Of a stretch of 45,923 nucleotides of DNA, positions 1-45,923 are shown piece after piece (the first letter of the stretch is position 1; each line of letters starts with the position of its first letter). The notes under the pieces were generated by a model. That model did not search any database. It was not told the DNA's origin and saw nothing but the letters and a program-made list of their open reading frames with translations. This DNA is from a candidate division WOR-3 bacterium. Its GTDB lineage: Bacteria > Hydrothermota > Tepidihabitantia > Tepidihabitantales > Tepidihabitantaceae. Position numbers and translations under genes: made by a program. The DNA is taken from NCBI GenBank assembly GCA_030612625.1, contig JAUWNN010000001.1, positions 1 through 45,923 on the forward strand. Reading direction: 5' to 3'.

Positions 1-268
1 CTGCGGGTTTGCCTCTTGCACTTTGGCTCTTGACCTATGACTTCTCCTCATCTGTGTCCATCTGTGTTTATCTGTGGTTCACTTTTCCCTTGGCGTTCTT
101 GGCGGTTGACTTCCGTTTCGTGTATTTCGTGATTTCGTGGCCAATCCTGGTTTGGTTGCGGCCCTTCGGGGGCCGCGCTAGGTTCTTGGTGCCTTTGTGT
201 TGAGATTCTGCATTTTGACTTTTGCACTTTGCCTTTTGACTTCCACGTTCTTCGTGTTCTTCGTGGCT
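1..268. repeat. Mosaic stuttered-word repeat block (copy at the window edge)
   Basis: Modules seen: ctcatctgtgtccatctgtgtttatctgtgg, cttggcgttcttggcgg, tttcgtgtatttcgtgatttcgtggccaatcctg, ttgacttttgcactttgccttttgac. A 7-bp hairpin with a uucgg loop lies at 158-176. The same modules recur at 2985-3250 (same orientation), 1020-1190 (inverted) and 32736-32920. Confidence 0.8.
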
Positions 269-973
269 CTATTTCGGTTCTTGGGAAGGCGCAGGCTGGC
301 GGGTTGGGGTGATTTCGCAGAACAGGCTTGACTGGTCCACTTCGTGGATTCGGGTTCTGACATCAAGTCCTGCGGTCAAAGACCGGAACCGGTCGGGCCG
401 GACCGCAGTGCCGGTGAAGCCGTCCCGGCACACAATCACGCCATTGCCGGTCCGGTCCGGGTCGAGTTCACCGACAAGCCCGAGTTCGGACTGGAGTCTG
501 AACCACTCCAGACGGACGTCCCAGAACCTGTCCGAGTAGCTGGAGAACAGGGCTGTGCCTTGGGTCCGGGTGACGCGAACAGCTTCCCGGATAAGGTCCT
601 GCTGGTTGACATGGAACGCCGAGATGCCGTTCTGGATGCAGACGACCCGGTCGAAGAACCGGTCGGGAAACCGGAGCTGAACCGCACTCATTTCCAGGAG
701 CAGGCAGTTGGAAAACTGCTGGAGCGTTTTCCGGCCGAGGTTCAGGCTGGCCCGGGAAGTGTCGATACCGACCGCGAGCCGGGCTTTTCGGGCCAGGGGA
801 CCGAGAACCCGGCCGTAGCCGCAGCCGAGTTCAAGGACTTTGTCCTCGGGCCGGATGAAGGTAAGGACATGGTCCAGTTCGGCCTGAAGGTACTGTTTCA
901 CGCGTGGTGGCGCGATGTCGTAGCAGCGCTTCAGCCGCTCAGCAGAAAGAGTCTCACGGTAGTAATCGCCCAT
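269..973 (-). CDS. Class I SAM-dependent methyltransferase
   Basis: 234-aa ORF with SAM-binding motif I (VLELGCGYGR), a downstream GIDTS segment and the post-I region CIQNGISAF. Its last 5 codons and the TAG stop (269-285) lie inside the repeat module cccaagaaccgaaatag, which recurs at 32741 and about 17280. Confidence 0.8.
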   Translation of the reverse strand: MGDYYRETLSAERLKRCYDIAPPRVKQYLQAELDHVLTFIRPEDKVLELGCGYGRVLGPLARKARLAVGIDTSRASLNLGRKTLQQFSNCLLLEMSAVQLRFPDRFFDRVVCIQNGISAFHVNQQDLIREAVRVTRTQGTALFSSYSDRFWDVRLEWFRLQSELGLVGELDPDRTGNGVIVCRDGFTGTAVRPDRFRSLTAGLDVRTRIHEVDQSSLFCEITPTRQPAPSQEPK

Positions 974-1606
974 ACTCAGATTCTCTGCAGCCGGAGGCAG
1001 TCGTCAAACAGAGCAGTTAGCGGAATTCAACCACAAAGGCGCAAAGGGCAAGAAGAGAGGCACAAGTCAAAAGGCAAAGCGCGGATAGCGGTAGGCGGTC
1101 AGCGGAGAGCGGATTGGAACCGCCAAGAACGCCAAGAGGAGAACTAACCACAGATGAACACAGATAAGCACAGATAGAATACTGGACACAGGATACGGGA
1201 TACAGGGTTCTGGAGTGCAACGACTCTGTCGTTGCTATGGAGTGCGGAGGCGCAAGCCACCGCTTTTCCGCCTCTATGGACTGCAACGACTCTACTGTTG
1301 CGTGGCAGCGACATCCCTGTCGCGATTCAGTTGTTGGCTGTCGGCTGTCAGGGTCGTGTCCTTTCGAGCCTGTCGAGAATTCTCTCTTCAGCCGTCAGCG
1401 GTAAGCGGAGCGCGGTTTCTTTCCTGACCGTAGTTCATCCTTCCGCCTTCATGTTTCAGCCTTTCCACGGTAGGCGGTCAGCGGTCGGCTGGTTTGCTTC
1501 CTCGCCCCTTGTGGGAGAGGATTGAGGTGAGGGGGAAGTATCCAACCGCCAAGGTATGTCCTGAGCGAAGTCGAAGGAACGCCAAGAAGAAAACAGATCA
1601 CAAGGG

Positions 1607-1752
1607 CACCAAGACCAGGACAAATCTGGTTGACCCTTATCGAGCCGGGCCCGCAGCGGAGTGGGCTGCGGAGTCAGCAGCGGACCGAGCTGCTCCAGAG
1701 CTGCTGGGAGGTCACTGGGGAGGTGGTTCTCGATTTCAGTTCGGATTTCAGC
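1607..1752 (+). repeat. 146-nt direct repeat, partner at 45778-45923
   Basis: Hand alignment without gaps gives 7 mismatches in 146 nt (about 95% identity). It starts at accaagaccaggacaaa and ends in the ttcag-type 12-nt units. The partner copy is cut by the window end. Confidence 0.85.
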
Positions 1753-2122
1753 TTCAGGTTCAGCACAAAGCAGAGTCTGAACCGGAGTTTCAGAAAGAGC
1801 GTCTTCTGCACAGCAAAGCCGAGAATGAACGAAAGCACGTTCGACAGCTCTGAAGAGAAAAGCAAAGACGGAATCGAAGACAGCAGAAAGCACAGAAGCC
1901 TCTTCAATTCAAGGCACACAAACAAGCCCGGTTCAAAGCTCAGCTTGAACCAGAGCGTGAACGAGAACCTGCCTTACACAATGAAACAGAGCATCAAACT
2001 CAGCACAATTCGCCGCACGACGCGTTACGCAATTCACGCACGACGCATTACGCATAACGCATTACGCCGGAGGGGAGTTCCGGGGACACATTGTTTAACT
2101 CCTACCCATCTAGCTTCGTCTG

Positions 2123-2194
2123 TTCTACCATCTGATGGTAGTGTCCGCTACGCTTCCATTCTGCCATCGGATGGCAGTGTCCGCTGCGCTCCAA
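2123..2194 (+). repeat. Tandem duplication of a 36-nt hairpin unit
   Basis: Unit 1 (2123-2158) carries the hairpin ctaccat-ctg-atggtag and unit 2 (2159-2194) carries ctgccat-cgg-atggcag. The a->g change in the 5' arm is matched by t->c at the pairing position in the 3' arm. Confidence 0.8.
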
Positions 2195-2427
2195 TCGTCT
2201 TTCTTGTCAATCTTCATGGCACAGCGGCGGGTGTGACCGTCGCCGAAGTAGAGGAGGTTGTCAGGCATTTGGCCTCCATCGGACGAGGGTAATACCCTTG
2301 AGAGAACTCAGGGTGTCACCCTTGCGGTTCAGAAGAATGTGATTCATTATAATTCCTACAAGCATAAAATAGCGGCTGGGCTGCGGATGTCAAGGGTCGC
2401 TGAGGTTTTGCCGGATTTACTTCTAAT

Positions 2428-2751
2428 TCTGAAAAAGGCACGAGAAAAGGCATCTGAAAAGGCTTGTCAAAAGGTTTGCGAAAAGGCTCTGAAAAAGGCC
2501 TGCGGAAAGGCATTTGAAAAGGCTTTAGGAAAGGCCTTGAGAAAGGCGTTGGGAAAGACCTGTGAAAAGACCCATCAAAAGGTCTTGAAAAACGCCTGCA
2601 ACAAGGCAGGGACAAAGACATGAGAAAAGGCTTTGAAAAAGCCCGAGCAAAAGGCCGGGAAAAAGACCTTGAAAAAGGCACCTTGAAAGGTGTCTGAAAA
2701 GGCATCGCAAAAGGGTTGGAAAAAGGCTCAGAAAAAGGCCGGTGGAAAGGG
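2428..2751 (+). repeat. Phased 12-nt degenerate tandem array, 27 units, consensus NNNN-GAAAAGGC
   Basis: I parsed 27 consecutive 12-mers with no indel (tctgaaaaaggc, acgagaaaaggc, atctgaaaaggc ... cggtggaaaggg). The 3' 8 nt are conserved and the 5' 4 nt are variable. Confidence 0.9.
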
Positions 2752-2880
2752 AAGACGAAACCGCTCAGGGGACGGGGGAGGCGGAAATGGCGAATTCCGA
2801 ATAACGAATGGCGATTCAAGGGGTTAGGGAGAATTCCGGCTCCGTGGAAATATGACGAATTAGTCATATTGGCGGCGCCA
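2752..2880 (+). repeat. Conserved module flanking the GAAAAGGC-type arrays (partner 21493-21610)
   Basis: The 44-nt core aaatggcgaattccgaataacgaatggcgattcaaggggttagg (2785-2828) matches 21523-21566 with 1 mismatch. In both loci it lies directly 3' of a GAAAAGGC-type array in the same orientation. Confidence 0.85.
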
Positions 2881-3274
2881 CGCGCCAGGCTTTGATAGGT
2901 GATGAGGGAGTCTTTCGCTTCGCAATGACCGGGACTTGGCGGACTTGGCGGTTCAAATCCGCTATCCGCTGACCGCCTACCGCTATCCGCGCTTTGCCTT
3001 TTGACTTCGCCCTCATCTGTGTTCATCCGTGTTTATCTGTGGTTAGTTTTCCTCTTGGCGGCCTTGGCGTTCTTGGCGGTTGAATCCTTCACCCTCACCT
3101 CAATCCTCTCCCTTCAAGGGAGAGGAGGTCTTCGACGGTCCTTGCGGTTTTGCCTTTTGCGATTTGCACTTTGCCTTTTGACTTGTGCCTTTCTTCGTGT
3201 CCTTGGTGCCTTTGTGTTTAGTCTTCTTGGCGGTTTGGCTCCGATTTGAGGTTGCCGGTTGGTGCAATCGGTGC

Positions 3275-3303
3275 TTGACATTATCAAGGCAGGCCTTTAG
3301 AAT
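3275..3303 (+). promoter_or_regulatory. Sigma-70-like promoter of the secreted CBM/T9SS gene
   Basis: TTGACA (3275-3280), 17-nt spacer, TAGAAT (3298-3303). It sits about 25 nt upstream of the GAAAGGAG RBS and ATG 3329. Confidence 0.55.
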
Positions 3304-3328
3304 CAGCGCGGGCGTGAAAGGAGACCAA

Positions 3329-3895
3329 ATGAGAAAGTACATTCTACTCCTGCTGCCGATGTTCCTGGTCATCGGTTTCGGGCAGGAGCTACTCCAGAAC
3401 GGGGATTTCGAGGATTCCCTTGATTTCTGGACAGTAGAACAAAACAACAACCAGGGCAGTTGGGCGGCCAACTGCTCGACCGGCCATCATCCCGACCCTG
3501 ACATGGAAGCGTACGTGTACAAGTACGACCGCTATTTCGCCCGCATCAAGCAGACCGTTGATTTGCCGAGCACCAATGTTGAGTTTTCGGCTTCAGCCAG
3601 GCTCTACGCCAGGCACATCTCGGGCACCGGGTACTATGCTTATGCGGCGATTATTCTTGAGTACGTCAATTCGCACGGGGGACTGCTGGGCCGGACCATG
3701 ATAATCCAGAAGACTCCGAACTGCAATCTGGAGAATACGTCGGTCCTGCATCTTATCGTCGTGACCAGCACCAACTGGGAGGACTACGACTTCATCATCG
3801 CGGATGAGCTTGCCAACCTCCCCGGGGTGAATCCTGCTGAGGTGGCCAAGATAACGGTCGATCTGGAGAGCTACGGCACCGGCCGTAGCGGCTGA
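3329..3895 (+). CDS. Secreted protein, N-terminal part: signal peptide plus most of a CBM4_9/galactose-binding-like jelly-roll domain; ends at an in-frame TGA
   Basis: Start moved to ATG 3329 (RBS gaaaggag), giving MRKYILLLLPMFLVIGFG as signal peptide. LLQNGDFEDSLDFW is a typical CBM-type domain start. The ORF stops at TGA 3893-3895 before the domain's terminal strand. Confidence 0.7.
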   Translation: MRKYILLLLPMFLVIGFGQELLQNGDFEDSLDFWTVEQNNNQGSWAANCSTGHHPDPDMEAYVYKYDRYFARIKQTVDLPSTNVEFSASARLYARHISGTGYYAYAAIILEYVNSHGGLLGRTMIIQKTPNCNLENTSVLHLIVVTSTNWEDYDFIIADELANLPGVNPAEVAKITVDLESYGTGRSG

Positions 3896-3934
3896 GGGGC
3901 CGGTCATACAGAGGCGAAGGTCTTCGCCGATGAC

Positions 3935-5485
3935 ATGTCCCTGTCGGTTTTGTCCACCGGCCCGCTGGTAATTTACAACAACAACACGGTCATTGACAGC
4001 CCACCCGGAGGAAACGGTGACGGCAGATTTGACCCGGGCGAAAGCGGGCAGATTGTTGTTGCCCTGCGCAATGTGGGCAACGAAGCGGCCGAGGATGTGA
4101 CCGCGAAACTGCGGTCCGGCTACTCCCTTTTTGTGATTACCGATTCGAGCTCAGCCTACGGCGATATCCCGGCCGGCTCAACCCGGACCAATAACGCGGA
4201 CCGGTTTGCGGCTTCGGCTGATGCGTCAATTCCAATAGGAACTATAGTTCCGTGCACCCTTTTGGTGCATTCCAGTAACTGGGTCCATGACTGGACTTAT
4301 GTGTTCGGGATTCAGGTCGGGCTGCCACCGGTGCCGCCCCAGTATGTAATTACCCTGGATACGGGCGAGGTTTCGCTGTCAGTCTGCGCAATCGGCTCAA
4401 TCGGGTATGACGAGCCTCCGACCGACCTGGGCACCGGATTCCAGGTTCCAAAAGGTGTTGCGAGCTGTCTGTTCTACGGCGGGCTGATGGCCGGCAACTC
4501 GGAAAGCTATCTTGCTGACCACCATTTCTCGCGGCCGGCGAACTCGGGTACGAACCACGACTGGCAGATGCTTGACAGCTTCAGGTTCGTGATGCCGCCG
4601 ACACCGGCTGATGAGCAGTGGGTGAACACCATGAGCGACGGCGGGCATCCTTCTTCAAAAGGGCTCGGTGTCGAGCAGCGCTGGTATATGAATACTGAGA
4701 ACGAGTATGATGACTGGGCGATTGTTGTCTTTGACTTCGAGAACAATGGTTCGAGTGCAATCAACGGCCTGCATGTCGGGATGATTGGTGACTTTGATGT
4801 CGGTTCCTCACCAACCGCGAACATCGCGGGTTCGGACACGGTCCGCCGCGGGGTGTGGATGCGGCAGGCTTCGAGCGAGAACCCGACCGCAGGCTTTGTG
4901 CTGCTTGCCCCAACCAGCTTCGCTAACCTGACTGCGGTCGACCATGCCAGGTATGTGTATCCTGACTCCTGCATGACCGACGGCCAGAAGTTCCGGCTGC
5001 TGGACGGCACTATCGCACAGCGCCAGTCCAACCGGAACTATGACTGGTCTGTTGTGGCTTCGGCCGGGCCATTCAACCTGGAGGTTGGCATGATGCAGCG
5101 GGTTGCGTTCGCGGTTGTCGGTGCCACGAGCCAGGAGTGCTGGACCGAGGCTGCGGGTAAGGCCCAGGAATGGTATGACGCCAACATACTGGGGGTGGAA
5201 GAGAACCCGGGCCGCATTGCGACCGGGCAGGGCGTAAGGACATTCCTGATGCCCAACCCGTTCCGGAACGGCACTTTTGTGCACTACTTCAGCCGGATTC
5301 CAGGACCGGTCGAACTCACCGCGTTTGATGCGTCCGGTCGTGAGGTCGAGAGGACAGTGTTCCAGACCGAGAAGGGCGAAGGCAGGTACTTCTGGCAGCC
5401 GAAGAGCCTGGCGCGCGGAGTCTACTTCTTGAAAGTCAGAACTCAGGACCAGGAATCGGTCGCCAAAGTGCTGCTGGTGGAATAG
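3935..5485 (+). CDS. T9SS-sorted surface protein, C-terminal part; same frame as 3329-3895 and probably one gene
   Basis: It has no signal peptide of its own. The codons from 3896 read GAGHTEAKVFADDMSLSV, matching the xVyfDDvSL end of a CBM-type domain. The C-terminus (NPFRNGTFVHYF...GVYFLKVRTQDQESVAKVLLVE) looks like a Por/T9SS C-terminal sorting domain. Confidence 0.7.
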   Translation: MSLSVLSTGPLVIYNNNTVIDSPPGGNGDGRFDPGESGQIVVALRNVGNEAAEDVTAKLRSGYSLFVITDSSSAYGDIPAGSTRTNNADRFAASADASIPIGTIVPCTLLVHSSNWVHDWTYVFGIQVGLPPVPPQYVITLDTGEVSLSVCAIGSIGYDEPPTDLGTGFQVPKGVASCLFYGGLMAGNSESYLADHHFSRPANSGTNHDWQMLDSFRFVMPPTPADEQWVNTMSDGGHPSSKGLGVEQRWYMNTENEYDDWAIVVFDFENNGSSAINGLHVGMIGDFDVGSSPTANIAGSDTVRRGVWMRQASSENPTAGFVLLAPTSFANLTAVDHARYVYPDSCMTDGQKFRLLDGTIAQRQSNRNYDWSVVASAGPFNLEVGMMQRVAFAVVGATSQECWTEAAGKAQEWYDANILGVEENPGRIATGQGVRTFLMPNPFRNGTFVHYFSRIPGPVELTAFDASGREVERTVFQTEKGEGRYFWQPKSLARGVYFLKVRTQDQESVAKVLLVE

Positions 5486-5504
5486 CCGCTCAGGTTTCTT
5501 AATT

Positions 5505-5531
5505 CTGGGGCGTCCTTTATGGGCGCCCCAG
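5505..5531 (+). terminator. Possible intrinsic terminator
   Basis: ctggggcg (5505-5512) pairs with cgccccag (5524-5531), followed by a weakly T-rich stretch (tcttagttgtt). It lies 20 nt after the stop codon. Confidence 0.4.
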
Positions 5532-5726
5532 TCTTAGTTGTTCGTGCTGTTGCAGGAAGTGACAACTGTTCTCTTGACCAGAAAGAGAATCGGATTAGTT
5601 TATGGCGGTGTTCTTGTATTTTCTATTGGCAATATGCTTGCCCGGGACAAAGTATGGGCGGTCAGCGCAGAGGAGTTATGAAAAGCCCAATGAGCACAGA
5701 GAATGAGGGAAAGGCTGTAGTTTAGT

Positions 5727-6692
5727 ATGAGTTGTCCGGTTGTGATTGTTGAGTATGACCCTGAGTGGCCGGTGCGGTATGAGGAAGAGAAGCGGCTGAT
5801 ACTTGGGGCGGTCGGACGCAGGATTCTGGGGATAGAGCATGTGGGTAGTACTGCGGTTCCCGGGCTGGGTGCCAAGCCGACAATCGACATCCTGGCCGGT
5901 GTGAGCGACCAGGAAGCGGTAGAGCAATGCCTGCCAGCATTGGGCAGAGTCGGTTACACGGACGTCACTCCGTGTCCGGAAGACCCGGACTGGTACTACT
6001 GTGTGGGTAAGGGAGAGCGGCCGCACAATGTCCATCTGCATCTTGCCAAGTACAAGAGCGCGTTCTGGGAAAGGCACCTGCTGTTCCGCGATTTTCTGCG
6101 AGCCCATCCTGAAAAGGCTCAGGAGTACTACAGGTTGAAGAAAAGGCTGGCTGAGAAGTGCGGTTCTGAGCGTCAGGCATACTGCGATGGCAAGACACTG
6201 TTCATCAGGTCGGTTGAGGTTCGGGCGCGTGGGATATGTATCAGGCAGATGGAGGCGGGTGATATTGACCGAATCATCCGGGCATTCGCCCGGTGGCACA
6301 AGAAGCGCTCTCAATATGAAAGATACTTTGACGGACAGCGGCAGGGTGAACGGGTGGTTCTGGTTGCGTTGGACAGAGAAGAGGTTGTCGGTTATGTGGT
6401 CATCGTCTGGAATTCACGTTATGAGCCGTTTCAACAGGACCGCATTCCCGAAGTCGTAGACTTGAATGTCATCAATGAGTTCCAACGGCAGGGCATCGGA
6501 ACCGCACTGGTTCATCAGGCCGAGCGCATCGCTCTTGAGCACTCAAAACCGGTTGTTGGCATATCAGTGAAGCAGTCTCCTGAGTATGCAGCGGCAAACC
6601 GTTTGTACCCAAGCCTGGGTTATGTGCCTGACGGCAGAGGAATCACCAGGTATGACAATGAACTCCACTTGACCAAGACATTGGGAGAGTGA
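5727..6692 (+). CDS. GrpB (UPF0157 nucleotidyltransferase-fold) / GNAT N-acetyltransferase fusion protein
   Basis: N-terminal half: IVEYDPEWP, IEHVGSTAVPGLGAKPTIDILAGV (GrpB signature). C-terminal half: VVGYVVIVW and the acetyl-CoA loop QRQGIGTALV (GNAT). Confidence 0.75.
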   Translation: MSCPVVIVEYDPEWPVRYEEEKRLILGAVGRRILGIEHVGSTAVPGLGAKPTIDILAGVSDQEAVEQCLPALGRVGYTDVTPCPEDPDWYYCVGKGERPHNVHLHLAKYKSAFWERHLLFRDFLRAHPEKAQEYYRLKKRLAEKCGSERQAYCDGKTLFIRSVEVRARGICIRQMEAGDIDRIIRAFARWHKKRSQYERYFDGQRQGERVVLVALDREEVVGYVVIVWNSRYEPFQQDRIPEVVDLNVINEFQRQGIGTALVHQAERIALEHSKPVVGISVKQSPEYAAANRLYPSLGYVPDGRGITRYDNELHLTKTLGE

Positions 6693-6793
6693 AGAAAAGG
6701 GGATAACAGGACAAGGGGTTAGGAGAAGGCCTGAAAGCGGACGGCGGGTCTGTTTGACTTCTGATTCGGAATGGATAGCATTTAGTTTCTTAG

Positions 6794-9208
6794 ATGTTTG
6801 ACTGTATAAGCGAGGTTCTACCCCTTGCAACCAAACCCATCCGCTACACCGGCGGCGAATACAACGCCCTGCTTAAAGACCCGGATTCGTGTCAGGTAAG
6901 TTGGGTGCTGGCAATGCCCGAGGTGTATGAGTTGGGCATGTCCAACTACGGGCTGCGTATTCTCTACTCCGTGATAAACCGGCTGGACAATGCTGCCTGC
7001 GACCGGTGCTTCTGTCCCTGGCCTGACTTCGGGGAGATGCTTCTGAAGCGCAACCTGCCGCTTTATGCACTCGAGTCGAAGCGGCCGGTGAAGGATTTCG
7101 ACATTCTGGGTGTTTCGCTTCAGAGCGAGCTTTGCTGCACCAACCTGCTCTACTTTCTTGAACTGGCTCAGATACCGCTGCATCGGGAGGAACGGGAATC
7201 TCAGCACCCGTTGGTTATTGCGGGTGGGCCCTGCACGGTGAATCCGCTGCCTTTGTCCGGTTTCGTGGATGCGTTTGTGGTGGGCGATGGTGAAGAACCG
7301 GTCAGGGAAATCACCGAAGTGTATCAGGGCTGGAACCGCAAGAACCGGGACGATTTGCTATCTGCTCTTGGCCGGCTGAGCGGGGTTTTTGTGCCGGGTA
7401 AGACCAAGTCGGTCAGCCGGAGGGTTATTGCAGAGTTGAAAGAGGAGGATTTCCCTTTTCCGCCGGTTGTGCCTATCTGCGAAACCATCCATGACCGGCT
7501 CACGATTGAAATCAACCGGGGCTGCACAAGAGGGTGCCGGTTCTGTCAGGCCGGGATGATCAACCGGCCGGTCAGGTTCAGGCCGGTTGATGAAATCGTA
7601 CGCTTGGCCGAACGGGGAATACGGGCCACCGGATGGGAGGAAATCTCGCTGCTTTCGCTTTCGACCCTGGACTATCCGGACCTGTTGAACCTTGTCCAGC
7701 AACTGAACTCGCGTCTCAAGGAACGGCGGGTTGCGGTTTCCCTGCCTTCGACCAGGGGCGAGGAGTTCACACCCGAGTTGGCATTTGACCTGAAGGAGGT
7801 GAAGAAAACCGGACTTACGTTTGCGCCTGAGACCGTTTCCCCGCGGTTGAAGTCGCTCATCAACAAGGACATCTCTGAACTCCGAATTCTCGAGTCCATC
7901 CGTACCGCACTGGATGCCGGCTGGCATGGGGTGAAGCTCTACTTCATGATTGGCCTGCCGGGCGAAACCGACTCGGATGTCGCGGAGATTGGCCGGTTTA
8001 TTGATGAAATCGCCCGGCTGTGCCGGGCCCGGGCTGTGCGCTATGACCTGAGCCCGTTCGTGCCCAAACCTCATACTCCGCTGCAATGGACCGGTTTCGC
8101 CGGGGTGAAGGAAATCCAGGCCAAGATCCATATGCTCAAGTCGGTTCTCACCCGGCGGAATATCAAGGCGAAATGGCAGAATCCGGAAAGTTCCTTTGTC
8201 CAGGCGATGCTGTCGCGCGGTGATGAAAAACTGGGTCCGGTCATCGAGCGGGTTTACCGAAAGGGCGGGGTGTTCCAGGAGTGGACCGAGTACTTCAAGT
8301 TTGAAACCTGGCTTGAGGCGTGCGAAAAGGAAGGTGTTGACCCGCATGCCTACACCAGGGAACAGGCGCTTGATGCTCCACTGCCCTGGGATTTTGTGAA
8401 TGTCGGGGTGAGCAGGGAGTTCCTTAAGCAGGAGTTTGAACGCGCCCGGAAGGGCGAGCAGACACCGGATTGCGGCCAGGGCGTATGTACCAGTTGCGGC
8501 GCTTGTCCGACCGGGAAGCCGCCGCCAAGACCTTGCCGGACATCTGTGGTTCTTGCCGCGTACGGACGCAAGTCAAGGTCAGTTTCGGGTTACGACGGAC
8601 CGAAAGTCCGGTTCCGGCTGAGATCCGCAGGCGAGGAGCCGCTCCGGTGTGCCGGCCATCTTGACCGGGGCAGGGCGCTTTACTGTTTTGTTCGGGTTAG
8701 GGATATGCCGTTTATCTACACCAAAGGCTTTTCACCCAAGCCGATGCTTTCTTTCAGCCCACCGTTGCCGGTCGGGCTTGTTTCAAGCGGTGAGTATTTT
8801 GATGTGTTCACTTCATTTCGCTACTCGGGCAACATGGTCCGGGACTTGGGGCCGTTCATGCCCAGGGGTTTGAGGATTGCCGGTGTGCGCGGCGTACCGC
8901 TGGACTGGCCTTCGCTCGGCAAAGTCATCAATCTGGGTCGGTATCTGGTTGAGGTTCCAAATGGCTCAAGAGACCGGATACACGAACTGGTAGAGAAGGG
9001 ACGGAATGTGGTCGGGGTGCGGAATGTGGCCGAGGGGCCGGAGCAGAACCTGCTGCTTGATTTGGCAATTGTGCCAGGGGTCAGGCTTTTTGCCGCTCTG
9101 GCAGGGCTTTTTGAGATTGAGAAGACCGAGGTCCGGCCGTTACGTATCAAGCGGCTGGACTGTCTGGTCCAGAAGAGTGATTGTATTCAGACACCTATGG
9201 AGGGGTGA
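6794..9208 (+). CDS. Radical SAM protein with B12-binding-like N-domain and DUF2344-like C-domain (TIGR03960+TIGR03936-type fusion)
   Basis: CxxxCxxC cluster motif CTRGCRFCQAG. The N-terminus KPIRYTGGEYN is typical of this family, and there is a roughly 230-aa C-terminal extension. The TGA stop overlaps the rng ATG (TGATG). Confidence 0.8.
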   Translation: MFDCISEVLPLATKPIRYTGGEYNALLKDPDSCQVSWVLAMPEVYELGMSNYGLRILYSVINRLDNAACDRCFCPWPDFGEMLLKRNLPLYALESKRPVKDFDILGVSLQSELCCTNLLYFLELAQIPLHREERESQHPLVIAGGPCTVNPLPLSGFVDAFVVGDGEEPVREITEVYQGWNRKNRDDLLSALGRLSGVFVPGKTKSVSRRVIAELKEEDFPFPPVVPICETIHDRLTIEINRGCTRGCRFCQAGMINRPVRFRPVDEIVRLAERGIRATGWEEISLLSLSTLDYPDLLNLVQQLNSRLKERRVAVSLPSTRGEEFTPELAFDLKEVKKTGLTFAPETVSPRLKSLINKDISELRILESIRTALDAGWHGVKLYFMIGLPGETDSDVAEIGRFIDEIARLCRARAVRYDLSPFVPKPHTPLQWTGFAGVKEIQAKIHMLKSVLTRRNIKAKWQNPESSFVQAMLSRGDEKLGPVIERVYRKGGVFQEWTEYFKFETWLEACEKEGVDPHAYTREQALDAPLPWDFVNVGVSREFLKQEFERARKGEQTPDCGQGVCTSCGACPTGKPPPRPCRTSVVLAAYGRKSRSVSGYDGPKVRFRLRSAGEEPLRCAGHLDRGRALYCFVRVRDMPFIYTKGFSPKPMLSFSPPLPVGLVSSGEYFDVFTSFRYSGNMVRDLGPFMPRGLRIAGVRGVPLDWPSLGKVINLGRYLVEVPNGSRDRIHELVEKGRNVVGVRNVAEGPEQNLLLDLAIVPGVRLFAALAGLFEIEKTEVRPLRIKRLDCLVQKSDCIQTPMEG

Positions 9209-10698
9209 TGAAGGTAAAGACTAAAATCGTAGTGAGTTCCAATGAATGGGAGACCAGGGTCGGGATTATCGAGGACGGCAGACTGGTTGAGTTCTATGTC
9301 GAAAGGGAGGAAAGCCAGGTCCTTGTTGGCCGGATATACAAGGGGAAGGTTGAGAATGTGGTAAAGGGGTTGCGCGGGGCTTTTGTGAATATCGGCCTGC
9401 GCAAGAACGGGTTCCTGCCGCTGACCGAGATTCCGGAGTTTGATGCGCTCGAAGGCGATGAGGTTGACACTAAGAACGAATCGTCCAAGCCCAAGCCCCG
9501 CACTATCGCCTTGAGTGAAGGTGAAGACATCCTGGTTCAGGTTGTCAAGGACCCGTTTGCGGAAAAGGGTGCCCGGATTACTTCTTATGTTTCGATTCCG
9601 GGCCGGTATCTGGTTTACTTCCCGAATGCGGAGCGGGTTGGAATATCCCGCAGGATATGGGACCGCAGGGAACGGTCCCGGCTGCGCAGCATCATCAGGA
9701 GGTTCAAGGATTCCCATGCCGGACTGATAGTCAGGACCGTTGCCGAAGGGGCGAAGCCGGATGAGTTAGGCTATGAGTACGAGCGGCTGGAAAAGACCTG
9801 GGAGGATATCCGGTCCCGGGCTGAGCCTGCGAAGCCACCCGCAGTAGTGTACGAGGAACCTTCAATCGGGGTAAAGCTGGTACGCGACCTGTTCAAATCC
9901 AGTGTTGAGAAAGTGGTTGTTGATTCTGAGAAGCAGTACCAGGAGATTTACAGCTATCTGAGTCAGGTTGCGCCGAAGTTCAAGCGCAGAGTTGAGCTTT
10001 ACCGGGGTGAGGTGCCGCTTCTGGAGCAGACCGGGATTGAGGCCGAGCTTGACCGGGTTTTCCAGAAACGACTCTGGCTGAAGTCGGGCGGGTTCATCAC
10101 TGTTGACCAGACTGAGGCGATGGTGGCGATTGATGTCAACACCGGCCGGTCAGCCGAGAATGAAGACCCGGAACGACTGATACTGCAGACCAACCTTGAA
10201 GCTGTGGCCGAAATCGCCCGGCAGATAAGGCTTCGGGACCTGGCCGGGCTGATAATCATTGACTTCATTGATATGGAGGACCTGAAGGCCACGGAGAGTG
10301 TAGTCAGTGAGCTCAGAGCCCAGCTTTCAGGTGACAGGGCAAAAGCTGACTACTCGAAGATGAGCCGGTTCGGGCTGTTGGAGATGACCAGGGAGAGAAC
10401 AAGGCCGGGGATGATGTTTGCGATGTTCGAGATCTGTCCTGCTTGCAGGGGTTCAGGTCGGATTCGCTCCCGGTCCGAAGCGGCAATGAAGCTTGAGCGA
10501 GTGATTATTTCCAGGCTGTCCAAAATCAGGGGGAAGAGAGTCAGGATTCTGGCTGCGCCCTGGATGACTCAATTTCTGACAACCGATTGGTATGACCGTT
10601 TGAGTGAATTCGCCCGTCGCTATGAGCTGGCGATTGATGTCAAGATCGACCACGAACTCCAGCCTGCCGATTTCAGGTTGCTGACCGAGTCCGGTTAG
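9208..10698 (+). CDS. rng: Rne/Rng family ribonuclease (RNase G-like)
   Basis: S1 domain GRIYKGKVENVVKGLRGAFVNIG and catalytic core AIDVNTG / IIDFIDM. Start placed at ATG 9208 (MKVKTKIVV) rather than ORF-track 9181. Confidence 0.85.
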   Translation: MKVKTKIVVSSNEWETRVGIIEDGRLVEFYVEREESQVLVGRIYKGKVENVVKGLRGAFVNIGLRKNGFLPLTEIPEFDALEGDEVDTKNESSKPKPRTIALSEGEDILVQVVKDPFAEKGARITSYVSIPGRYLVYFPNAERVGISRRIWDRRERSRLRSIIRRFKDSHAGLIVRTVAEGAKPDELGYEYERLEKTWEDIRSRAEPAKPPAVVYEEPSIGVKLVRDLFKSSVEKVVVDSEKQYQEIYSYLSQVAPKFKRRVELYRGEVPLLEQTGIEAELDRVFQKRLWLKSGGFITVDQTEAMVAIDVNTGRSAENEDPERLILQTNLEAVAEIARQIRLRDLAGLIIIDFIDMEDLKATESVVSELRAQLSGDRAKADYSKMSRFGLLEMTRERTRPGMMFAMFEICPACRGSGRIRSRSEAAMKLERVIISRLSKIRGKRVRILAAPWMTQFLTTDWYDRLSEFARRYELAIDVKIDHELQPADFRLLTESG

Positions 10699-10722
10699 CT
10701 GCCTGAGCCCGGCAGGTCGGCT

Positions 10723-10950
10723 TCAGGTCTGGTCCGGGATTTCAAGTATCTTGTTCCGTGCACGCTGGCCGGCTACGAGCCGGACTGAGGATTTGGGAAT
10801 ACCCAGGAAGCGGGCAACCGCCTTGACAACCGCTTGGTTGGCCTTTCCCTGTCTGGCTGGTGCTTTAACCCGTACCCGGAGTGTACCATCAGGCAGCCTT
10901 ATGACTTCGTCGGTTGTGCTTCCCGGCTGAACCTTGACCTTCAGCCGCAT
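10723..10950 (-). CDS. DUF167 (YggU-like) family protein
   Basis: 75 aa; RVRVKAPARQGKANQAVVKAVARFLGIPKSSVRLVAGQRARNKILEI matches the YggU pattern. Its ATG shares one nt with the nrdD TGA (TGATG). Confidence 0.75.
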   Translation of the reverse strand: MRLKVKVQPGSTTDEVIRLPDGTLRVRVKAPARQGKANQAVVKAVARFLGIPKSSVRLVAGQRARNKILEIPDQT

Positions 10951-13379
10951 CAGCCGGCGTTCTTCAGCCCACCCTTGTGCCGGTCCAGGAGTTCAGCCCT
11001 TTTGCCTGCGTTCCAGCCTGAGACCTTCGAGAAAAATCCGGTTACCCGGGTGATGAAATCCACTTCTGAGGAGCCGCAGTACGGGCAGATGTCGACCAGA
11101 CCGCGCGAAGTTTTCATGCATTTGTTGCAGGTGGTGAATTCGGGCGAGAATGCGATCTGGGCATTGCGGGTGTTGCGAAAGGTCTTGATGACAAAGTTGG
11201 CGATTGACTCCTTTGGGGGGCGGGCGTCAGCCAGCCAGACATGGGTCAGGGCACCGGCTTCAATCATGTCGTGGAATTTGCCTTCTCGGTAAACACGGTC
11301 GATTGGGTCCACCGGTTCACCGACGTTCAGATAGGTGGAATTCGTGTAGTAGGGGCCGTCATCCAGATTGCCTTTTATTACCTGCTGGGCCGGTTCGCGG
11401 AAGTACTCAAGGTCAAGCTTTGCCATTCGGTATGCGGTTGATTCGGCCGGGGTCTGTTCAATCACGAAGTGCATCCCGTGTTCCTGGGAAAGGCGTCGGC
11501 ATTCAATCTGCAGCGCAGCCATGACCTTGAGCCCGAACCTGAATACCTGGTCGGTGTCGTGCAACTGTTTACCCAGATGGTACTGAACCATTTCATTCAG
11601 CCCTAAGACTCCAATAAGAAAGGTAGCGCGGTGCATCCTGAGATAAGGTTCGCCGTCCCGGTCCATGGCGAGAAGCGCAAGAGGGCCGTCGGACTTGAGC
11701 GCGAGGAGTTTCTCGAGGAACGACTTCTTCTGGAAATGGGCTTTAATTGCCAGTTCAAGGTTCTGATGCAGCAGTTTGAATAGTGTCGCGTCGTTGTGAT
11801 TGGCCCGGTATGCAATCCGGGGCAGGTTGAGTGTTACGTTCTGGAGTGCGGAGTAGCGCATCTTCCAGGGAGTCTTGGCATCGCGAAGGTCGGACTCGTT
11901 CAGTTTGAAACTCAGACGGCAGCATTCGCTGATTTTGGCGGTTTTGCCCCGGTCGAACACGAAATAGGTGTTGCCTTTATCGGCAGCAACATCGGAAATG
12001 TGGTTGAGGAAATCCTGCCAGCCCGGGGTCAGAAAGAATCGTTCGGTCATGTGCACCAGTGGTTTCGGGAAGAAGAAGGGTCGGCCTGAGCCATCGCCCT
12101 GCTTGTAGATGTCAAACATCGCCCAGACAAAGCGCTGGGCGTCGGCAAGATAGTCTTTGTATTTCTTGCCGGTGTACTCGCCGCCCGGGCCGATGGCGTC
12201 AACGTCTTCAAAATGTTTCGGGATTTCCCAATAGAGGTTAATGTCCGAGAAAATGGCCTGGCCGCCCCGAGCGACATTCTGCTGAGAATACTCAAACACC
12301 AGCATCTGGGCGAGCTGGTGTATTTCTTTATCGCCCATGCCTTTCAGGAATGGCGCAATGAATAGATTTACCGCATCCCAGCCGATAGCACCGGCAAAGT
12401 GTCCCTGGAGCGCAGCCGAGAATTTCACCATCTGGGCAATTAGGGTTTCGGGATGCTTGGCCGGTTTGGCCGTTGAAAGCGCATTGGGCAGATTGAGTCC
12501 GAATTTCTTAACGTATTCCAGGGACTGACCCGAGCAGTAGGGACGGTTGATAAAGCCCAAGTCATGGAGATGGATGTCCCCACGGGTATGGGCGTCAGCA
12601 ATCTCGGGGTCGAATACCGAAGAAAGGGCGAACTGCTTATTTATCCATTCGGCCAGGGTCATATTAGTGGCCTCGGGATTATGGGGGATGTTGGCGTTTT
12701 CCTTATTCTTGAAGAACAGGATTCGTTCGACATCGTAAAGCGGAACCCCGAGCCGGGCATGGCGTTTGCGCTGTTCCTCATAGCCGTGCTCAATCAGTTT
12801 GGTGTTCACGATTTCCCGGATCAGGCTTGAAGTGATGTGTTTTATTTTGGAGTTGATAATTGTATCTTCAACCTCGACGGCAATCTGTTCGGCCTTTTCC
12901 GGAGGGAGATCGGTTTCCCGGACCAGGGCCCGGCTAATCCGGGTCCGGTCCCACTTGAGAATGGCTTCGTCCGTGGTGCGGACGAAAAGGGAAGAGTCGG
13001 TAAACTCCTTTTTACCGGAAAGCATCTGCTTGATGCGGGACCGGTTCCGGCGCTCGCGGTACAGGATATAGGTTTTGGCAGTCTTGGCATGACCGTTCTC
13101 GATGAGCACCTTTTCGACCGCATCCTGGATTTCCTCAATAGTGGGGATCTGTTTTCCCTTCTTGTCTTGGAGGTGACGGCATACTTTTTCGGCCAGACTT
13201 TCGGCCAAAGCCCGGTTCTCACCGCCAATCGAATGGGCCGCTTTGAATATGGCTCCAGCTATTTTGTCGGTATCAAACGGGACTATTTCGCCGGTCCTTT
13301 TCCTGACCTGCTTGAAATGACGGACTTCGGAATTCTCTGTAGAAGCGTCAGTTCGAGTTTTATCCCTCGGATTGGACAC
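10950..13379 (-). CDS. nrdD: Anaerobic ribonucleoside-triphosphate reductase (class III)
   Basis: N-terminal ATP-cone (VRKRTGEIVPFDTDKI), a large class III core, a C-terminal Zn ribbon (CNKC...CPYCG) and a glycyl-radical loop (ITRVTGFFSKVSGWN). GTG start preceded by AGGAGG. Confidence 0.9.
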   Translation of the reverse strand: MSNPRDKTRTDASTENSEVRHFKQVRKRTGEIVPFDTDKIAGAIFKAAHSIGGENRALAESLAEKVCRHLQDKKGKQIPTIEEIQDAVEKVLIENGHAKTAKTYILYRERRNRSRIKQMLSGKKEFTDSSLFVRTTDEAILKWDRTRISRALVRETDLPPEKAEQIAVEVEDTIINSKIKHITSSLIREIVNTKLIEHGYEEQRKRHARLGVPLYDVERILFFKNKENANIPHNPEATNMTLAEWINKQFALSSVFDPEIADAHTRGDIHLHDLGFINRPYCSGQSLEYVKKFGLNLPNALSTAKPAKHPETLIAQMVKFSAALQGHFAGAIGWDAVNLFIAPFLKGMGDKEIHQLAQMLVFEYSQQNVARGGQAIFSDINLYWEIPKHFEDVDAIGPGGEYTGKKYKDYLADAQRFVWAMFDIYKQGDGSGRPFFFPKPLVHMTERFFLTPGWQDFLNHISDVAADKGNTYFVFDRGKTAKISECCRLSFKLNESDLRDAKTPWKMRYSALQNVTLNLPRIAYRANHNDATLFKLLHQNLELAIKAHFQKKSFLEKLLALKSDGPLALLAMDRDGEPYLRMHRATFLIGVLGLNEMVQYHLGKQLHDTDQVFRFGLKVMAALQIECRRLSQEHGMHFVIEQTPAESTAYRMAKLDLEYFREPAQQVIKGNLDDGPYYTNSTYLNVGEPVDPIDRVYREGKFHDMIEAGALTHVWLADARPPKESIANFVIKTFRNTRNAQIAFSPEFTTCNKCMKTSRGLVDICPYCGSSEVDFITRVTGFFSKVSGWNAGKRAELLDRHKGGLKNAG

Positions 13380-13568
13380 TGCTTCCTCCTTCCCTCAGGT
13401 TATTCAGTTCGGTCATGAATTGCTCTGCGTTTCCAAACTGGCGATAGACAGATGCGAACCTGATACAGGCAAGTACCGTTTCTTCCAGTTCCTTACTGTC
13501 CGGCCGTCGTGTGCCGGCTTGGAGCCCGGCACACAGTGAACATCAAACCCATGAAACGAACAGTTCAT
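13360..13568 (-). pseudogene. nrdR: nrdR relic (internally deleted and frameshifted)
   Basis: The minus-strand frame through 13385-13500 reads DSKELEETVLACIRFASVYRQFGNAEQFMTELNNL, the conserved NrdR C-terminus (IRFASVYR core). Only about 60 codons remain of roughly 150. The possible N-terminal remnant MNCSFHGFD (ATG at 13568) is in another frame. Confidence 0.6.
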
Positions 13569-13583
13569 ATAGTATCAGTATCT

Positions 13584-13611
13584 CTTATACCACAGCAGGT
13601 TGAGAAGTCAA
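13584..13611 (-). promoter_or_regulatory. Sigma-70-like promoter upstream of the nrdR relic and nrdD
   Basis: Minus strand: TTGACT (13611-13606), 16-nt spacer, TATAAG (13589-13584). Confidence 0.45.
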
Positions 13612-13791
13612 GAAGCAATAATGACATCCCTGTGATTCTGTAATTGCTTGACAGATTTGCGTTTGCGTTCCCGGGGGTGTGTGCACCATATCACAACGAA
13701 AAGGGGATTTGTATCAGAGGTTGTCGGGAATACGGAAGCTTTTTTGGGATATTGTCCACATGGTTATCCACAGGTTATCAACAGGATAGTC

Positions 13792-14742
13792 TCACGTAGT
13801 GCACAGGTGGTCATAGCCGTGAGTCCGTACTTTTGTAGTCCTTCCTTGCCGCTTCAGGTACAGCCCGGCCCCGGCTTCCACTTGACCGATTCTGGTTACC
13901 GGTATGCCCTTAACATTTTTCGGAATCAGGTCAATGCTTGTGAAAAGCAGTTCATAGTCTTCGCCCGAACACAAGGCGAAGTGAAGCGGGTCGGTCCTGA
14001 GTAGAGCGCATAACTCGAGGGTCTGAGGAAGAATCGGAAAGCTCTCAGGTTCAAGCACGATTCTGACTTTGCTTTCCTGTGCGAGGTGGTGGGCGTCGGT
14101 GGCAAGGCCGTCTGAAGTGTCAATCAGGCCGCGAATCTTTCTGAAGAGTTTCTTGACAACCGCAAGTCTGGGTAATGGTTTCAGGTGGCGCTGAACAAGA
14201 CGTGAGTAATGGCGGCGCGAAAGACTGTGCTTGAGCGCCAGCCTTCCGGCTTCAGCAGAACCCAGATGCCCGGTTACATACAGGTGGTCCCCGGCCCGGG
14301 CGCGAGACCTGAGTTTTGGCTGCTTTGCTTTTCCGGTCACGGTCAGGGCAAGTAGCAGCTTGTCGGCCAGGATGATGTCACCGCCCCCGACTTCGCAGCT
14401 CAGTTCTGAGCAGACATCTTCGATGCCGTGGTAGAGAGCGCGCACTTGCACATTGTGCATCTTGCCGGCCATTGCGAGCGCGACAAGGACGACCTGTGGT
14501 GCTGCTCCCATCGCTACAACGTCTGAAATCGCAGCGCACGCGCACCGGGTGCCGATTTGCCGAAAGGTCATGTAATCGGAATCGAAGTGGACGCCTTCAG
14601 CATATGCGTCAGTGGTGATGACGGTTCCATCTTTGAGCACGCAGGCGTCGTCACCAATGCCGAGCTTGACCTGGCCGCGGCTGCTGACCGTCCGCTCAAT
14701 CAGCCGAATCAGCGCGGCTTCACCGGTTTGGGCTGACTCCAT
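13792..14742 (-). CDS. thiL: Thiamine-monophosphate kinase
   Basis: AIR-synthase-like N-terminus: LIRLIERTV..., GIGDDACVL, TTDAYAEGVHF. Start moved to ATG 14742 (MESAQ), because the upstream ORF extension has no family similarity. Confidence 0.8.
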   Translation of the reverse strand: MESAQTGEAALIRLIERTVSSRGQVKLGIGDDACVLKDGTVITTDAYAEGVHFDSDYMTFRQIGTRCACAAISDVVAMGAAPQVVLVALAMAGKMHNVQVRALYHGIEDVCSELSCEVGGGDIILADKLLLALTVTGKAKQPKLRSRARAGDHLYVTGHLGSAEAGRLALKHSLSRRHYSRLVQRHLKPLPRLAVVKKLFRKIRGLIDTSDGLATDAHHLAQESKVRIVLEPESFPILPQTLELCALLRTDPLHFALCSGEDYELLFTSIDLIPKNVKGIPVTRIGQVEAGAGLYLKRQGRTTKVRTHGYDHLCTT

Positions 14743-14827
14743 GTTCTCATGATAGTGGAATTCGGCGGTCTGACAATCCCGACCTGGGCTTGACACCAGG
14801 TCTGTTTTGCAGTTAGTCTTACAAAGT

Positions 14828-15412
14828 ATGAAGAAGTTCATTGCGCTGGTCTGTCTGGTCGCCGGCACGGTCTTCGGGGCAACTCCTTTCCTGTCAGTCA
14901 AAGCGGCCCAGCCTTCTGCTGAAGGGATGCGCTCAGCATATCATATCCTTCCGGTTGCCGGCGTCGGGGTCAGGTTTCCGCGTTCGGAAAACCTGGCGCT
15001 CAGAACTGAATTGTCCGGGACTTATGCCCAGGGAGTCGGGTCGTTTTCTACCTTCAGCCTGTGGAATGCAGGGTTGCGGTTCGGGGTCGAATTCAACTTC
15101 AGTCCGTATCTGGATGCTTACCTGGTTCCCGGTGTAATGCTTGCCTATGCCGCAGAAAGGACACCGGATGCGGACACGCTGGGAAATATCGGATACCACT
15201 GGTATGGCGGGACAAGTATGGGGTGTTCCTTTGATGCTGGAATTCTGCTGTTCCGGGCCGGGAACTGGCGGTTCGATATCGAATGCGGGGCAGATGTGCT
15301 TTCTGTTCCCACTGACAAGCCCATCATCGACCCGGGCTGGTCTCCGTCCTGGTGGCACTATTCAATTCAGTTGTCCGGTTTCAACCTGGGTCTGGTTGTC
15401 GGGATGCAATGA
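14828..15412 (+). CDS. Putative exported beta-barrel-like protein
   Basis: Signal peptide MKKFIALVCLVAGTVFG followed by alternating hydrophobic beta-strand-like segments rich in G/Y/F/W. No family recognised. The stop overlaps the next gene's start (ATGA). Confidence 0.45.
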   Translation: MKKFIALVCLVAGTVFGATPFLSVKAAQPSAEGMRSAYHILPVAGVGVRFPRSENLALRTELSGTYAQGVGSFSTFSLWNAGLRFGVEFNFSPYLDAYLVPGVMLAYAAERTPDADTLGNIGYHWYGGTSMGCSFDAGILLFRAGNWRFDIECGADVLSVPTDKPIIDPGWSPSWWHYSIQLSGFNLGLVVGMQ

Positions 15413-16371
15413 TGCGCTGGTTATGTCTCAGTCTGATTGCCGCTGGTTGGCTTTTTGGAGACGGCGGGATGGTCGTACCGCCTAACGAGGAAATTGAGGA
15501 GTTCGGCCAGGTGGCGATTGTCAAGTTCCTTGAAGGCCGTGAAGAACTTTCCATCTCGACCAAGTTCATGTCCTATTCAACAGATTTCGCCTGGGTGGTG
15601 CCGTTACCTTCAGAGCCGGTGGTCGATTCGGTAAGCCAAGAGCTGTTTTCCGAACTGCAGCATTTCTGCCGACCTCTGTACCGAAGGAGTGGCGGGTTCG
15701 GCTGTGGGTTCGGGGGGTTATCTGAGGAAGGCCCGGGCGGCAGGTACGGCGATTCGCTCGGGGTTGAAGAAGTCAGCGGCGGCATTATCGGAGACTATTC
15801 GTACCAGGTGCTACTGGCGTTCAATCCCGATACCCTGGAAAGCTATCTGACCGGTCACGGCTATGAGTTACCTTATGGTGCGGCCGCGATTTTCAACCAC
15901 TACCTGGAGAAGAACTGGAACTACTTTGTTGTGGCCCGGGTCAGAGACAGTGTCACAAGGTATGAAACCCGCAATATCGGAATCAGGCTGTCGTTTGATG
16001 CCGATTCGCTGGTTTACCCATTGTACATCAGCCGCATCGGTTCCGTTGCTTCAGACGTGATACTCTATGTGCTTGCCGACCACCGGCAGATGTTTCCGGG
16101 CGCACAACTGAAGTTCTCGGGTAAGGTGAACCAGAACAGCTTCAAGGATTTCCCGGGTTTTGTGGACCGTCGCTGTCATCTGACCAAACTCATGAAGGAG
16201 TACGAGCCTGACCAGATGGAGGACATCTATCTCAAGCAGGCACCGGATGACAAGGACTTTCGTTACATCGAGTACTACGGCGGCGGCTGGCTCGGGATGC
16301 TCGGAAGTTCGGCTGTGTTTGCGGTCGTCCTGTTCCTGCGGCGCAAAAGGAAAAGGCGGTCAGGCCCTTGA
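15409..16371 (+). CDS. DUF2330-like exported protein with C-terminal membrane anchor
   Basis: Signal-like N-terminus MMRWLCLSLIAAGWLFG, then the FAWVVPLPSEP motif I recall from DUF2330. C-terminal TM helix plus a basic tail (RRKRKRRSG). Confidence 0.45.
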   Translation: MMRWLCLSLIAAGWLFGDGGMVVPPNEEIEEFGQVAIVKFLEGREELSISTKFMSYSTDFAWVVPLPSEPVVDSVSQELFSELQHFCRPLYRRSGGFGCGFGGLSEEGPGGRYGDSLGVEEVSGGIIGDYSYQVLLAFNPDTLESYLTGHGYELPYGAAAIFNHYLEKNWNYFVVARVRDSVTRYETRNIGIRLSFDADSLVYPLYISRIGSVASDVILYVLADHRQMFPGAQLKFSGKVNQNSFKDFPGFVDRRCHLTKLMKEYEPDQMEDIYLKQAPDDKDFRYIEYYGGGWLGMLGSSAVFAVVLFLRRKRKRRSGP

Positions 16372-16534
16372 ACCCTGGAATTCTTGAACCCTGTCCGAAC
16401 AGGTTTTCTAATTCCGGTCTGTAGCCGTCAGCCCCTGTCTACTGTATTCTGTCTCCCGTCTTCTATCCTCGGGCTGTCGGCAGTGAGCGGAAACGTGGGT
16501 AACGTCCCCAGGTTTCTTAATTCTCCCGGTCGTG

Positions 16535-17134
16535 CTAGAACTCGTAGGTGAGGATGCCCTTCTTCTCGGTAATCAACTGTCTGGCCTGCATCGAGTCGAT
16601 GATGCGGGCGACGTCCTGGCGCGACAGCTTCTTCTGGAACATGGCGGATATGGCCTGGGCCAGGGTCTTCCGCTTGCGCGGCCGGGACCGCTTCTCCATC
16701 TTGCCCAGCAGCTCGACCACGCGCCGGACGTTCGGGTCCTCGGGCGGCGCGGCAGCAACGGCACCCAACTCCTGCAGGTTGATGATGCGGCGGCACTTCA
16801 GGCCCTTGGCGTTCAGCCCCTTCAACAGCGGGTCGAAGCCCTTGTCCTTTGACAGCACGATGCACTCGGGCCGGGGCGACCGCTCGAACATGCCCCCGAG
16901 AGGGCAGGCGATGAAGAAGTCGAGCGCGTTGCGGCCGTCGCCCGTCACCTTCTGCCACTCGACGCGGCTGCCCAGTTTCTGGGCGCTCGTCACCAGCTCG
17001 ATCGGGACGTTCTTCTGGCTCGCGCCGACGAAGATGACGATGCGGTAGTTGTCATTCAGTCTCGAAAGGTCGACCTGCTGGATGTTCTCGAAGTCAACGA
17101 GCAGCAGTTTCGGCCGGTCTGGTTCTTTTTTCAC
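16535..17134 (-). CDS. NYN/PIN-like (LabA-like) domain protein with atypical codon usage
   Basis: LLLVDFENIQ and IVLSKDKGFDPL resemble the two acidic motifs of LabA/NYN nucleases. GTG start after GAGGA. In about 54 codons I counted, GC3 is about 80%, versus about 58% in the first 45 codons of dnaK. Several shadow ORFs overlap it, consistent with high GC. Confidence 0.5.
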   Translation of the reverse strand: MKKEPDRPKLLLVDFENIQQVDLSRLNDNYRIVIFVGASQKNVPIELVTSAQKLGSRVEWQKVTGDGRNALDFFIACPLGGMFERSPRPECIVLSKDKGFDPLLKGLNAKGLKCRRIINLQELGAVAAAPPEDPNVRRVVELLGKMEKRSRPRKRKTLAQAISAMFQKKLSRQDVARIIDSMQARQLITEKKGILTYEF

Positions 17135-17398
17135 ATATCCTCACATTCGACTGTTACGGGCGTTTCTCAGAATCCTCCGGCAACCGGGATTCGGGACCCG
17201 GCGCCGGTGGTCCTTCACACTGCTACAACCTATATCCAATTCCGGGCAGATGTCAAGCTGGAAGCTGTGACCCAAGAACCGGAATAGAACCATGAAGACA
17301 GGAAACGGCTGAACCGCAGATTACGCAGATTGTACAGATAGGGGTCCGGAAAGGAATCTGCGTTCATCGGTATTCATCTGCGGTTACTTCTGTTTCGT

Positions 17399-17511
17399 GG
17401 ATTGGACGGCGCTTTGCGCCGGGCCGGATAAAAATGGGAATTCCTTTCTTATCAAAGTCTGCCGCGCAGCGGCATCCTTCTTTCGTGGCCAATCCTGTAT
17501 CGGTTTTCGGG
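17399..17511 (+). repeat. 113-nt repeat module, inverted partner at 38857-38970
   Basis: The reverse complement aligns with 38857-38970 at roughly 85-90% identity (cccgaaaaccgata[c/t]aggattggccacgaaagaaggatgccgctgcgcggcagac...ggaattcccatttttatcc...cgccgtccaatcc). Partial copies lie at 128-150, 29117-29162, 32893-32925 and 45683-45706. Confidence 0.85.
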
Positions 17512-17606
17512 CTGTGAGCGGTCAGCGGACGGCGCATCAGCATCTGTACGTCTTTCTTGTCAATCTTCATGGCGGCGGGAGTGTAGGTAACGTCCCCAGC
17601 AACCGC

Positions 17607-17894
17607 CGAGACCAAGATTTAGACAAAGGCCGACGCAAAGGCTCGGACAAAGACCAACGGAAAGGCTGAGACAAAGACCGGCACAAAGACCAGGACCAAG
17701 GTCGAGACAAAGGCCGAAACATAGACCGAGACAAACGCCGAGACAAAGGCCAACACAAAGACTGAAACAAAGACCAGGACAAAGGCCGGCACGAAGACCC
17801 GGACAAAGACCGGGACTAAGACCGAGACAAAGGCCAACACGAAGGCTGAAACAAACTCCGGCACAAAGGCTGAAACAAAGACCGGCGCAAACGC
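17607..17894 (+). repeat. Phased 12-nt degenerate tandem array, 24 units, consensus NNNR-ACAAAGRC
   Basis: 24 consecutive 12-mers with no indel (cgagaccaagat, ttagacaaaggc, cgacgcaaaggc ... cggcgcaaacgc). Confidence 0.9.
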
Positions 17895-18528
17895 TCCCCT
17901 AAACGGCCCCTGGGAGACCCACCCCGAGATTTCTTACGGCTGCTTTGCCCATATCGGGATATAACTCTGTGGAAGGATGGAATGGAAGCGAAGCAGATGG
18001 CGCAACTGTTCCTCTTGTCACCCCGCTCTGCTCTGAGCATAGCCTGCCCTGTGCCAGAGGGGCAGGTGCCGTCCGACGGCTCACCTGTCGAAAGGTGCCA
18101 TTCGATGGCTCAAGGGTCTCTCTGCCCAGCCGTCGGCTGCAAGCTGTCAGCGGCGGGCGAGGGTTGTCATTGCGAGGCCGCAAGGCCCGTGGCAATCCGA
18201 CGCCCTGCGTCGCCCTGAGTTTGACGAAGGGTCTCTCCTGCTGTCGGCTGTCAGCGGTCGGCAGTTCGCGGTAAGCGGTGGGCGGAAATGGGTATTATGT
18301 CCCCTTATCTTCCCTTAATATCCCATGTCCCCTTAATATCCCTGGTCGTCTTTCGTGTCAATCTCCATGGCAGCGGGTGGGAGATGCGTATTGTGTCGCC
18401 TTATCTCCAAAGGAGCATCGTTATCGGCTATTGACAAGAGGCTTTTCATAGAAGCGTCACCGTTTGTTCTCCAGCGGCTTAAGCGCCCGGGGTGGAAATA
18501 GGTGGTTGTCCCTAATTAGCCCTATGTA

Positions 18529-20106
18529 TTATCTTAGCAGGCATAACCGTGTCTGGTATGTCTTGCCATGCGCGTCCTGCCAACATGCGTGATAGACGCC
18601 GCTGGGCAGTACTTCTCCGGTTTGCCTTCGGCTGTTCCACGACGCGTGCCCTGAGGCGTCAGTCACTGCTTTCGTCACCAAACGGCCTGCAATGTCGCGG
18701 ATCTCGACAGCTCTTCCACCGTTGGCCGGAATACAGAGGTTGAAGCAGCCCCGACTCGGGTTGGGTCGCACGACCGCCGCGGGCATCGTCACCTGACTCT
18801 CTGCTTCGATGCCAACACTGGGGTTGGGATACTTGATGACTGTCTGGGCCCCGTAGCTCGTGCCGCCAACATAGATACAGCCGGAATCATCCAGAAGGAC
18901 TCCGTGAGGGGCACCGAGGTCGAAAGGTCGTCTGCCGTGGAAATGACCCCAAAGGACCTGCCCTCCTGAGTCCAGTTGAGCAGTAAGCCACCCAGAGCTG
19001 TCGTCTGGCGTAGAGCACAAGCCGGAGATGTAGCTGCGTCCCTGTCCGTCTGCGGTTATTCTTCTGGGCTCTGCTATCCCGGAATGCAACCCAAACACGG
19101 TGGTCCACAACGATTCTCCGCTAGGTGAGTACTTGACTACCGCAAAATCTCGGTCCTGGCCGCCACTGTTGTACCAGATGCATCCGCACACGAGGATGTT
19201 GTCATTGCCATCGATTGCAAGTCCATAGGCTCCGTCATGGCTGTGGGCTATCCAGTCGAACCTCCTCACCCAGAGTTCCTGTCCTGCGCTGTTATACTTG
19301 ATCGTCACCCAGTCACCCTCTGTACTACCTCCATCACTTTCTCCAACTACGATGACATTGTTTCGTGAGTCCAGTCTGACCTGCAGCGCCTGGTCATTAT
19401 CATGACCCGGGCCGTCGTAGCGTTGCACCCACTTTTGTGTTCCGGCAGAGTCGAACTTGAGCGTGACACAGTCCTGCCTACCAATTACTCCGTCGCTTAC
19501 TCCGCACACGTAGACATTGCGGTGCCCATCGACCACTATGTCCCAAGGACGGTCCGAATCGTCAAGCGGTCCGTTGTAGCTGGAGGTCCAGTCGATTGTC
19601 CCGGACGTATCGAAACGGAAGACTGTGATGTCGTAGTCGTTGCCACTAGTTTCGCCTGCGATGTACAACTTGCCGCGTCCGTCCAGCGCCAATGCTACGC
19701 CTCTGCATGCGCCAGAATCCGGAGTTATGTATCGGGATACCCACCTGACGTTCCCCAGAGAGTCCAGCTTCAGTGTTAGCATGAACCGATGCCTCGGCTG
19801 ATCCGTGTGTCCGGTGATATATGAGTTGCCGAGCGCGTCTATCGCCACATCGTAGCAGTATTCTCGTCCGTGTTCGGGCGTGTCGTACACCGTTTCCCAG
19901 AGCCTGGTGCCATCGGTGCCGTACTTGACCGCCACAATGTCTTCGGGAATGCCTCTTGAGGGGCCAGCGATGCAGACCCGGCCGACGCTGTCCATCGCCA
20001 TCGCAAACCCATGAGCTGAGCCACGTGACCTGACCCAGAGTTGGCCTTCGGCGATTGCCATGCATGCCAAACAGAATCCAATTGCTCCGACTACCGAACG
20101 TAACAT
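18529..20106 (-). CDS. Secreted SBBP-type beta-propeller repeat protein with T9SS C-terminal sorting domain
   Basis: Start moved to ATG 20106 (RBS GGGAGG), giving the signal peptide MLRSVVGAIGFCLACMAIAEG. Repeated Y(D/N)GPxxxxDxxxxVxxDxxGNxYVxGxS units. C-terminus: VVRPNPSRGCF...GVYHACWQ...TRLCLLR. Confidence 0.75.
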   Translation of the reverse strand: MLRSVVGAIGFCLACMAIAEGQLWVRSRGSAHGFAMAMDSVGRVCIAGPSRGIPEDIVAVKYGTDGTRLWETVYDTPEHGREYCYDVAIDALGNSYITGHTDQPRHRFMLTLKLDSLGNVRWVSRYITPDSGACRGVALALDGRGKLYIAGETSGNDYDITVFRFDTSGTIDWTSSYNGPLDDSDRPWDIVVDGHRNVYVCGVSDGVIGRQDCVTLKFDSAGTQKWVQRYDGPGHDNDQALQVRLDSRNNVIVVGESDGGSTEGDWVTIKYNSAGQELWVRRFDWIAHSHDGAYGLAIDGNDNILVCGCIWYNSGGQDRDFAVVKYSPSGESLWTTVFGLHSGIAEPRRITADGQGRSYISGLCSTPDDSSGWLTAQLDSGGQVLWGHFHGRRPFDLGAPHGVLLDDSGCIYVGGTSYGAQTVIKYPNPSVGIEAESQVTMPAAVVRPNPSRGCFNLCIPANGGRAVEIRDIAGRLVTKAVTDASGHASWNSRRQTGEVLPSGVYHACWQDAHGKTYQTRLCLLR

Positions 20107-20239
20107 TGGAATCCTCCCGATTTCCTGTTTCCATCGCCCGGGGAGTCTTGGGGACACAACGCTCAACCTCAAGAATTCGGCCACGCTGCCCATTCGGCTC
20201 TCACGGTTGGTCGTGTGGGCAGCGGCCTCCTTTCCCACA

Positions 20240-21301
20240 CTACTCTTTTCCATGGCTCCCACCCTCGTCTGAATCCGGTCCGGTTTGGTTTTTCTTGAGG
20301 AAAGCCTTTAGGGCGTGGTTCACTACACGTTCGAAGAAAGCCACAGGAGGTATTCGTCCCCTCTCTCTCCAGTATTTCCTCACCAACTCCTTTTCCTGCT
20401 TTCGCATAGCACTTGCCCCGGTGTGCGGCGAGCCAGCCTGAGACTGGAAAGGGAAGCCATCGTGAAGCGCCAGTGAGCGTTGGTCGTAGATGCTGGCCGA
20501 AAAGTTGTCCAGAAGCTCCCGGCCTATCCCGCCGAATTCGTCCGGATTTCCAGCACTCCAGAACTCGTCGTTTATGTGTTCTCGGATGAATTTGACGAAC
20601 TTCCGTCTCTTGTAGCCTTTTTCGTTCAGCAGACCTTCGACTCTCTTTCTGACTTTGGCCTGCAATTCCGGTGAGGCTATTTCACCAACAAGCCTGGATA
20701 TGTCACTTCGCTCGGCCGCGAGCGACAGCGGTCCGATTTCGCTGTGTTTGCTGACAATCTCGATGGCCGTCACGAGATTTAAGTATGCCCCGGGCGGGTC
20801 CTCTTCGATTTTGGCTATTGCTCGACGGTACCACTCCGCTGCCCACAGGAAATCATCCTGGAGCTCTGGCTTGAGCCGTTCTGACATGCTGAACCAGTTC
20901 CTCAGTTCATTGAGTTTGATTTCACCTTCACTGAGGTTAGGAGCAACCGGTTCGCTTCTACCCTTATTGACTGGCTCCGGCTCGCAGTCTCCAAGCACCC
21001 AGTTTGGTCCAAGTTCGAGCCTCCGCCCAAGGAACAACGAAGCCAGAGCCACTAGTTGTCGGGCTACTCCGTGAGGTTCCTGTTCCAGGCGAGTCTCGAT
21101 TGCTAGCTCCAGCTTCTTGCTTTCTTTCTCGGGTTCCCCGCCGATAGTGAATCGGTAGCAGCCATACACGAATTCCCCACTCACAGGCACATCCGCCGTT
21201 ACATCAAAGCTTGCGCTGATTCTTTCAGAGGAGCCGAGTCCAAGTGCTTCTGCATTGCGGATGAAGGCTGGTTTCTTGTCGGCCTGCTCTGAGTTTTCCA
21301 T
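20240..21301 (-). CDS. Hypothetical protein, possible HEPN-like C-terminal domain
   Basis: About 353 aa with no signal peptide. The alpha-helical C-terminal half carries an Rx4H motif (YDQRSLALHDG) near the C-terminus. The start is uncertain (ATG 21301 chosen; TTG 21340 is in the ORF track). Confidence 0.4.
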   Translation of the reverse strand: MENSEQADKKPAFIRNAEALGLGSSERISASFDVTADVPVSGEFVYGCYRFTIGGEPEKESKKLELAIETRLEQEPHGVARQLVALASLFLGRRLELGPNWVLGDCEPEPVNKGRSEPVAPNLSEGEIKLNELRNWFSMSERLKPELQDDFLWAAEWYRRAIAKIEEDPPGAYLNLVTAIEIVSKHSEIGPLSLAAERSDISRLVGEIASPELQAKVRKRVEGLLNEKGYKRRKFVKFIREHINDEFWSAGNPDEFGGIGRELLDNFSASIYDQRSLALHDGFPFQSQAGSPHTGASAMRKQEKELVRKYWRERGRIPPVAFFERVVNHALKAFLKKNQTGPDSDEGGSHGKE

Positions 21302-21340
21302 TACACCCGTCAGCATAAGAGAAAGACGGCTTGACGTCAA

Positions 21341-21740
21341 CCAAAGGATGAGCCAAAGGTTTTGAAAGCAGAAGTATCGGTGCGAGAACGGGCCTCAAAA
21401 CGGGCTTTGAAAAAGGTATCTGAAAAAGGTATTTGACAAGGTATCGCAGAAGGGCTGAAAAAGGCCTGGGAAAAGGCCGCTGAAAAGCGAAGGCAGAACC
21501 TTCTGGGGAACGGGGGAGGGGTAAATGGCGAATTCCGAATAACGAATGGCGAATCAAGGGGTTAGGAGGAATTTGGGGCTTGATGGGATATGACTAACTG
21601 GTATTGTCGGTCCATTCTCGTGCAGGCGGCGAGGAACCGGAGAAGTCAGAGTTCAGAAGTCAGAGACCAGAATGCAGAAAGCCCGGGCCGGAGTTCTGAC
21701 TTCTAGTGTCTGCATTCTGACTTCTGCATTGTCCTGTCTT
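21341..21740. repeat. Repeat block: short irregular GAAAAGG-type array, conserved flank module and a long imperfect inverted repeat
   Basis: An irregular 11-13-nt array lies at about 21340-21492 (tttgaaaaaggt, atctgaaaaaggt, atttgacaaggt, ctgggaaaaggc ...). The flank core is at 21523-21566. The inverted repeat cagaagtcaga...gaatgcaga / tctgcattctgacttctg spans 21641-21730. Confidence 0.75.
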
Positions 21741-21902
21741 GCCTGGTGCCACGGCTTAACTGGCTGGAAATCAATACGTTATCTATGTGCTGGCAAGAGA
21801 CTTACTCGGATGCCGAATGTCGAACACCAAGTGATGATTTGTGCCAGGTGATGAATCTGGAATCGGAGACCGGCTTAAGACCGTCTAAGACTATGATAGC
21901 GA

Positions 21903-22520
21903 ATGGGTAAGACCAGAAAAGGCCCTGTTACAAAGCTCAAGCATCGAGTCAGCGAGCTTGAGCAGGAATGTGTCGATTATAAGGACAAGTATGTGCGGTC
22001 TTTGGCTGAGTTTGAGAACTATCGCCGGCGCACCCAGCGTGAGTTTGAGACGGTGCGCCAGACCGCTATCGAGGGTCTGCTGGCTGAGCTTGTGTCGGTG
22101 CTGGATAACTTCGACCGGGCAGTGGCAACAACGCACTACGCATTACGCCATACGCAACACGCCGCGAAGGCCGGGACCACGCCGCAGGACAAGGACGCCG
22201 CAATGGTAGGAGAAACCACAGAGGCACAGAGAACACCGAGTCAGAGACTGGACAAGGTGCATGAGGGCATCGTGCTCATCAGGCGGCAGTTGCAGGACGC
22301 TCTTGCCCGGCACGGGTTGGTGGAGTTCAGTTGTCTGGGTGAGGAGTTCGACCCACGCAGAGCTGAAGCGGTGAGTTTTGTCCACACTGACGAGCATCAG
22401 GCCGACACGGTAGTGGAAGAGCATTGCAAGGGATACTGCTGCGAGGACAGGGTAATCAGGCCGGCAAGAGTCGTGGTGGCCAAACCCAGGGCCAAGGCAC
22501 GAAGTGCGACTGACGAATGA
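21903..22520 (+). CDS. grpE: Nucleotide exchange factor GrpE, with a lineage-specific in-frame insert
   Basis: KYVRSLAEFENYRRR, LLAELVSVLDNFDRA, EGIVLIRRQL, FDPRRAEAV. About 46 aa separate DNFDRAV from EGI, versus about 14 in the E. coli and B. subtilis GrpE sequences as I recall them. Confidence 0.9.
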   Translation: MGKTRKGPVTKLKHRVSELEQECVDYKDKYVRSLAEFENYRRRTQREFETVRQTAIEGLLAELVSVLDNFDRAVATTHYALRHTQHAAKAGTTPQDKDAAMVGETTEAQRTPSQRLDKVHEGIVLIRRQLQDALARHGLVEFSCLGEEFDPRRAEAVSFVHTDEHQADTVVEEHCKGYCCEDRVIRPARVVVAKPRAKARSATDE

Positions 22521-22598
22521 CGACTTTCGAATGCCGGATTTCTTACTTTCGACACTCGCAATTCGACATTCGGGCTTTACGCAATAAGGAGGATTAAC

Positions 22599-24512
22599 AT
22601 GGCAAAGGTTATTGGTATTGACCTTGGAACGACATTTTCATGTGTGGCGGTGATGGAGCGGGGCCAGCCGGTGGTGATACCGAATCCTGAGGGCGGCCGC
22701 ACCACGCCATCAGTAGTGGCTCTGGGTAAGGAGCGGCTGGTCGGAACACTTGCCAGACGGCAGGCGGTAATCAACCCGGAGACTACGGTCTATTCCATCA
22801 AGCGGTTCATGGGCCGGCGATTCTCTGAGATTGGTGAGGAAACCAAGAAGATGCCTTTTGAGGTGGTGCCGGCTGACAACGGCGATGCCTGGATTGAGGT
22901 GGGAGACAAGAAGTACTCGCCACCCGAGATTTCGGCGATGGTTCTCCAGTACCTCAAGAAGGCGGCCGAGGCGTATCTGGGCGAAGCGATCACCAAGGCG
23001 GTCATTACTGTGCCCGCTTACTTCAATGACTCGCAGCGTCAGGCCACAAAGGATGCGGGCAGGATTGCGGGTCTGGAAGTGCTCCGGATTATCAACGAGC
23101 CGACTGCAGCATCGCTTGCCTACGGTCTTGACAAGAAGAAGTCGGAGCGGATAGCGATTTTCGACCTCGGGGGCGGCACTTTCGATATTTCGATTCTGGA
23201 AATAGGCGAAGGGGTTTTTGAGGTGAAGTCCACCAACGGCGATACCCATCTGGGGGGCGACGACTTTGACCAGGAAGTCATGGACTGGGTGATTGAGGAG
23301 TTCCAGCGCGAGAACGGGACAGACCTGTCCAAGGACAAGACCGCAATTCAGCGCATCAAAGAGGCGGCCGAGAAGGCGAAGTGTGAACTCTCGACATCAA
23401 TGGAGACAGCAATCAATCTGCCGTTCATTCATGCCGATGATAAGAAGGGCCCCTTGCATCTTGACTTGCGGCTGACCCGGTCCAAGCTTGAATTTCTGGT
23501 GGATGGTCTGGTCCAGAGGATTCAGGGTCCGTTAAAGCAGGCGCTGACTGATGCGAAGCTGACACCCCAGGACATAGATGAAGTCATCCTGGTCGGTGGA
23601 CAGACACGGATGCCCAAGGTGCAGCAGGTGGTGCGGGACTTCTTCGGCAAGGAGCCGCATAAAGGCATCAACCCGGATGAGGTGGTGGCGGTTGGGGCAG
23701 CGATTCAGGGCGCAGTACTGGCAGGTCAGGTCAAGGACGTGGTGCTGCTGGATGTTACCCCGCTCTCATTGGGGATTGAGACCCTGGGTGGAGTGTTAAC
23801 GAGAGTTATCGAGCGCAACACTACTATCCCGACCCGCAAGAGCCAGGTTTTCACTACGGCCGAGGACACCCAGCCCGCGGTTACGGTTCATGTCCTTCAG
23901 GGAGAACGGGAGATGGCCGCGGATAACAGAACACTTGGCCGGTTTGAGCTTACCGGAATTCCGCCCGCGCCCAGGGGAATTCCCCAGATTGATGTGACGT
24001 TTGACATTGATGCGGACGGGATTCTCCATGTTACTGCCAAGGACAAGGCTACGGCCAAGGAGCAGAGCATCAGGATTACCGCTTCTTCGGGCCTGTCCAA
24101 GGAGGAGATAGACCGGAAAGTCAACGAGGCTCAAGAGCACGCTGCCGACGACCGAAAACATCGGGAACTGGTTGACAGCCGCAACAGAGCTGATACGCTT
24201 ATCTACCAGACCGAGAAGACGCTCAAGGAGTTCGGCGACAAGGTGGCTGCCGACGTGAAGAAGAGTATAGAGGAGGCGACAAGCAGTCTCCGTTCAGCGA
24301 TGAAAGGCGATGACAAGGCAGCCATCGATACCGCAATTGAGCAGTTGCAGAAGGTCAGTTACAAGCTGGCCGAAGAGATGTACCGTCAGAAACAGACCGA
24401 AACCACAGATGCGACCGGTGCCGGTGCTAACCAGTCCGGTCCGAAGAAAGAGGAGCCGGGCAAGAAGGTTGATGCCGACTATACGGTCATTGATGAGGAA
24501 GACAAGAAGTAA
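22599..24512 (+). CDS. dnaK: Molecular chaperone DnaK (Hsp70)
   Basis: [36 protein letters not shown]; RBS AAGGAGG. Confidence 0.97.
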
Positions 24513-24593
24513 CGGTCGGAGGTGTAGTCAAACTGAGTATTGTGAGGAGGTGGATTCTTCCAACCGGTGCATAGCCGGTCCGGTAAATAACCG

Positions 24594-25730
24594 ATGCCGA
24601 TAACCAAGCGGGACTACTACAAAGTCCTGGGAGTCTCGCGCAACGCCGGCCCGGCTGACGTCAAGTCGGCTTATCGCCGGCTGGCGAAAGAGTACCACCC
24701 GGACCGCAATCCAGACAACCGGGCCGAGGCTGAGGAGAAGTTCAAGGAGCTGTCCGAGGCTTATGAGGTGCTGGTTGACCCGAACAAGCGGCGACTGTAT
24801 GACCTGGGCGGACACGAAGGGGTTTCCCAGCAGTTCGGTCCGGGCGGTTTCGACTTCAGACAGCACTTCACCCATGCTGATGACCTTACAGACATATTCG
24901 GAGACCTTCTGCGCGGATTCGGCCAGAGAAGCGGGACAGGCGGACTGTTTGATCTCCTCTTCGGTGGAGCCCGGGCCCAGCGAAGTTCCCAGCGGGGCGG
25001 TGACATTGTCATCAGGATGAGGCTTTCCCTGGAGGAGATTGCCGAAGGCGTGACCACGGAGGTGGCTTTTCCCCGATATGAGGCTTGTCCGGAATGCGGC
25101 GGCAGAGGAGGAGCCGGTAGCGAAGTCTGCCCGACCTGCCAGGGGCAGGGCCAGGTGCGCAGGCAAACCAGTTCCTTTTTCGGTCGGTTCGTTCAGGTTG
25201 CATCATGTCCTGACTGCGGGGGCACGGGTACCCGGGTGAAGGGTAAGTGCAAGAAATGCGAAGGAAGCGGGAGGAGGCGGCACCAGCGAACGCTCAAAGT
25301 CCGGATACCGGCCGGGGTTCTGGCTGGGAACTACATCCCTTTGCACAGAGAAGGCCATTACGGGCCGGGCGGCAAAGGGGATGCGCTTATCGAAATCGAG
25401 GAGAAGAGGCACCCATTGTTCGTTCGCCAGGGAGACGATGTTGCGGTTGAAGTACCGGTGCCGATTGCCAAGGCGGTACTGGGCGGCAAGGTGAAGATTC
25501 CGACCCTCAAAGGCGAGAAGCAGATTGACCTGCCCGCAGGAATCGCATCTGGAACCGTATTGCGGGTGCGTGGTGCTGGAATCAAGCATCTGCACGGTGG
25601 CAGGGGTGATGAACTGGTCCGGGTCGTTGTTCACATACCCAAGAAGCTCTCAAGCAAGGAGAAGCGGCTTTGGAAAGAGCTTGCCGAGGACCAGAGTGAA
25701 CCGGTACCTTCCCCAAGGAGGTCCAGGTAG
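24594..25730 (+). CDS. dnaJ: Molecular chaperone DnaJ
   Basis: J domain (DYYKVLGV...YHPDRNP), G/F region and four CxxCxGxG zinc-finger repeats. Confidence 0.95.
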
Positions 25731-26497
25731 TGGAGCTTTACTATCTTTCCGACCTGGGAGCGAAGAATGGAACTGTCACTATTATCGGGCCTGAGGCTCG
25801 TCACATTTCACGGGTGCTGCGCCACGTCCCTGGGGACCGAGTCTATGCCACTGACGGGCTGGGGGCTGAGTACGAGCTCGAGTTGTGCGAACTGTCTCTG
25901 GAAAAGGTTATCGGGAAGGTTTTGGGCCGGCGGGTGCGGCCGCGCCAACCCGATTGCCGGCTGACGCTTGCTCAAGTGATTATCAACGGTGACCGGCGGG
26001 CGCGGGTCGTGGAAGAGGTTACTCAACTCGGGGTGAGTGAGGTGATTCCTTTGAAGACCAGACGGACTGTTGGCGGTCTTAGTGATGTGAAGCTGGCGCG
26101 GCTGCGCAAAGTGGCGACCGAAGCGATGAAATGCTCAACCCGGACTGTGCTGCCTGAAATCGGCCAGGTGATGGAGTTGAACGAACTTGCCGGCCGGGTG
26201 GCAGAATATGAGTTTGCCGGGGTTGCTTATGAAGGAGAGCAGGACTATGGGCTGGCAGATGTGTTTAACCGCAGGGCCGAGTCGGTCTTGCTGGTTGTCG
26301 GGCCTGAGGGCGGGTTCGAGCCGGATGAAGTGACGGCGCTGAAGGCGGCCGGTGCCCGGTGTTTTTCAATGGGGCCCAGACGGCTGCGGGCCGAGACCGC
26401 CGGAGTGGCTGCGGCAGTCCTTGCCCTGCAACTGCTCGGCGAGCTTGGCGGTTCGAGAAAGGATGCCCGTCTGAGGCGGGCAGACTCTGAGGAATGA
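25730..26497 (+). CDS. rsmE: 16S rRNA (uracil1498-N3)-methyltransferase RsmE
   Basis: PUA-like N-terminus (EARHISRVLR) and a SPOUT C-terminus (LLVVGPEGGFEPDEV...GPRRLRAETA). The GTG start overlaps the dnaJ TAG. Confidence 0.85.
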   Translation: MELYYLSDLGAKNGTVTIIGPEARHISRVLRHVPGDRVYATDGLGAEYELELCELSLEKVIGKVLGRRVRPRQPDCRLTLAQVIINGDRRARVVEEVTQLGVSEVIPLKTRRTVGGLSDVKLARLRKVATEAMKCSTRTVLPEIGQVMELNELAGRVAEYEFAGVAYEGEQDYGLADVFNRRAESVLLVVGPEGGFEPDEVTALKAAGARCFSMGPRRLRAETAGVAAAVLALQLLGELGGSRKDARLRRADSEE

Positions 26498-26560
26498 GAA
26501 GTGAAGTCTATTTTGGCCCTGGGCTCAGCGCGGGCCACAGAAAGGAGGTGTTCCTGAACC

Positions 26561-26758
26561 ATGGCAGGTATTATTGTCAAAGAAGGTGAGTCGTACGAGA
26601 GCTTCATGCGTCGGTTCCGTCGCGCCTGTGAAAGGGCGGGCATCTTGCGCGATGTCAAACGGCGTGAATTCTACGAGAAGCCGAGCGTACGACGGAAGCG
26701 GAAGCTGGCTGAAGCGCGGCGACGCGCCTGGCGTAGACAACACCAGGAGTATCGCTAG
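26561..26758 (+). CDS. rpsU: 30S ribosomal protein S21
   Basis: 65 aa; VKEGESYESFMRRFRRACERAGILRDVKRREFYEKPSVRRKRK. RBS AAAGGAGG. Confidence 0.93.
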   Translation: MAGIIVKEGESYESFMRRFRRACERAGILRDVKRREFYEKPSVRRKRKLAEARRRAWRRQHQEYR

Positions 26759-26786
26759 CCGCGGGCCACAACAGCAGGAGTGGTCA

Positions 26787-29165
26787 TTGGCCGGGCGTAG
26801 CCTTGAACTGTTGGACTTCCCACGCATCAGGGAACTGGTGGCCGGGTTCTGCCGGACACAGATGGGCAAAGAACCGGCACTTGGTATGTTGCCGCGAGCT
26901 GACCCTGAGTGGGTTGCAGAAGAGCTTGACAAGGTGGACGAACTGCTGGCATTGGGTGAAGAGCCAAGTCTGTCCGAAGTGGTAGATGTGCGTGATTTGC
27001 TGACCCGGGCACGGCAGGGAGCAGCGCTCAGCGGTAAGGAGTTGCTGAATGTGAAGCAGGTCTGTGCCGGGATTCGGAGATGCCGGCAGTTTTTTTCCCG
27101 CCGGCGCGACCGGATTCCAAAGGTCTGGCTGATAGCACGTTTGCTTGTTGAACAGGCCGAGTTGGAGCAGGCGGTCGAGAAGGCGCTTGACGATGCCGGG
27201 GAGGTTTGTGATACAGCAACTCCAAGATTGAAACAGACCAGGCAGGAGCTGCGGCGGCGGCGCAACAAGCTGGTTTCTCGCCTGGAGCATATGGCAGCAG
27301 ACCATCCGGACTGGTTTACCGACCGACCAACAGTTCGGCGGGACCGCTTCGTGCTGCCGGTGCGGATTGAGGCACGCGACCGGGTAACCGGAGTGATACA
27401 CGAGAGCTCGGGCACCGGTCATACCCTGTTTGTCGAACCGATGGAGACGGTTGGCGAGCAGAATGAGCTGGCAGAGTTGCGGGGCATTGAGGTTGAGGAG
27501 GTTGCCCGGATTCTGCGGTCCTTGTCCGACTTGGTGGCGGAGCGCGAACAGCAGTTGCGGGCAAGTCTGACCCGGACAGGTAAGATTGACCTGCTGCTGG
27601 CCAAGCGGCGTTTTGCTTTGGAGTTTGACTGCAAACGGCCGGAAATCACTGATGACGGGGGGATTCAACTGGTTGCGGGTCGGCATCCGCTGCTTGTCCG
27701 GAGAAAGGTTCGTGTGGTGCCGCTTGACTTCGGATTCCCGGAAGATGCTCAGGTTGTGTTGATTTCCGGGCCGAATGCGGGCGGCAAAACCGTAGCCATA
27801 AAAACCCTTGGGCTTCTCAGCCTGATGATGGGGTGCGGCATGCATCTGCCGGTAGGTGATGGAGCAAGGCTGCCGCTGTTCCGGGAGGTGTTTGCCGATA
27901 TCGGCGACGAACAGTCGCTTGATTCGGACCTTTCGTCGTTTACCGCCCATATGACAAGGCTGAAGGGTATTCTCGAACAGGCTGACGAGCATAGTCTGGT
28001 CCTGCTTGATGAAATCGGTTCTTCCACTGCTCCGGAAGAAGGGGTTGCGCTGGCAATTGCGGTGCTGGAGATTCTTCGGAATCGCGGAGTCCGGACCGTT
28101 GCCACGAGCCATTTCGGTGTCTTGAAGGTATTCGTGCAGGACCAGCCCGGGATGGTGAACGCGGCAATGGGTTTTCAGGACGGCCAGCCCACCTACCGGT
28201 TGACAATCGGTTTTCCGGGTGAGTCCAGTGCCTTTGAGATAGCGGCCGGTGTCGGGCTGCCCGATGAACTGCTTGAGAAGGCACAGGCACGGTTGGGACG
28301 GGAATGGCTGGACTTGAGTACCAAGCTGCGGGATTTGAATCAGGAGCTGGAGCAGGCCCGGGTGTCCCGGCAGACCGCAAGCGAGGAGCAAGCACGGGCT
28401 GAGCGGCTGAGACTGGAGTACGAGGAGAAGCTTGTCGGGCTGAGGCAGCGGGCAGCAGATGAACAGCAACGACTGCGAGCCGAACAAGAAACTTTCTTAA
28501 GGGAAACCCGGCGCGAGGTTGAGAATCTGGTTCGGCAGATTAAGGAAAGCCAGGCAGAACATGAGGCGGTTGTCAAGGCCAAGCGGTATGTTGAGGACCG
28601 GCTCAAACAGGTGACTGCGACTGCTGCTGAGGTCAAGGAGAAGCATCCTTCATTCGAACTTACGGTCGGAGACGTTGTGGAGTCACGGATGTTCCAGCGC
28701 CGCGGGGTAGTGGCAGACATCAGGCGCGACCAGGTGACAGTGGCGTTCGGGCAGATTCGGATGCAGCTTTCTGCCGATGACCTGACACTCGTGCAATCAG
28801 AAGTCAGACAGAAACAAGAGGTTGCCGAGCCAGGTGAATCATACAGTTTTGAGCCTAAACTGAGTATCAGAGGGATGACCAAGGAACAGGCATCTGAAGC
28901 GGTCAGCCGGTTTCTGGATGAAGCCGGTTGTTTCCGAGCAAAGCAACTGGCGATACTGCATGGCAAGGGAACCGGGGCCTTGCAGAGAATGCTCTGGGAC
29001 CGTCTGCGCAAAGACCCACGGGTAGAGGAACTCCGGTTTGGCGAGGAGTATCAAGGCGGCAGTGGAGTGACTCTCTTGACTTTGAGGATGCCGCGCAGCG
29101 GCAGTTCAGAAAAGAACAAGGAATTTCCTTCTTCTATTCGGCCCGGCGCAAAGCGCCGTCCATAA
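26787..29165 (+). CDS. mutS2: Endonuclease MutS2 (MutS domains III/V plus C-terminal Smr)
   Basis: Walker A ISGPNAGGKT, LLDEIGSST, a long coiled coil and an Smr domain (LSIRGMTKEQA...ILHGKGTGALQ). Start placed at TTG 26787, six nt after AGGAG; the ORF-track start 26574 overlaps rpsU. The last roughly 15 codons lie in a repeat module. Confidence 0.85.
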   Translation: MAGRSLELLDFPRIRELVAGFCRTQMGKEPALGMLPRADPEWVAEELDKVDELLALGEEPSLSEVVDVRDLLTRARQGAALSGKELLNVKQVCAGIRRCRQFFSRRRDRIPKVWLIARLLVEQAELEQAVEKALDDAGEVCDTATPRLKQTRQELRRRRNKLVSRLEHMAADHPDWFTDRPTVRRDRFVLPVRIEARDRVTGVIHESSGTGHTLFVEPMETVGEQNELAELRGIEVEEVARILRSLSDLVAEREQQLRASLTRTGKIDLLLAKRRFALEFDCKRPEITDDGGIQLVAGRHPLLVRRKVRVVPLDFGFPEDAQVVLISGPNAGGKTVAIKTLGLLSLMMGCGMHLPVGDGARLPLFREVFADIGDEQSLDSDLSSFTAHMTRLKGILEQADEHSLVLLDEIGSSTAPEEGVALAIAVLEILRNRGVRTVATSHFGVLKVFVQDQPGMVNAAMGFQDGQPTYRLTIGFPGESSAFEIAAGVGLPDELLEKAQARLGREWLDLSTKLRDLNQELEQARVSRQTASEEQARAERLRLEYEEKLVGLRQRAADEQQRLRAEQETFLRETRREVENLVRQIKESQAEHEAVVKAKRYVEDRLKQVTATAAEVKEKHPSFELTVGDVVESRMFQRRGVVADIRRDQVTVAFGQIRMQLSADDLTLVQSEVRQKQEVAEPGESYSFEPKLSIRGMTKEQASEAVSRFLDEAGCFRAKQLAILHGKGTGALQRMLWDRLRKDPRVEELRFGEEYQGGSGVTLLTLRMPRSGSSEKNKEFPSSIRPGAKRRP

Positions 29166-30832
29166 TGATTAAGCAGGAGACGATTGACCGGGTGAGAACC
29201 GAAACAGACATCGTTGAGCTGATCGGAAGCTATCTGCCGCTGAAAAAGGTGGGACGCAACTACCGGGGGTTGTGTCCTTTTCATCCTGACCGCCGGCCTT
29301 CTTTCTATGTGAGCCCGGAGCGACAGACCTACCACTGCTTCGGGTGCGGAGTCGGCGGGAACGCGGTCGGGTTTGTGATGGCCCAGGAGAAACTGGAGTT
29401 TCCAGAGGCGGTGCGTTTTCTTGCCAACCGGTTGGGTATCGAAGTGGCTGAGCAGTCAAGTGGGCGCAACCAACCGCTTTATGAGGCGTGCGAACAGGCG
29501 ACTCAGTTCTTTGAGCGCCAGCTTGGGCGTTCTGAGGCCGGTCGCCAGTATATCAAGCGACGCGGGCTGAAGCCCGAGACGGTGAAGCGGTTTCGGCTCG
29601 GGTTTGCCCCGGCCGGCAACCGGTTGCGGGGCGAGGCACGCAAGCGGTCGTGGTCTGAGACCGCGCTGGTGCGGGCCGGCCTGCTGGTGAAACGGGACGC
29701 AGGCCTGACCGACTATTTCTATGACCGTTTAGTCTTTCCGATTTTCTCTGTTTCAGGCCGGGTTATCGGGTTCGGAGGCCGGGTGCTTGATGACCGGGAG
29801 CCGAAGTATCTGAACTCCCCGGACACCGAGACGTTCCGTAAAGGGTACAACCTGTACGGCGCGTTTCAGGCAAAGGGGTACATCCGTGAGGAGGTGCCGT
29901 TCCTGGTAGAGGGCAACTTCGATGTTCTGACTCTTGTGGACAAGGGCATAAACAATGTTCTGGCTCCGCTCGGCACCGCACTCACGTCGAACCAGGCGTT
30001 GCTGGTGCACCGGTACAACCGCAGGGTGCTGGTCTGCTTTGACGGCGACGCCGCGGGCCGCAAAGCCACAAGGCGGGCACTTGAAGTGCTGCTACAGTGC
30101 GGTCTGGAGCCGCAGATGATGGTTCTGCCTGAGGGTCTTGACCCGGATGCGTACATCAGGAAGCAGGGCAAAAGCGGGTTTATGAAGCTTGCTTCCCGAG
30201 CGCAGGACCTTGTCGAATTCATTCTTGCCGGGAAGGAGTTCCGGAGTGTGTCGGATGAGCGCGCCGCTTTGCGCGAGACCGTTGGTTTATTGCGGCTGGT
30301 AAGTGACAAGACGACAAGAGAGCTGCATGCCAATCGGCTGGCCGTGCGTTTTAAGGTGGACAAGGAGATGCTGCTGCAACAGGCGTCAGAAACAGGTCCT
30401 GGTTACCAGATGCCGCGAAGCAGCGGCGTTCTGGAGGAGAAACTTCTGGCCGCTGCGGTTCAGTCTCGGGCTCTGGCCCGGGACAGCCGGGATTTCTGTT
30501 TTGCCGATACGCTGACCGACAAGAAGTTGCAGGCGATCGGAAGGCTTGTGGAACAGCTTTGCGATGACCCGAACTTCGGTCCAGCTCTGTTGCTGGACAA
30601 GATTGAGGATGAAGACATCCGAAGAGTGGTGGCCGGGTGGACTTTTGTCGAGCGGTCCTTACCTGAGCCAAATGAGTTCCGGGAGCGGGTGCGGCGGTTA
30701 CGGGCGGCCTGGCTGCACCGGCGTATTGTCGCGGCTCATCAAGATGGCAATGAGCGCGAGGCTGAGATACTAATCAGGGAGCGGAGTGAGCTTCTGAAAG
30801 AGGCCACCCGAGAAAGGAGTAGCCGTCGATGA
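29165..30832 (+). CDS. dnaG: DNA primase
   Basis: Zinc finger [26 protein letters not shown] and [15 protein letters not shown]...CFDGDAAG. Its ATG overlaps the mutS2 TAA (TAATG). Confidence 0.93.
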
Positions 30833-32637
30833 GAAAAAAGAAGAAGGTCAAAACCAGCGAAGGCACCAGGCGTTCTGCTGCTGGTTCCAAGGTCAGCAAG
30901 GAGGCCGGTTCCAGGAAGAAATCCAAAACAACGGCCAAGAAGAGTATCAAACGGGCTTCAACTGCTGCGCCGAAATCCGGTAGCAAGCGGCTGAAGGCAA
31001 AAGAGAAGCCGACCCGAGTGGCGAAGAAAAGGAAAGCCGGGGCCAAGACGAAGCGCGCGGCCTGGCTGGAATTGGTCTACAAGAAGGCGGCTTCTGACAA
31101 GCGGATAACCTATGAGGAGCTTGATGAGCTTCTTCCCGATGATGTTCTGATGTCATCGGAACGGCTTGACGAGCTGATTGCGAAGCTGACTCGCGAGGGG
31201 ATTCGGGTGACTGAGTCGCACAAGGAGGAACCGGTCATCTTCCGCAAAGGACCAAAGCCGACTATTCAGCGCACGGAAGACCCGACCAAATCGTACTTCC
31301 GGGAGCTTTCGAAACTGCCGCTCTTGACCCGCGAGGAGGAAATTCACTACTCCAGGGAGATGGAAGAGGGCTACGAGAATATCATGCAGTTTCTGTTCAG
31401 GCCGGTGGCGATGATACGGGAGCTGGTTGAGGAGTGCGGCGGAGTTGAAGAAGGAACCAAGTCGCTGGACCAGATCGCCCGGGTTGAGTTCGAGTGTTTG
31501 TTCGACCAGAAAGCTCTTTCCCGTGACCGCCAGAAGTTCATCAGCCATGTCCGGAAGATCCGTCGCGAGGCGAACCGGATTGAGGAACTCAGGAGAGGGA
31601 GGAAGTCGGACTCCGATATTCAGGGTCAGTTGGTGGAATCCCGGTACAAGGTCTTCAAGTGGATAAAGAAGCTTTCACTCCAGCATCATCTGGTTAACAG
31701 CTTTCTCAGCGGATTCAAGAAGACGACGGCAAAGGCGCTGGATTATGCCGAGCAATTGCAGCAGGCACGAAATGAGGAGCGCGAGAAGACTGACGAGGTG
31801 AAAGAACTCCGGCGAGACCTGCGGGAAATCCATGCTTTCCTGGGAGGGAACACCGCGGAGATCAAGAGAATGATTGTTGAAATGGAGTTGTGCGACCGGC
31901 GGATACTGGCAGCCCGGGACAAGATGATTGAAGGAAATGTCAGGCTGGTGATTTCTATCGCTAAGCGGTACGTCAATCGCGGTCTGGAATTCGCCGACCT
32001 CCTTGAAGAGGGGAATGTCGGTTTGATCAAGGCAGTGGAGAAGTTCAACTACCGCAAGGGGTTCAAGTTCTCCACTTATGCAACTTGGTGGATAAAGCAG
32101 GCGATAACGCGGGCGATAGCGGACCAGTCGCGGACAGTTCGGGTTCCGGCTCACATTATCGACGCTATCAACAAGGTGTCGAAGCTGCAGCGGAAATTCA
32201 TGCAGCAATTCGGACGTGCGGCAACGGTAGCGGAACTGGCACAGCGGCTTTCTACACCCAAGGAGAAAATCGAGGCATTGACGCGCATATCCCAGTTTGG
32301 TGTGTCTCTGGACAAACCGGTTGACGATGACGAGTCGAGCTTCATCGGCGACTTCATCTGTGATGAGAAGACCGCCTCGCCGTCTCATGGGGCCGGCATA
32401 TCGCTTTTGGGCGAGAAGCTGGAAGATGCCTTGAAGGTGCTTTCCAGGCGGGAGGAAAAGGTGCTTCGGCTGCGTTTTGGACTGGGAGACGGCTGTCCGC
32501 GGACCCTGGAAGAAGTGGGGCAGATTTTTAATATCACCCGCGAGCGGGTGCGCCAGATCGAGGCCAAGGCCCTCAGAAAGCTGCGCCATCCGGTGAGGTT
32601 GAGGAAGTTTGAGGCGCTGAAAGATATGCTGAAATGA
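30829..32637 (+). CDS. rpoD: RNA polymerase sigma factor RpoD with a Lys-rich N-terminal extension
   Basis: Region 2 ([12 protein letters not shown]...[45 protein letters not shown]), region 3 and region 4 ([28 protein letters not shown]). ATGA overlap with dnaG. Confidence 0.95.
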
Positions 32638-32977
32638 GCCGGCTGGGGCTGATTTCCGATACTCATGACAACCTTGGCAAAGTCAGGGTTGCGGTGGAAC
32701 TGTTCAACCGGCTCAAACCGGATATGGTTCTGCACTGTCCCAAGAACCGAAATAGAGCCACGAAGACACGAAGAACACGAAACGGAGATAGGGTGACACC
32801 CTGCGCAGCGCAAGGGTGTCACCCCTACTGCGCAGGGTGTCACCCTTACAAGTTCTGGATCCGGGAGGTTCCGTCTTTCGTGGATTTCGTGATTTCGTGG
32901 CCAAACGTATATCGGTTTTCGGGACTGTGGCGCTGCTGGATACCGACACCGGCATGGTTGAGTTCTTCGACTTGTAG
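32634..32977 (+). pseudogene. Relic of a YfcE/MJ0936-type metallophosphoesterase whose core is replaced by a repeat element
   Basis: The N-terminal 35 codons read [35 protein letters not shown] (DxH motif; ATGA-coupled to rpoD), then run into the repeat at 32736. In a different frame, 32921-32977 reads GTVALLDTDTGMVEFFDL*, a typical C-terminus of this family. The GD, GNHD/E, His and GHTH motifs are missing. Confidence 0.65.
32736..32920. repeat. Mosaic repeat element inside the phosphoesterase relic
   Basis: Contains cccaagaaccgaaatagagccacgaagacacgaagaacacgaaac (also inverted at 240-290), the near-perfect 16-bp hairpin gggtgacaccctgcgc-a-gcgcaagggtgtcaccc (32791-32824) and tttcgtggatttcgtgatttcgtggccaaac. 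Confidence 0.85.
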
Positions 32978-33025
32978 GAGTTTTTCCTGACTCGACAAGA
33001 GACCAAAGCCGTAGTCACAGAGTCG

Positions 33026-33712
33026 GTGCCGAAGTCCGGCCTGTATGTCGTGTCCACCCCGATTGGCAATCTTGGTGATATGACTTTCAGGTCGGTGGAA
33101 GTGCTCACTCAGGTCGATATCGTCGCGTGTGAAGACACAAGGCGGACCGGACTCCTGCTGCAGCATTTCGCCATCCGGAATCATCTTCTGTCCTTTCACG
33201 AACACAACAAGCTACGCCGGACCCCGGAGATTCTGGAGATGCTCAAGAACGGCAAGCGAGTGGCGCTGGTAACCGACGCTGGTACACCCGGGATTTCTGA
33301 CCCCGGCTTTTACCTGATTCGGGCAGCGGTAGAACGTGGATATCGGGTGGTGCCGGTTCCCGGTGCCTCGGCGATACTGACTGCGCTGGTGGTTTCCGGC
33401 TTGCCAACCGACCGGTTTGCTTTTGAGGGTTTCCTGCCAAAGCGTGAGGGCCGTCGTCTCAAGCGGCTTGCCGCTCTCAAAGCAGAGACACGGACGATGG
33501 TATTCTATGAATCGGCAGGAAGGGCGACCCGGCTGCTTTCCGCAATGGTCGAGCTATGGGGTGACCGGAATGTGGTGGTTGGTCGGGAGCTCACAAAGAT
33601 GCACGAAGAGGTGATTCGGGGCAAGATAAGCGAAGTGCTGGCCGGATTGGAAAAACGCCGCTTGAAAGGTGAACTGGTTGTAGTTGTGGCAGGGGATGAA
33701 GGAACAGACTAA
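33026..33712 (+). CDS. rsmI: 16S rRNA (cytidine1402-2'-O)-methyltransferase RsmI
   Basis: GLYVVSTPIGNLGDMTFRSVEVLTQVDIVACEDTR and SDAGTPGISDPG-like VTDAGTPGISDPG. GTG start. Confidence 0.9.
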   Translation: MPKSGLYVVSTPIGNLGDMTFRSVEVLTQVDIVACEDTRRTGLLLQHFAIRNHLLSFHEHNKLRRTPEILEMLKNGKRVALVTDAGTPGISDPGFYLIRAAVERGYRVVPVPGASAILTALVVSGLPTDRFAFEGFLPKREGRRLKRLAALKAETRTMVFYESAGRATRLLSAMVELWGDRNVVVGRELTKMHEEVIRGKISEVLAGLEKRRLKGELVVVVAGDEGTD

Positions 33713-34301
33713 GCGCAAGGGACGGCGGCTGCTGAGTCCGCTTGTCGGTCTTCTTGCAGCTTGCCGGGTGTCACCGACCGCGGTGACCGTGGCAGCCATA
33801 CCGTTGAGCATCGGTGCCGCATATCTTTTTGCCTTGGGTTGGTTCGTATGGGGTGGAGTGCTGGTTGCGCTTGTGGGATTGTGCGACACCATTGACGGTG
33901 AACTGTCCAGAGCTACCGGTCGGAAAAGCGCAATCGGCGCGTTCCTGGATTCACTGGTTGACAGAGTCAGCGAGGCGGTTGTGCTGGGCGGTATCTACTG
34001 GTATTACCAGGCAGTCAATCCTTTGTACGGTCTGATTGCGGTGGCGGCACTTGTATTCTCCATGCTTGTCAGCTATGCCCGAGCCCGAGCCGAAGGGGTC
34101 GGATTCGACTGCCAGGTGGGCTGGTTTGAGCGGCCGGTCAGGGTTCTGGTTCTTCTGGCGGGCGCGTTCGTGCTGGGCCGGACCTACATGCCGATAGCTC
34201 TGGCAGTAATAGCGGCAGGCAGCCTGGGGACTGTTATTCACCGTCTGGTCCATGTTCTGCGCCAGCGGAATAGTGCTTCGCACCAGCCCGGAAGGAAATG
34301 A
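33696..34301 (+). CDS. CDP-alcohol phosphatidyltransferase family protein
   Basis: Signature DTIDGELSRATGRKSAIGAFLDSLVDRVSE (DGx2ARx8Gx3Dx3D pattern) plus multiple TM helices. Start at ATG 33696, overlapping the rsmI end. Confidence 0.8.
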   Translation: MKEQTKRKGRRLLSPLVGLLAACRVSPTAVTVAAIPLSIGAAYLFALGWFVWGGVLVALVGLCDTIDGELSRATGRKSAIGAFLDSLVDRVSEAVVLGGIYWYYQAVNPLYGLIAVAALVFSMLVSYARARAEGVGFDCQVGWFERPVRVLVLLAGAFVLGRTYMPIALAVIAAGSLGTVIHRLVHVLRQRNSASHQPGRK

Positions 34302-34344
34302 GGAGTTCCATTTCTTTGCCCGCCGCAGGCAACAGGAGGTCGAA

Positions 34345-35643
34345 ATGAGTTCCCGGGTTCTTCTTGTCGGGGTTGCTGATTCCAGCCGGTCGCGGTGGGC
34401 CAAGGCGGATTCACTCGATGAGCTGGCGGCCCTTGTCCAGACTGCGGGCGGCAGTGTTGTCGAGCAACTGGTGCAGGTGCGGCAGAAACCGAACCCGGCG
34501 ACTCTGGTGGGCAAGGGGATGGTTGTCCGGCTGGGCCTGATGTGCCAGGAACATAAGATAGACTTGCTCATATTCGATGACGAGTTGAGCCCGACTCAGT
34601 TGCGCAATCTTGAAGAAAGCATCGGTGTCAGGGTCATTGACCGAGCCGCCTTGATTCTGGACATTTTCGCTCTTCATGCCCGCACCGCTGAAGCGAAAAT
34701 ACAGGTGGAACTGGCCCAACTGGAATACCGGCAGAGCCGGCTCACCGGTCTGGGCATAGAGATGTCCCGGCTGGGCGGAGGCATCGGAACCAGGGGACCG
34801 GGTGAGACCCAGCTCGAAGTTGACCGGCGCAGGATTCAGCAGCGGATTGTGACGCTGCGTCGAGGTTTGACCCGCATTGACCGGGAAAGGTTAACCCAGC
34901 GGCGGCGGCGGACCGGTCTTTTCCAGGTGGTGCTGGTCGGATACACGAATGCGGGCAAGTCAACTTTGTTCAATCGGCTCACCCAGGCCCGGGTCAGAGT
35001 GTCGGACCAGCTTTTCGTCACGCTTGACCCCAACACCAAGGCGCTGGACCTGAGCCGGCACATCCGGTTGGTCCTTACCGATACAGTCGGGTTCATTCGG
35101 AGCCTGCCGGTTCAACTGGTCGCCAGTTTCCGTGCAACGCTTTCCGAAGTGCGGGATGCGGACTTGTTGCTGCATGTGGCCGATGCCATTGACAGCCAGG
35201 TTGACCGGAGGATAGACGCTGTCAATGACACTCTGGAACAGGTGGGAGCACAGGACAAGCCGGTGTTTCTTGTTTTCTCCAAGATTGACAAGGTGTTTGA
35301 TGAAGCGGTGCTGGGAAGATTGCGGCGCGGATACAGCAACGCGGTATTCGTGTCCGGGAAGACCGGGGCCGGGGTCGAGCAACTGAAGTCGATGATGCAG
35401 CGTCTTGTTGAGCGCCAGATGGTAAGCCGGAGTTTCACTATCCCTGAGTCGAAATGGGACTTGGTCAGCCTGGTCCGCAGCTCGGGTCGGGTTGTGAAGG
35501 ACGAGGCGCATGATGGCAAGCGCCGGATGGTTGTGCGCGGATTCCGGCCGGTTCTGGGCCGGGTGCGTAAGGAAGTCGACCTGGCGCTGGGTCGGACAAA
35601 CAGAAGGATTCAAGGGGCCAAGGGTTCAACCCTGGAACCCTAG
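34345..35643 (+). CDS. hflX: GTPase HflX
   Basis: HflX N-domain (LDELAALVQTAGG, LIFDDELSPTQLRNLEE, DRAALILDIFALHA, GPGETQLEVDRR) and G domain (VVLVGYTNAGKSTLFN, TDTVGF). ATG 34345 follows AGGAGG. The last roughly 13 codons lie in repeat module B. Confidence 0.9.
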   Translation: MSSRVLLVGVADSSRSRWAKADSLDELAALVQTAGGSVVEQLVQVRQKPNPATLVGKGMVVRLGLMCQEHKIDLLIFDDELSPTQLRNLEESIGVRVIDRAALILDIFALHARTAEAKIQVELAQLEYRQSRLTGLGIEMSRLGGGIGTRGPGETQLEVDRRRIQQRIVTLRRGLTRIDRERLTQRRRRTGLFQVVLVGYTNAGKSTLFNRLTQARVRVSDQLFVTLDPNTKALDLSRHIRLVLTDTVGFIRSLPVQLVASFRATLSEVRDADLLLHVADAIDSQVDRRIDAVNDTLEQVGAQDKPVFLVFSKIDKVFDEAVLGRLRRGYSNAVFVSGKTGAGVEQLKSMMQRLVERQMVSRSFTIPESKWDLVSLVRSSGRVVKDEAHDGKRRMVVRGFRPVLGRVRKEVDLALGRTNRRIQGAKGSTLEP

Positions 35644-35662
35644 AACCCTGGAACCCTTTTTC
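35603..35662 (+). repeat. Module B repeat (ggttcaaggggccaagggttc...cctggaaccc), possibly acting as the hflX terminator
   Basis: The sequence ggattcaaggggccaagggttcaaccctggaaccctagaaccctggaaccc is followed by ttttt. gggttc/gaaccc can pair. Confidence 0.7.
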
Positions 35663-35664
35663 TA

Positions 35665-35853
35665 TTAGTCTTCCGTCTTAATTGCTTCAGTCGGGCAGTC
35701 TTCGGCCGCTTGGCGCGCGCACTCTTCCGCACCTTCTGGGATGACATCCACCTTGAGTTTGGCGGTGTCGTCTTCCATCTCGAAAAGGTCCGGGCAGGTG
35801 GTGACACACAGCTCGCAGCCGGTGCACAACTCTTTGTCGATAGATACCTTCAC
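35665..35853 (-). CDS. Small single-cluster ferredoxin
   Basis: 62 aa; CTGCELC...TCP and ...DCPTEAI cysteine pattern. GTG start after AGGAGG. Confidence 0.85.
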   Translation of the reverse strand: MKVSIDKELCTGCELCVTTCPDLFEMEDDTAKLKVDVIPEGAEECARQAAEDCPTEAIKTED

Positions 35854-35870
35854 TTTACCTCCTGTTACAA

Positions 35871-35925
35871 AAAGGGTTCAAGGGGCCAAGGGTTCGAGGG
35901 TTCAAGTCCTGGAACCCTTTCTTTG
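35871..35925 (+). repeat. Module B repeat copy
   Basis: aaagggttcaaggggccaagggttcgagggttcaagtcctggaaccctttc. Confidence 0.8.
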
Positions 35926-35971
35926 CCTGCCGCTTTGCAGCATCCTTCTAATACTCCCTGCCAGCCGTTTG

Positions 35972-37070
35972 TCAAGAGCTAATTGAATCGGGCCCTGAGC
36001 CGGGTCGGGTGAGAAAGGCGTGGACAAACCGCTCGATTCTGCCGTTCATCACACCTTCGAGGTCATGGGTTTCAACACCGGTGCGGTGGTCCTTCACCAG
36101 TTGGTACGGGAAGAATACATAGGAGCGTATCTGGTGGCCCCAAGCGATGTCGGTCTTTGCCGCATCCAGTTTCTTCCGTTTTTCGTCCTGCTGAAGCTTG
36201 TAGAAATTGTAGAGCCGGGCGCGCAGGATTCTAAGCCCGTTCTGCTTGTTCTGGAACTGGGAGCGCTCGTTCTGGCAACTGACCGCAATGCCGGTGGGGA
36301 TGTGGGTTATTCGGACCGCGGAACTCACTTTGTTGACGTTCTGGCCGCCATGTCCCCCGGCGCGAAAAGTGTCCACTTTGAGGTCGTTTGGGTCGATTTG
36401 GACTTCGATTTCCTCGACCGCGGGATAGACCGAGACCGCGGCGAAACTGGTGTGGCGGCGCTGGTTGGTGTCAAAGGGTGAGATGCGGACCAGCCGGTGG
36501 ACACCGGCCTCGGACTTAAGAAGGCCGTAAGTATTGGTGCCGGTCACCTCGAGGGTGGTGTCCTTGATACCGGCTTCTTCATTGGGCTGGAAGTCAAGCA
36601 TCCGATAGCTGAGTCCCTGGTTTTCGATATACCGTGTGTACATCCGCAACAGCATCTCGGCCCAGTCGCACGATTCAGTGCCTCCTGCCCCGGGGTGGAT
36701 GGAAAGAATCGCGGCCCGGGTGTCCTCAGGAGAGTTGAACATTCCCCGTTCTTCGAGCGCCTGCAACTCCTGTTGGATTTGGGCGAAGTGGTCATTCAGC
36801 TCTTTTGTGACCGATTCGTCTTTCTGGAACAACTGTTCCATTTCCGATGCGTCCTGGAATTCTTTTTCAAGCCGGGCCACGCGGTCCACAATGTCCTGAA
36901 GCGCGGTGATGCGCCGCATCACCTCCTGAGCCCGGGCTGAGTCATTCCAGAACTTCGGGTTGGAGCTTTCGGTAGTGAGTTTTTTCAGTTCGGCCTGGCG
37001 TCCGGTCAGGTCAAAGGAACTCCCGGAGCCCGTGCAGACGGGCGGCCAGGGCGTCTAGCTGCTCGGACAT
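35972..37070 (-). CDS. prfB: Peptide chain release factor 2 (requires a programmed +1 frameshift)
   Basis: Frame 0 reads [22 protein letters not shown] (37070-37011). After a +1 shift it continues [35 protein letters not shown] into ORF 35972..36922, which carries SPF (ISPFD) and GGQ ([10 protein letters not shown]). The total length of 1099 nt equals 3n+1. Confidence 0.93.
37010..37025 (-). promoter_or_regulatory. prfB: prfB +1 frameshift site
   Basis: Minus strand: CGG GAG TTC CTT TGA C, that is an SD-like GGGAG, a 3-nt spacer and the slippery CUU UGA C, as in E. coli prfB. Confidence 0.9.
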
Positions 37071-37077
37071 AGAAAGG

Positions 37078-37190
37078 GGTCTAGGGTTTTAGGGTTCCAG
37101 GACTCGAATCCTTGGCCCTTGAACTCTTCTTTTTGCCGTCCACTTGGACCCTTGGCCCCTTGGCCCCTTGAACCCTTTTCTTGGTTGGTG
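37078..37190 (-). repeat. Module B repeat copy (extended), overlapping the rpmE 3' end
   Basis: The reverse complement reads aagggttcaaggggccaaggggccaagggtccaagtgg...gagttcaagggccaaggattcgagtcctggaaccctaaaaccctag. Confidence 0.8.
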
Positions 37191-37389
37191 TTGTCTCGCC
37201 GTACTTGCGGCGGAACTTCTCAACCCGACCTGCCGCATCCAACAGTTTCTGCTTGCCGGTGAAGAACGGGTGACATGCCGAGCATATGTCAGCGGTCATC
37301 TTCGGTTTGGTTGAACGGGTCTTGACTACGTTGCCACAGGCGCAGGTTATGACGCAGTCTACATACTTCGGGTGTATCTTCTTTTTCAT
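37081..37389 (-). CDS. rpmE: 50S ribosomal protein L31 (Zn-ribbon type) with a repeat-encoded 38-aa C-terminal tail
   Basis: MKKKIHPKY...CACG...[13 protein letters not shown]...[10 protein letters not shown] is a full-length L31. The ORF then continues through module B ([33 protein letters not shown]). Confidence 0.9.
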
Positions 37390-37390
37390 A

Positions 37391-38656
37391 CTATCTTTCG
37401 CTCATCGAATCCAGGAACTCCTTATTGTTACGAGTAAGCCGCATCTTGTCAAGCACGAACTCCATCATTTCGACCGGGTTGAGTTCGGCCAGAAGCTTGC
37501 GCATCACCCAGATCCGGTTGAGCTCGAACTCGGACAGCAGCAGTTCTTCCTTGCGGGTACCGGAACGCTGCATGTCTATGGACGGGAAGATGCGGCGGTC
37601 AGCCAGTTTGCGGTCCAGAATCAGTTCCAGGTTGCCGGTGCCTTTGAACTCCTCGAAAATCACTTCATCCATCCGGGAGCCGGTGTCGACGAGCGCGGTG
37701 GCGATAATGGTCAGGCTGCCGCCTTCTTCGATGTTGCGGGCCGCACCGAAGAACTTCTTCGGCTTCTGCAGCGCATTTGAGTCAAGACCGCCGGAAAGGG
37801 TGCGACCGGAGTGCGGCACCACGAGGTTGTGGGCTCTTGACAGCCGGGTTATCGAGTCGAGGAGGATTACTACATCGTACTTCTGCTCGGTCAGTCGCTT
37901 CGCTTTTTCCAGCACCATCTTGGCCACCTGGACGTGCCTTTCCGGTATTTCGTCAAAGGTCGAGCTTATCACTTCGGCCTTGACCGACCGCTCCATGTCG
38001 GTTACCTCTTCAGGGCGCTCATCAATGAGCAGGATAATGAGGGTTATTTCGGGGTGATTGGTTGTAATGCTGTTGGCGATTTTCTGAAGCAGGATGGTCT
38101 TGCCGGCACGAGGAGGAGAAACGATCAGGCCACGCTGTCCCTTGCCGATCGGCACGAACAGGTCGAATACCCTTTTCGAGAAGTCATTTTCCTTTTCGAC
38201 TTCGAGCCCGATACGTTCTTCGGGGTAGAGTGGAGTCAGGGCATCGAATGGGACCCGGTTTCTGACTTCTTCGAGCGGGGCGGTGTTGACAGTGTCTATT
38301 CTGAGCAGGGCGAAGTAGCGTTCGGTGTTCTTCGGAGGCCGGGCCGAGCCGGCGATAGTGTCGCCGGTCTTGAGTCTGAATTTCTTTATCTGGGAAGGTG
38401 AAACATAGACATCGTCCGAAGAAGGAAGGTAGCTGTAGTCAGACGAGCGGAGAAAGCCGAAGCCTTCTTCCAGGATTTCCAGGACCCCAGTGACGTTGAT
38501 ACCTTCGGCAGCGCCTTGCGTCTTCTTTGCTTCGGCTTTAAGAATCGCCATAATCACGCCCTGCTTTCTTTTTTCACGGTAATCAGGTATCCCCAGTGAC
38601 TGGGCTACATCGTAAAGCTCGGCGATTGTCTTGTCCTTCAGTTCTTCCTGAGTCAT
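37391..38656 (-). CDS. rho: Transcription termination factor Rho
   Basis: N-terminal [21 protein letters not shown]-binding domain [14 protein letters not shown], Walker A PPRAGKT, and [19 protein letters not shown]. Confidence 0.95.
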
Positions 38657-38815
38657 ATACGCTCCTTTAGGGATTGTTTCTCGCCGGTCCCTTCGGCGTG
38701 GATTGCGACAACTGTGTGCTATAGCAACTGTTCAGTCTTCAATTAGGTCTTCAAGACTTCTCCGAGGGAACGAAAGATCAAACCACGTTGTTCAGCTTGT
38801 GTCTTACTGTGCCCA

Positions 38816-38843
38816 AGTATAGGAAATCCAATACCGGTGTCAA
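38816..38843 (-). promoter_or_regulatory. Sigma-70-like promoter of rho (leader of about 150 nt)
   Basis: Minus strand: TTGACA (38843-38838), 16-nt spacer, TATACT (38821-38816). Confidence 0.5.
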
Positions 38844-38856
38844 GCTTATTACGTAT

Positions 38857-39085
38857 CCCGAAAACCGATATAGGATTGGCCACGAAAGAAGGATGCCGCT
38901 GCGCGGCAGACTTCGAAATGAAAAGGAATTCCCATTTTTATCCGACCTCGGGCTCAGCGCCGTCCAATCCCCGAAAGATGAACAGAAGAGGGTTCAAGGG
39001 GCCAAGGGTTCAAGTCTAGAATCCTGGAACCCTGGAACCCTGGAACCCTAGAATCCTTTTTCTGGAATCCTGGAACTCCTTTCCC
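38857..39085. repeat. Composite repeat: inverted copy of 17399-17511 followed by a module B copy
   Basis: 38857-38970 aligns with the reverse complement of 17399-17511. 38988-39085 reads gggttcaaggggccaagggttcaagtctagaatcctggaaccctggaaccctggaaccctagaatcc... Confidence 0.85.
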
Positions 39086-39165
39086 GGCCCTGCCGTTCTT
39101 GCGGCCGGACCCGGGGTCCTATGAACTGACCCCGGGCCCCGGACGCGGGTTTTCTCTGGCCTGTT

Positions 39166-39378
39166 TCATTTCAGGCTGAATTCTAGCTTCTCGGTCTTGA
39201 GCAGCCTGTTGGTTGCCTTCATCCGCTGCTGGTAGGTCTCGCCTGCTTCTTTCAGGTCCACCCTCGGGCCTACGGTTACAGCCTCAACCCGATGCACCCG
39301 CAACAGCACAAGGGCAAGCACGACAAGGCTACCTGCTGCCAGAAAGTAGAGGGCCTTACCGAGACGTGTGGCTATCAT
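39166..39378 (-). CDS. Small membrane protein, hypothetical
   Basis: 70 aa; ATG preceded by AAGGAGG. One N-terminal TM helix (ALYFLAAGSLVVLALVLL). No family recognised. Confidence 0.55.
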   Translation of the reverse strand: MIATRLGKALYFLAAGSLVVLALVLLRVHRVEAVTVGPRVDLKEAGETYQQRMKATNRLLKTEKLEFSLK

Positions 39379-39841
39379 AGCTTCCTCCTTTTTTCGCCTG
39401 GCTTCTGTTGCACACGCCTTGATAAGAGCAGCGACTGTGCCTGAAAAGCCCTTTTTGGTAACTGATGCCTTTTCAGGAAGTTACAGAGGTGGCCAAGTTG
39501 ATATATCCGATTGGTTTCTCGTGTAATGAGACAATGGTTTGCGGCTGGAAACAAACATAGACCGCTAAGCCCATTTGACAGCGATACTTACGGGCTGTCT
39601 CATCCTGCAATGCAGGTATCAGGAGATTGTCATGGAATGAGACACAAAACCCACAGACTGGCAGGAATCTGCCGGGTCCTCAGTTCAGTACCCTTTGTCT
39701 GCGTCCTTTGTCGTGATTACCTTCTTGTTCCAAGACGCCCGCAATCCTGTCGGTGCTTTGGCTAATCGCTTGTGGCTTGGGAACTTACCTCAGAAATAGA
39801 ATCTCAGGGTGCTTCAGAAAGTCGCCAGGGGGGGTCACTCC

Positions 39842-40141
39842 CCAGGTGACTTCCCATCTCAACCCGGATTTCATCTCAGGGCTCAGGACCGAAGTCAGAA
39901 TCCGGCTCAGCTTCCGGCTCAAAACGGATGTCACTTCGGGTATCAGCCGGGATTTCAGATGCCTGGTCATTCGGCAGTTCAGAATCGGGTTCATTCTCGG
40001 TTTCAGCCCGGGCTTCATTTCCGAAGTCAGAACCCGGTTCAGCTCCGAGTTCAACTCCAGATTCAGCTCCGGGCTCAGCCTCGGATTTAGCTTCCAGCTC
40101 AGCCCCGAAGTCAGAATCCGGCTCAGCTTCGGAAGTACGTT
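39842..40141 (+). repeat. Phased 12-nt degenerate tandem array, 25 units, consensus CSG-NN-TCAG-NNN
   Basis: 25 consecutive 12-mers with no indel (ccaggtgacttc ... cgaagtcagaat, ccggctcagctt ... cggaagtacgtt). The reverse complement, NNN-CTGA-NN-CSG, shares a CTGA...GG skeleton with the GAAAAGGC arrays. A short version lies at 1722-1800 and at 45893-45923. Confidence 0.9.
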
Positions 40142-40196
40142 CTGAACCTGATAACAGGAGCATTCCTCAAGGGTCAAGCGTGATGCGTTGAGCGTA

Positions 40197-42989
40197 TTAC
40201 CGTGGGTGCTTGAGCCCGGGGATTTCGGTTCGGTCGCCTGTGATGCCGTAGATGAGCTGATTCAATGGGTCCGGTTCTTGCTTGCGGAAGTCTACCCGGT
40301 GAAAGTCCTCAAGGAATATGGACCAGTCTGGTTCCTCTTCGGCTCCTTGCAGAACCACAGGAATGACGCGGAGTCCTGCGTCGACGAAACGCCGAAGCAG
40401 GGCGCGACTCTCGAGTCGTTCCCATCTGCCGGTGAAGTTCGGGCCGACGAACACTGCCGCAGTCTTCACGAGTTTGATAATGCGGTCGAGCTCTTTAATC
40501 CACACATCGCCGGGCCTGAGTTCCCATTCATCCAGCCAGGGCAGGATTCCGTGCTCGATTAGCTTCTTGGCAATCTCCTTGACCGCGGGTTTGTCTTTGC
40601 TGTTGTGGCAGAGGAACACGTCGAAGTCCCCGGTCTTTCTCTTGCCTTCGATAACTGAGACCGCGGCTTCCTTTTCCCGTCTGACGTCTGCTTCCTTGTC
40701 CAGTTCAGATACTGTTACAGCTTCGACAGCTACCGCCACCGCTTCGACCAGCGAGATGCGGGTGTCGCAGGACGGGCAAATGAGCGAGTCGAGTCCGCGC
40801 TCCTGCCTGAGCCGGAGCAACTGGTCGGACACCACAAACCCGCAGCCTTGACATACGATGATTCTGCGGCGGTAGATTGTTTCAGGCAAAGCCCGGCGCT
40901 GGAGATGCGCGGCAATGTAATCCTCGAACAAAAGCCTGGTATCCGGGCCTGTTTCCTCGCTGTAGAACAGGGTCAACTCTGCTTTGCCTTCTTCGATTTG
41001 CTTGAGGAACATGCCGCATTCGCCGCGTGCCCTGGTCTTGTAAACGACCGCGTTCTTCCAAAGCTCCTGGTCTTTGAACATCCCGCTGTGCCAGAGCCTG
41101 ACCGCTAAGGTGGCATACAGGTTCAGAACCGGGCCCTGGAATCCGTAAGCCACGGCCTTGCCAGGAGGGTCAGGTATGTCCGGGTTCTCGCGCGTGAACT
41201 GGGAAGGGAACACCAGGTGGGGCCCGAGGTCGTCCCGTTCTCTGAGCGCGATTTCATAACGCAGAAGCTCCTCAACCATTGCAATGAGCAGCAGCTCTTC
41301 CTGTTTCTTGTCCTTGACCCGCTCATCTTTCGACATCTTGAACCGGCCTGCAAGCGCATCAGGCTCAGGTATGGAGCCAAGCCCATGGGCTTCTTTCCTT
41401 GCGGCATTGACCATTGCCGAAGCATAAGCATCCAGAAGCTCAGGCTGGAGCAGGACAAGGTTCCCGAAACTCAGCCTGCGCACCAGGCCCCGTGATTCGA
41501 CCAGGGTGATGCAGGTTGCAAACTGAGCTCGGAGTTCAGGGGTCTTTTCCGGCGCATCCCCGGTCCTGAGCAACGCCCGATAAAGGTCGTCTTCAGTGGA
41601 AAGCAGGCGTCCGGCTTCTTTTTCCGAGACCAGGAACCGCTTGATTTGCTGGAAAAGCTCGGTCGAGCTTACTTCGGGCAGAGCTTCCCAGTCTATTGCC
41701 TGCTTGATTGCCTGGGCAAGCTCTGGGATGTCCCAGCCTTCTCTGGCGCTGGTCTCAAAATAGCGGTCGAACCCAAGCTCCTTTGTCAGTGCCTCGATTC
41801 TGGGTTTGCTCACCGGCGGCCCGCCCCGGTCGGTCCTGGCCGCGACCAGGAACTTCTTCATCCGTATGCCTGAGCCTTGCTGGGCACGGGCCGCGGTGCG
41901 CAAAGCCCGGTCCCAGTGATGCACGCCCGCAAATGGGTCGGTTTCGCTCCGGGCATCAAAGAGAACCAGGGCGACCGCGACTTCGTTCAAGGACAACTGA
42001 AGAATCAGCCGGTATCCGGCCTGGCCTGCCAGGTCCCAGAGCAGGGTTTCCCGGGTCTCTTTGCGCTTGTGGTCAAGCTTGATTACTTGGGTGTCGAACT
42101 TCCATACATGCCGGCTGTGGGTTGATTCGGTCGGCCTGAACTTCTCGCGGGTCAGCACAAGCCCAAGCCCGGTCTTGCCCACCCCGGTGTCGCCGACCAG
42201 CACGACTTTCGCGTTCCGGTATCGGCCGGTTCTGACCTCGGGTTTCCTCCCAAGCAGGGCTTGGATGTCCAGGTCCCAGATGCGGATGACCGTGTCTTTT
42301 TCTCCGGTCAGGGCAAGGACCGGTTGACTGGGATGAAAAGCAATACCCCGAGCTGTCCAGTACTCCAAGCCAGGTTCGTTCAGGACCGCGACAGTCTCAA
42401 AGGTGTCAATGCGCCAGACCCGGACTTCGTTCCGAGCCTTTGAGCAGAGCAGGCTGCTGTCTGAAGAAAAGGAAAGACTGAGAACTGGTTCGGTATGGCC
42501 TTCGAGCACAGTCTGCTTTCCGGTTTCAGGACTCCAGACCCGTACTGTCTGGTCAGGGGAACAGGATGCCAGGCTTTTGCCGTCAGCAGACCAAGCAACG
42601 CCAAGGACTAGGCTGCCATGTCCTTTGAGCACCCGGAGCTCTTTTCCGGTTTCAGGGTTCCAGATACGGACTGTGCGGTCTCCAGAACAGGATGCCAGGA
42701 GTTTGGAGTCAGGGGACCAGGCAAGGCCCCAGACTATGCCGTAATGTCCTTTGAGCACCCGGACCTGTTTCCCGATTTCAGGGGCCCAGATACGGACTGT
42801 GTTGTCAACAGAACCGGACGCCAGGAGTTTGCCGTCAGGAGCCCAGGCAAGGCCGGCAATCTCAGCCTTGTGTCCGGCCAGGGTGCGTCTCAGTTCCAGG
42901 CCGGGAGGGACTTTGGGTTTCTCAGGCATCAGGATAGTAGTAGCCGAATCAGCCGGGTTGTCAAGCAGAGTCGGCTGTGGGAGCGACAT
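40197..42989 (-). CDS. WD40 - Roc-type small GTPase - COR-like region - Zn ribbon - TIR multidomain protein (NLR-like architecture)
   Basis: WD40 blades at aa ~35-255 (LxGH...SVDNTVRIW, SGDRTVRIW, SPDQTVRVW). GTPase at aa ~268-435 (GDTGVGKT, DLAGQ, AARTD, TSA). Helical region of about 270 aa. CQGC...CPSC. TIR at aa ~778-915 (FDVFLCHNSKDK, LPWLDEWEL, GRWERLE). Confidence 0.75.
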   Translation of the reverse strand: MSLPQPTLLDNPADSATTILMPEKPKVPPGLELRRTLAGHKAEIAGLAWAPDGKLLASGSVDNTVRIWAPEIGKQVRVLKGHYGIVWGLAWSPDSKLLASCSGDRTVRIWNPETGKELRVLKGHGSLVLGVAWSADGKSLASCSPDQTVRVWSPETGKQTVLEGHTEPVLSLSFSSDSSLLCSKARNEVRVWRIDTFETVAVLNEPGLEYWTARGIAFHPSQPVLALTGEKDTVIRIWDLDIQALLGRKPEVRTGRYRNAKVVLVGDTGVGKTGLGLVLTREKFRPTESTHSRHVWKFDTQVIKLDHKRKETRETLLWDLAGQAGYRLILQLSLNEVAVALVLFDARSETDPFAGVHHWDRALRTAARAQQGSGIRMKKFLVAARTDRGGPPVSKPRIEALTKELGFDRYFETSAREGWDIPELAQAIKQAIDWEALPEVSSTELFQQIKRFLVSEKEAGRLLSTEDDLYRALLRTGDAPEKTPELRAQFATCITLVESRGLVRRLSFGNLVLLQPELLDAYASAMVNAARKEAHGLGSIPEPDALAGRFKMSKDERVKDKKQEELLLIAMVEELLRYEIALRERDDLGPHLVFPSQFTRENPDIPDPPGKAVAYGFQGPVLNLYATLAVRLWHSGMFKDQELWKNAVVYKTRARGECGMFLKQIEEGKAELTLFYSEETGPDTRLLFEDYIAAHLQRRALPETIYRRRIIVCQGCGFVVSDQLLRLRQERGLDSLICPSCDTRISLVEAVAVAVEAVTVSELDKEADVRREKEAAVSVIEGKRKTGDFDVFLCHNSKDKPAVKEIAKKLIEHGILPWLDEWELRPGDVWIKELDRIIKLVKTAAVFVGPNFTGRWERLESRALLRRFVDAGLRVIPVVLQGAEEEPDWSIFLEDFHRVDFRKQEPDPLNQLIYGITGDRTEIPGLKHPR

Positions 42990-43110
42990 CCTTGTCGCGA
43001 TTTGGTCGAGGCTGGGAAGCCTCTCCCACAGGCCGAAGGCAGAATGCAGAAGTGGGAGAACAGAAAGCAGAGGAGTGAAGCCGGACTCAGACCGGACGAG
43101 TGCTCCGGTT

Positions 43111-44562
43111 CTACCTGACCAGCAGCAGCCTTCTGGTTTCGCTCTGCCCGGCCGCGAGGAACCTCAGGAAGTATGGGCCAGTCGGCACTCTTGCTTTGAA
43201 GTTGTCCTTTCCGTCCCAGGCTATCGTATGTCTGCCGGATTCCTGCCTGCCGCTGACCAATGGCCGCACTTCTTCGCCAAGCAGGTTGTAGACCGTTATA
43301 TTCACATTGCCACTTCTGGGCAGTCGGTATTGGATACGGGTTCTGTGCGTGAACGGGTTCGGTTCAATCTGACGCATAAGGTGAACTTTCTCGGCAGATT
43401 CCTGTTCTGCAATCTTGACATCGGGTTCAAGCTTGAGCAGCCAGAGGTCAGCGCCGCCCGCCCCGAAGGCAGCCGTCCATCCGGTCACAATGTACCCCTG
43501 GTCAACGGTTTGCTGAACCGCATAGCCGATTTCGTCTTCGCCCGGCCCGCCGTAGGTCCTTGTCCAAACGGTATCTCCATTTTCACTGGTCTTCAGGAGC
43601 CACAGGTCAGCACGGCTTGGCGAGAACCACCCGAAGTGTCCGACAACAACATATCCGAGGTCAGAAGTCTGTTCAACCCCCCAACCTTGGTCGTCATACG
43701 ACTGACCATAAGTCCTTGTCCAGACGGTATCTCCATCTGGGTCGGTCTTGATAAGATAGAGGTCTCGACCACCGGCACCGAACGAAGTTGTGAATCCGGC
43801 AATGATGTAACCGGAATCAGCGGTCTGTTTGACACAGAACCCATAGTCGTAGCCAGTCCCGCCGTAAGTCCTGGACCAAATGCTATCTCCTCCTGCGTCA
43901 GTCTTTATGAGCCAGACATCGTAGCCTCCAGCACCGAATGAACCAGTCCAGCCGGTAATGATGTATCCACGGTCAAGGGTCTGCTCGACCCAATTGCCAA
44001 CATCGCTCCCTGCTCCGAAGTACGTCTTTGTCCACTGGACATCACCATTGACATCGGTCTTCATGAGCAACATATCCTCCAGATGGTCGTAGGATGCTCC
44101 CACCATGATGTATCCGGAATCAGTGGTCTGTTGAATCGAATGGATGTTGCCTATTCCGTGCGTCCTTGTCCAGGTTGTATCGCCATTTCCACTTGCCTTG
44201 ACCATGTAAACATGGCAGCCGCTCGGCAACTGAGTGTATCCTGCGACAATGTAGCCTTGGTCAAAGGTCTGCCGGACTGAGGCACCGTGTTCATGCCCTT
44301 CCCCGCCCAGTATCAGTGTCCAACTGGTGTCTCCCCAAACGTCAGTTTTGAGGAGATAGAGGTCTGATGCGCCTGCACCGAAAGAAAAGGTGTTACCAGA
44401 AACGATATACCCGGAATCAGAAGTCTGCTGAACCGACCGGCCTGCATCACCGCGCGGCCCTCCATATGTTCTTGTCCAGACTGTGTCAGGAGCCTGGGCA
44501 AGCAGGCTGGTCGCTACAACGAGCAATCCCAGAACAAGCACTGCGCCGAATCGTCGCTTCAT
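43111..44562 (-). CDS. Secreted beta-propeller-like repeat protein with T9SS C-terminal sorting domain
   Basis: Signal peptide MKRRFGAVLVLGLLVVATSLLAQA. About 8 units of roughly 48 aa (W(T/S)RTYGGxxxDxGxxVxQTxDxGYIxxGxTxSFGAGGxDxWLxKTDxxGD). C-terminus: IEPNPFTHRTRIQY...GPYFLRFLAAGQSETRRLLLVR. Confidence 0.75.
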   Translation of the reverse strand: MKRRFGAVLVLGLLVVATSLLAQAPDTVWTRTYGGPRGDAGRSVQQTSDSGYIVSGNTFSFGAGASDLYLLKTDVWGDTSWTLILGGEGHEHGASVRQTFDQGYIVAGYTQLPSGCHVYMVKASGNGDTTWTRTHGIGNIHSIQQTTDSGYIMVGASYDHLEDMLLMKTDVNGDVQWTKTYFGAGSDVGNWVEQTLDRGYIITGWTGSFGAGGYDVWLIKTDAGGDSIWSRTYGGTGYDYGFCVKQTADSGYIIAGFTTSFGAGGRDLYLIKTDPDGDTVWTRTYGQSYDDQGWGVEQTSDLGYVVVGHFGWFSPSRADLWLLKTSENGDTVWTRTYGGPGEDEIGYAVQQTVDQGYIVTGWTAAFGAGGADLWLLKLEPDVKIAEQESAEKVHLMRQIEPNPFTHRTRIQYRLPRSGNVNITVYNLLGEEVRPLVSGRQESGRHTIAWDGKDNFKARVPTGPYFLRFLAAGQSETRRLLLVR

Positions 44563-44592
44563 ATCGACTTCCTCTTTCCTGCAGGAACCTGC

Positions 44593-44631
44593 CTACCTCG
44601 CAAGCAGCAGCCTTCTGGTTTCGCTGCGCAT
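44593..44631 (-). pseudogene. 39-nt relic of the 3' end of a paralogous T9SS-sorting-domain gene
   Basis: The minus strand reads MRSETRRLLLAR*. Its last 33 nt match the last 33 nt of CDS 43111..44562 (QSETRRLLLVR*) at 30 of 33 positions. Confidence 0.6.
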
Positions 44632-44742
44632 ATCAGTGACGTTAATCCTTTTCTGACATTTTCCGGCTGCCGGGTTGCGATTGAACTTAGCGGACTGACC
44701 GGCAGAGACGTAATGTAGAGATAAGCTGACTATAGAATCAGC

Positions 44743-45423
44743 TCACTCGCTTTTCTTGCTGTCCCATTCCTCTCTTGTCTTGGCTACTACTTTCCCCACA
44801 TTGGCAAGCCTTTCAATACCATCATACGACCCCTTCATTGTGTAGGTCTCTCCGCTCTTGATAGGCTTGTTACGTGAAGCCATAGTCATCAAGATAGCCC
44901 ATCCTTCAATCTCTTTGCCATCTTTGTCGATAAAGCGCAAATAGGCAAACAGGGTGCCGCGCTTGTTATCTGCGACCGCTTCAAATGTCGCTTCGATATC
45001 CATACGCGATCCATCATCCCAGAAATTTGCCCCTGTTACTTTGATGTTCTTGATGAGGAACTTGTCTTTGTCTGCTTCCTGCTCAAAGGGGATTTCTATG
45101 CCCTTAGTCGCTTCGATAGCTGACTTAGCCTCAGCTTCGGCCTTCTTTTCAATCTCCTTCACTTTCTCTTCTGCTTTGCCGTAGGCATTCACATCCATCT
45201 TCTGCTCGGCCTTTTCCATGGCTTTCTGCGCCCCCTCCATTTGTTGCATGGTTTTCTTGGCTATCGAAGGGAGTTTGCCGAGTAGTCCGCCGCCGCCGCC
45301 GCCGGATTCGGACCCGCATCCGACCAGGCAGACTGCTGATGTGAGTATGACTGCCAATGCGACTACGGCCAGATGCCTGACCGCAAGTGGAGTGCCGGGG
45401 AGCGAAACGCTTGCCCTTTTCAT
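44743..45423 (-). CDS. Lipoprotein, hypothetical
   Basis: Start moved to ATG 45423 (RBS AAGGAG). Signal peptide with lipobox (LTSAVCLVGC), a Gly-rich linker, then a Lys/Glu-rich helical region. No family recognised. Confidence 0.6.
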   Translation of the reverse strand: MKRASVSLPGTPLAVRHLAVVALAVILTSAVCLVGCGSESGGGGGGLLGKLPSIAKKTMQQMEGAQKAMEKAEQKMDVNAYGKAEEKVKEIEKKAEAEAKSAIEATKGIEIPFEQEADKDKFLIKNIKVTGANFWDDGSRMDIEATFEAVADNKRGTLFAYLRFIDKDGKEIEGWAILMTMASRNKPIKSGETYTMKGSYDGIERLANVGKVVAKTREEWDSKKSE

Positions 45424-45777
45424 TCTGGTCTCCTTTTTCTTTGTGCCCTTGCGGGCACGCTCTACTGACTCTGCACGACTGGAAATCGTGCCTGCATTCG
45501 GGTTCTCTTTTTCAGAAATTCCAACCTCCTTCCGTTGCCCTCGATAGCGCAACCGGCATTACCTGACTCGTTCGTACCGGGCAGTATCTGATGCGCTGCC
45601 CTATCCGGCCTTGTTCCTTTCCTTTCCCGGAATCCATATCTCCTGCAGTGTATTGATTCCATGTTGCCTGTCAACCGGAATCAATTCGTCCGAAAACCGA
45701 TATAGGAATCTCACCACAGGACGCGTAATGCGTTGTGCGTGGATTGGGCAAGCCTGGCGGTAGGTCGCCAACAGATA

Positions 45778-45923
45778 CCAAGACCAGGACAAACCTGGTC
45801 GCCCCTTATTGAGCCGAGCCCGCTGCGGAGTGGGCTGCGGAGTCAGCAGCGGACCGAGCTGCTCCAGAGCTGCTGGGAGGTCACTGGGGAGGTGGCTCTC
45901 GATTTCAGTTCGGATTTCAGCTT
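45778..45923 (+). repeat. Direct repeat partner of 1607-1752 (truncated by the window end)
   Basis: About 95% identity to 1607-1752 with no gaps. It is preceded by other mosaic modules (ccgaaaaccgatatagg at 45683, cgtaatgcgt words at 45725). Confidence 0.85.

Follow-up and report, generated by a model that had tools for sequence, protein, structure and literature searches.

Mosaics of stuttered short words in the intergenic DNA of a candidate division WOR-3 bacterium resemble small foldback elements

What occupies so many of the intergenic gaps of this candidate division WOR-3 genome, and above all the 2.3-kb block at 974-3274, is the question raised by the 45,923-nt window (the whole stretch of DNA that was analysed). 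On balance, the loci probably represent accumulated small, non-coding sequences resembling foldback mobile elements, belonging to several families, MITE-like, and related in design to the intervening sequences (IVSs) of rRNA. The first-pass annotation had described a mosaic family of stuttered 7-12 nt words, and the family is real: a strict detector (an identical 6-mer three times, spaced 7-12 nt) found 15 loci in the window, of which 12 lie between genes (9.2 kb in all), two lie where the ORFs of hflX and rpmE run on into modules at their tails, and one is a CCG run, whereas 30 dinucleotide shuffles of the intergenic DNA yielded none. The words and hairpins reported before were recovered: cacagat three times (1149-1175), gccaagaa twice (1122-1136), cacgaaa three times (116-139 on the minus strand, and 32759-32786), ggaaccct three times (39023-39049), gtcaaaaggcaaag (1066, 227, 2992 and 3169), a cUUCGg hairpin at 158-176, a GCAA-loop hairpin at 18176-18187, and gcaacgac-tct-gtcgttgc at 1217-1236.

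Self-BLASTN and repeat finding within the window placed dispersed repeats almost exclusively in the gaps named by that annotation, and dispersed copies (80 nt at 91% identity, 82 nt at 88%, 147 nt at 95%) link those loci through a common vocabulary, much of it in hairpins. The longest of these pairs, 1608-1754 and 45777-45923, are recent copies. The extent of the family had been overstated: the listed loci total about 6.0 kb rather than roughly 7 kb, and the family occupies about ten of the 15 gaps of at least 150 nt rather than nearly every long gap, being absent from 5486-5726, 10699-10949, 13380-13791, 14902-15351 and 44563-44742.

Most modules are inverted-repeat arms made of short words in two to six tandem copies, with a fixed polarity, the A-rich arm being 5' and the T-rich arm 3'; many arms are solo. 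Arm composition is extreme (A 40-43%, T 4-14%), and stop codons occur in the arms at about half the expected frequency. The possibility that the arms are designed to be stop-free was rejected, the deficit being taken as a side effect of composition. The long ORFs in the large gaps (for example 2316-3026, minus strand) arise because the strands are depleted of A or T, and ten ORFs inside 974-3274 and 17135-18528 had no match in Pfam. Rfam at the gathering threshold matched no family, rRNA included, anywhere in the window, nor did an E-value threshold on 1-3400; the sole gathering-threshold match among 18 loci was one tRNA, in L022. A search of the window for tRNA and tmRNA found none.

The block at 974-3274 is a composite with inverted arms of 150-300 nt and a recurring module order. 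Its features, and those of the first gap, are as follows.

1-286, no strand assigned: T-rich composite arm block
1-45 and 200-245, in block 1-286: TTTTGCC-type 7-mer words
49-76, in block 1-286: ATCTGTG three times
89-107, in block 1-286: CTTGGCG twice
116-157, in block 1-286: TTTCGTG three times and a degenerate E-type right end
247-265, in block 1-286: TTCTTCGTG twice
268-285, minus strand: E-family left end, abutting the methyltransferase stop codon
1029-1206, plus strand: A-rich left arm of the 974-3274 composite
1207-2931, no strand assigned: composite interior, no ORF with a Pfam match
1207-1330: hairpin cluster, z -3.1
1499-1553: GGGAGAGG-type hairpin and AACCGCCAAG
1608-1754: copy of 45777-45923, 95%
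2006-2067: ACGCATT heptamer run
2125-2195: two 30-nt hairpin units in tandem
2196-2220: 25-nt motif with further copies at 17549 and 18347
2430-2760: 12-nt array of GAAAAGGCnnnn, about 27 units
2719-2864: copy of 21457-21602, 77%
2932-3240, minus strand: T-rich right arm of the composite, its reverse complement reading K-H-P-Q-K-G-P

The left arm runs in the order K (GTCAAAAGGCAAAG), G (GCGGnnn five times), P (AACCGCCAAG twice), Q (CCACAGAT three times) and ATACAGG four times, is 40% A and 8% T, and has no structure when folded alone (z -0.4). The right arm pairs with it in stretches of 80 nt (91%), 68 nt (81%) and 55 nt (87%), as well as with 1499-1553 (55 nt at 85%); peat contigs of Acidobacteriota type match the segment 3141-3191 of the right arm (51 nt, 94% identity). 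Modules had been thought to vary freely in order and orientation, but the K-X-P-Q order recurs three times and arm polarity is fixed. Strict nesting was considered for the composite and rejected, as its two sides are repeated K-X-P-Q series rather than mirror-nested arms.

The claim that the family lacks fixed ends does not hold for one set of sequences, the E family, in which alignment across copies shows that the ends (left CCCAAGAACCGRAATAGARCCAYGAAGA, right TTTCGTGGCCAAWCSTRTATCGGTTTTCGGG) match and the interiors differ. The terminal motif occurs seven times in the window against 0.15 expected, a count that leaves out one further match inside a WD40 coding repeat, and conserved 30-nt ends are common to distant loci.

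17271-17511, plus strand: E2, complete E element of 241 nt with both conserved ends
32739-32923, plus strand: E3, complete E element of 185 nt with arms GCCACGAAGACACGAAGAACACGAAACGGA and its inverse
38857-38976, no strand assigned: E4, partial E element, matching the right half of E2 in reverse complement (87-88%)
45689-45923, plus strand: E5, E-family end CCGAAAACCGATATAGG followed by ACGCATT-type words
29115-29162, minus strand: 48-nt mutS2-tail fragment, 81% complementary to the E2 interior (17403-17450)

Both complete copies are flanked by direct repeats, E2 by CTGTGA (17265-17270 and 17512-17517) and E3 by ACTGT (32734-32738 and 32924-32928); these two cases are of unequal length (6 and 5 bp) and both contain CTGT, so they may reflect target preference or coincidence. 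E2 folds with a z of -3.1 and appears to have inserted into a G-type module, its reconstructed target AAGCTGTGAGCGG resembling AAGCTGTCAGCGG at 18141. E3 folds end to end (32738-32924; -101 kcal/mol, z -10.6) and lies in a decayed Metallophos_2 gene; excising it with one repeat copy restores ...DMVLHCG..., and with it the HCG motif of the host pseudogene. From 45777, E5 is the 95% copy of 1608-1754 and runs past the window end. The fragment at 29115-29162 separates the conserved end of MutS2 from the dnaG ATG (29166) and encodes the last 18 or so residues of the MutS2 ORF. Neither E2 nor E3 had a BLASTN match in a plasmid collection. At least the E family looks like a miniature transposon.

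The remaining module loci of the window comprise hairpins, word blocks and 12-nt arrays.

16360-16534, no strand assigned: convergent gap between the DUF2330 and PIN genes, with CCCTTGAACCCTGG-type words overlapping the DUF2330 stop codon, a CTGTCT stutter and G-type words
17549-17573 and 18347-18371, in block 17549-18371 (no strand assigned): 25-nt motif, two copies
17621-17895: 12-nt array of GACAAAGRCCRR, about 22 units, T 4%
18126-18290: G-type stutters enclosing the GCAA-loop hairpin at 18176-18187
21396-21740, no strand assigned: block with a short 12/13-nt AAAAGG array at 21396-21500
21457-21602: segment homologous to 2719-2864
21635-21735: AGAAGTC/CAGAATG stutter hairpin, z -2.7
35597-35663, no strand assigned: N1 hairpin, AAGGGGCC/AAGGGTTC words against GGAACCCT three times, z -2.6, overlapping the last hflX codons
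35866-35925, no strand assigned: N2 hairpin (z -3.1) in the gap that separates the ferredoxin gene from prfA
37068-37190, no strand assigned: N3 block of inverted N-type words
38976-39085, no strand assigned: N4 hairpin directly after E4, z -2.1
39850-40140, no strand assigned: 12-nt periodic TTCAGCnCCGRR block, membership uncertain

The last of these lies in a locus (39780-40196) that had been counted as a member; its 12-nt periodicity stands, and its membership is uncertain because the block is open in five of six frames and may therefore be an acidic-repeat ORF. Its words resemble words at 1690-1760.

Intrusion of modules into genes, also claimed previously, is confirmed at the ends of hflX, rpmE, mutS2 and the DUF2330 gene and in one pseudogene; N3 supplies the last 28 residues of ribosomal protein L31, a tail missing from relative L123, and an in-frame heptamer run was seen in grpE. 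The stop codons of hflX, rpmE, mutS2, the DUF2330 gene and the methyltransferase gene all adjoin copies, and K-type hairpins in Terriglobia contigs often begin 5-30 nt past a stop codon, as might be expected of host-serving extragenic palindromes of the REP/BIME type, acting as 3'-end stabilisers, terminators, processing sites or nucleoid-protein sites and propagated by recombination or gene conversion. The mosaic likewise recalls BIMEs in its several motif types, and the small C- and K-type hairpins of other genomes have no target duplications beyond palindromic dinucleotide artefacts. This explanation is possible but rather unlikely, because elements also fill the divergent promoter gaps 974-3328 and 21341-21902 and the pseudogene, the syntenic gaps of relatives manage without modules (in L123 hflX is followed by a plain GC hairpin), exact direct repeats flank the two complete E copies, the arms are tandem words rather than the short GTAG-head palindromes of REPs, and the hairpins are followed not by T-runs but by flanks that prolong the stem.

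The first-pass annotation had also proposed that absence of the modules from relatives would count against the family. The nearest WOR-3 relatives, with the same gene order, do lack modules in the corresponding gaps, but two word families are widespread in other phyla, and absence from near relatives therefore does not settle the matter. Words of the GCCACGAA type recur as hairpins in at least ten phyla, the threefold GCCACGAA pattern being found at at least 120 genome loci in at least ten phyla; among 125 such arms, a strict inverted partner lies within 300 nt on the downstream side in 45 and on the upstream side in one. AAGTCAAAAGGCAAAG words recur as hairpins in Acidobacteriota. AAGTCAAAAGGCAAAGYGC was found at at least 120 metagenome loci, with the partner downstream in 35 of 108 and upstream in none; the similarity of such loci to the window reaches 94% over 51 nt, and one contig of this type is from Terriglobia (83-86% protein identity). 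The same element design is present in isolate or complete genomes of Herpetosiphon, Flavobacterium, Marinobacter and Chromobacterium and in a complete Pyrinomonadaceae chromosome. Against viral contigs the K pattern had no matches, the E-end and N-word patterns had about the number expected by chance (the collection size being a rough guess) with no extended similarity, and the C pattern matched 21 contigs. An exact-protein look-up with the ferredoxin and Rho of the window found no other strain on record, and a literature text search (GCCACGAA/TTCGTGGC, GxxExxY) found no description of such elements.

Different lineages have different word vocabularies, word copy number varies (the right arm is shorter in L163 than in L161, and Coxiella heptamers vary similarly), and the cross-phylum likeness of low-complexity words could be partly convergent. 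Together with the extreme composition of the arms, these observations would suit stutters grown in place by slippage-prone replication or hairpin-templated repair, with likeness between loci due to convergent low complexity. Such an origin is improbable, since distant loci have long non-repetitive stretches in common (147 nt at 95%, 82 nt at 88%, the 30-nt E ends), and exact direct repeats at E2 and E3 and fixed polarity are unexpected from slippage alone.

The 12-nt arrays invite another explanation, in which word arrays, especially 2430-2760 and 17621-17895, are binding platforms (a sponge or decoy for a regulator or RNA-binding protein) or non-coding RNA genes. Their phase is regular over 22-27 units with a conserved AAAGRC core, and heptamer direct repeats have been proposed as sites of post-transcriptional regulators in Beggiatoaceae and cyanobacteria (PMC4679880). 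However, this function is doubtful for arrays that have no Rfam match and no parallel in relatives or any other fetched locus, and whose units have drifted to about 65-70% identity. Collapsed or chimeric metagenome joins at repeats are highly improbable, even though the window is one metagenome-type contig and assemblies often break at such repeats (contigs bearing GxxExxY are in many cases about 1 kb long), because gene order across the blocks agrees with three relatives, the design is present in isolate and complete genomes, and junctions between elements and host genes are clean.

The reading as accumulated foldback elements also draws on gene-bearing copies in other phyla, which hold genes for GxxExxY (PDDEXK_3) or 23S-rRNA-IVS proteins in the loop. 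All 12 PDDEXK_3 or 23S_rRNA_IVP ORFs in the fetched loci lie beside stutter words, most clearly in the form of inverted arms on either side, and all five GxxExxY loci of an independent, protein-selected sample have such arms. An S23p (PF05635) ORF lies between K-type arms in four loci (L153, L132, L158 and L172), and one contig, L058, contains gene-less and gene-bearing copies with common arms. None of the window copies has an S23p ORF, and Pfam scans of the window found neither a transposase, as had been noted, nor a cargo gene, and therefore no autonomous partner was identified.

From these parts a mechanism can be proposed. Each arm is a 7-12 nt word in two to six tandem copies, and with an A-rich arm 5' of its T-rich inverse a single strand of DNA or RNA could form a long stem with regular small internal loops. 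The E family combines conserved ends with interiors that vary and with apparent target duplications of 5-6 bp. The elements would be mobilised in trans by an enzyme encoded elsewhere; a single transposition chemistry cannot cover the whole class, given the small C- and K-type hairpins without target duplications. Insertion of elements next to or within others, combined with slippage of the word arrays, would produce the mosaic and the 2.3-kb composite at 974-3274, the arrays acting as multivalent binding sites as well as slippage substrates. The many solo arms count against this reading, as do the 12-nt arrays, which lack an inverted partner and have no counterpart in the other loci. RNase III may cut transcribed copies out, as it does IVSs, which would explain their tolerance at operon junctions. 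The window elements would be local, cargo-less members of a broad class that elsewhere carries a GxxExxY/PDDEXK_3 nuclease or S23p gene, and classical rRNA IVSs look like a special case of this class. More tentatively, stutter-armed foldback elements may form one phylum-spanning superfamily, in which autonomous forms depend for mobility or maintenance on the GxxExxY (PDDEXK_3) nuclease or on an S23p/Avd-like four-helix-bundle protein, 23S rRNA IVSs are copies that landed in rRNA, and the WOR-3 genome represents an extreme cargo-less (MITE-like) expansion that remodels gene ends.

If correct, this would provide a common explanation for rRNA IVSs and their S23p ORFs, the highly paralogous GxxExxY and four-helix-bundle families, and heptamer stutters between genes in many uncultured phyla, with the PDDEXK_3 nuclease, S23p and RNase III as candidate mobilising or processing factors and Marinobacter, Chromobacterium, Flavobacterium and Herpetosiphon as culturable carriers. 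Near-identical arms in WOR-3 and Acidobacteriota would be evidence for cross-phylum transfer of very small elements. For annotation, the elements would add tails to real proteins (L31, HflX, MutS2), give rise to spurious long ORFs, stop codons being scarce in strand-asymmetric arms, and break assemblies.

Among known systems, the family belongs to none of REP/BIME, ERIC, RPE or CRISPR, as had been suggested before. REP/BIME and REPIN-RAYT sequences are likewise abundant extragenic hairpin repeats, often just past stop codons, in mosaics of motif types, but REPs are short imperfect palindromes (20-40 nt) with a GTAG head, mobilised by RAYT, whereas the window arms consist of stuttered words, have GCCAC or CCC at their ends and do not pair with themselves (z -0.4), and no RAYT was seen, nor a Y1 transposase in Pfam scans of the window. 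CRISPRs have repeats of 25-50 nt, unique spacers and cas genes; here the periods are 7-12 nt and spacerless, and Pfam scans of the window found no cas genes. RPEs are in-frame palindromic elements inside functional genes, which the modules resemble only in behaviour: C-terminal read-through tails, one pseudogene insertion and the single grpE run. The foldback (FB) transposons of Drosophila have long inverted arms of short tandem repeats, variable arm length and optional cargo, but are a design analogy only, being eukaryotic and having no known relationship of sequence or enzyme to the window elements.

Cyanobacterial STRR and Beggiatoaceae TAACTGA repeats are also intergenic 7-nt tandem words of patchy cross-phylum spread (PMC4679880); those are direct arrays of a single word, often upstream of start codons, whereas the window combines words with inverted copies. 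Bacterial MITEs such as Correia/NEMIS are closer: small (under about 600 bp, as are E2 at 241 nt and E3 at 185 nt), non-coding, multicopy, inserted near or into genes, with conserved terminal inverted repeats as in the E family, flanking repeats as at E2 and E3, and internal tandem repeats, such as the minisatellite inside a P. gingivalis MITE (PMC4596501). They differ in that here it is the arms that are built of tandem words, no IS is known whose matching ends would make it the parent, one copy is unrelated to another in its interior, and sister hairpin families have no target duplications.

The 23S rRNA IVSs of Salmonella, Leptospira and Coxiella differ in position, since window copies are intergenic or at gene ends rather than in rRNA helices 9, 25 or 45, and the window copies are ORF-less, far more numerous and nested into mosaics. 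The Coxiella IVS has been described as selfish DNA that ends in inverted repeats, encodes S23p and is cut out by RNase III, and whose GACAGAT heptamer is repeated three times in tandem with variable copy number (PMC4990558). The likeness lies in a selfish insert whose terminal inverted repeats form a long stem, in a loop that may hold an S23p/four-helix-bundle ORF, as in Terriglobia copies with the K arm of the window, in a sporadic distribution suggestive of horizontal transfer (PMC4990558), and in the arm itself, the threefold GACAGAT of Coxiella being close to the threefold CACAGAT of the window.

The long open reading frames (ORFs) of the window form an ordinary chromosomal segment that includes grpE-dnaK-dnaJ, rsmE, mutS2, dnaG, rpoD, hflX, prfA, rpmE, rho and nrdD, an RNase E/G gene and several genes of secreted proteins; as the first-pass annotation had claimed, no transposase was found among them. 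Its RpoD shares 74-75% identity with proteins of candidate division WOR-3. Three relatives (L121, a complete genome of 3.26 Mb; L123/L124; L125) are collinear with the window from grpE as far as hflX and a ferredoxin gene, and in L121 and L123/L124 the shared order extends through prfA, rpmE and rho. Relatives possess a ribosomal protein S21 gene between rsmE and mutS2 (L121 5783-5974, compared with window 26498-26900); one translated frame of that region of the window showed none (it may be absent or encoded in a different frame), and about 90 codons are added at the 5' end of mutS2 by comparison with relatives. The minus strand at 40197-42989 encodes a 930-aa protein with WD40 repeats, a Ras/Roc-type GTPase domain and a C-terminal TIR_2 domain, an architecture that resembles bacterial TIR-containing signalling or defence proteins. 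The 15-mer AGGTTTCTTAATTCT is found twice in gaps (5493-5507 and 16511-16525), one copy just 3' of a secreted-protein gene and the other adjoining a PIN gene.

The earlier observation of stuttered 7-12 nt words in the gaps is confirmed, each quoted word and hairpin being present where it had been placed, and its interpretation is partly supported. Tandem Repeats Finder reports dozens of arrays with periods of 7-14 nt, mostly in gaps. A strict detector, requiring three occurrences of one 6-mer spaced 7-12 nt apart, found 15 loci in the window: 12 lie in its intergenic DNA, which totals 9.2 kb, two are at the 3' ends of hflX and rpmE, whose last codons run on into modules, and one is a CCG run. 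No strict stutter appeared when the intergenic sequence was dinucleotide-shuffled 30 times. Dispersed pairs match at 91% over 80 nt (1057-1136/2935-3014), 88% over 82 nt (17430-17511/38857-38938) and 95% over 147 nt (1608-1754/45777-45923). The extent had been overstated: the listed loci total about 6.0 kb rather than roughly 7 kb, and of the 15 gaps that reach 150 nt or more, about 10 hold the family and five are without it, rather than nearly every long gap being occupied. Taken alone, the window has a heavy but ordinary-looking repeat load.

Base composition differs sharply between the two strands of the stuttered blocks (A 40-43% and T 4-14%, or the reverse), so that stop codons are few, which explains the long Pfam-less ORFs in gaps. 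T-rich inverse copies pair with the A-rich blocks. The solo A-rich arm at 1040-1180 has no self-structure (folding z-score, z, -0.4); the following arm pairs each form a single long stem.

32738-32924, arm-pair stem, -101 kcal/mol, z -10.6
21630-21740, arm-pair stem, z -2.7
35597-35663, arm-pair stem, z -2.6
35866-35918, arm-pair stem, z -3.1
38980-39085, arm-pair stem, z -2.1

Stuttered words are grouped into module types (K, G, H, P, Q and C), arranged as follows in the composite locus 974-3274 and at the left edge of the window.

1029-1206, left arm of the composite, A-rich, modules K-G-P-Q
2932-3240, right arm of the composite, T-rich, modules in the A-rich sense K-H-P-Q-K-G-P
1-286, separate locus, modules ...C-P-Q-K

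Module order had been described as differing between loci; it does vary, but not freely, as a series of K, a variable module, P and Q recurs. A mirror-nested order for the composite was ruled out by this same series.

The further claim that the repeats lack fixed ends fails for one family, E, in which the ends can be aligned across copies but the interiors cannot. Its left end, CCCAAGAACCGRAATAGARCCAYGAAGA, and right end, TTTCGTGGCCAAWCSTRTATCGGTTTTCGGG, are imperfect mutual inverses. The terminal motif has eight matches, of which seven are element-related sites (0.15 expected) and the eighth lies in a WD40 coding repeat (42640-42656).

17271-17511, E2, complete copy, CTGTGA on each flank
32739-32923, E3, complete copy, ACTGT on each flank
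177-285, partial copy
38857-38976, partial copy
45689 onward, partial copy

Exact direct repeats abut the conserved ends precisely in both complete copies, the two on which the evidence for duplication rests. E3 lies in a decayed Metallophos_2 gene, and its excision in silico with one repeat copy brings back ...DMVLHCG..., with which the HxGD motif of the family begins. The Metallophos_2 (YfcE-like) remnant spans 32634-32990, between rpoD and a TP_methylase gene, and L123 (11771-11997), the closest relative, has a remnant of the same gene; because different parts are deleted, decay was independent in the two, and the host gene of E3 was already dying. E2 is located within a G-type module, and its reconstructed target, AAGCTGTGAGCGG, is similar to AAGCTGTCAGCGG at 18141.

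The reported intrusion of modules into genes is borne out, element DNA supplying several protein tails and stop-codon regions. It contributes the last 28 residues of the L31 protein (37081-37170), which in L123 ends at 74 aa, as well as the HflX tail (35597-35643), the stop codon region of the DUF2330 gene (16360-16371) and about 18 residues of MutS2 (29115-29165), ending just before the dnaG ATG at 29166; mutS2 and dnaG overlap in relatives. The grpE gene contains an in-frame ACGCACT/ACGCATT/ACGCCAT heptamer run (22125-22163). This word type recurs at 2020-2067 and 45723-45751, and the run falls in a part of the protein where the Pfam match to GrpE has to accommodate about 30 additional residues. 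In another WOR-3 MAG (L028, 1060-1095 and 1861-1920), a RimO/MiaB-like ORF crosses modules of CTTGGCG-type and TGCAAGA-type words in frame, with short low-complexity segments added between conserved domains.

The window's modules are absent from the syntenic gaps of L121, L123 and L125, and their gain or loss therefore dates from after approximately genus- or family-level divergence, but two of the word types are widespread elsewhere. When one genome of each species was scanned for GCCACGAA-N1-4-CACGAA-N1-4-CACGAAA, at least 120 loci were found, where a rough estimate for random sequence is a handful. The matches listed are from Acidobacteriota, Chloroflexota, Planctomycetota, Gemmatimonadota, Bacteroidota, Verrucomicrobiota, Proteobacteria, WOR-3 and others, and include isolates of Herpetosiphon, Flavobacterium, Marinobacter and Rhodocyclus. 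Typically the triple word is followed 10-100 nt on by its inverse, ending ...TTCGTGGC; among the matches listed, a strict inverted partner lies downstream of 45 of 125 arms and upstream of one. The pattern is also present in 21 IMG/VR viral contigs (L246-L266), several times as inverted pairs about 60 nt apart; these may be phage DNA or host flanks of prophages. The K word, AAGTCAAAAGGCAAAGYGC, was found at no fewer than 120 loci in a metagenome scan, and those listed are mostly hairpins (partner downstream in 35 of 108, upstream in none); one contig belongs to Terriglobia by 83-86% protein identity. K-word loci are 94% identical over 51 nt to window 3141-3191 and also have a GGGAGAGG-type hairpin, as at 1499-1553 and 3090-3126. 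The vocabulary differs by lineage, and the window combines several. No target duplications were found at either GCCACGAA-type or K-type hairpins.

In the distant phyla that share these arm types, some copies carry small genes. Stuttered words adjoin all seven GxxExxY ORFs (TIGR04256; PF13366, PDDEXK_3) and all five ORFs for the protein of 23S rRNA intervening sequences (IVSs; PF05635) in the fetched loci, usually as inverted arms on both sides. Because these loci had been chosen by the words themselves, an independent sample of GxxExxY homologues was drawn by protein search (five distinct loci, Chromobacterium vaccinii and Thiohalobacter being represented by complete genomes): GCCACGAA- or GCCACGGA-type arms are at the gene in all five, and inverted arms on both sides in four. 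Two gammaproteobacteria (L058 1320-1815; L284 450-1095) have a GxxExxY gene with GCCACGAA/GCCACGGA arms between accB and accC. The Thiohalobacter accB-accC element has two nested arm pairs. Public GxxExxY homologues are mostly on contigs of only about 1 kb, as would be expected if repeated arms routinely broke short-read assemblies.

Inverted-repeat elements whose arms are word arrays make up the loci. In at least one family the ends are fixed and duplications flank the copies, and elements occur within other modules and at operon junctions. On balance they are probably MITE-like foldback mobile elements, and any particular mobilising enzyme can be proposed with much less assurance. The mobilising enzyme would act in trans from a gene located elsewhere: E would use a transposase of the cut-and-paste or copy-in type that leaves 5-6 bp duplications, and GCCAC-type hairpins, which have no duplications and may therefore require other chemistry, perhaps a PDDEXK_3 nuclease. 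Subterminal repeats act as multiple binding sites in many transposons, and the word arrays may be putative binding sites of this kind, expanding and contracting by slippage. If RNase III trims transcribed copies as it does IVSs, an insertion at a gene end or in the spacer of an operon would be nearly harmless.

Host-serving hairpins similar to REP/BIME are a doubtful alternative; the elements fail the defining features of REP/RAYT, CRISPR and RPE, in keeping with the first-pass annotation. In-situ growth by slippage, a process that could also act on the arms of mobile elements, is improbable as the origin of the loci. Binding platforms or genes for non-coding RNA are similarly improbable and concern chiefly the 12-nt arrays, which remain the least explained part of the loci: one of about 27 units in the interior of the composite, with further hairpins, a copy of the 45777 segment and a heptamer run; another like it (about 22 units) at 17621-17895; and a short array at 21396-21500. 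Either a common 25-nt motif or a common 146-nt segment accompanies each array, and none has an inverted partner. An assembly artefact is scarcely credible.

The loci are best described as inverted-repeat mobile elements and IVS-like inserts whose unusual part is the stuttered-arm design, and it is the wider pattern, hairpins with stuttered arms that span phyla and consistently surround GxxExxY and S23p (IVS-encoded protein) genes, that merits follow-up. No published description of such intergenic elements was found in the literature. Beggiatoaceae and cyanobacteria are known to have direct repeats of heptamers, distributed patchily across phyla (PMC4679880), and Porphyromonas gingivalis a MITE containing a minisatellite (PMC4596501). 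The closest described object is the 23S rRNA IVS. That of Coxiella, called a selfish element, has inverted repeats at its boundaries that pair into a 28-bp stem, and the loop holds an S23p ORF. It also has the heptamer GACAGAT three times in tandem, a copy number that is strain-dependent; it is cut out by RNase III and has been proposed to be of mobile origin and horizontally transferred (PMC4990558). The elements of the window work like MITEs and IVSs but are not demonstrable members of either: their copies are not in rRNA, and the duplications come from two copies, with no parent element identified in the window. On contig L058, identical arms are found on a gene-less hairpin and on a gene-bearing element, the classic relationship of a MITE to its parent.

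What the first reader, a model, noticed from the sequence alone, without database searches (positions are those of the whole stretch)
2428..2751. Phased 12-nt degenerate arrays (24-27 units, no indels); the GAAAAGGC-type arrays share a leader-like flank
Three large arrays keep an exact 12-nt register although only about 8 of the 12 positions are conserved: 2428-2751 (27 units, NNNN-GAAAAGGC), 17607-17894 (24 units, NNNR-ACAAAGRC) and 39842-40141 (25 units, CSG-NN-TCAG-NNN, whose reverse complement contains CTGA...GG). A shorter, irregular copy lies at about 21340-21492. The two GAAAAGGC-type arrays are followed by the same module; its 44-nt core at 2785-2828 matches 21523-21566 with 1 mismatch. 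Arrays 1 and 2 are both preceded by tctttcttgtcaatcttcatggc. The layout of a conserved flank plus a phased array recalls a leader plus array, but a 12-nt period with no spacers excludes CRISPR. Most reading frames stay open across the arrays; for example the minus frame of array 1 gives xPFx tetrapeptide repeats in the 236-aa ORF 2316..3026. This is a property of the unit and not evidence of coding. Three hypotheses fit: a periodic binding-site array for a DNA- or RNA-binding protein, including a sponge-RNA role analogous in principle to CsrB-type RNAs; a cryptic tetrapeptide-repeat protein; or pure slippage products.
Basis: seen in the sequence. Interest (0 to 1): 0.8.

Follow-up and report, generated by a model that had tools for sequence, protein, structure and literature searches.

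The report
Phased 12-nt non-coding site arrays
A deep-branching WOR-3 bacterium carries several roughly 300-bp non-coding arrays in which a 7-8-base core recurs every 12 bases with scrambled spacers and no length errors, which looks like a selected docking lattice for a nucleic-acid-binding protein, but the binder and the function are not known.

Summary
Arrays at 2428-2751 (27 units), 17607-17894 (24) and 39842-40141 (25) keep an exact 12-nt register (lag-12 autocorrelation z = 10-14). I found a fourth, weaker array at 1648-2007. They lie in unusually long intergenic regions of a chromosome from a deep WOR-3 lineage. These regions are full of other short tandem arrays, and the nearest relatives lack them.

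The arrays are not coding. Conservation shows no codon periodicity. Degenerate codon positions are invariant while whole codons vary. The open xPFx frame uses disfavoured codons and has no true homologues.

They are not neutrally decaying slippage products either. In array 1 the spacers are randomised (24 of 27 distinct) while core positions are 96-100% conserved, with no indels. The short paralogue at 21340-21495 does show indels.

The "shared leader" is one segmental duplication that also copied about seven array units with their spacers.

Best reading (confidence 0.4): these are selected, phased binding-site arrays, most likely read on duplex DNA. Arrays 1 and 4 sit directly upstream of sigma-70-like promoters. 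Main rival (0.25): pyrimidine-rich transcripts offering in-phase G-Y-C-U-U-U sites to OB-fold proteins such as Rho or cold-shock proteins. No binder was identified and transcription could not be tested.

The parts
2428..2751 (.). Array 1: 27 units of 12 nt. The + strand reads NNNN-RAAAAGGC and the - strand reads GCCTTTTY-NNNN.
   Evidence: Core positions 7-10 are 96-100% conserved. 24 of 27 spacers are distinct. There are no indels.
2752..2835 (.). Flank module shared with 21496-21573. It contains four AATNNCG heptamers.
   Evidence: It belongs to the 167-bp segmental duplication 2669-2835 / 21407-21573.
2366..2393 (-). Sigma-70-like promoter (TTGACA-16-TATTTT), 35 nt downstream of array 1 in minus sense.
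   Evidence: It is one of only 7 hits at 10/12 or better in the window. Four of the other six lie 26-160 nt upstream of the start of a gene on the same strand.
2125..2268 (-). 47-aa ORF preceded by GGAGG. Together with the terminator-like hairpin at 1927-1954 it suggests an unannotated transcription unit driven by the promoter next to array 1.
   Evidence: and the sequence. This is inferred, not shown.
2196..2220 (.). In minus sense it reads GCCATGAAGATTGACAAGAAAGACG.
   Evidence: It matches 17549-17573 exactly.
17607..17894 (.). Array 2: 24 units of 12 nt. The + strand reads YRRV-ACAAAGRC and the - strand reads GYCTTTGT-NNNN. T makes up only 4% of the + strand.
17549..17573 (.). Second copy of the dispersed 25-mer, 31-34 nt from array 2.
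21340..21495 (.). Array 4: a short, irregular paralogue of the end of array 1, with mutated cores and register breaks.
   Evidence: Against array 1 the cores differ at 5 of 47 positions, the spacers at 9 of 32, and there are 3 indels.
21496..21573 (.). Second copy of the flank module.
21312..21340 (-). Promoter-like TTGACG-17-TATGCT that abuts array 4, just before the ATG at 21301 of the 366-aa gene.
   Evidence: The match is 9 of 12, weaker than the one next to array 1.
39842..40141 (.). Array 3: 25 units of 12 nt. The + strand reads CSR-NN-TCA-NNNN. It starts 56 nt after the stop codon of the WD40-Roc-TIR gene on the - strand.
   Evidence: The minus-strand RNA is predicted to be structured (z = -4.9).
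1648..2007 (.). Array 5: about 30 very degenerate 12-nt units (AA....AG....), still in one register.
   Evidence: Lag-12 z = 8.4. Mismatches are spread evenly over the unit (p = 0.53).
3148..3192 (+). Heptamer array (TTTTGCC) x6.4. It carries the same core, GCCTTTT, at a 7-nt period, about 80-130 bp upstream of the promoter at 3275-3303. A similar array lies at 209-242.

Best explanation
The arrays are non-coding and under selection. Each is a lattice of about 24-27 equivalent binding sites: a 7-8-nt contacted core plus a 4-5-nt spacer that is not contacted, at a fixed 12-nt pitch. A sequence-specific protein would bind one protomer per unit and assemble cooperatively.

The favoured variant is that the lattice is read on duplex DNA, where a one-base slip changes the rotational setting. 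The complex would then act on the adjacent promoter as an activator, a silencer or an insulator between neighbouring transcription units.

Shown: the periodicity, the nucleotide-level constraint on core and phase, the intergenic position, and the promoter-like sites next to arrays 1 and 4.
Inferred: that a protein binds, that it binds DNA rather than RNA, and the effect on transcription.
For: - **Core against spacer.** In array 1, positions 7-10 show 2 changes in 108 cells. The five spacer positions are as different between units as column composition predicts (identity 0.36 at every lag; 24 of 27 spacers distinct).
- **Phase.** There are no indels in 76 units across the three arrays. The short paralogue, array 4, differs from array 1 by 3 indels per 14 substitutions, and the register breaks are on the array 4 side.
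- **Not protein-coding.** Conservation is equal at all three codon positions in every frame of array 1. In the only fully open frame, Pro is always CCT (19% of Pro codons in the window's genes) and Phe is mostly TTT (31%). GC1/2/3 of that ORF is .51/.52/.46, against about .60/.42/.67 in the genes. No homologues were found.
- **Position.** Array 1 ends 35 nt upstream of TTGACA-16-TATTTT, and array 4 abuts TTGACG-17-TATGCT. Consensus-type promoters look meaningful in this window: 4 of the other 6 hits at 10/12 or better lie 26-160 nt upstream of a same-strand gene start.
- **Same core elsewhere.** GCCTTTT also occurs as 7-nt arrays upstream of the promoters at 3275 and 1007, in the same orientation relative to the promoter.
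- **No RNA-gene signature.** Arrays 1 and 2 are not more structured than unit-order or column shuffles on either strand. No promoter-terminator pair brackets them.
- **Similar lengths.** The arrays are 288, 300 and 324 bp long.
Against: - No binder was identified.
- No closely related genome is available, so conservation between strains could not be tested. The nearest GrpE is 54-56% identical, and those relatives have no arrays.
- A 12-bp pitch is not the B-DNA helical repeat.
- The three arrays have different cores, so several binders, or one tolerant binder, would be needed.
- Arrays 2 and 3 have no convincing promoter next to them. They lie downstream of same-strand genes, so they are probably transcribed.
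- The strong purine/pyrimidine strand asymmetry, with only 4% T on the + strand of array 2 even in its spacers, is easier to explain for a single-stranded ligand.
- Array 5 keeps its register even though its differences are spread evenly over the unit. This weakens the use of 'no indels' as proof of selection.
- The promoter scan is a consensus match only.
Confidence: 0.4

Rival explanations
1. The arrays work as single-stranded RNA. The minus-sense transcripts of arrays 1, 2 and 4 present 8-27 in-phase G-Y-C-U-U-U(K) sites on an unstructured, pyrimidine-rich RNA. These sites would load or titrate an OB-fold or cold-shock-type protein. One candidate is Rho, which reads one YC dimer per protomer, so the array would act as a very strong rut site that terminates or insulates transcription. 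The other candidates are cold-shock proteins or S1, for which the array would be a chaperone platform or a sponge.
For: - The minus-strand core of array 2, GYCTTTGT, equals the B. subtilis CspB preferred heptamer GTCTTTG/T (PMC1904285).
- An in-phase YC is present in 25 of 27 units of array 1 and 21 of 24 units of array 2 on the minus strand.
- Rho motifs are modelled as (YC)N9-13, and 12-13 nt has been proposed to span adjacent sites on Rho (PMC6144790). YC plus N10 gives 12 nt.
- The minus strand of array 1 is 70% pyrimidine, with C 30% against G 16%.
- Arrays 1 and 2 are unstructured.
- Array 2 lies 635 nt downstream of the SBBP gene on the same strand, with no intrinsic terminator predicted in between.
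- The strand asymmetry extends into the spacers of array 2.
Against: - The motif matches were found after the fact. A conserved 7-mer core will usually contain a YC on one strand or the other, and regularly spaced YC dimers are common even in random sequence (PMC13613805).
- A flexible RNA ligand tolerates one nucleotide more or less (linkers of 9-13 nt), so the exact register over 27 units is not explained.
- Rho needs only six sites.
- No promoter is predicted that would transcribe array 1 or array 4 in minus sense. Instead, promoters lie just downstream of them.
- In array 2 C roughly equals G. Array 3 is G-rich and structured in the sense of its upstream gene.
Confidence: 0.25
2. The arrays have no function for the organism. 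They are minisatellite-like products of replication slippage in a lineage that tolerates and multiplies short tandem repeats. The contrast between core and spacer would come from the history of amplification or from mutational bias.
For: - The window has 69 tandem-repeat rows in 46 kb, almost all intergenic. WOR-3 relatives have 0-2 rows per 20 kb, and their orthologous regions have no arrays.
- The intergenic regions are unusually long, 1.4-2.3 kb.
- Array 2 re-uses spacers (16 distinct of 24) and scores best at a 36-nt period.
- Array 5 looks like an evenly decayed array.
- Array 4 is decaying.
- Genomes rich in long simple-sequence repeats are known (PMC4679880).
Against: - Uniform decay cannot randomise five positions while four positions keep 106 of 108 cells unchanged.
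- Neighbouring units do not share spacers, so there has been no recent amplification.
- The same core positions do mutate in array 4, so they are not mutational cold spots.
- At the indel-to-substitution ratio seen between arrays 1 and 4, more than 10 indels would be expected in array 1, and none is seen.
Confidence: 0.15
3. The arrays encode cryptic tetrapeptide-repeat proteins, for example xPFx from ORF 2316-3026 on the minus strand or an acidic xEPx repeat from 39876-40163. Selection against frameshifts would then explain the exact register.
For: - One frame of array 1 and two frames each of arrays 2 and 3 have no stop codon.
- Avoiding frameshifts is the commonest reason for DNA with a 12-nt period to lack indels.
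- Proteins with TPFx or NPFx tetrapeptide repeats exist.
Against: - There is no codon periodicity in the conservation.
- Four-fold degenerate positions are the most conserved: the T of CCT in array 1, and the T before GA in array 3, where Ala, Ser, Asn, Val and Phe codons all end in T.
- The codons used are disfavoured, and GC1/2/3 is not gene-like.
- The same frame is broken in the paralogue, array 4, and there it overlaps a real gene start.
- Two word-indexed searches of 5.8 billion proteins found nothing.
- The 89 phmmer hits are matches between low-complexity repeats in unrelated, mostly long proteins.
- The surrounding arrays have 7-, 8- and 10-nt periods, which cannot be coding.
Confidence: 0.05
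4. Array 2 is a repeat-RNA antitoxin, as in type III toxin-antitoxin systems, for the PIN-domain protein encoded 473 nt downstream on the same strand.
For: - A tandem array lies upstream of a predicted RNase gene (PIN7, E = 3.9e-22) on the same strand.
- The tandem-repeat finder scores array 2 best at a 36-nt period. That is the unit length of ToxI (the ToxI figure is from my own knowledge).
Against: - The units are degenerate, only 12 nt long and unstructured.
- The nuclease is not of the ToxN, CptN or TenpN type and has no PADLOC match.
- No promoter and no terminator bracket the array.
- Arrays 1, 3 and 4 have no nuclease gene next to them.
Confidence: 0.03

Closest known systems
Iteron-type centromere and operator arrays of plasmids and phages. 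Examples: ParR-parC (10-11 bp), TubR-tubC (direct repeats in blocks upstream of tubR; PMC6009700), omega-repressor heptads, and the 8-bp TAGTARRR arrays of pAD1. Details other than those for TubR are from my own knowledge.
   Same: - Head-to-tail short direct repeats in intergenic DNA next to promoters.
- One protomer per repeat, with cooperative filament or ring assembly.
- Exact spacing matters.
- A conserved core with less conserved positions beside it.
   Different: - These arrays are on a chromosome carrying housekeeping genes (grpE, dnaK, rpoD, rho).
- There is no partition or replication gene next to them.
- At least three core types occur within 46 kb.
- At 24-27 units they are longer than most such arrays.
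- The spacers are fully randomised.
- Binding has not been shown.
Direct-repeat boxes of OmpR/PhoB-type response regulators, such as pho boxes with 7 conserved plus 4 variable bp at an 11-bp pitch (from my own knowledge).
   Same: - The same unit anatomy: a core of about 7 bp plus a spacer of about 4 bp, in head-to-tail tandem.
- The same position upstream of, or overlapping, the -35 element.
   Different: - The pitch is 12 bp, not 10-11 bp.
- There are 24-27 units instead of 2-10.
- No regulator gene lies nearby.
Rho utilisation (rut) sites, modelled as (YC)N9-13 repeats on C>G, unstructured RNA (PMC6144790).
   Same: - A 12-nt pitch equals YC plus N10.
- The minus strand of array 1 is pyrimidine-rich, has more C than G, and is unstructured.
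   Different: - Natural rut sites are irregular, about 80 nt long, and have no conserved 7-8-nt core.
- Exact phasing is not required for them.
- Arrays 2 and 3 do not have the C>G composition on the relevant strand.
Cold-shock-protein binding heptamer GTCTTTG/T (B. subtilis CspB; PMC1904285).
   Same: The minus-strand cores GYCTTTGT (array 2) and GCCTTTTY (array 1) match it at 6-7 of 7 positions.
   Different: - Cold-shock proteins are monomers that cover 6-7 nt, so a 12-nt lattice is not expected.
- The match was found after the fact.
- No cold-shock gene is present in the window.
Intergenic short tandem repeats of bacteria: long simple-sequence repeats, cyanobacterial STRR heptamers, and TAACTGA repeats of Beggiatoaceae (PMC4679880).
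   Same: - Lineage-specific abundance of 5-11-nt tandem arrays in intergenic DNA.
- Unknown function, with proposed protein binding.
- The window's many 7-10-nt arrays fit this class.
   Different: - Those arrays are near-perfect copies of the whole unit and are usually 2-6 copies long.
- Here the unit is 12 nt, with a fixed core and randomised spacers, over 24-27 units.
CsrB/RsmZ-type protein-sponge RNAs (from my own knowledge).
   Same: Many copies of a short motif within about 300 nt could titrate a binder.
   Different: - Sponge RNAs present their motifs in hairpin loops at irregular spacing, and they have their own promoter and terminator.
- Arrays 1 and 2 are unstructured, exactly phased, and have no bracketing promoter and terminator.

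Membership tests
CRISPR array | Identical repeats of about 24-48 nt, separated by unique spacers of about 26-72 nt. | tested here: not met
   The units are 12 nt: a core of 7-8 nt plus a spacer of 4-5 nt.
CRISPR array | cas genes nearby. | tested here: not met
   Pfam scans of the window's larger ORFs found no Cas domains.
Tetrapeptide-repeat protein gene | Conservation follows codon structure, with the third position most variable and synonymous variation in conserved residues. | tested here: not met
   Information is equal at all three codon positions. The four-fold degenerate third position of CCT (Pro) never varies, and TTT (Phe) is used in 20 of 27 units.
Tetrapeptide-repeat protein gene | Homologous proteins exist, and composition and codon usage are gene-like. 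| tested here: not met
   Searches gave no hits. Searches gave only low-complexity matches. GC1/2/3 is .51/.52/.46.
Plasmid/phage iteron or centromere array | Tandem direct repeats of fixed pitch in intergenic DNA next to a promoter. | tested here: met
   Met for arrays 1 and 4. Not evident for arrays 2 and 3.
Plasmid/phage iteron or centromere array | An adjacent gene for the cognate binding protein (Rep, ParR, ParG, TubR or omega) and a motor, on a mobile replicon. | tested here: not met
   The neighbours are a methyltransferase, T9SS cargo proteins, a PIN7 protein, an SBBP protein, grpE-dnaK and rho. The context is chromosomal. BLAST against plasmids gave nothing relevant.
Plasmid/phage iteron or centromere array | Specific cooperative binding of the protein to the repeats. 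| not testable with these tools
   This needs EMSA, footprinting or DAP-seq.
Rho utilisation site | C>G, G-poor, unstructured RNA with YC dimers spaced 9-13 nt apart, on the transcribed strand. | tested here: inconclusive
   The minus strand of array 1 fits: C 30%, G 16%, YC in phase in 25 of 27 units, and no excess structure. In array 2 C roughly equals G. Array 3 fails in the sense of its upstream gene. Spaced YC dimers are also common by chance.
Rho utilisation site | Rho-dependent 3' ends or read-through when Rho is inhibited. | not testable with these tools
   No transcriptome data are available.
CsrB-type sponge RNA | A discrete sRNA gene with its own promoter and terminator, presenting its motifs in hairpin loops. 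| tested here: not met
   No bracketing promoter or terminator was found. Folding of arrays 1 and 2 is not different from unit-order or column shuffles. There is no Rfam match.
Type III toxin-antitoxin repeat antitoxin | Near-identical structured repeats of 34-47 nt, followed by a terminator and a ToxN-, CptN- or TenpN-type toxin gene. | tested here: not met
   The units are degenerate and 12 nt long. The downstream gene encodes a PIN7 protein, lies 473 nt away, and has no PADLOC match.
Long simple-sequence repeats / STRR-type intergenic tandem repeats | Tandem copies of a short unit in which the whole unit is repeated with little position-specific degeneracy. | tested here: not met
   The 12-nt arrays have randomised spacers and fixed cores. 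The window's 7-10-nt arrays do fit this class.

The most novel reading that the evidence does not exclude
The arrays would be a previously undescribed class of chromosomal element: about 300-nt lattices with one site every 12 nt that template a protein polymer or ring stack. Candidates are a DNA-coating regulator that underwinds DNA to about 12 bp per turn, or an OB-fold RNA-binding protein such as Rho loaded in register. Different core 'addresses' would serve different loci. The element would set the boundaries or the activity of neighbouring transcription units in a WOR-3 lineage whose intergenic DNA is built from short sequence words.
Probability: 0.3. Interest if true: 0.8.

Novelty: new variant of a known kind. 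Interest (0 to 1): 0.6.

Why it matters
If the arrays are real binding lattices, they would show that bacterial chromosomes, and not only plasmids, can carry long, exactly phased site arrays with randomised spacers. That design keeps many identical sites stable against recombination. It also implies an abundant binder that polymerises with a 12-nt footprint.

The arrays would give a directly testable handle on how an uncultivated phylum organises promoters, terminators or insulation. Synthetic arrays could be used for pull-downs, Rho or cold-shock-protein assays, and reporter constructs.

The window also shows a genome whose intergenic DNA is assembled from short tandem words. Some of these already have a clear role: the 8-mer arrays form terminator hairpins. 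That makes this lineage a useful case for asking how repeats become regulatory parts.

Tried and rejected
**Comparative searches**
- Exact-protein look-ups for genes flanking the arrays (the 516-aa protein, rho, PIN7, the 188-aa protein, the 70-aa protein) found nothing.
- Only GrpE was on record, on a 1.7-kb Logan contig identical to the window. Strain comparison was therefore impossible.
- The one GTDB relative of the 516-aa neighbour (70% identity) and three WOR-3 loci with the same grpE-dnaK-dnaJ gene order have no arrays.

**Metagenome scan**
- A scan for AAAGRC x4 at a 12-nt pitch returned at least 120 loci.
- They are near-perfect tandem repeats, 6-nt repeats, coding lysine-rich repeats, or eukaryotic DNA. 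The longest is 20 units, and it is coding.
- None is related to the window.

**Protein searches**
- Searches with the xPFx ORF and with a concatenation of 19 intergenic ORFs found no hits.
- phmmer against 1.84 billion representatives gave only low-complexity matches.

**Other tests**
- Rfam and tRNA scans found nothing in the arrays.
- BLAST against plasmids found nothing relevant.
- I tested whether neighbouring spacers pair so that cores sit in hairpin loops, using unit-order and column shuffles. This was not supported for arrays 1 and 2 (one search timed out).
- The word GYCTTT is only modestly enriched outside the arrays.
- A search for a cold-shock-domain gene in the window found only the OB-fold motif of Rho itself.
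- Literature searches found no description of such arrays.
- I considered DNA-curvature modelling but did not run it, because the parameters would have come from memory.
Full report
**1. What is there**

When each is cut into 12-nt units it stays in one register from end to end.

- **Array 1 (2428-2751, 27 units).** The consensus is CTGGAAAAAGGC. Positions 7-10 (AAAG) are unchanged in 106 of 108 cells. Positions 6, 11 and 12 are moderately conserved. Positions 1-5 carry 0.17-0.69 bit.
- **Array 2 (17607-17894, 24 units).** The unit reads YRRV-ACAAAGRC.
- **Array 3 (39842-40141, 25 units).** It conserves TCA at positions 6-8, and more weakly CSR at positions 1-3.

The distribution of mismatches over the 12 positions is far from uniform (chi-square p = 1.5e-9, 7e-5 and 8e-4). 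Lag-12 autocorrelation exceeds shuffles by 14.3, 12.4 and 10.5 standard deviations and drops sharply at lags 11 and 13. AAAGRC-N6-AAAGRC-N6-AAAGRC occurs 14 times, always on the + strand, against none in 100 shuffles. Arrays 1 and 2 therefore share a core and an orientation.

One is a much more degenerate 12-nt stretch at 1648-2007 (about 30 units, AA....AG...., z = 8.4). The other is a 95% identical copy of the stretch at its start (1608-1754), lying at the very end of the window at 45777-45923.

**2. Context**

The window is chromosomal. Its genes include:

- grpE-dnaK-dnaJ-rsmE-S21-mutS2-dnaG-rpoD, in the same order as in WOR-3 genomes
- rho, rpmE, a class-1 release factor, hflX, RNase E/G and nrdD
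- T9SS cargo proteins, a PIN7 protein and a WD40-Roc-TIR protein

The best GrpE relatives are annotated as candidate division WOR-3 but are only 54-56% identical, so this is a deep lineage without close sequenced relatives.

The arrays lie in very long intergenic regions: about 973-3329, 17134-18529 and 38656-40197. A shorter region lies at 21340-21903. These regions are mosaics of many other short tandem arrays with 7-, 8-, 9-, 10- and 14-nt units. The window has 69 tandem-repeat rows in 46 kb, plus dispersed modules.

Three syntenic WOR-3 loci have 0-2 such rows per 20 kb and short spacers between genes. The only GTDB relative of the neighbouring 516-aa protein (70% identity) has two rows in 12 kb and no array. 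The repeat-rich intergenic DNA is therefore specific to this lineage.

**3. Not protein-coding**

- Mean information is the same at all three codon positions in every frame of array 1 (0.99-1.08 bit). There is no wobble signature.
- In the only frame with no stop (minus strand, xPFx, ORF 2316-3026), the four-fold degenerate third base of the Pro codon is one of the two invariant positions of the unit.
- The codons used in that frame are disfavoured in this genome. CCT is 19% of Pro codons and TTT is 31% of Phe codons.
- In the + strand 'EKAx' frame, the two-fold degenerate positions never vary and there are two stops.
- In the acidic frame of array 3, Ala, Ser, Asn, Val, Phe and Pro codons all end in T. 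That T belongs to the conserved trinucleotide.
- GC1/2/3 of ORF 2316-3026 is .51/.52/.46, against about .60/.42/.67 for genes in the window.
- The same frame is broken in the paralogous short array and overlaps a real gene start there.
- Two searches of 5.8 billion proteins, one with the ORF and one with 19 concatenated intergenic ORFs, found nothing. They did not even return the window's own ORFs, so these ORFs are not on record in that collection.
- phmmer against 1.84 billion representatives gave 89 weak hits. These align only repeat to repeat with unrelated TPFx/NPFx low-complexity proteins.

**4. Not a neutrally decaying slippage product**

In array 1, 24 of 27 five-base spacers are distinct. 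Spacer identity between units is 0.29-0.43 at every lag from 1 to 9. That is what column composition alone predicts (0.36). There is no higher-order repeat and no sign of recent amplification. Array 3 behaves the same way. Array 2 re-uses some spacers (16 distinct of 24).

Randomised spacers next to nearly invariant cores cannot come from uniform decay. An internal control exists. The last seven or so units of array 1, together with the flank, were duplicated as a block to 21407-21573 (81.7% identity, spacers included). Between the two copies:

- the cores differ at 5 of 47 positions
- the spacers differ at 9 of 32 positions
- there are 3 indels, with the register breaks on the side of the short copy

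Core positions can therefore mutate, and indels do arise in this sequence. Yet 76 units in the three long arrays have none. At that indel-to-substitution ratio, more than ten indels would be expected in array 1 alone.

One caveat applies. Array 5 also keeps its register although its differences are spread evenly (p = 0.53). Absence of indels is therefore not proof of selection on its own.

**5. What reads the lattice**

*Duplex DNA (favoured).*

- A scan for consensus-type promoters at 10/12 or better gives only seven hits on both strands of the window. Apart from the hit next to array 1, four lie 26-160 nt upstream of the start of a gene on the same strand: T9SS-a, rho, rpmE and the gene at 45552. 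Such hits appear meaningful here.
- One hit, TTGACA-16-TATTTT at 2393-2366 on the minus strand, lies 35 nt beyond the end of array 1.
- That hit is followed by a GGAGG-ATG 47-aa ORF (2268-2125) and a terminator-like hairpin with an 11-bp stem (1954-1927).
- Array 4 abuts a weaker hit (21340-21312), just before the ATG at 21301.
- The same core, GCCTTTT, is also present as 7-nt arrays upstream of the promoters at 3275 and 1007, in the same orientation relative to the promoter.
- No promoter-terminator pair brackets an array.
- Arrays 1 and 2 fold no better than versions with shuffled unit order or shuffled columns, on either strand.
- On rigid duplex DNA a 1-bp slip changes the rotational setting of every following site. 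This would explain the exact register.
- The anatomy (a 7-8-bp core, a 4-5-bp spacer, head-to-tail units next to a promoter) is that of iteron/centromere arrays and of response-regulator direct-repeat boxes.

*RNA or single-stranded DNA (main rival).*

- On the minus strand the cores read G-Y-C-U-U-U-(K). Array 2's GYCTTTGT equals the preferred heptamer of B. subtilis CspB, GTCTTTG/T (PMC1904285).
- YC is the dinucleotide read by each Rho protomer. Rho motifs are modelled as (YC)N9-13, and 12-13 nt has been proposed to span adjacent sites (PMC6144790).
- The minus strand of array 1 is 70% pyrimidine, with C 30% against G 16%. Array 2 has only 4% T on its + strand, even in the spacers. That asymmetry is more natural for a single-stranded ligand.
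- Array 2 lies downstream of the SBBP gene on the same strand, with no intrinsic terminator predicted in between.
- Against this reading: the matches were found after the fact, and a conserved 7-mer usually contains a YC on one strand or the other.
- Spaced YC dimers are also pervasive in random sequence (PMC13613805).
- Flexible RNA tolerates one nucleotide more or less, and Rho needs only six sites.
- Arrays 1 and 4 have predicted promoters downstream of them, not upstream.

*Array 3 may be a different case.* It starts 56 nt after the stop of the WD40-Roc-TIR gene. Its minus-sense RNA is predicted to be clearly structured: z = -4.9 against dinucleotide shuffles, and -2.1 and -3.9 against the unit-order and column nulls.

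**6. Comparison with known systems**

- **CRISPR, CsrB-type sponge RNAs, type III antitoxin arrays and tetrapeptide-repeat genes** each fail a defining feature that I tested (see the membership table).
- **Iteron/centromere arrays** share the architecture. They differ in replicon type and in having an adjacent gene for the binding protein.
- **Rut sites** share the pitch and, for array 1, the composition. They do not have a conserved core or exact phasing.
- **Long simple-sequence repeats and TAACTGA/STRR-type repeats** (PMC4679880) describe the window's 7-10-nt arrays well. They do not describe a 12-nt unit with a fixed core and randomised spacers over 24-27 units.
- **Metagenomes.** A scan for the same core at the same pitch returned only near-perfect repeats, 6-nt repeats, coding lysine-rich repeats or eukaryotic DNA. 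The longest is 20 units, and it is coding.

**7. Verdict**

The arrays are real and non-coding, and they carry a strong signature of constraint on core and phase. They are best explained as phased binding-site lattices.

| Reading | Confidence |
|---|---|
| Phased binding-site lattice, with the duplex-DNA, promoter-proximal variant favoured | 0.4 |
| Single-stranded RNA read by OB-fold proteins (Rho, cold-shock proteins) | 0.25 |
| Neutral satellite-like DNA | 0.15 |
| Cryptic tetrapeptide-repeat protein | 0.05 |
| Type III antitoxin-like RNA (array 2 only) | 0.03 |

The remainder is left for mechanisms I have not thought of. The evidence comes from one contig. There are no sister genomes, no transcript data and no identified binder. 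The function remains inferred.

Noticed in passing
35607-35660, 35868-35918, 37080-37180, 38985-39080, 16365-16392: Tandem 8-mers (AAGGGTTC / GAACCCTG and variants) occur as adjacent inverted blocks. These form long hairpins followed by T-runs, which makes them intrinsic, partly bidirectional, terminators at the ends of hflX, the ferredoxin gene, the release-factor gene, rpmE and the small membrane-protein gene. The ORFs of hflX and rpmE run into these hairpins, which gives '...RVQGAKG...' tails.
   Followed up: partly
1648-2007 and 45777-45923: A further, very degenerate 12-nt periodic stretch of about 30 units lies upstream of array 1. The window ends inside a 95% identical copy of the stretch at its start (1608-1754), so the contig probably broke at this repeat.
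   Followed up: partly
38-265, 1032-1210, 2935-3216: Three copies of a mosaic of short arrays (ATCCGCT, TCATCTGTGT, CTTGGCGGC and TTTTGCC types) lie in alternating orientation. They flank the methyltransferase gene and the 1.7-kb non-coding block that holds arrays 5 and 1. Two of the copies sit just upstream of sigma-70-like promoters (1007-980 on the minus strand, 3275-3303 on the plus strand).
   Followed up: partly
2128-2146, 2170-2186, 18062-18080, 18088-18106: A recurrent palindrome of the type TGCCATC-N-GATGGCA occurs in pairs near arrays 1 and 2. The copies differ by changes on both arms that keep the symmetry. It could be an operator or a hairpin element.
   Followed up: no
2305-2325 and 32790-32846: The palindromic motif AAGGGTGTCACCCTT occurs downstream of the putative promoter next to array 1, and as a self-complementary 57-bp block after rpoD.
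   Followed up: no
17393-17511 and 38857-38976 (inverted): A 120-bp dispersed module, 91% identical between copies, lies next to array 2 and directly upstream of the rho promoter (38843-38816). It contains a GC-rich hairpin, TGCCGCGCAGCGGCA.
   Followed up: no
40197-42989 (-): A 930-aa protein with WD40 repeats, a Roc/Ras-like GTPase domain and a C-terminal TIR domain. It has weak PADLOC matches to TIR defence proteins. The 126-nt tandem repeat at 42517-42854 corresponds to its WD40 blades.
   Followed up: partly
35972-36922 (-): The release-factor ORF matches the PCRF profile only from profile position 28 onward. The N-terminus may lie in another frame, as in the programmed +1 frameshift of prfB.
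   Followed up: no
18160-18200: The element GTCATTGCGAGGCCGCAAGGCCCGTGGCAATCC resembles a hairpin word that, from memory, is common in intergenic DNA of many environmental bacteria. Its function is unknown.
   Followed up: no
L122 (Logan, SRR12623518): An independent short assembly from run SRR12623518 is 100% identical to window 21675-23366. It ends at the repeat block upstream of grpE. This run is a source of reads for population analysis of the arrays.
   Followed up: partly

Follow-up and report, generated by a model that had tools for sequence, protein, structure and literature searches.

Does a single gene of a candidate division WOR-3 bacterium join a repeat sensor, a ROCO-type GTPase switch and a TIR effector into an immune receptor that works like an NLR? 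The question is raised by an open reading frame in contig JAUWNN010000001.1 (assembly GCA_030612625.1), of which positions 1 to 45,923 were analyzed (the window, 45,923 nt). An initial annotation, made from the letters of the DNA, had divided the predicted protein into WD40 blades, a Roc GTPase, a COR-like region, a four-Cys ribbon and a TIR domain, and had proposed it as a candidate immune sensor.

Domain architecture of the 930-residue protein

The ORF was confirmed as one ATG-started frame on the minus strand, uninterrupted over 2.8 kb and with all catalytic residues intact (Table 1). A full-length AF2 model of the 930-aa protein gave a pLDDT of 84.4 and a pTM of 0.83. The N-termini of homologs, which lie ~10 residues ahead of a PPG(F/L)xLR motif, suggest M21 (ATG 42927-42929) as the possible true start. 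Of 268 conserved columns, the window copy departs from the family in 21 (family median 13, maximum 31), ranking 12th of 96 in such deviations.

Table 1 Features of the ORF and its 5' spacer, in window coordinates
Feature	Position	Strand	Remarks
Whole ORF	40197..42989	minus	ATG start, 930 aa, span includes stop; WD40 - Roc - COR (by predicted fold) - Zn ribbon - helix - TIR
N-terminal leader, aa 1-30	42900..42989	minus	predicted disordered; pLDDT <50 for aa 1-21
WD40 beta-propeller, aa 31-242	42264..42899	minus	5 blades: 3 canonical + 2 degenerate; presumed ligand sensor
Three tandem 126-nt DNA copies (repeat family D5) coding canonical blades	42517..42894	minus	78% and 61% identity to first copy
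Roc/Ras-type GTPase, aa 254-431	41697..42230	minus	Pfam Ras + Roc
P-loop GDTGVGKT, K272	42174-42176	minus	G1
Switch II DLAGQ, Q323	42021-42023	minus	
G4 AARTD, D387	41829-41843	minus	
G5 TSA, aa 413-415	41745-41753	minus	
COR-A-like part, aa 432-600	41190..41696	minus	two winged-helix-like units; Foldseek, no sequence profile
COR-B-like part, aa 601-705	40875..41189	minus	alpha/beta sheet domain; dimerization module in ROCO proteins
Cys4 zinc ribbon, aa 706-746	40752..40874	minus	C713, C716, C738, C741
Long linker helix from Zn ribbon to TIR, aa 757-786	40632..40721	minus	DSSP helix in model
TIR domain, aa 789-917	40239..40625	minus	Pfam TIR_2
Candidate catalytic Glu E860	40410-40412	minus	
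W856	40422-40424	minus	
Intergenic spacer 5' of gene, 121 nt	42990..43110	minus	presumed promoter/5'UTR; no significant repeat

The N-terminal repeats, originally put at about five WD40 blades, were recovered in that number: the Pfam WD40 profile matched five stretches (E 3e-47), and the AlphaFold model formed 20 strands, equivalent to five blades, within aa 31-240, with blades 1-2 modelled less confidently (pLDDT 54-80). The presence of WD40 repeats is certain, but their number compares with a family mode of seven (range 3-16; 3-6 blades in 17 of 113 members), which is also the usual number in a closed WD40 ring. Since a five-bladed ring is unusual, the sensor is perhaps impaired, or repeats were collapsed during assembly. 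The tandem 126-nt blade copies are consistent with repeat gain and loss through recombination. In the family comparison, the most variable blade positions occupy fixed places within a conserved scaffold: within the 42-aa blade, positions 5, 7 and 23 are hypervariable, with entropies of 3.6-4.0 bits, against <1 bit for the scaffold.

The assignment of the following domain to the Ras/Roc-type GTPases was corroborated by two Pfam models, Ras (59.5 bits, cutoff 21.6) and Roc PF08477 (48.9 bits, cutoff 27), over aa 261-430. The G1-G5 motifs are intact at the places claimed for them, and every one of them falls in alignment columns with full invariance or at least 90% conservation among 96 homologs. 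By sequence, the nearest solved GTPases in the PDB were Rab32 and Rab7L1 (E 4e-11) rather than Roc domains. A STAND-class AAA+ NTPase was rejected as the central switch: STAND models, NACHT and NB-ARC among them, did not match the window protein, AAA_22 and AAA_24 matched the P-loop weakly (E ~0.04-0.06), and the central NTPase is Ras/Roc. The protein would thus be NLR-like in its working, yet it is not an NLR.

The next 274 residues (aa 432-705) occupy the place of COR. Pfam COR was unmatched in the window protein, and in 21 family members even at E<=10, and a PDB sequence-profile search with this region returned zinc-finger noise only, with no Roco or LRRK chains. In contrast, when an AF2 sub-model of aa 432-760 (pLDDT 85.1) was compared with the PDB by Foldseek, the best 24 matches were all ROCO COR entries, from C. 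tepidum Roco, LRRK2 and LRRK1 (E 5.9e-10 to 1.1e-3; 3dpt_A at 5.9e-10, 6hlu, LRRK2 8fo9 at 4.7e-8 and LRRK1 8e04 at 8.3e-8). The alignments cover ~314-355 columns, that is, both COR halves, and the matches after these 24 entries were unrelated and partial. The TM-scores were modest (~0.3-0.4, with an rmsd of ~9-10 Å), probably because the inter-subdomain hinge differs. It is therefore the structure model, and not the sequence profiles, that argues for aa 432-705 as COR; with this predicted fold, the switch would be a genuine ROCO tandem and the protein a true ROCO with a TIR output. The initial annotation had described a helical region of about 270 aa at the COR place and a ROCO-type switch instead of a STAND ATPase. 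The latter agrees with the COR fold after Roc and the lack of NACHT/NB-ARC matches; as for the former, the place and the COR assignment by fold hold, but the region is alpha/beta, built of winged helices and a sheet, rather than purely helical.

Both annotated elements of the C-terminal part were also borne out. In the four-Cys ribbon, three residues (C716, C738 and C741) show no variation among the 96 homologs and the fourth, C713, has at least 90% conservation; Zn-ribbon profiles matched weakly (E 0.05). The ribbon is kept in relatives with a non-TIR effector, indicating that it is part of the scaffold. The linker helix (aa 757-786), possibly a coiled coil judging from the model, has a conserved MDRxADxxR motif that is found in non-TIR relatives too. 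The TIR domain scored above the cutoffs of Pfam TIR_2 (76.4 bits, cutoff 28) and TIR PF01582 (26.3 bits, cutoff 21.3), and beta/alpha elements alternate in the model of aa 791-917. A phmmer search of the PDB with the TIR gave 7uxr (7.7e-8) and AbTIR 7uwg/8g83 (2.5e-6). The candidate catalytic residue E860 aligns with the Glu of AbTIR WTNYE, W856/E860 corresponding to the WxxxE motif of AbTIR, and both residues are at least 90% conserved among the 96 homologs. In AbTIR, the Glu of this W-x3-E motif is catalytic. ThsB profiles matched the TIR weakly (E 5e-5 to 2e-2), and PADLOC recognized the TIR part only.

Family distribution and genomic context

The COR region was matched by 1457 clusters (50% identity), 477 of them at E<=1e-30. 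The family is spread patchily over ~10 phyla, with hosts in Chloroflexota, Cyanobacteria (including a Calothrix plasmid), Acidobacteriota, Planctomycetota, Verrucomicrobiota, Actinomycetota, Myxococcota, Zixibacteria, Entotheonella and Bacteroidales. Relatives built on this WD40-Roc-COR-ZnR scaffold carry Guanylate_cyc, nSTAND2 or PNP_UDP_1 in the place of the TIR, and some have an AAA_21/AAA_15 ATPase after the TIR. No homologs were found in the viral contigs searched, a result that is neutral for an immune reading.

In the window, the gene is surrounded by Rho, RF2, HflX, RpoD, DnaK and similar housekeeping genes, with no defense genes seen among these neighbors. The neighbors of homologs are mostly housekeeping as well (five annotated loci); in 17 other loci, TIR models matched ~4 of 102 neighbors, and kinase, MADS and Mok two each, a sample without a control set and too small for an enrichment score. 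Defense-island association of the homologs, raised together with the immune proposal, was not seen in this sample. In the 5+17 homolog loci there is no conserved neighbor, and genomic position is not conserved; ThsA, SLOG and Macro neighbors are absent from the window and these 22 loci. The description of the region as accessory-looking is supported: past the start codon of Rho, four related WOR-3 contigs offer no counterpart to the window, and the four nearest WOR-3 relatives lack the gene at the Rho-adjacent place, though the adjoining block is syntenic. The GC content and codon usage of the gene equal those of core genes, giving no sign of recent mobility.

Of the repeats said to bound the gene, the adjoining 12-nt array (39842-40141) is real, with 25 units and a lag-12 identity of 0.52, but the window contains five arrays of this kind, and they represent a genome-wide WOR-3 feature, unrelated to the TIR gene. 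The repeat-like words on the other side reduce to a weak 7-mer, x3.3 by TRF, within the intergenic spacer (42990-43110), where a promoter scan yielded nothing above chance.

Taken together, patchiness, blade variability, effector exchange and unfixed position are traits typical of conflict systems.

A candidate conflict sensor and its alternatives

On balance, we consider it probable that the gene product is a conflict sensor of NLR-like design, contained in one polypeptide and working through a Roc-COR GTP switch. The immune role first proposed is favored by the traits of the family, namely patchy occurrence, variable blades, exchange of effectors, lack of a fixed position or fixed neighbors and absence in relatives, but not by any defense-island association. 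In the scheme that we envisage, the resting protein would be autoinhibited. A protein or other ligand derived from an invader, most likely a phage, would bind the variable face of the propeller and change the nucleotide state of Roc, by which COR-mediated dimerization or oligomerization would be altered, as in other ROCO proteins. The zinc ribbon and the linker helix could then bring together two or more TIR domains, whose composite active site would cleave NAD+, causing its depletion and possibly yielding ADPR or cADPR-isomer products, and the infected cell would stop growing, amounting to abortive infection. As there is no conserved partner gene, direct NAD+ depletion is likelier than signalling to a separate effector.

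The same parts could instead form a regulated cell-death or allorecognition device, with a propeller that senses self/non-self proteins or stress in social or filamentous bacteria, in the way of fungal WD40-NLR heterokaryon-incompatibility proteins, and a TIR NADase that kills, which we regard as unlikely. The blades, with their conserved scaffold and few hypervariable positions, resemble the WD40 repeats of fungal HET-E/NWD proteins, which are arranged in the same manner. In addition, no defense-island association was seen, and most hosts are filamentous or complex (Nostoc, Calothrix, Tolypothrix, Chloroflexia, Ktedonobacteria, Kofleriaceae, Lentzea, Entotheonella, Vecturithrix), in line with the link between such systems and multicellularity drawn by Kaur et al. 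2021 (PMC8195603). Patchiness and effector exchange suit antiviral systems equally, however, and the host of the window is a WOR-3 bacterium. To our knowledge, this lineage is not multicellular. A Thoeris-like signalling enzyme, whose TIR makes a cADPR isomer or related messenger for an effector encoded elsewhere without depleting NAD+ itself, appears quite improbable. No ThsA/SLOG/Macro partner, or any conserved neighbor, accompanies the gene in the 22 loci, and the window copy is a singleton on the contig of a small-genome WOR-3 bacterium, where no candidate receptor lies close by. Such an enzyme would nevertheless accord with the weak matches of the ThsB profiles and with the closest solved TIRs by sequence, AbTIR and relatives, which make cADPR isomers; the nucleotidyl cyclase that replaces the TIR in some relatives likewise suggests that the effector slot takes signal-generating enzymes.

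It is very improbable, in our estimate, that the window copy is decaying or mis-assembled, its propeller shortened and its function lost in the WOR-3 genome. Five blades against the family mode of seven, the lower confidence of blades 1-2 and the 12th rank in deviations point in this direction, and 126-nt blade repeats with 61-78% DNA identity make a deletion or an assembly collapse possible; yet repeats this dissimilar are not typically collapsed by an assembler, propellers of 3-6 blades occur elsewhere in the family, the 21 deviations lie inside the family range, and both the reading frame and the catalytic residues are preserved. Least probable is a housekeeping or signalling ROCO GTPase, for example in polarity, envelope or stress signalling, with the TIR as a non-catalytic adaptor and the WD40 repeats as a scaffold. 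The housekeeping neighbors, the core-like composition, a GTPase sequence closest to Rab-family switches and the unknown function of prokaryotic Rocos would all agree with it, but the conservation of the NADase-type Glu and Trp, the replacement of the TIR by enzymatic or NTPase effector modules, and the absence from close relatives combined with patchiness over phyla would not; hypervariable blade positions are also atypical of a fixed housekeeping interaction.

Extending the conflict-sensor reading to the whole family, we tentatively suggest a GTP-gated counterpart of NLRs, in which ligand binding on the hypervariable WD40 face might be relayed by a cryptic Roc-COR to the TIR, switching on its NADase activity by way of a family-specific zinc-ribbon/coiled-coil coupler. 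If true, no ROCO before it would have had an enzymatic death output open to direct assay, prokaryotic ROCO proteins would gain their first physiological role within reach of experiments, and the LRRK2-type switch would have begun as an immune and cell-death module. ROCO proteins are intensively studied because of LRRK2 and Parkinson's disease, and how the Roc-COR nucleotide cycle governs the output domain is still debated; a compact bacterial ROCO with a TIR NADase output would offer a simple readout of Roc-COR coupling, as NAD+ consumption or cell death, and would test the prediction of GTPase-centered NLR-like receptors in prokaryotic immunity. More than 1400 clusters have a predicted COR that current profiles miss, so that prokaryotic ROCO diversity is under-counted, and the propeller-type ROCO lineage escapes both Pfam COR-based censuses and statements that every prokaryotic Roco is LRR-RocCOR.

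Relation to known systems

Counter-invader systems with Roc ("AP-GTPase") and COR were predicted computationally by Kaur, Iyer, Burroughs & Aravind (eLife 2021, PMC8195603); their effectors, of 24 or more types, include TIR. These systems share with the window protein the order of fast-evolving repeats, Roc, COR and a variable C-terminal effector, and the patchy spread, but the main text describes N-terminal LRRs, and the propeller versions are without a COR call or a zinc ribbon. The architecture, which the initial annotation could not match to a characterized defense system, is already in their source data as "BetaPropeller+AP-GTPase+TIR", without COR; 'BetaPropeller+AP-GTPase+COR' has 0 rows there. 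The gene is hence a good candidate of a kind already catalogued computationally, not a new class, to which our analysis, likewise purely computational, adds the predicted COR fold, and the zinc ribbon and helix as parts of the scaffold. A literature search found no experimental work on any family member.

Among ROCO proteins, which couple their nucleotide cycle with dimerization (Wauters 2019), all prokaryotic Rocos identified are LRR-RocCOR according to reviews, and the physiological role of the bacterial ones is still unknown in the literature. In C. tepidum Roco (LRR-Roc-COR; 3DPU, 3DPT, 6HLU), COR comes straight after Roc, as in the window protein, which differs in having WD40 in place of LRR repeats, a zinc ribbon and TIR where the C. 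tepidum protein lacks any effector domain, and a putative COR too divergent for Pfam COR. LRRK2 and LRRK1 resemble it in the Roc-COR tandem (Foldseek E 5e-8 to 1e-3), the enzymatic output C-terminal to COR and WD40 in the same chain; LRRK2, however, has a kinase as its output and carries its WD40 at the C-terminus, and the COR identity is 10-13%.

Plant TNLs and bacterial Avs/bNACHT proteins combine a repeat sensor, an NTP-dependent oligomerization switch and a death effector, a design common to the window protein. Winged-helix modules after the NTPase are also shared with STAND/NLR receptors, but the latter use an AAA+ ATPase switch instead of a Ras-superfamily GTPase with N-terminal repeats, and they form large wheel-like resistosomes, whereas ROCO proteins are known as dimers. 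AbTIR and ThsB share with the window TIR the TIR_2 fold, the W-x3-E motif (AbTIR E 2.5e-6) and a helix or coiled coil ahead of the TIR; AbTIR is a small coiled-coil-TIR protein, whereas the window TIR ends a 930-aa chain that combines sensor and switch. ThsB works with ThsA in Thoeris, and membership in that system was rejected for the window protein, whose ThsB matches are weak and whose locus, like the 22 homolog loci, has no ThsA neighbor. Among eukaryotes, algal ROCOs (Teng et al. 2024, PMC11378527) include a TPR-ROCO-TIR protein in the red alga Chondrus crispus, besides LRR-ROCOs of brown algae proposed as immune receptors with diversifying repeats: the repeat-ROCO-TIR plan is alike at the domain level, but with TPR or LRR repeats and in a eukaryotic lineage.

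Domain architecture and the COR region

The ROCO-TIR gene encodes WD40 repeats, a Roc GTPase, a COR-like region, a zinc ribbon, a helix and a TIR domain, in that order. The WD40, Ras/Roc and TIR assignments made in the initial annotation are all above the curated profile thresholds, and the motifs quoted there are present where it had placed them. Across 96 aligned full-length homologs (50-62% identical), the G-motif residues, the four cysteines of the claimed ribbon and E860 of the TIR domain all fall in columns that are invariant or ≥90% conserved. The motifs for GTP binding and hydrolysis are intact, including the Gln of DxxGQ, which resembles Q61 of Ras, and G4 is modified, with ARxD instead of NKxD and the Asp kept. 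The TIR residues W856 and E860 are conserved and, in alignment, coincide with the WxxxE of AbTIR, an NADase (7UWG/8G83). The AlphaFold2 model of the full-length protein is confident (pLDDT 84.4, pTM 0.83). Its 20 beta-strands, which form five blades, are followed by an alpha/beta domain of Ras-like fold; a middle region of mixed structure, a small ribbon and a helix of 30 residues then lead to the last domain, in which beta and alpha elements alternate as in TIR. The first ~20 residues are disordered in this model, and the N-termini of the homologs suggest that the true start may be M21.

The initial annotation had placed COR behind the GTPase from position alone. Pfam returned nothing on aa 431-790 beyond sub-threshold zinc-ribbon matches, and its COR model matched 0 of 21 family members, even at E<=10. 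No Roco or LRRK chain was found among the PDB sequences with a profile from the trimmed alignment of the middle region, and the corresponding search with the untrimmed alignment was swamped by WD40, since all columns were used. The closest PDB sequences of the GTPase are Rab32, Rab7L1 and Rab38, not solved Roc domains, and Foldseek with the full-length model gave only WDR5 and other WD40 matches. To expose COR, we re-modelled aa 432-760 alone (pLDDT 85.1) and compared this model with the PDB by Foldseek. The top 24 matches were exclusively COR domains, including those of the C. tepidum Roco (3DPT/3DPU/6HLU, E 5.9e-10 to 9e-8), LRRK2 (4.7e-8 and weaker) and LRRK1 (8.3e-8), with alignments of ~314-355 columns that correspond to COR-A plus COR-B; the matches that followed were unrelated (~125-170 columns, E > 1e-3). 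The TM-scores to COR were modest, ~0.3-0.4, which we attribute to hinge differences between the sub-domains and which is still a caveat. Since the best matches are exclusively COR and extend over both sub-domains, we conclude that the protein is a genuine ROCO with a Roc-COR tandem, whose COR is too divergent for current profiles. The positional call is thereby borne out by structure modelling, without a sequence-profile match.

Features of the window and of the ROCO-TIR protein (nucleotide positions unless marked aa)
Position	Strand	Feature	Details
40197-42989	-	ROCO-TIR gene	ATG start, 930 aa, no interruption
aa ~33-242		WD40	five repeat stretches; profile search E 3e-47
aa 261-430		Ras PF00071	59.5 bits (cutoff 21.6)
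		Roc PF08477, same GTPase	48.9 bits (cutoff 27)
aa K272, Q323, D387, 413-415		GTPase motifs	GDTGVGKT, DLAGQ, AARTD, TSA
aa C713, C716, C738, C741		Cys4 ribbon	CQGC...CPSC
aa 791-913		TIR_2 PF13676	76.4 bits (cutoff 28)
aa E860		TIR motif	GRWERLE
39166-39378	-	70-aa ORF between Rho and ROCO-TIR gene	N-terminal hydrophobic helix; GGAGGA Shine-Dalgarno 5 nt before ATG
43111-44562; 18529-20262	-; -	secreted proteins	SBBP-like beta-propeller repeats; C-terminal FlgD_ig-type (T9SS-sorting-like) domain in each
1621-2046; 2395-2790; 17581-17934; 21337-21528; 39817-40152		five 12-nt arrays	strict 12-nt periodicity, 190-430 nt each
45777-45923		sixth 12-nt array, starting at contig end	95% identical to 1608-1754
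17393-17511; 38857-38976 (inverted)		dispersed intergenic element, ~120 nt	copies 87-88% identical
116-157; 29115-29162; 32876-32917		partial copies of ~120-nt element
35597-35665; 35870-35907; 37073-37179; 38981-39080	both orientations	REP-like intergenic elements	tandem 8-mers GGAACCCT / AGGGTTCA
16535-17134	-	PIN7-domain protein	E 4e-22; adjoins strongest 12-nt array
35972-36922	-	RF2 (prfB) ORF	316 aa; starts within PCRF domain (profile position 28)

Family, propeller variation and effector swapping

The full-length search recovered more than 120 proteins of ~1000 aa (~95% query coverage, 47-63% identity), which are named in their sources, where at all, as 'small GTP-binding protein', 'WD40 repeat protein' or 'TIR domain-containing protein'. 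Searched exhaustively by HMMER, the COR region by itself matched 1457 cluster representatives (50% identity) at E<=1e-3 and 477 at E<=1e-30. Across species-representative genomes, we found the Roc-COR-ZnR-TIR module in Chloroflexota (many), Planctomycetota, Verrucomicrobiota, Zixibacteria, Entotheonella, Bacteroidales and Vecturithrix, and also in Cyanobacteria (Nostoc, Tolypothrix, a Calothrix plasmid), Acidobacteriota (Pyrinomonadaceae, Blastocatellia), Actinomycetota (Lentzea) and Myxococcota (Kofleriaceae); the viral contigs scanned held no relative. Loci L030, L033, L035, L038, L042 and L043, from long-read MAGs of the 'MFD' series (Chloroflexia and Actinomycetota), carry a homolog fragmented by apparent frameshifts, which are probably assembly indel errors and not signs of pseudogenes, and these loci were excluded from the neighbour analysis.

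The number of propeller blades runs from ~3 to 16 and is most often 7 (74/113 proteins). The five blades of the window protein, three canonical and two degenerate, are unusual and could mean a weakened sensor. The consensus of 251 canonical 42-aa blades is GHxxxVxSVAWSPDGxxLASxSxDxTIRLWDxxTGxxxxTLx, in which scaffold positions have entropies below 1 bit, positions 5, 23 and 7 reach 4.0, 3.9 and 3.6 bits, and positions 4, 17, 25 and 33 reach 3.1-3.2 bits. Blades resemble each other more within one protein (64%) than between proteins (52%), and the canonical blades of the window ORF are 126-nt tandem repeats at the DNA level. The window copy deviates at 21 of 268 conserved columns, 7 of them through missing blades; its conservation is inside the family range (median 13, maximum 31).

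Among the 149 best COR-region representatives, ~95 have the WD40-Roc-COR-TIR order and ~30 keep WD40-Roc-COR with a tail other than this TIR. The sampled non-TIR tails still start with the zinc ribbon and an MDxxAD helix, after which come a class III nucleotidyl cyclase, an nSTAND2 NTPase, a PNP_UDP_1 phosphorylase or unknown coiled-coil regions, and some members add an AAA_21/AAA_15 ABC-type ATPase behind the TIR. Relatives P0150, P0174, P0142, P0155 and P0126 carry on the WD40-Roc-COR-Zn ribbon scaffold a class III cyclase, nSTAND2, a degenerate cyclase plus PNP_UDP_1, or TIR plus AAA_21/AAA_15; the tails of P0145 and P0194 contain no recognisable domain. Because these tails retain the ribbon and helix before different modules, propeller-Roc-COR-Zn ribbon-helix is the conserved scaffold and the effector slot is swappable.

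Genomic setting and repeats

The remaining window genes are housekeeping genes (GrpE-DnaK-DnaJ, RsmE, MutS2, DnaG, RpoD, RsmI, HflX, RF2, Rho, NrdD, RNase G, radical SAM). The contig is that of a candidate division WOR-3 bacterium: Rho is 90% identical to that of WOR-3 JGI_Cruoil_03_51_56, and the top matches that carry names are WOR-3. Four related WOR-3 contigs share synteny over the Rho-L31-RF2-...-RpoD-DnaG-MutS2 block; in them, tblastn and blastn found no counterpart of window 38657-45923, past the Rho start codon. The ROCO-TIR gene therefore lies in a strain-variable segment abutting the core block, in agreement with the earlier description of an accessory-looking region. We rejected a chimeric assembly or a recent horizontal transfer as the source of this segment's gene, because its composition is core-like (GC 0.583, GC3 0.672; codon-usage distance to core genes 0.056, core range 0.045-0.073) and both flanks contain dispersed repeats typical of the lineage and a secreted protein of the SBBP/FlgD_ig type. 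The 12-nt array downstream, previously taken as a boundary of the gene, was likewise rejected as part of the system: it is one of five across the window, such arrays occur in WOR-3 relatives (L067 619-984, L068 559-930, L069 1033-1374), and none lies behind homologs of other phyla. A small downstream ORF fared no better, the one such gene seen, in homolog locus L001, being unrelated.

In the five homolog loci with annotation, the gene stands alone, and its neighbours are unrelated and for the most part housekeeping; the exceptions are an NB-ARC/TPR STAND protein plus an IS3 element close to one copy and, 6 kb from a second copy, a small TIR protein. Crude neighbour ORFs at another 17 loci, 102 in all, were compared with PADLOC, without a control set; ~4 matched TIR models, 3 of them from the Calothrix plasmid locus, and a few matched kinase, MADS or Mok models. 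Three further TIR-domain genes, two with tandem TIRs (301 and 281 aa) and a third of 457 aa, lie directly behind the homolog on Calothrix sp. NIES-4101 plasmid4 (L008 12198-15350), the only clearly conflict-type neighbourhood among the loci examined. Homologs are thus not syntenic core genes, and the five loci and 102 neighbours did not show a defence-island link.

Several other features of the window were recorded. The two secreted proteins are remotely paralogous (22% identity, E 2e-9), and the gene of one lies directly upstream of the ROCO-TIR gene; the 70-aa ORF has no Pfam match and no counterpart among WOR-3 relatives. Promoter-like sites (2 versus 2.0 expected) and terminator-like sites (11 versus 7.2±3.2) did not exceed chance. 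The 12-nt arrays reach a lag-12 identity of 0.71, at 17.6 kb, have each their own conserved core (nnAAAAGGCnnn, nCCnnnACAAAG, nCnnnnTCAnnn) and are open in several frames, with tetrapeptide repeats in the high-GC3 frame; the repeat shared by the contig end and 1608-1754 probably broke the assembly. The ~120-nt element, which holds a GC hairpin (TGCCGCGCAGCGGCA) and is close to two 12-nt arrays, may be a REP/MITE-like element or a small RNA; an Rfam search of the window gave no match. The tandem 8-mer elements flank RF2, Rho and the stretch downstream of the ROCO-TIR gene. The PIN7 protein is possibly a toxin-type nuclease. A programmed +1 frameshift is usual at the prfB 5' end, and the late start of the RF2 ORF would be consistent with one.

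Proposed mechanism and relation to known systems

The active site of TIR NADases needs TIR-TIR association. The nucleotide cycle of ROCO proteins is coupled to COR-mediated dimerisation (Wauters 2019). We propose that a ligand on the variable propeller face would relieve autoinhibition, upon which the Roc nucleotide state would shift, COR, zinc ribbon and helix would draw the TIRs together, and these would cleave NAD+ and arrest the cell. We favour direct NAD+ depletion over a second messenger, given that the homologs share no conserved partner gene. An immune role of the protein is a plausible hypothesis. The suggestion of an NLR-like immune sensor is partly supported: the architecture holds in profiles and structure model, a defence-island link did not emerge at the loci examined, and the architecture is not unrecorded.

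Membership in a named defence system was rejected, as PADLOC and NCBIfam recognise the TIR part only (PDC-S66, retron-TIR, ThsB). The protein is not Thoeris, since ThsA is absent beside the homologs, and it is NLR-like in its working but not STAND, since no STAND model matched in profile searches. According to reviews, all identified prokaryotic Rocos are LRR-RocCOR (Wauters 2019), and a 2024 survey reports a TPR-ROCO-TIR protein from a red alga and puts forward the ROCOs of brown algae as immune receptors (PMC11378527). Literature searches on Roco with TIR/NADase, Roco anti-phage activity and 'AP-GTPase' after 2021 yielded no experimental study. The predicted counter-invader systems with Roc+COR ('AP-GTPase') combine fast-evolving N-terminal LRRs with at least 24 C-terminal effector domains, including TIR (Kaur, Iyer, Burroughs & Aravind, eLife 2021, PMC8195603). 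The propeller-Roc-TIR architecture, for which the initial annotation was aware of no characterised defence system, is already catalogued there, without discussion and without a COR call, and would be no surprise to a specialist. Our additions to that published prediction are incremental: a cryptic COR detected through structure, a zinc ribbon and helix that belong to the scaffold, and effector swapping in the propeller lineage. This family is a tractable system in which to study the function of prokaryotic ROCOs and the control of an output domain by Roc-COR.
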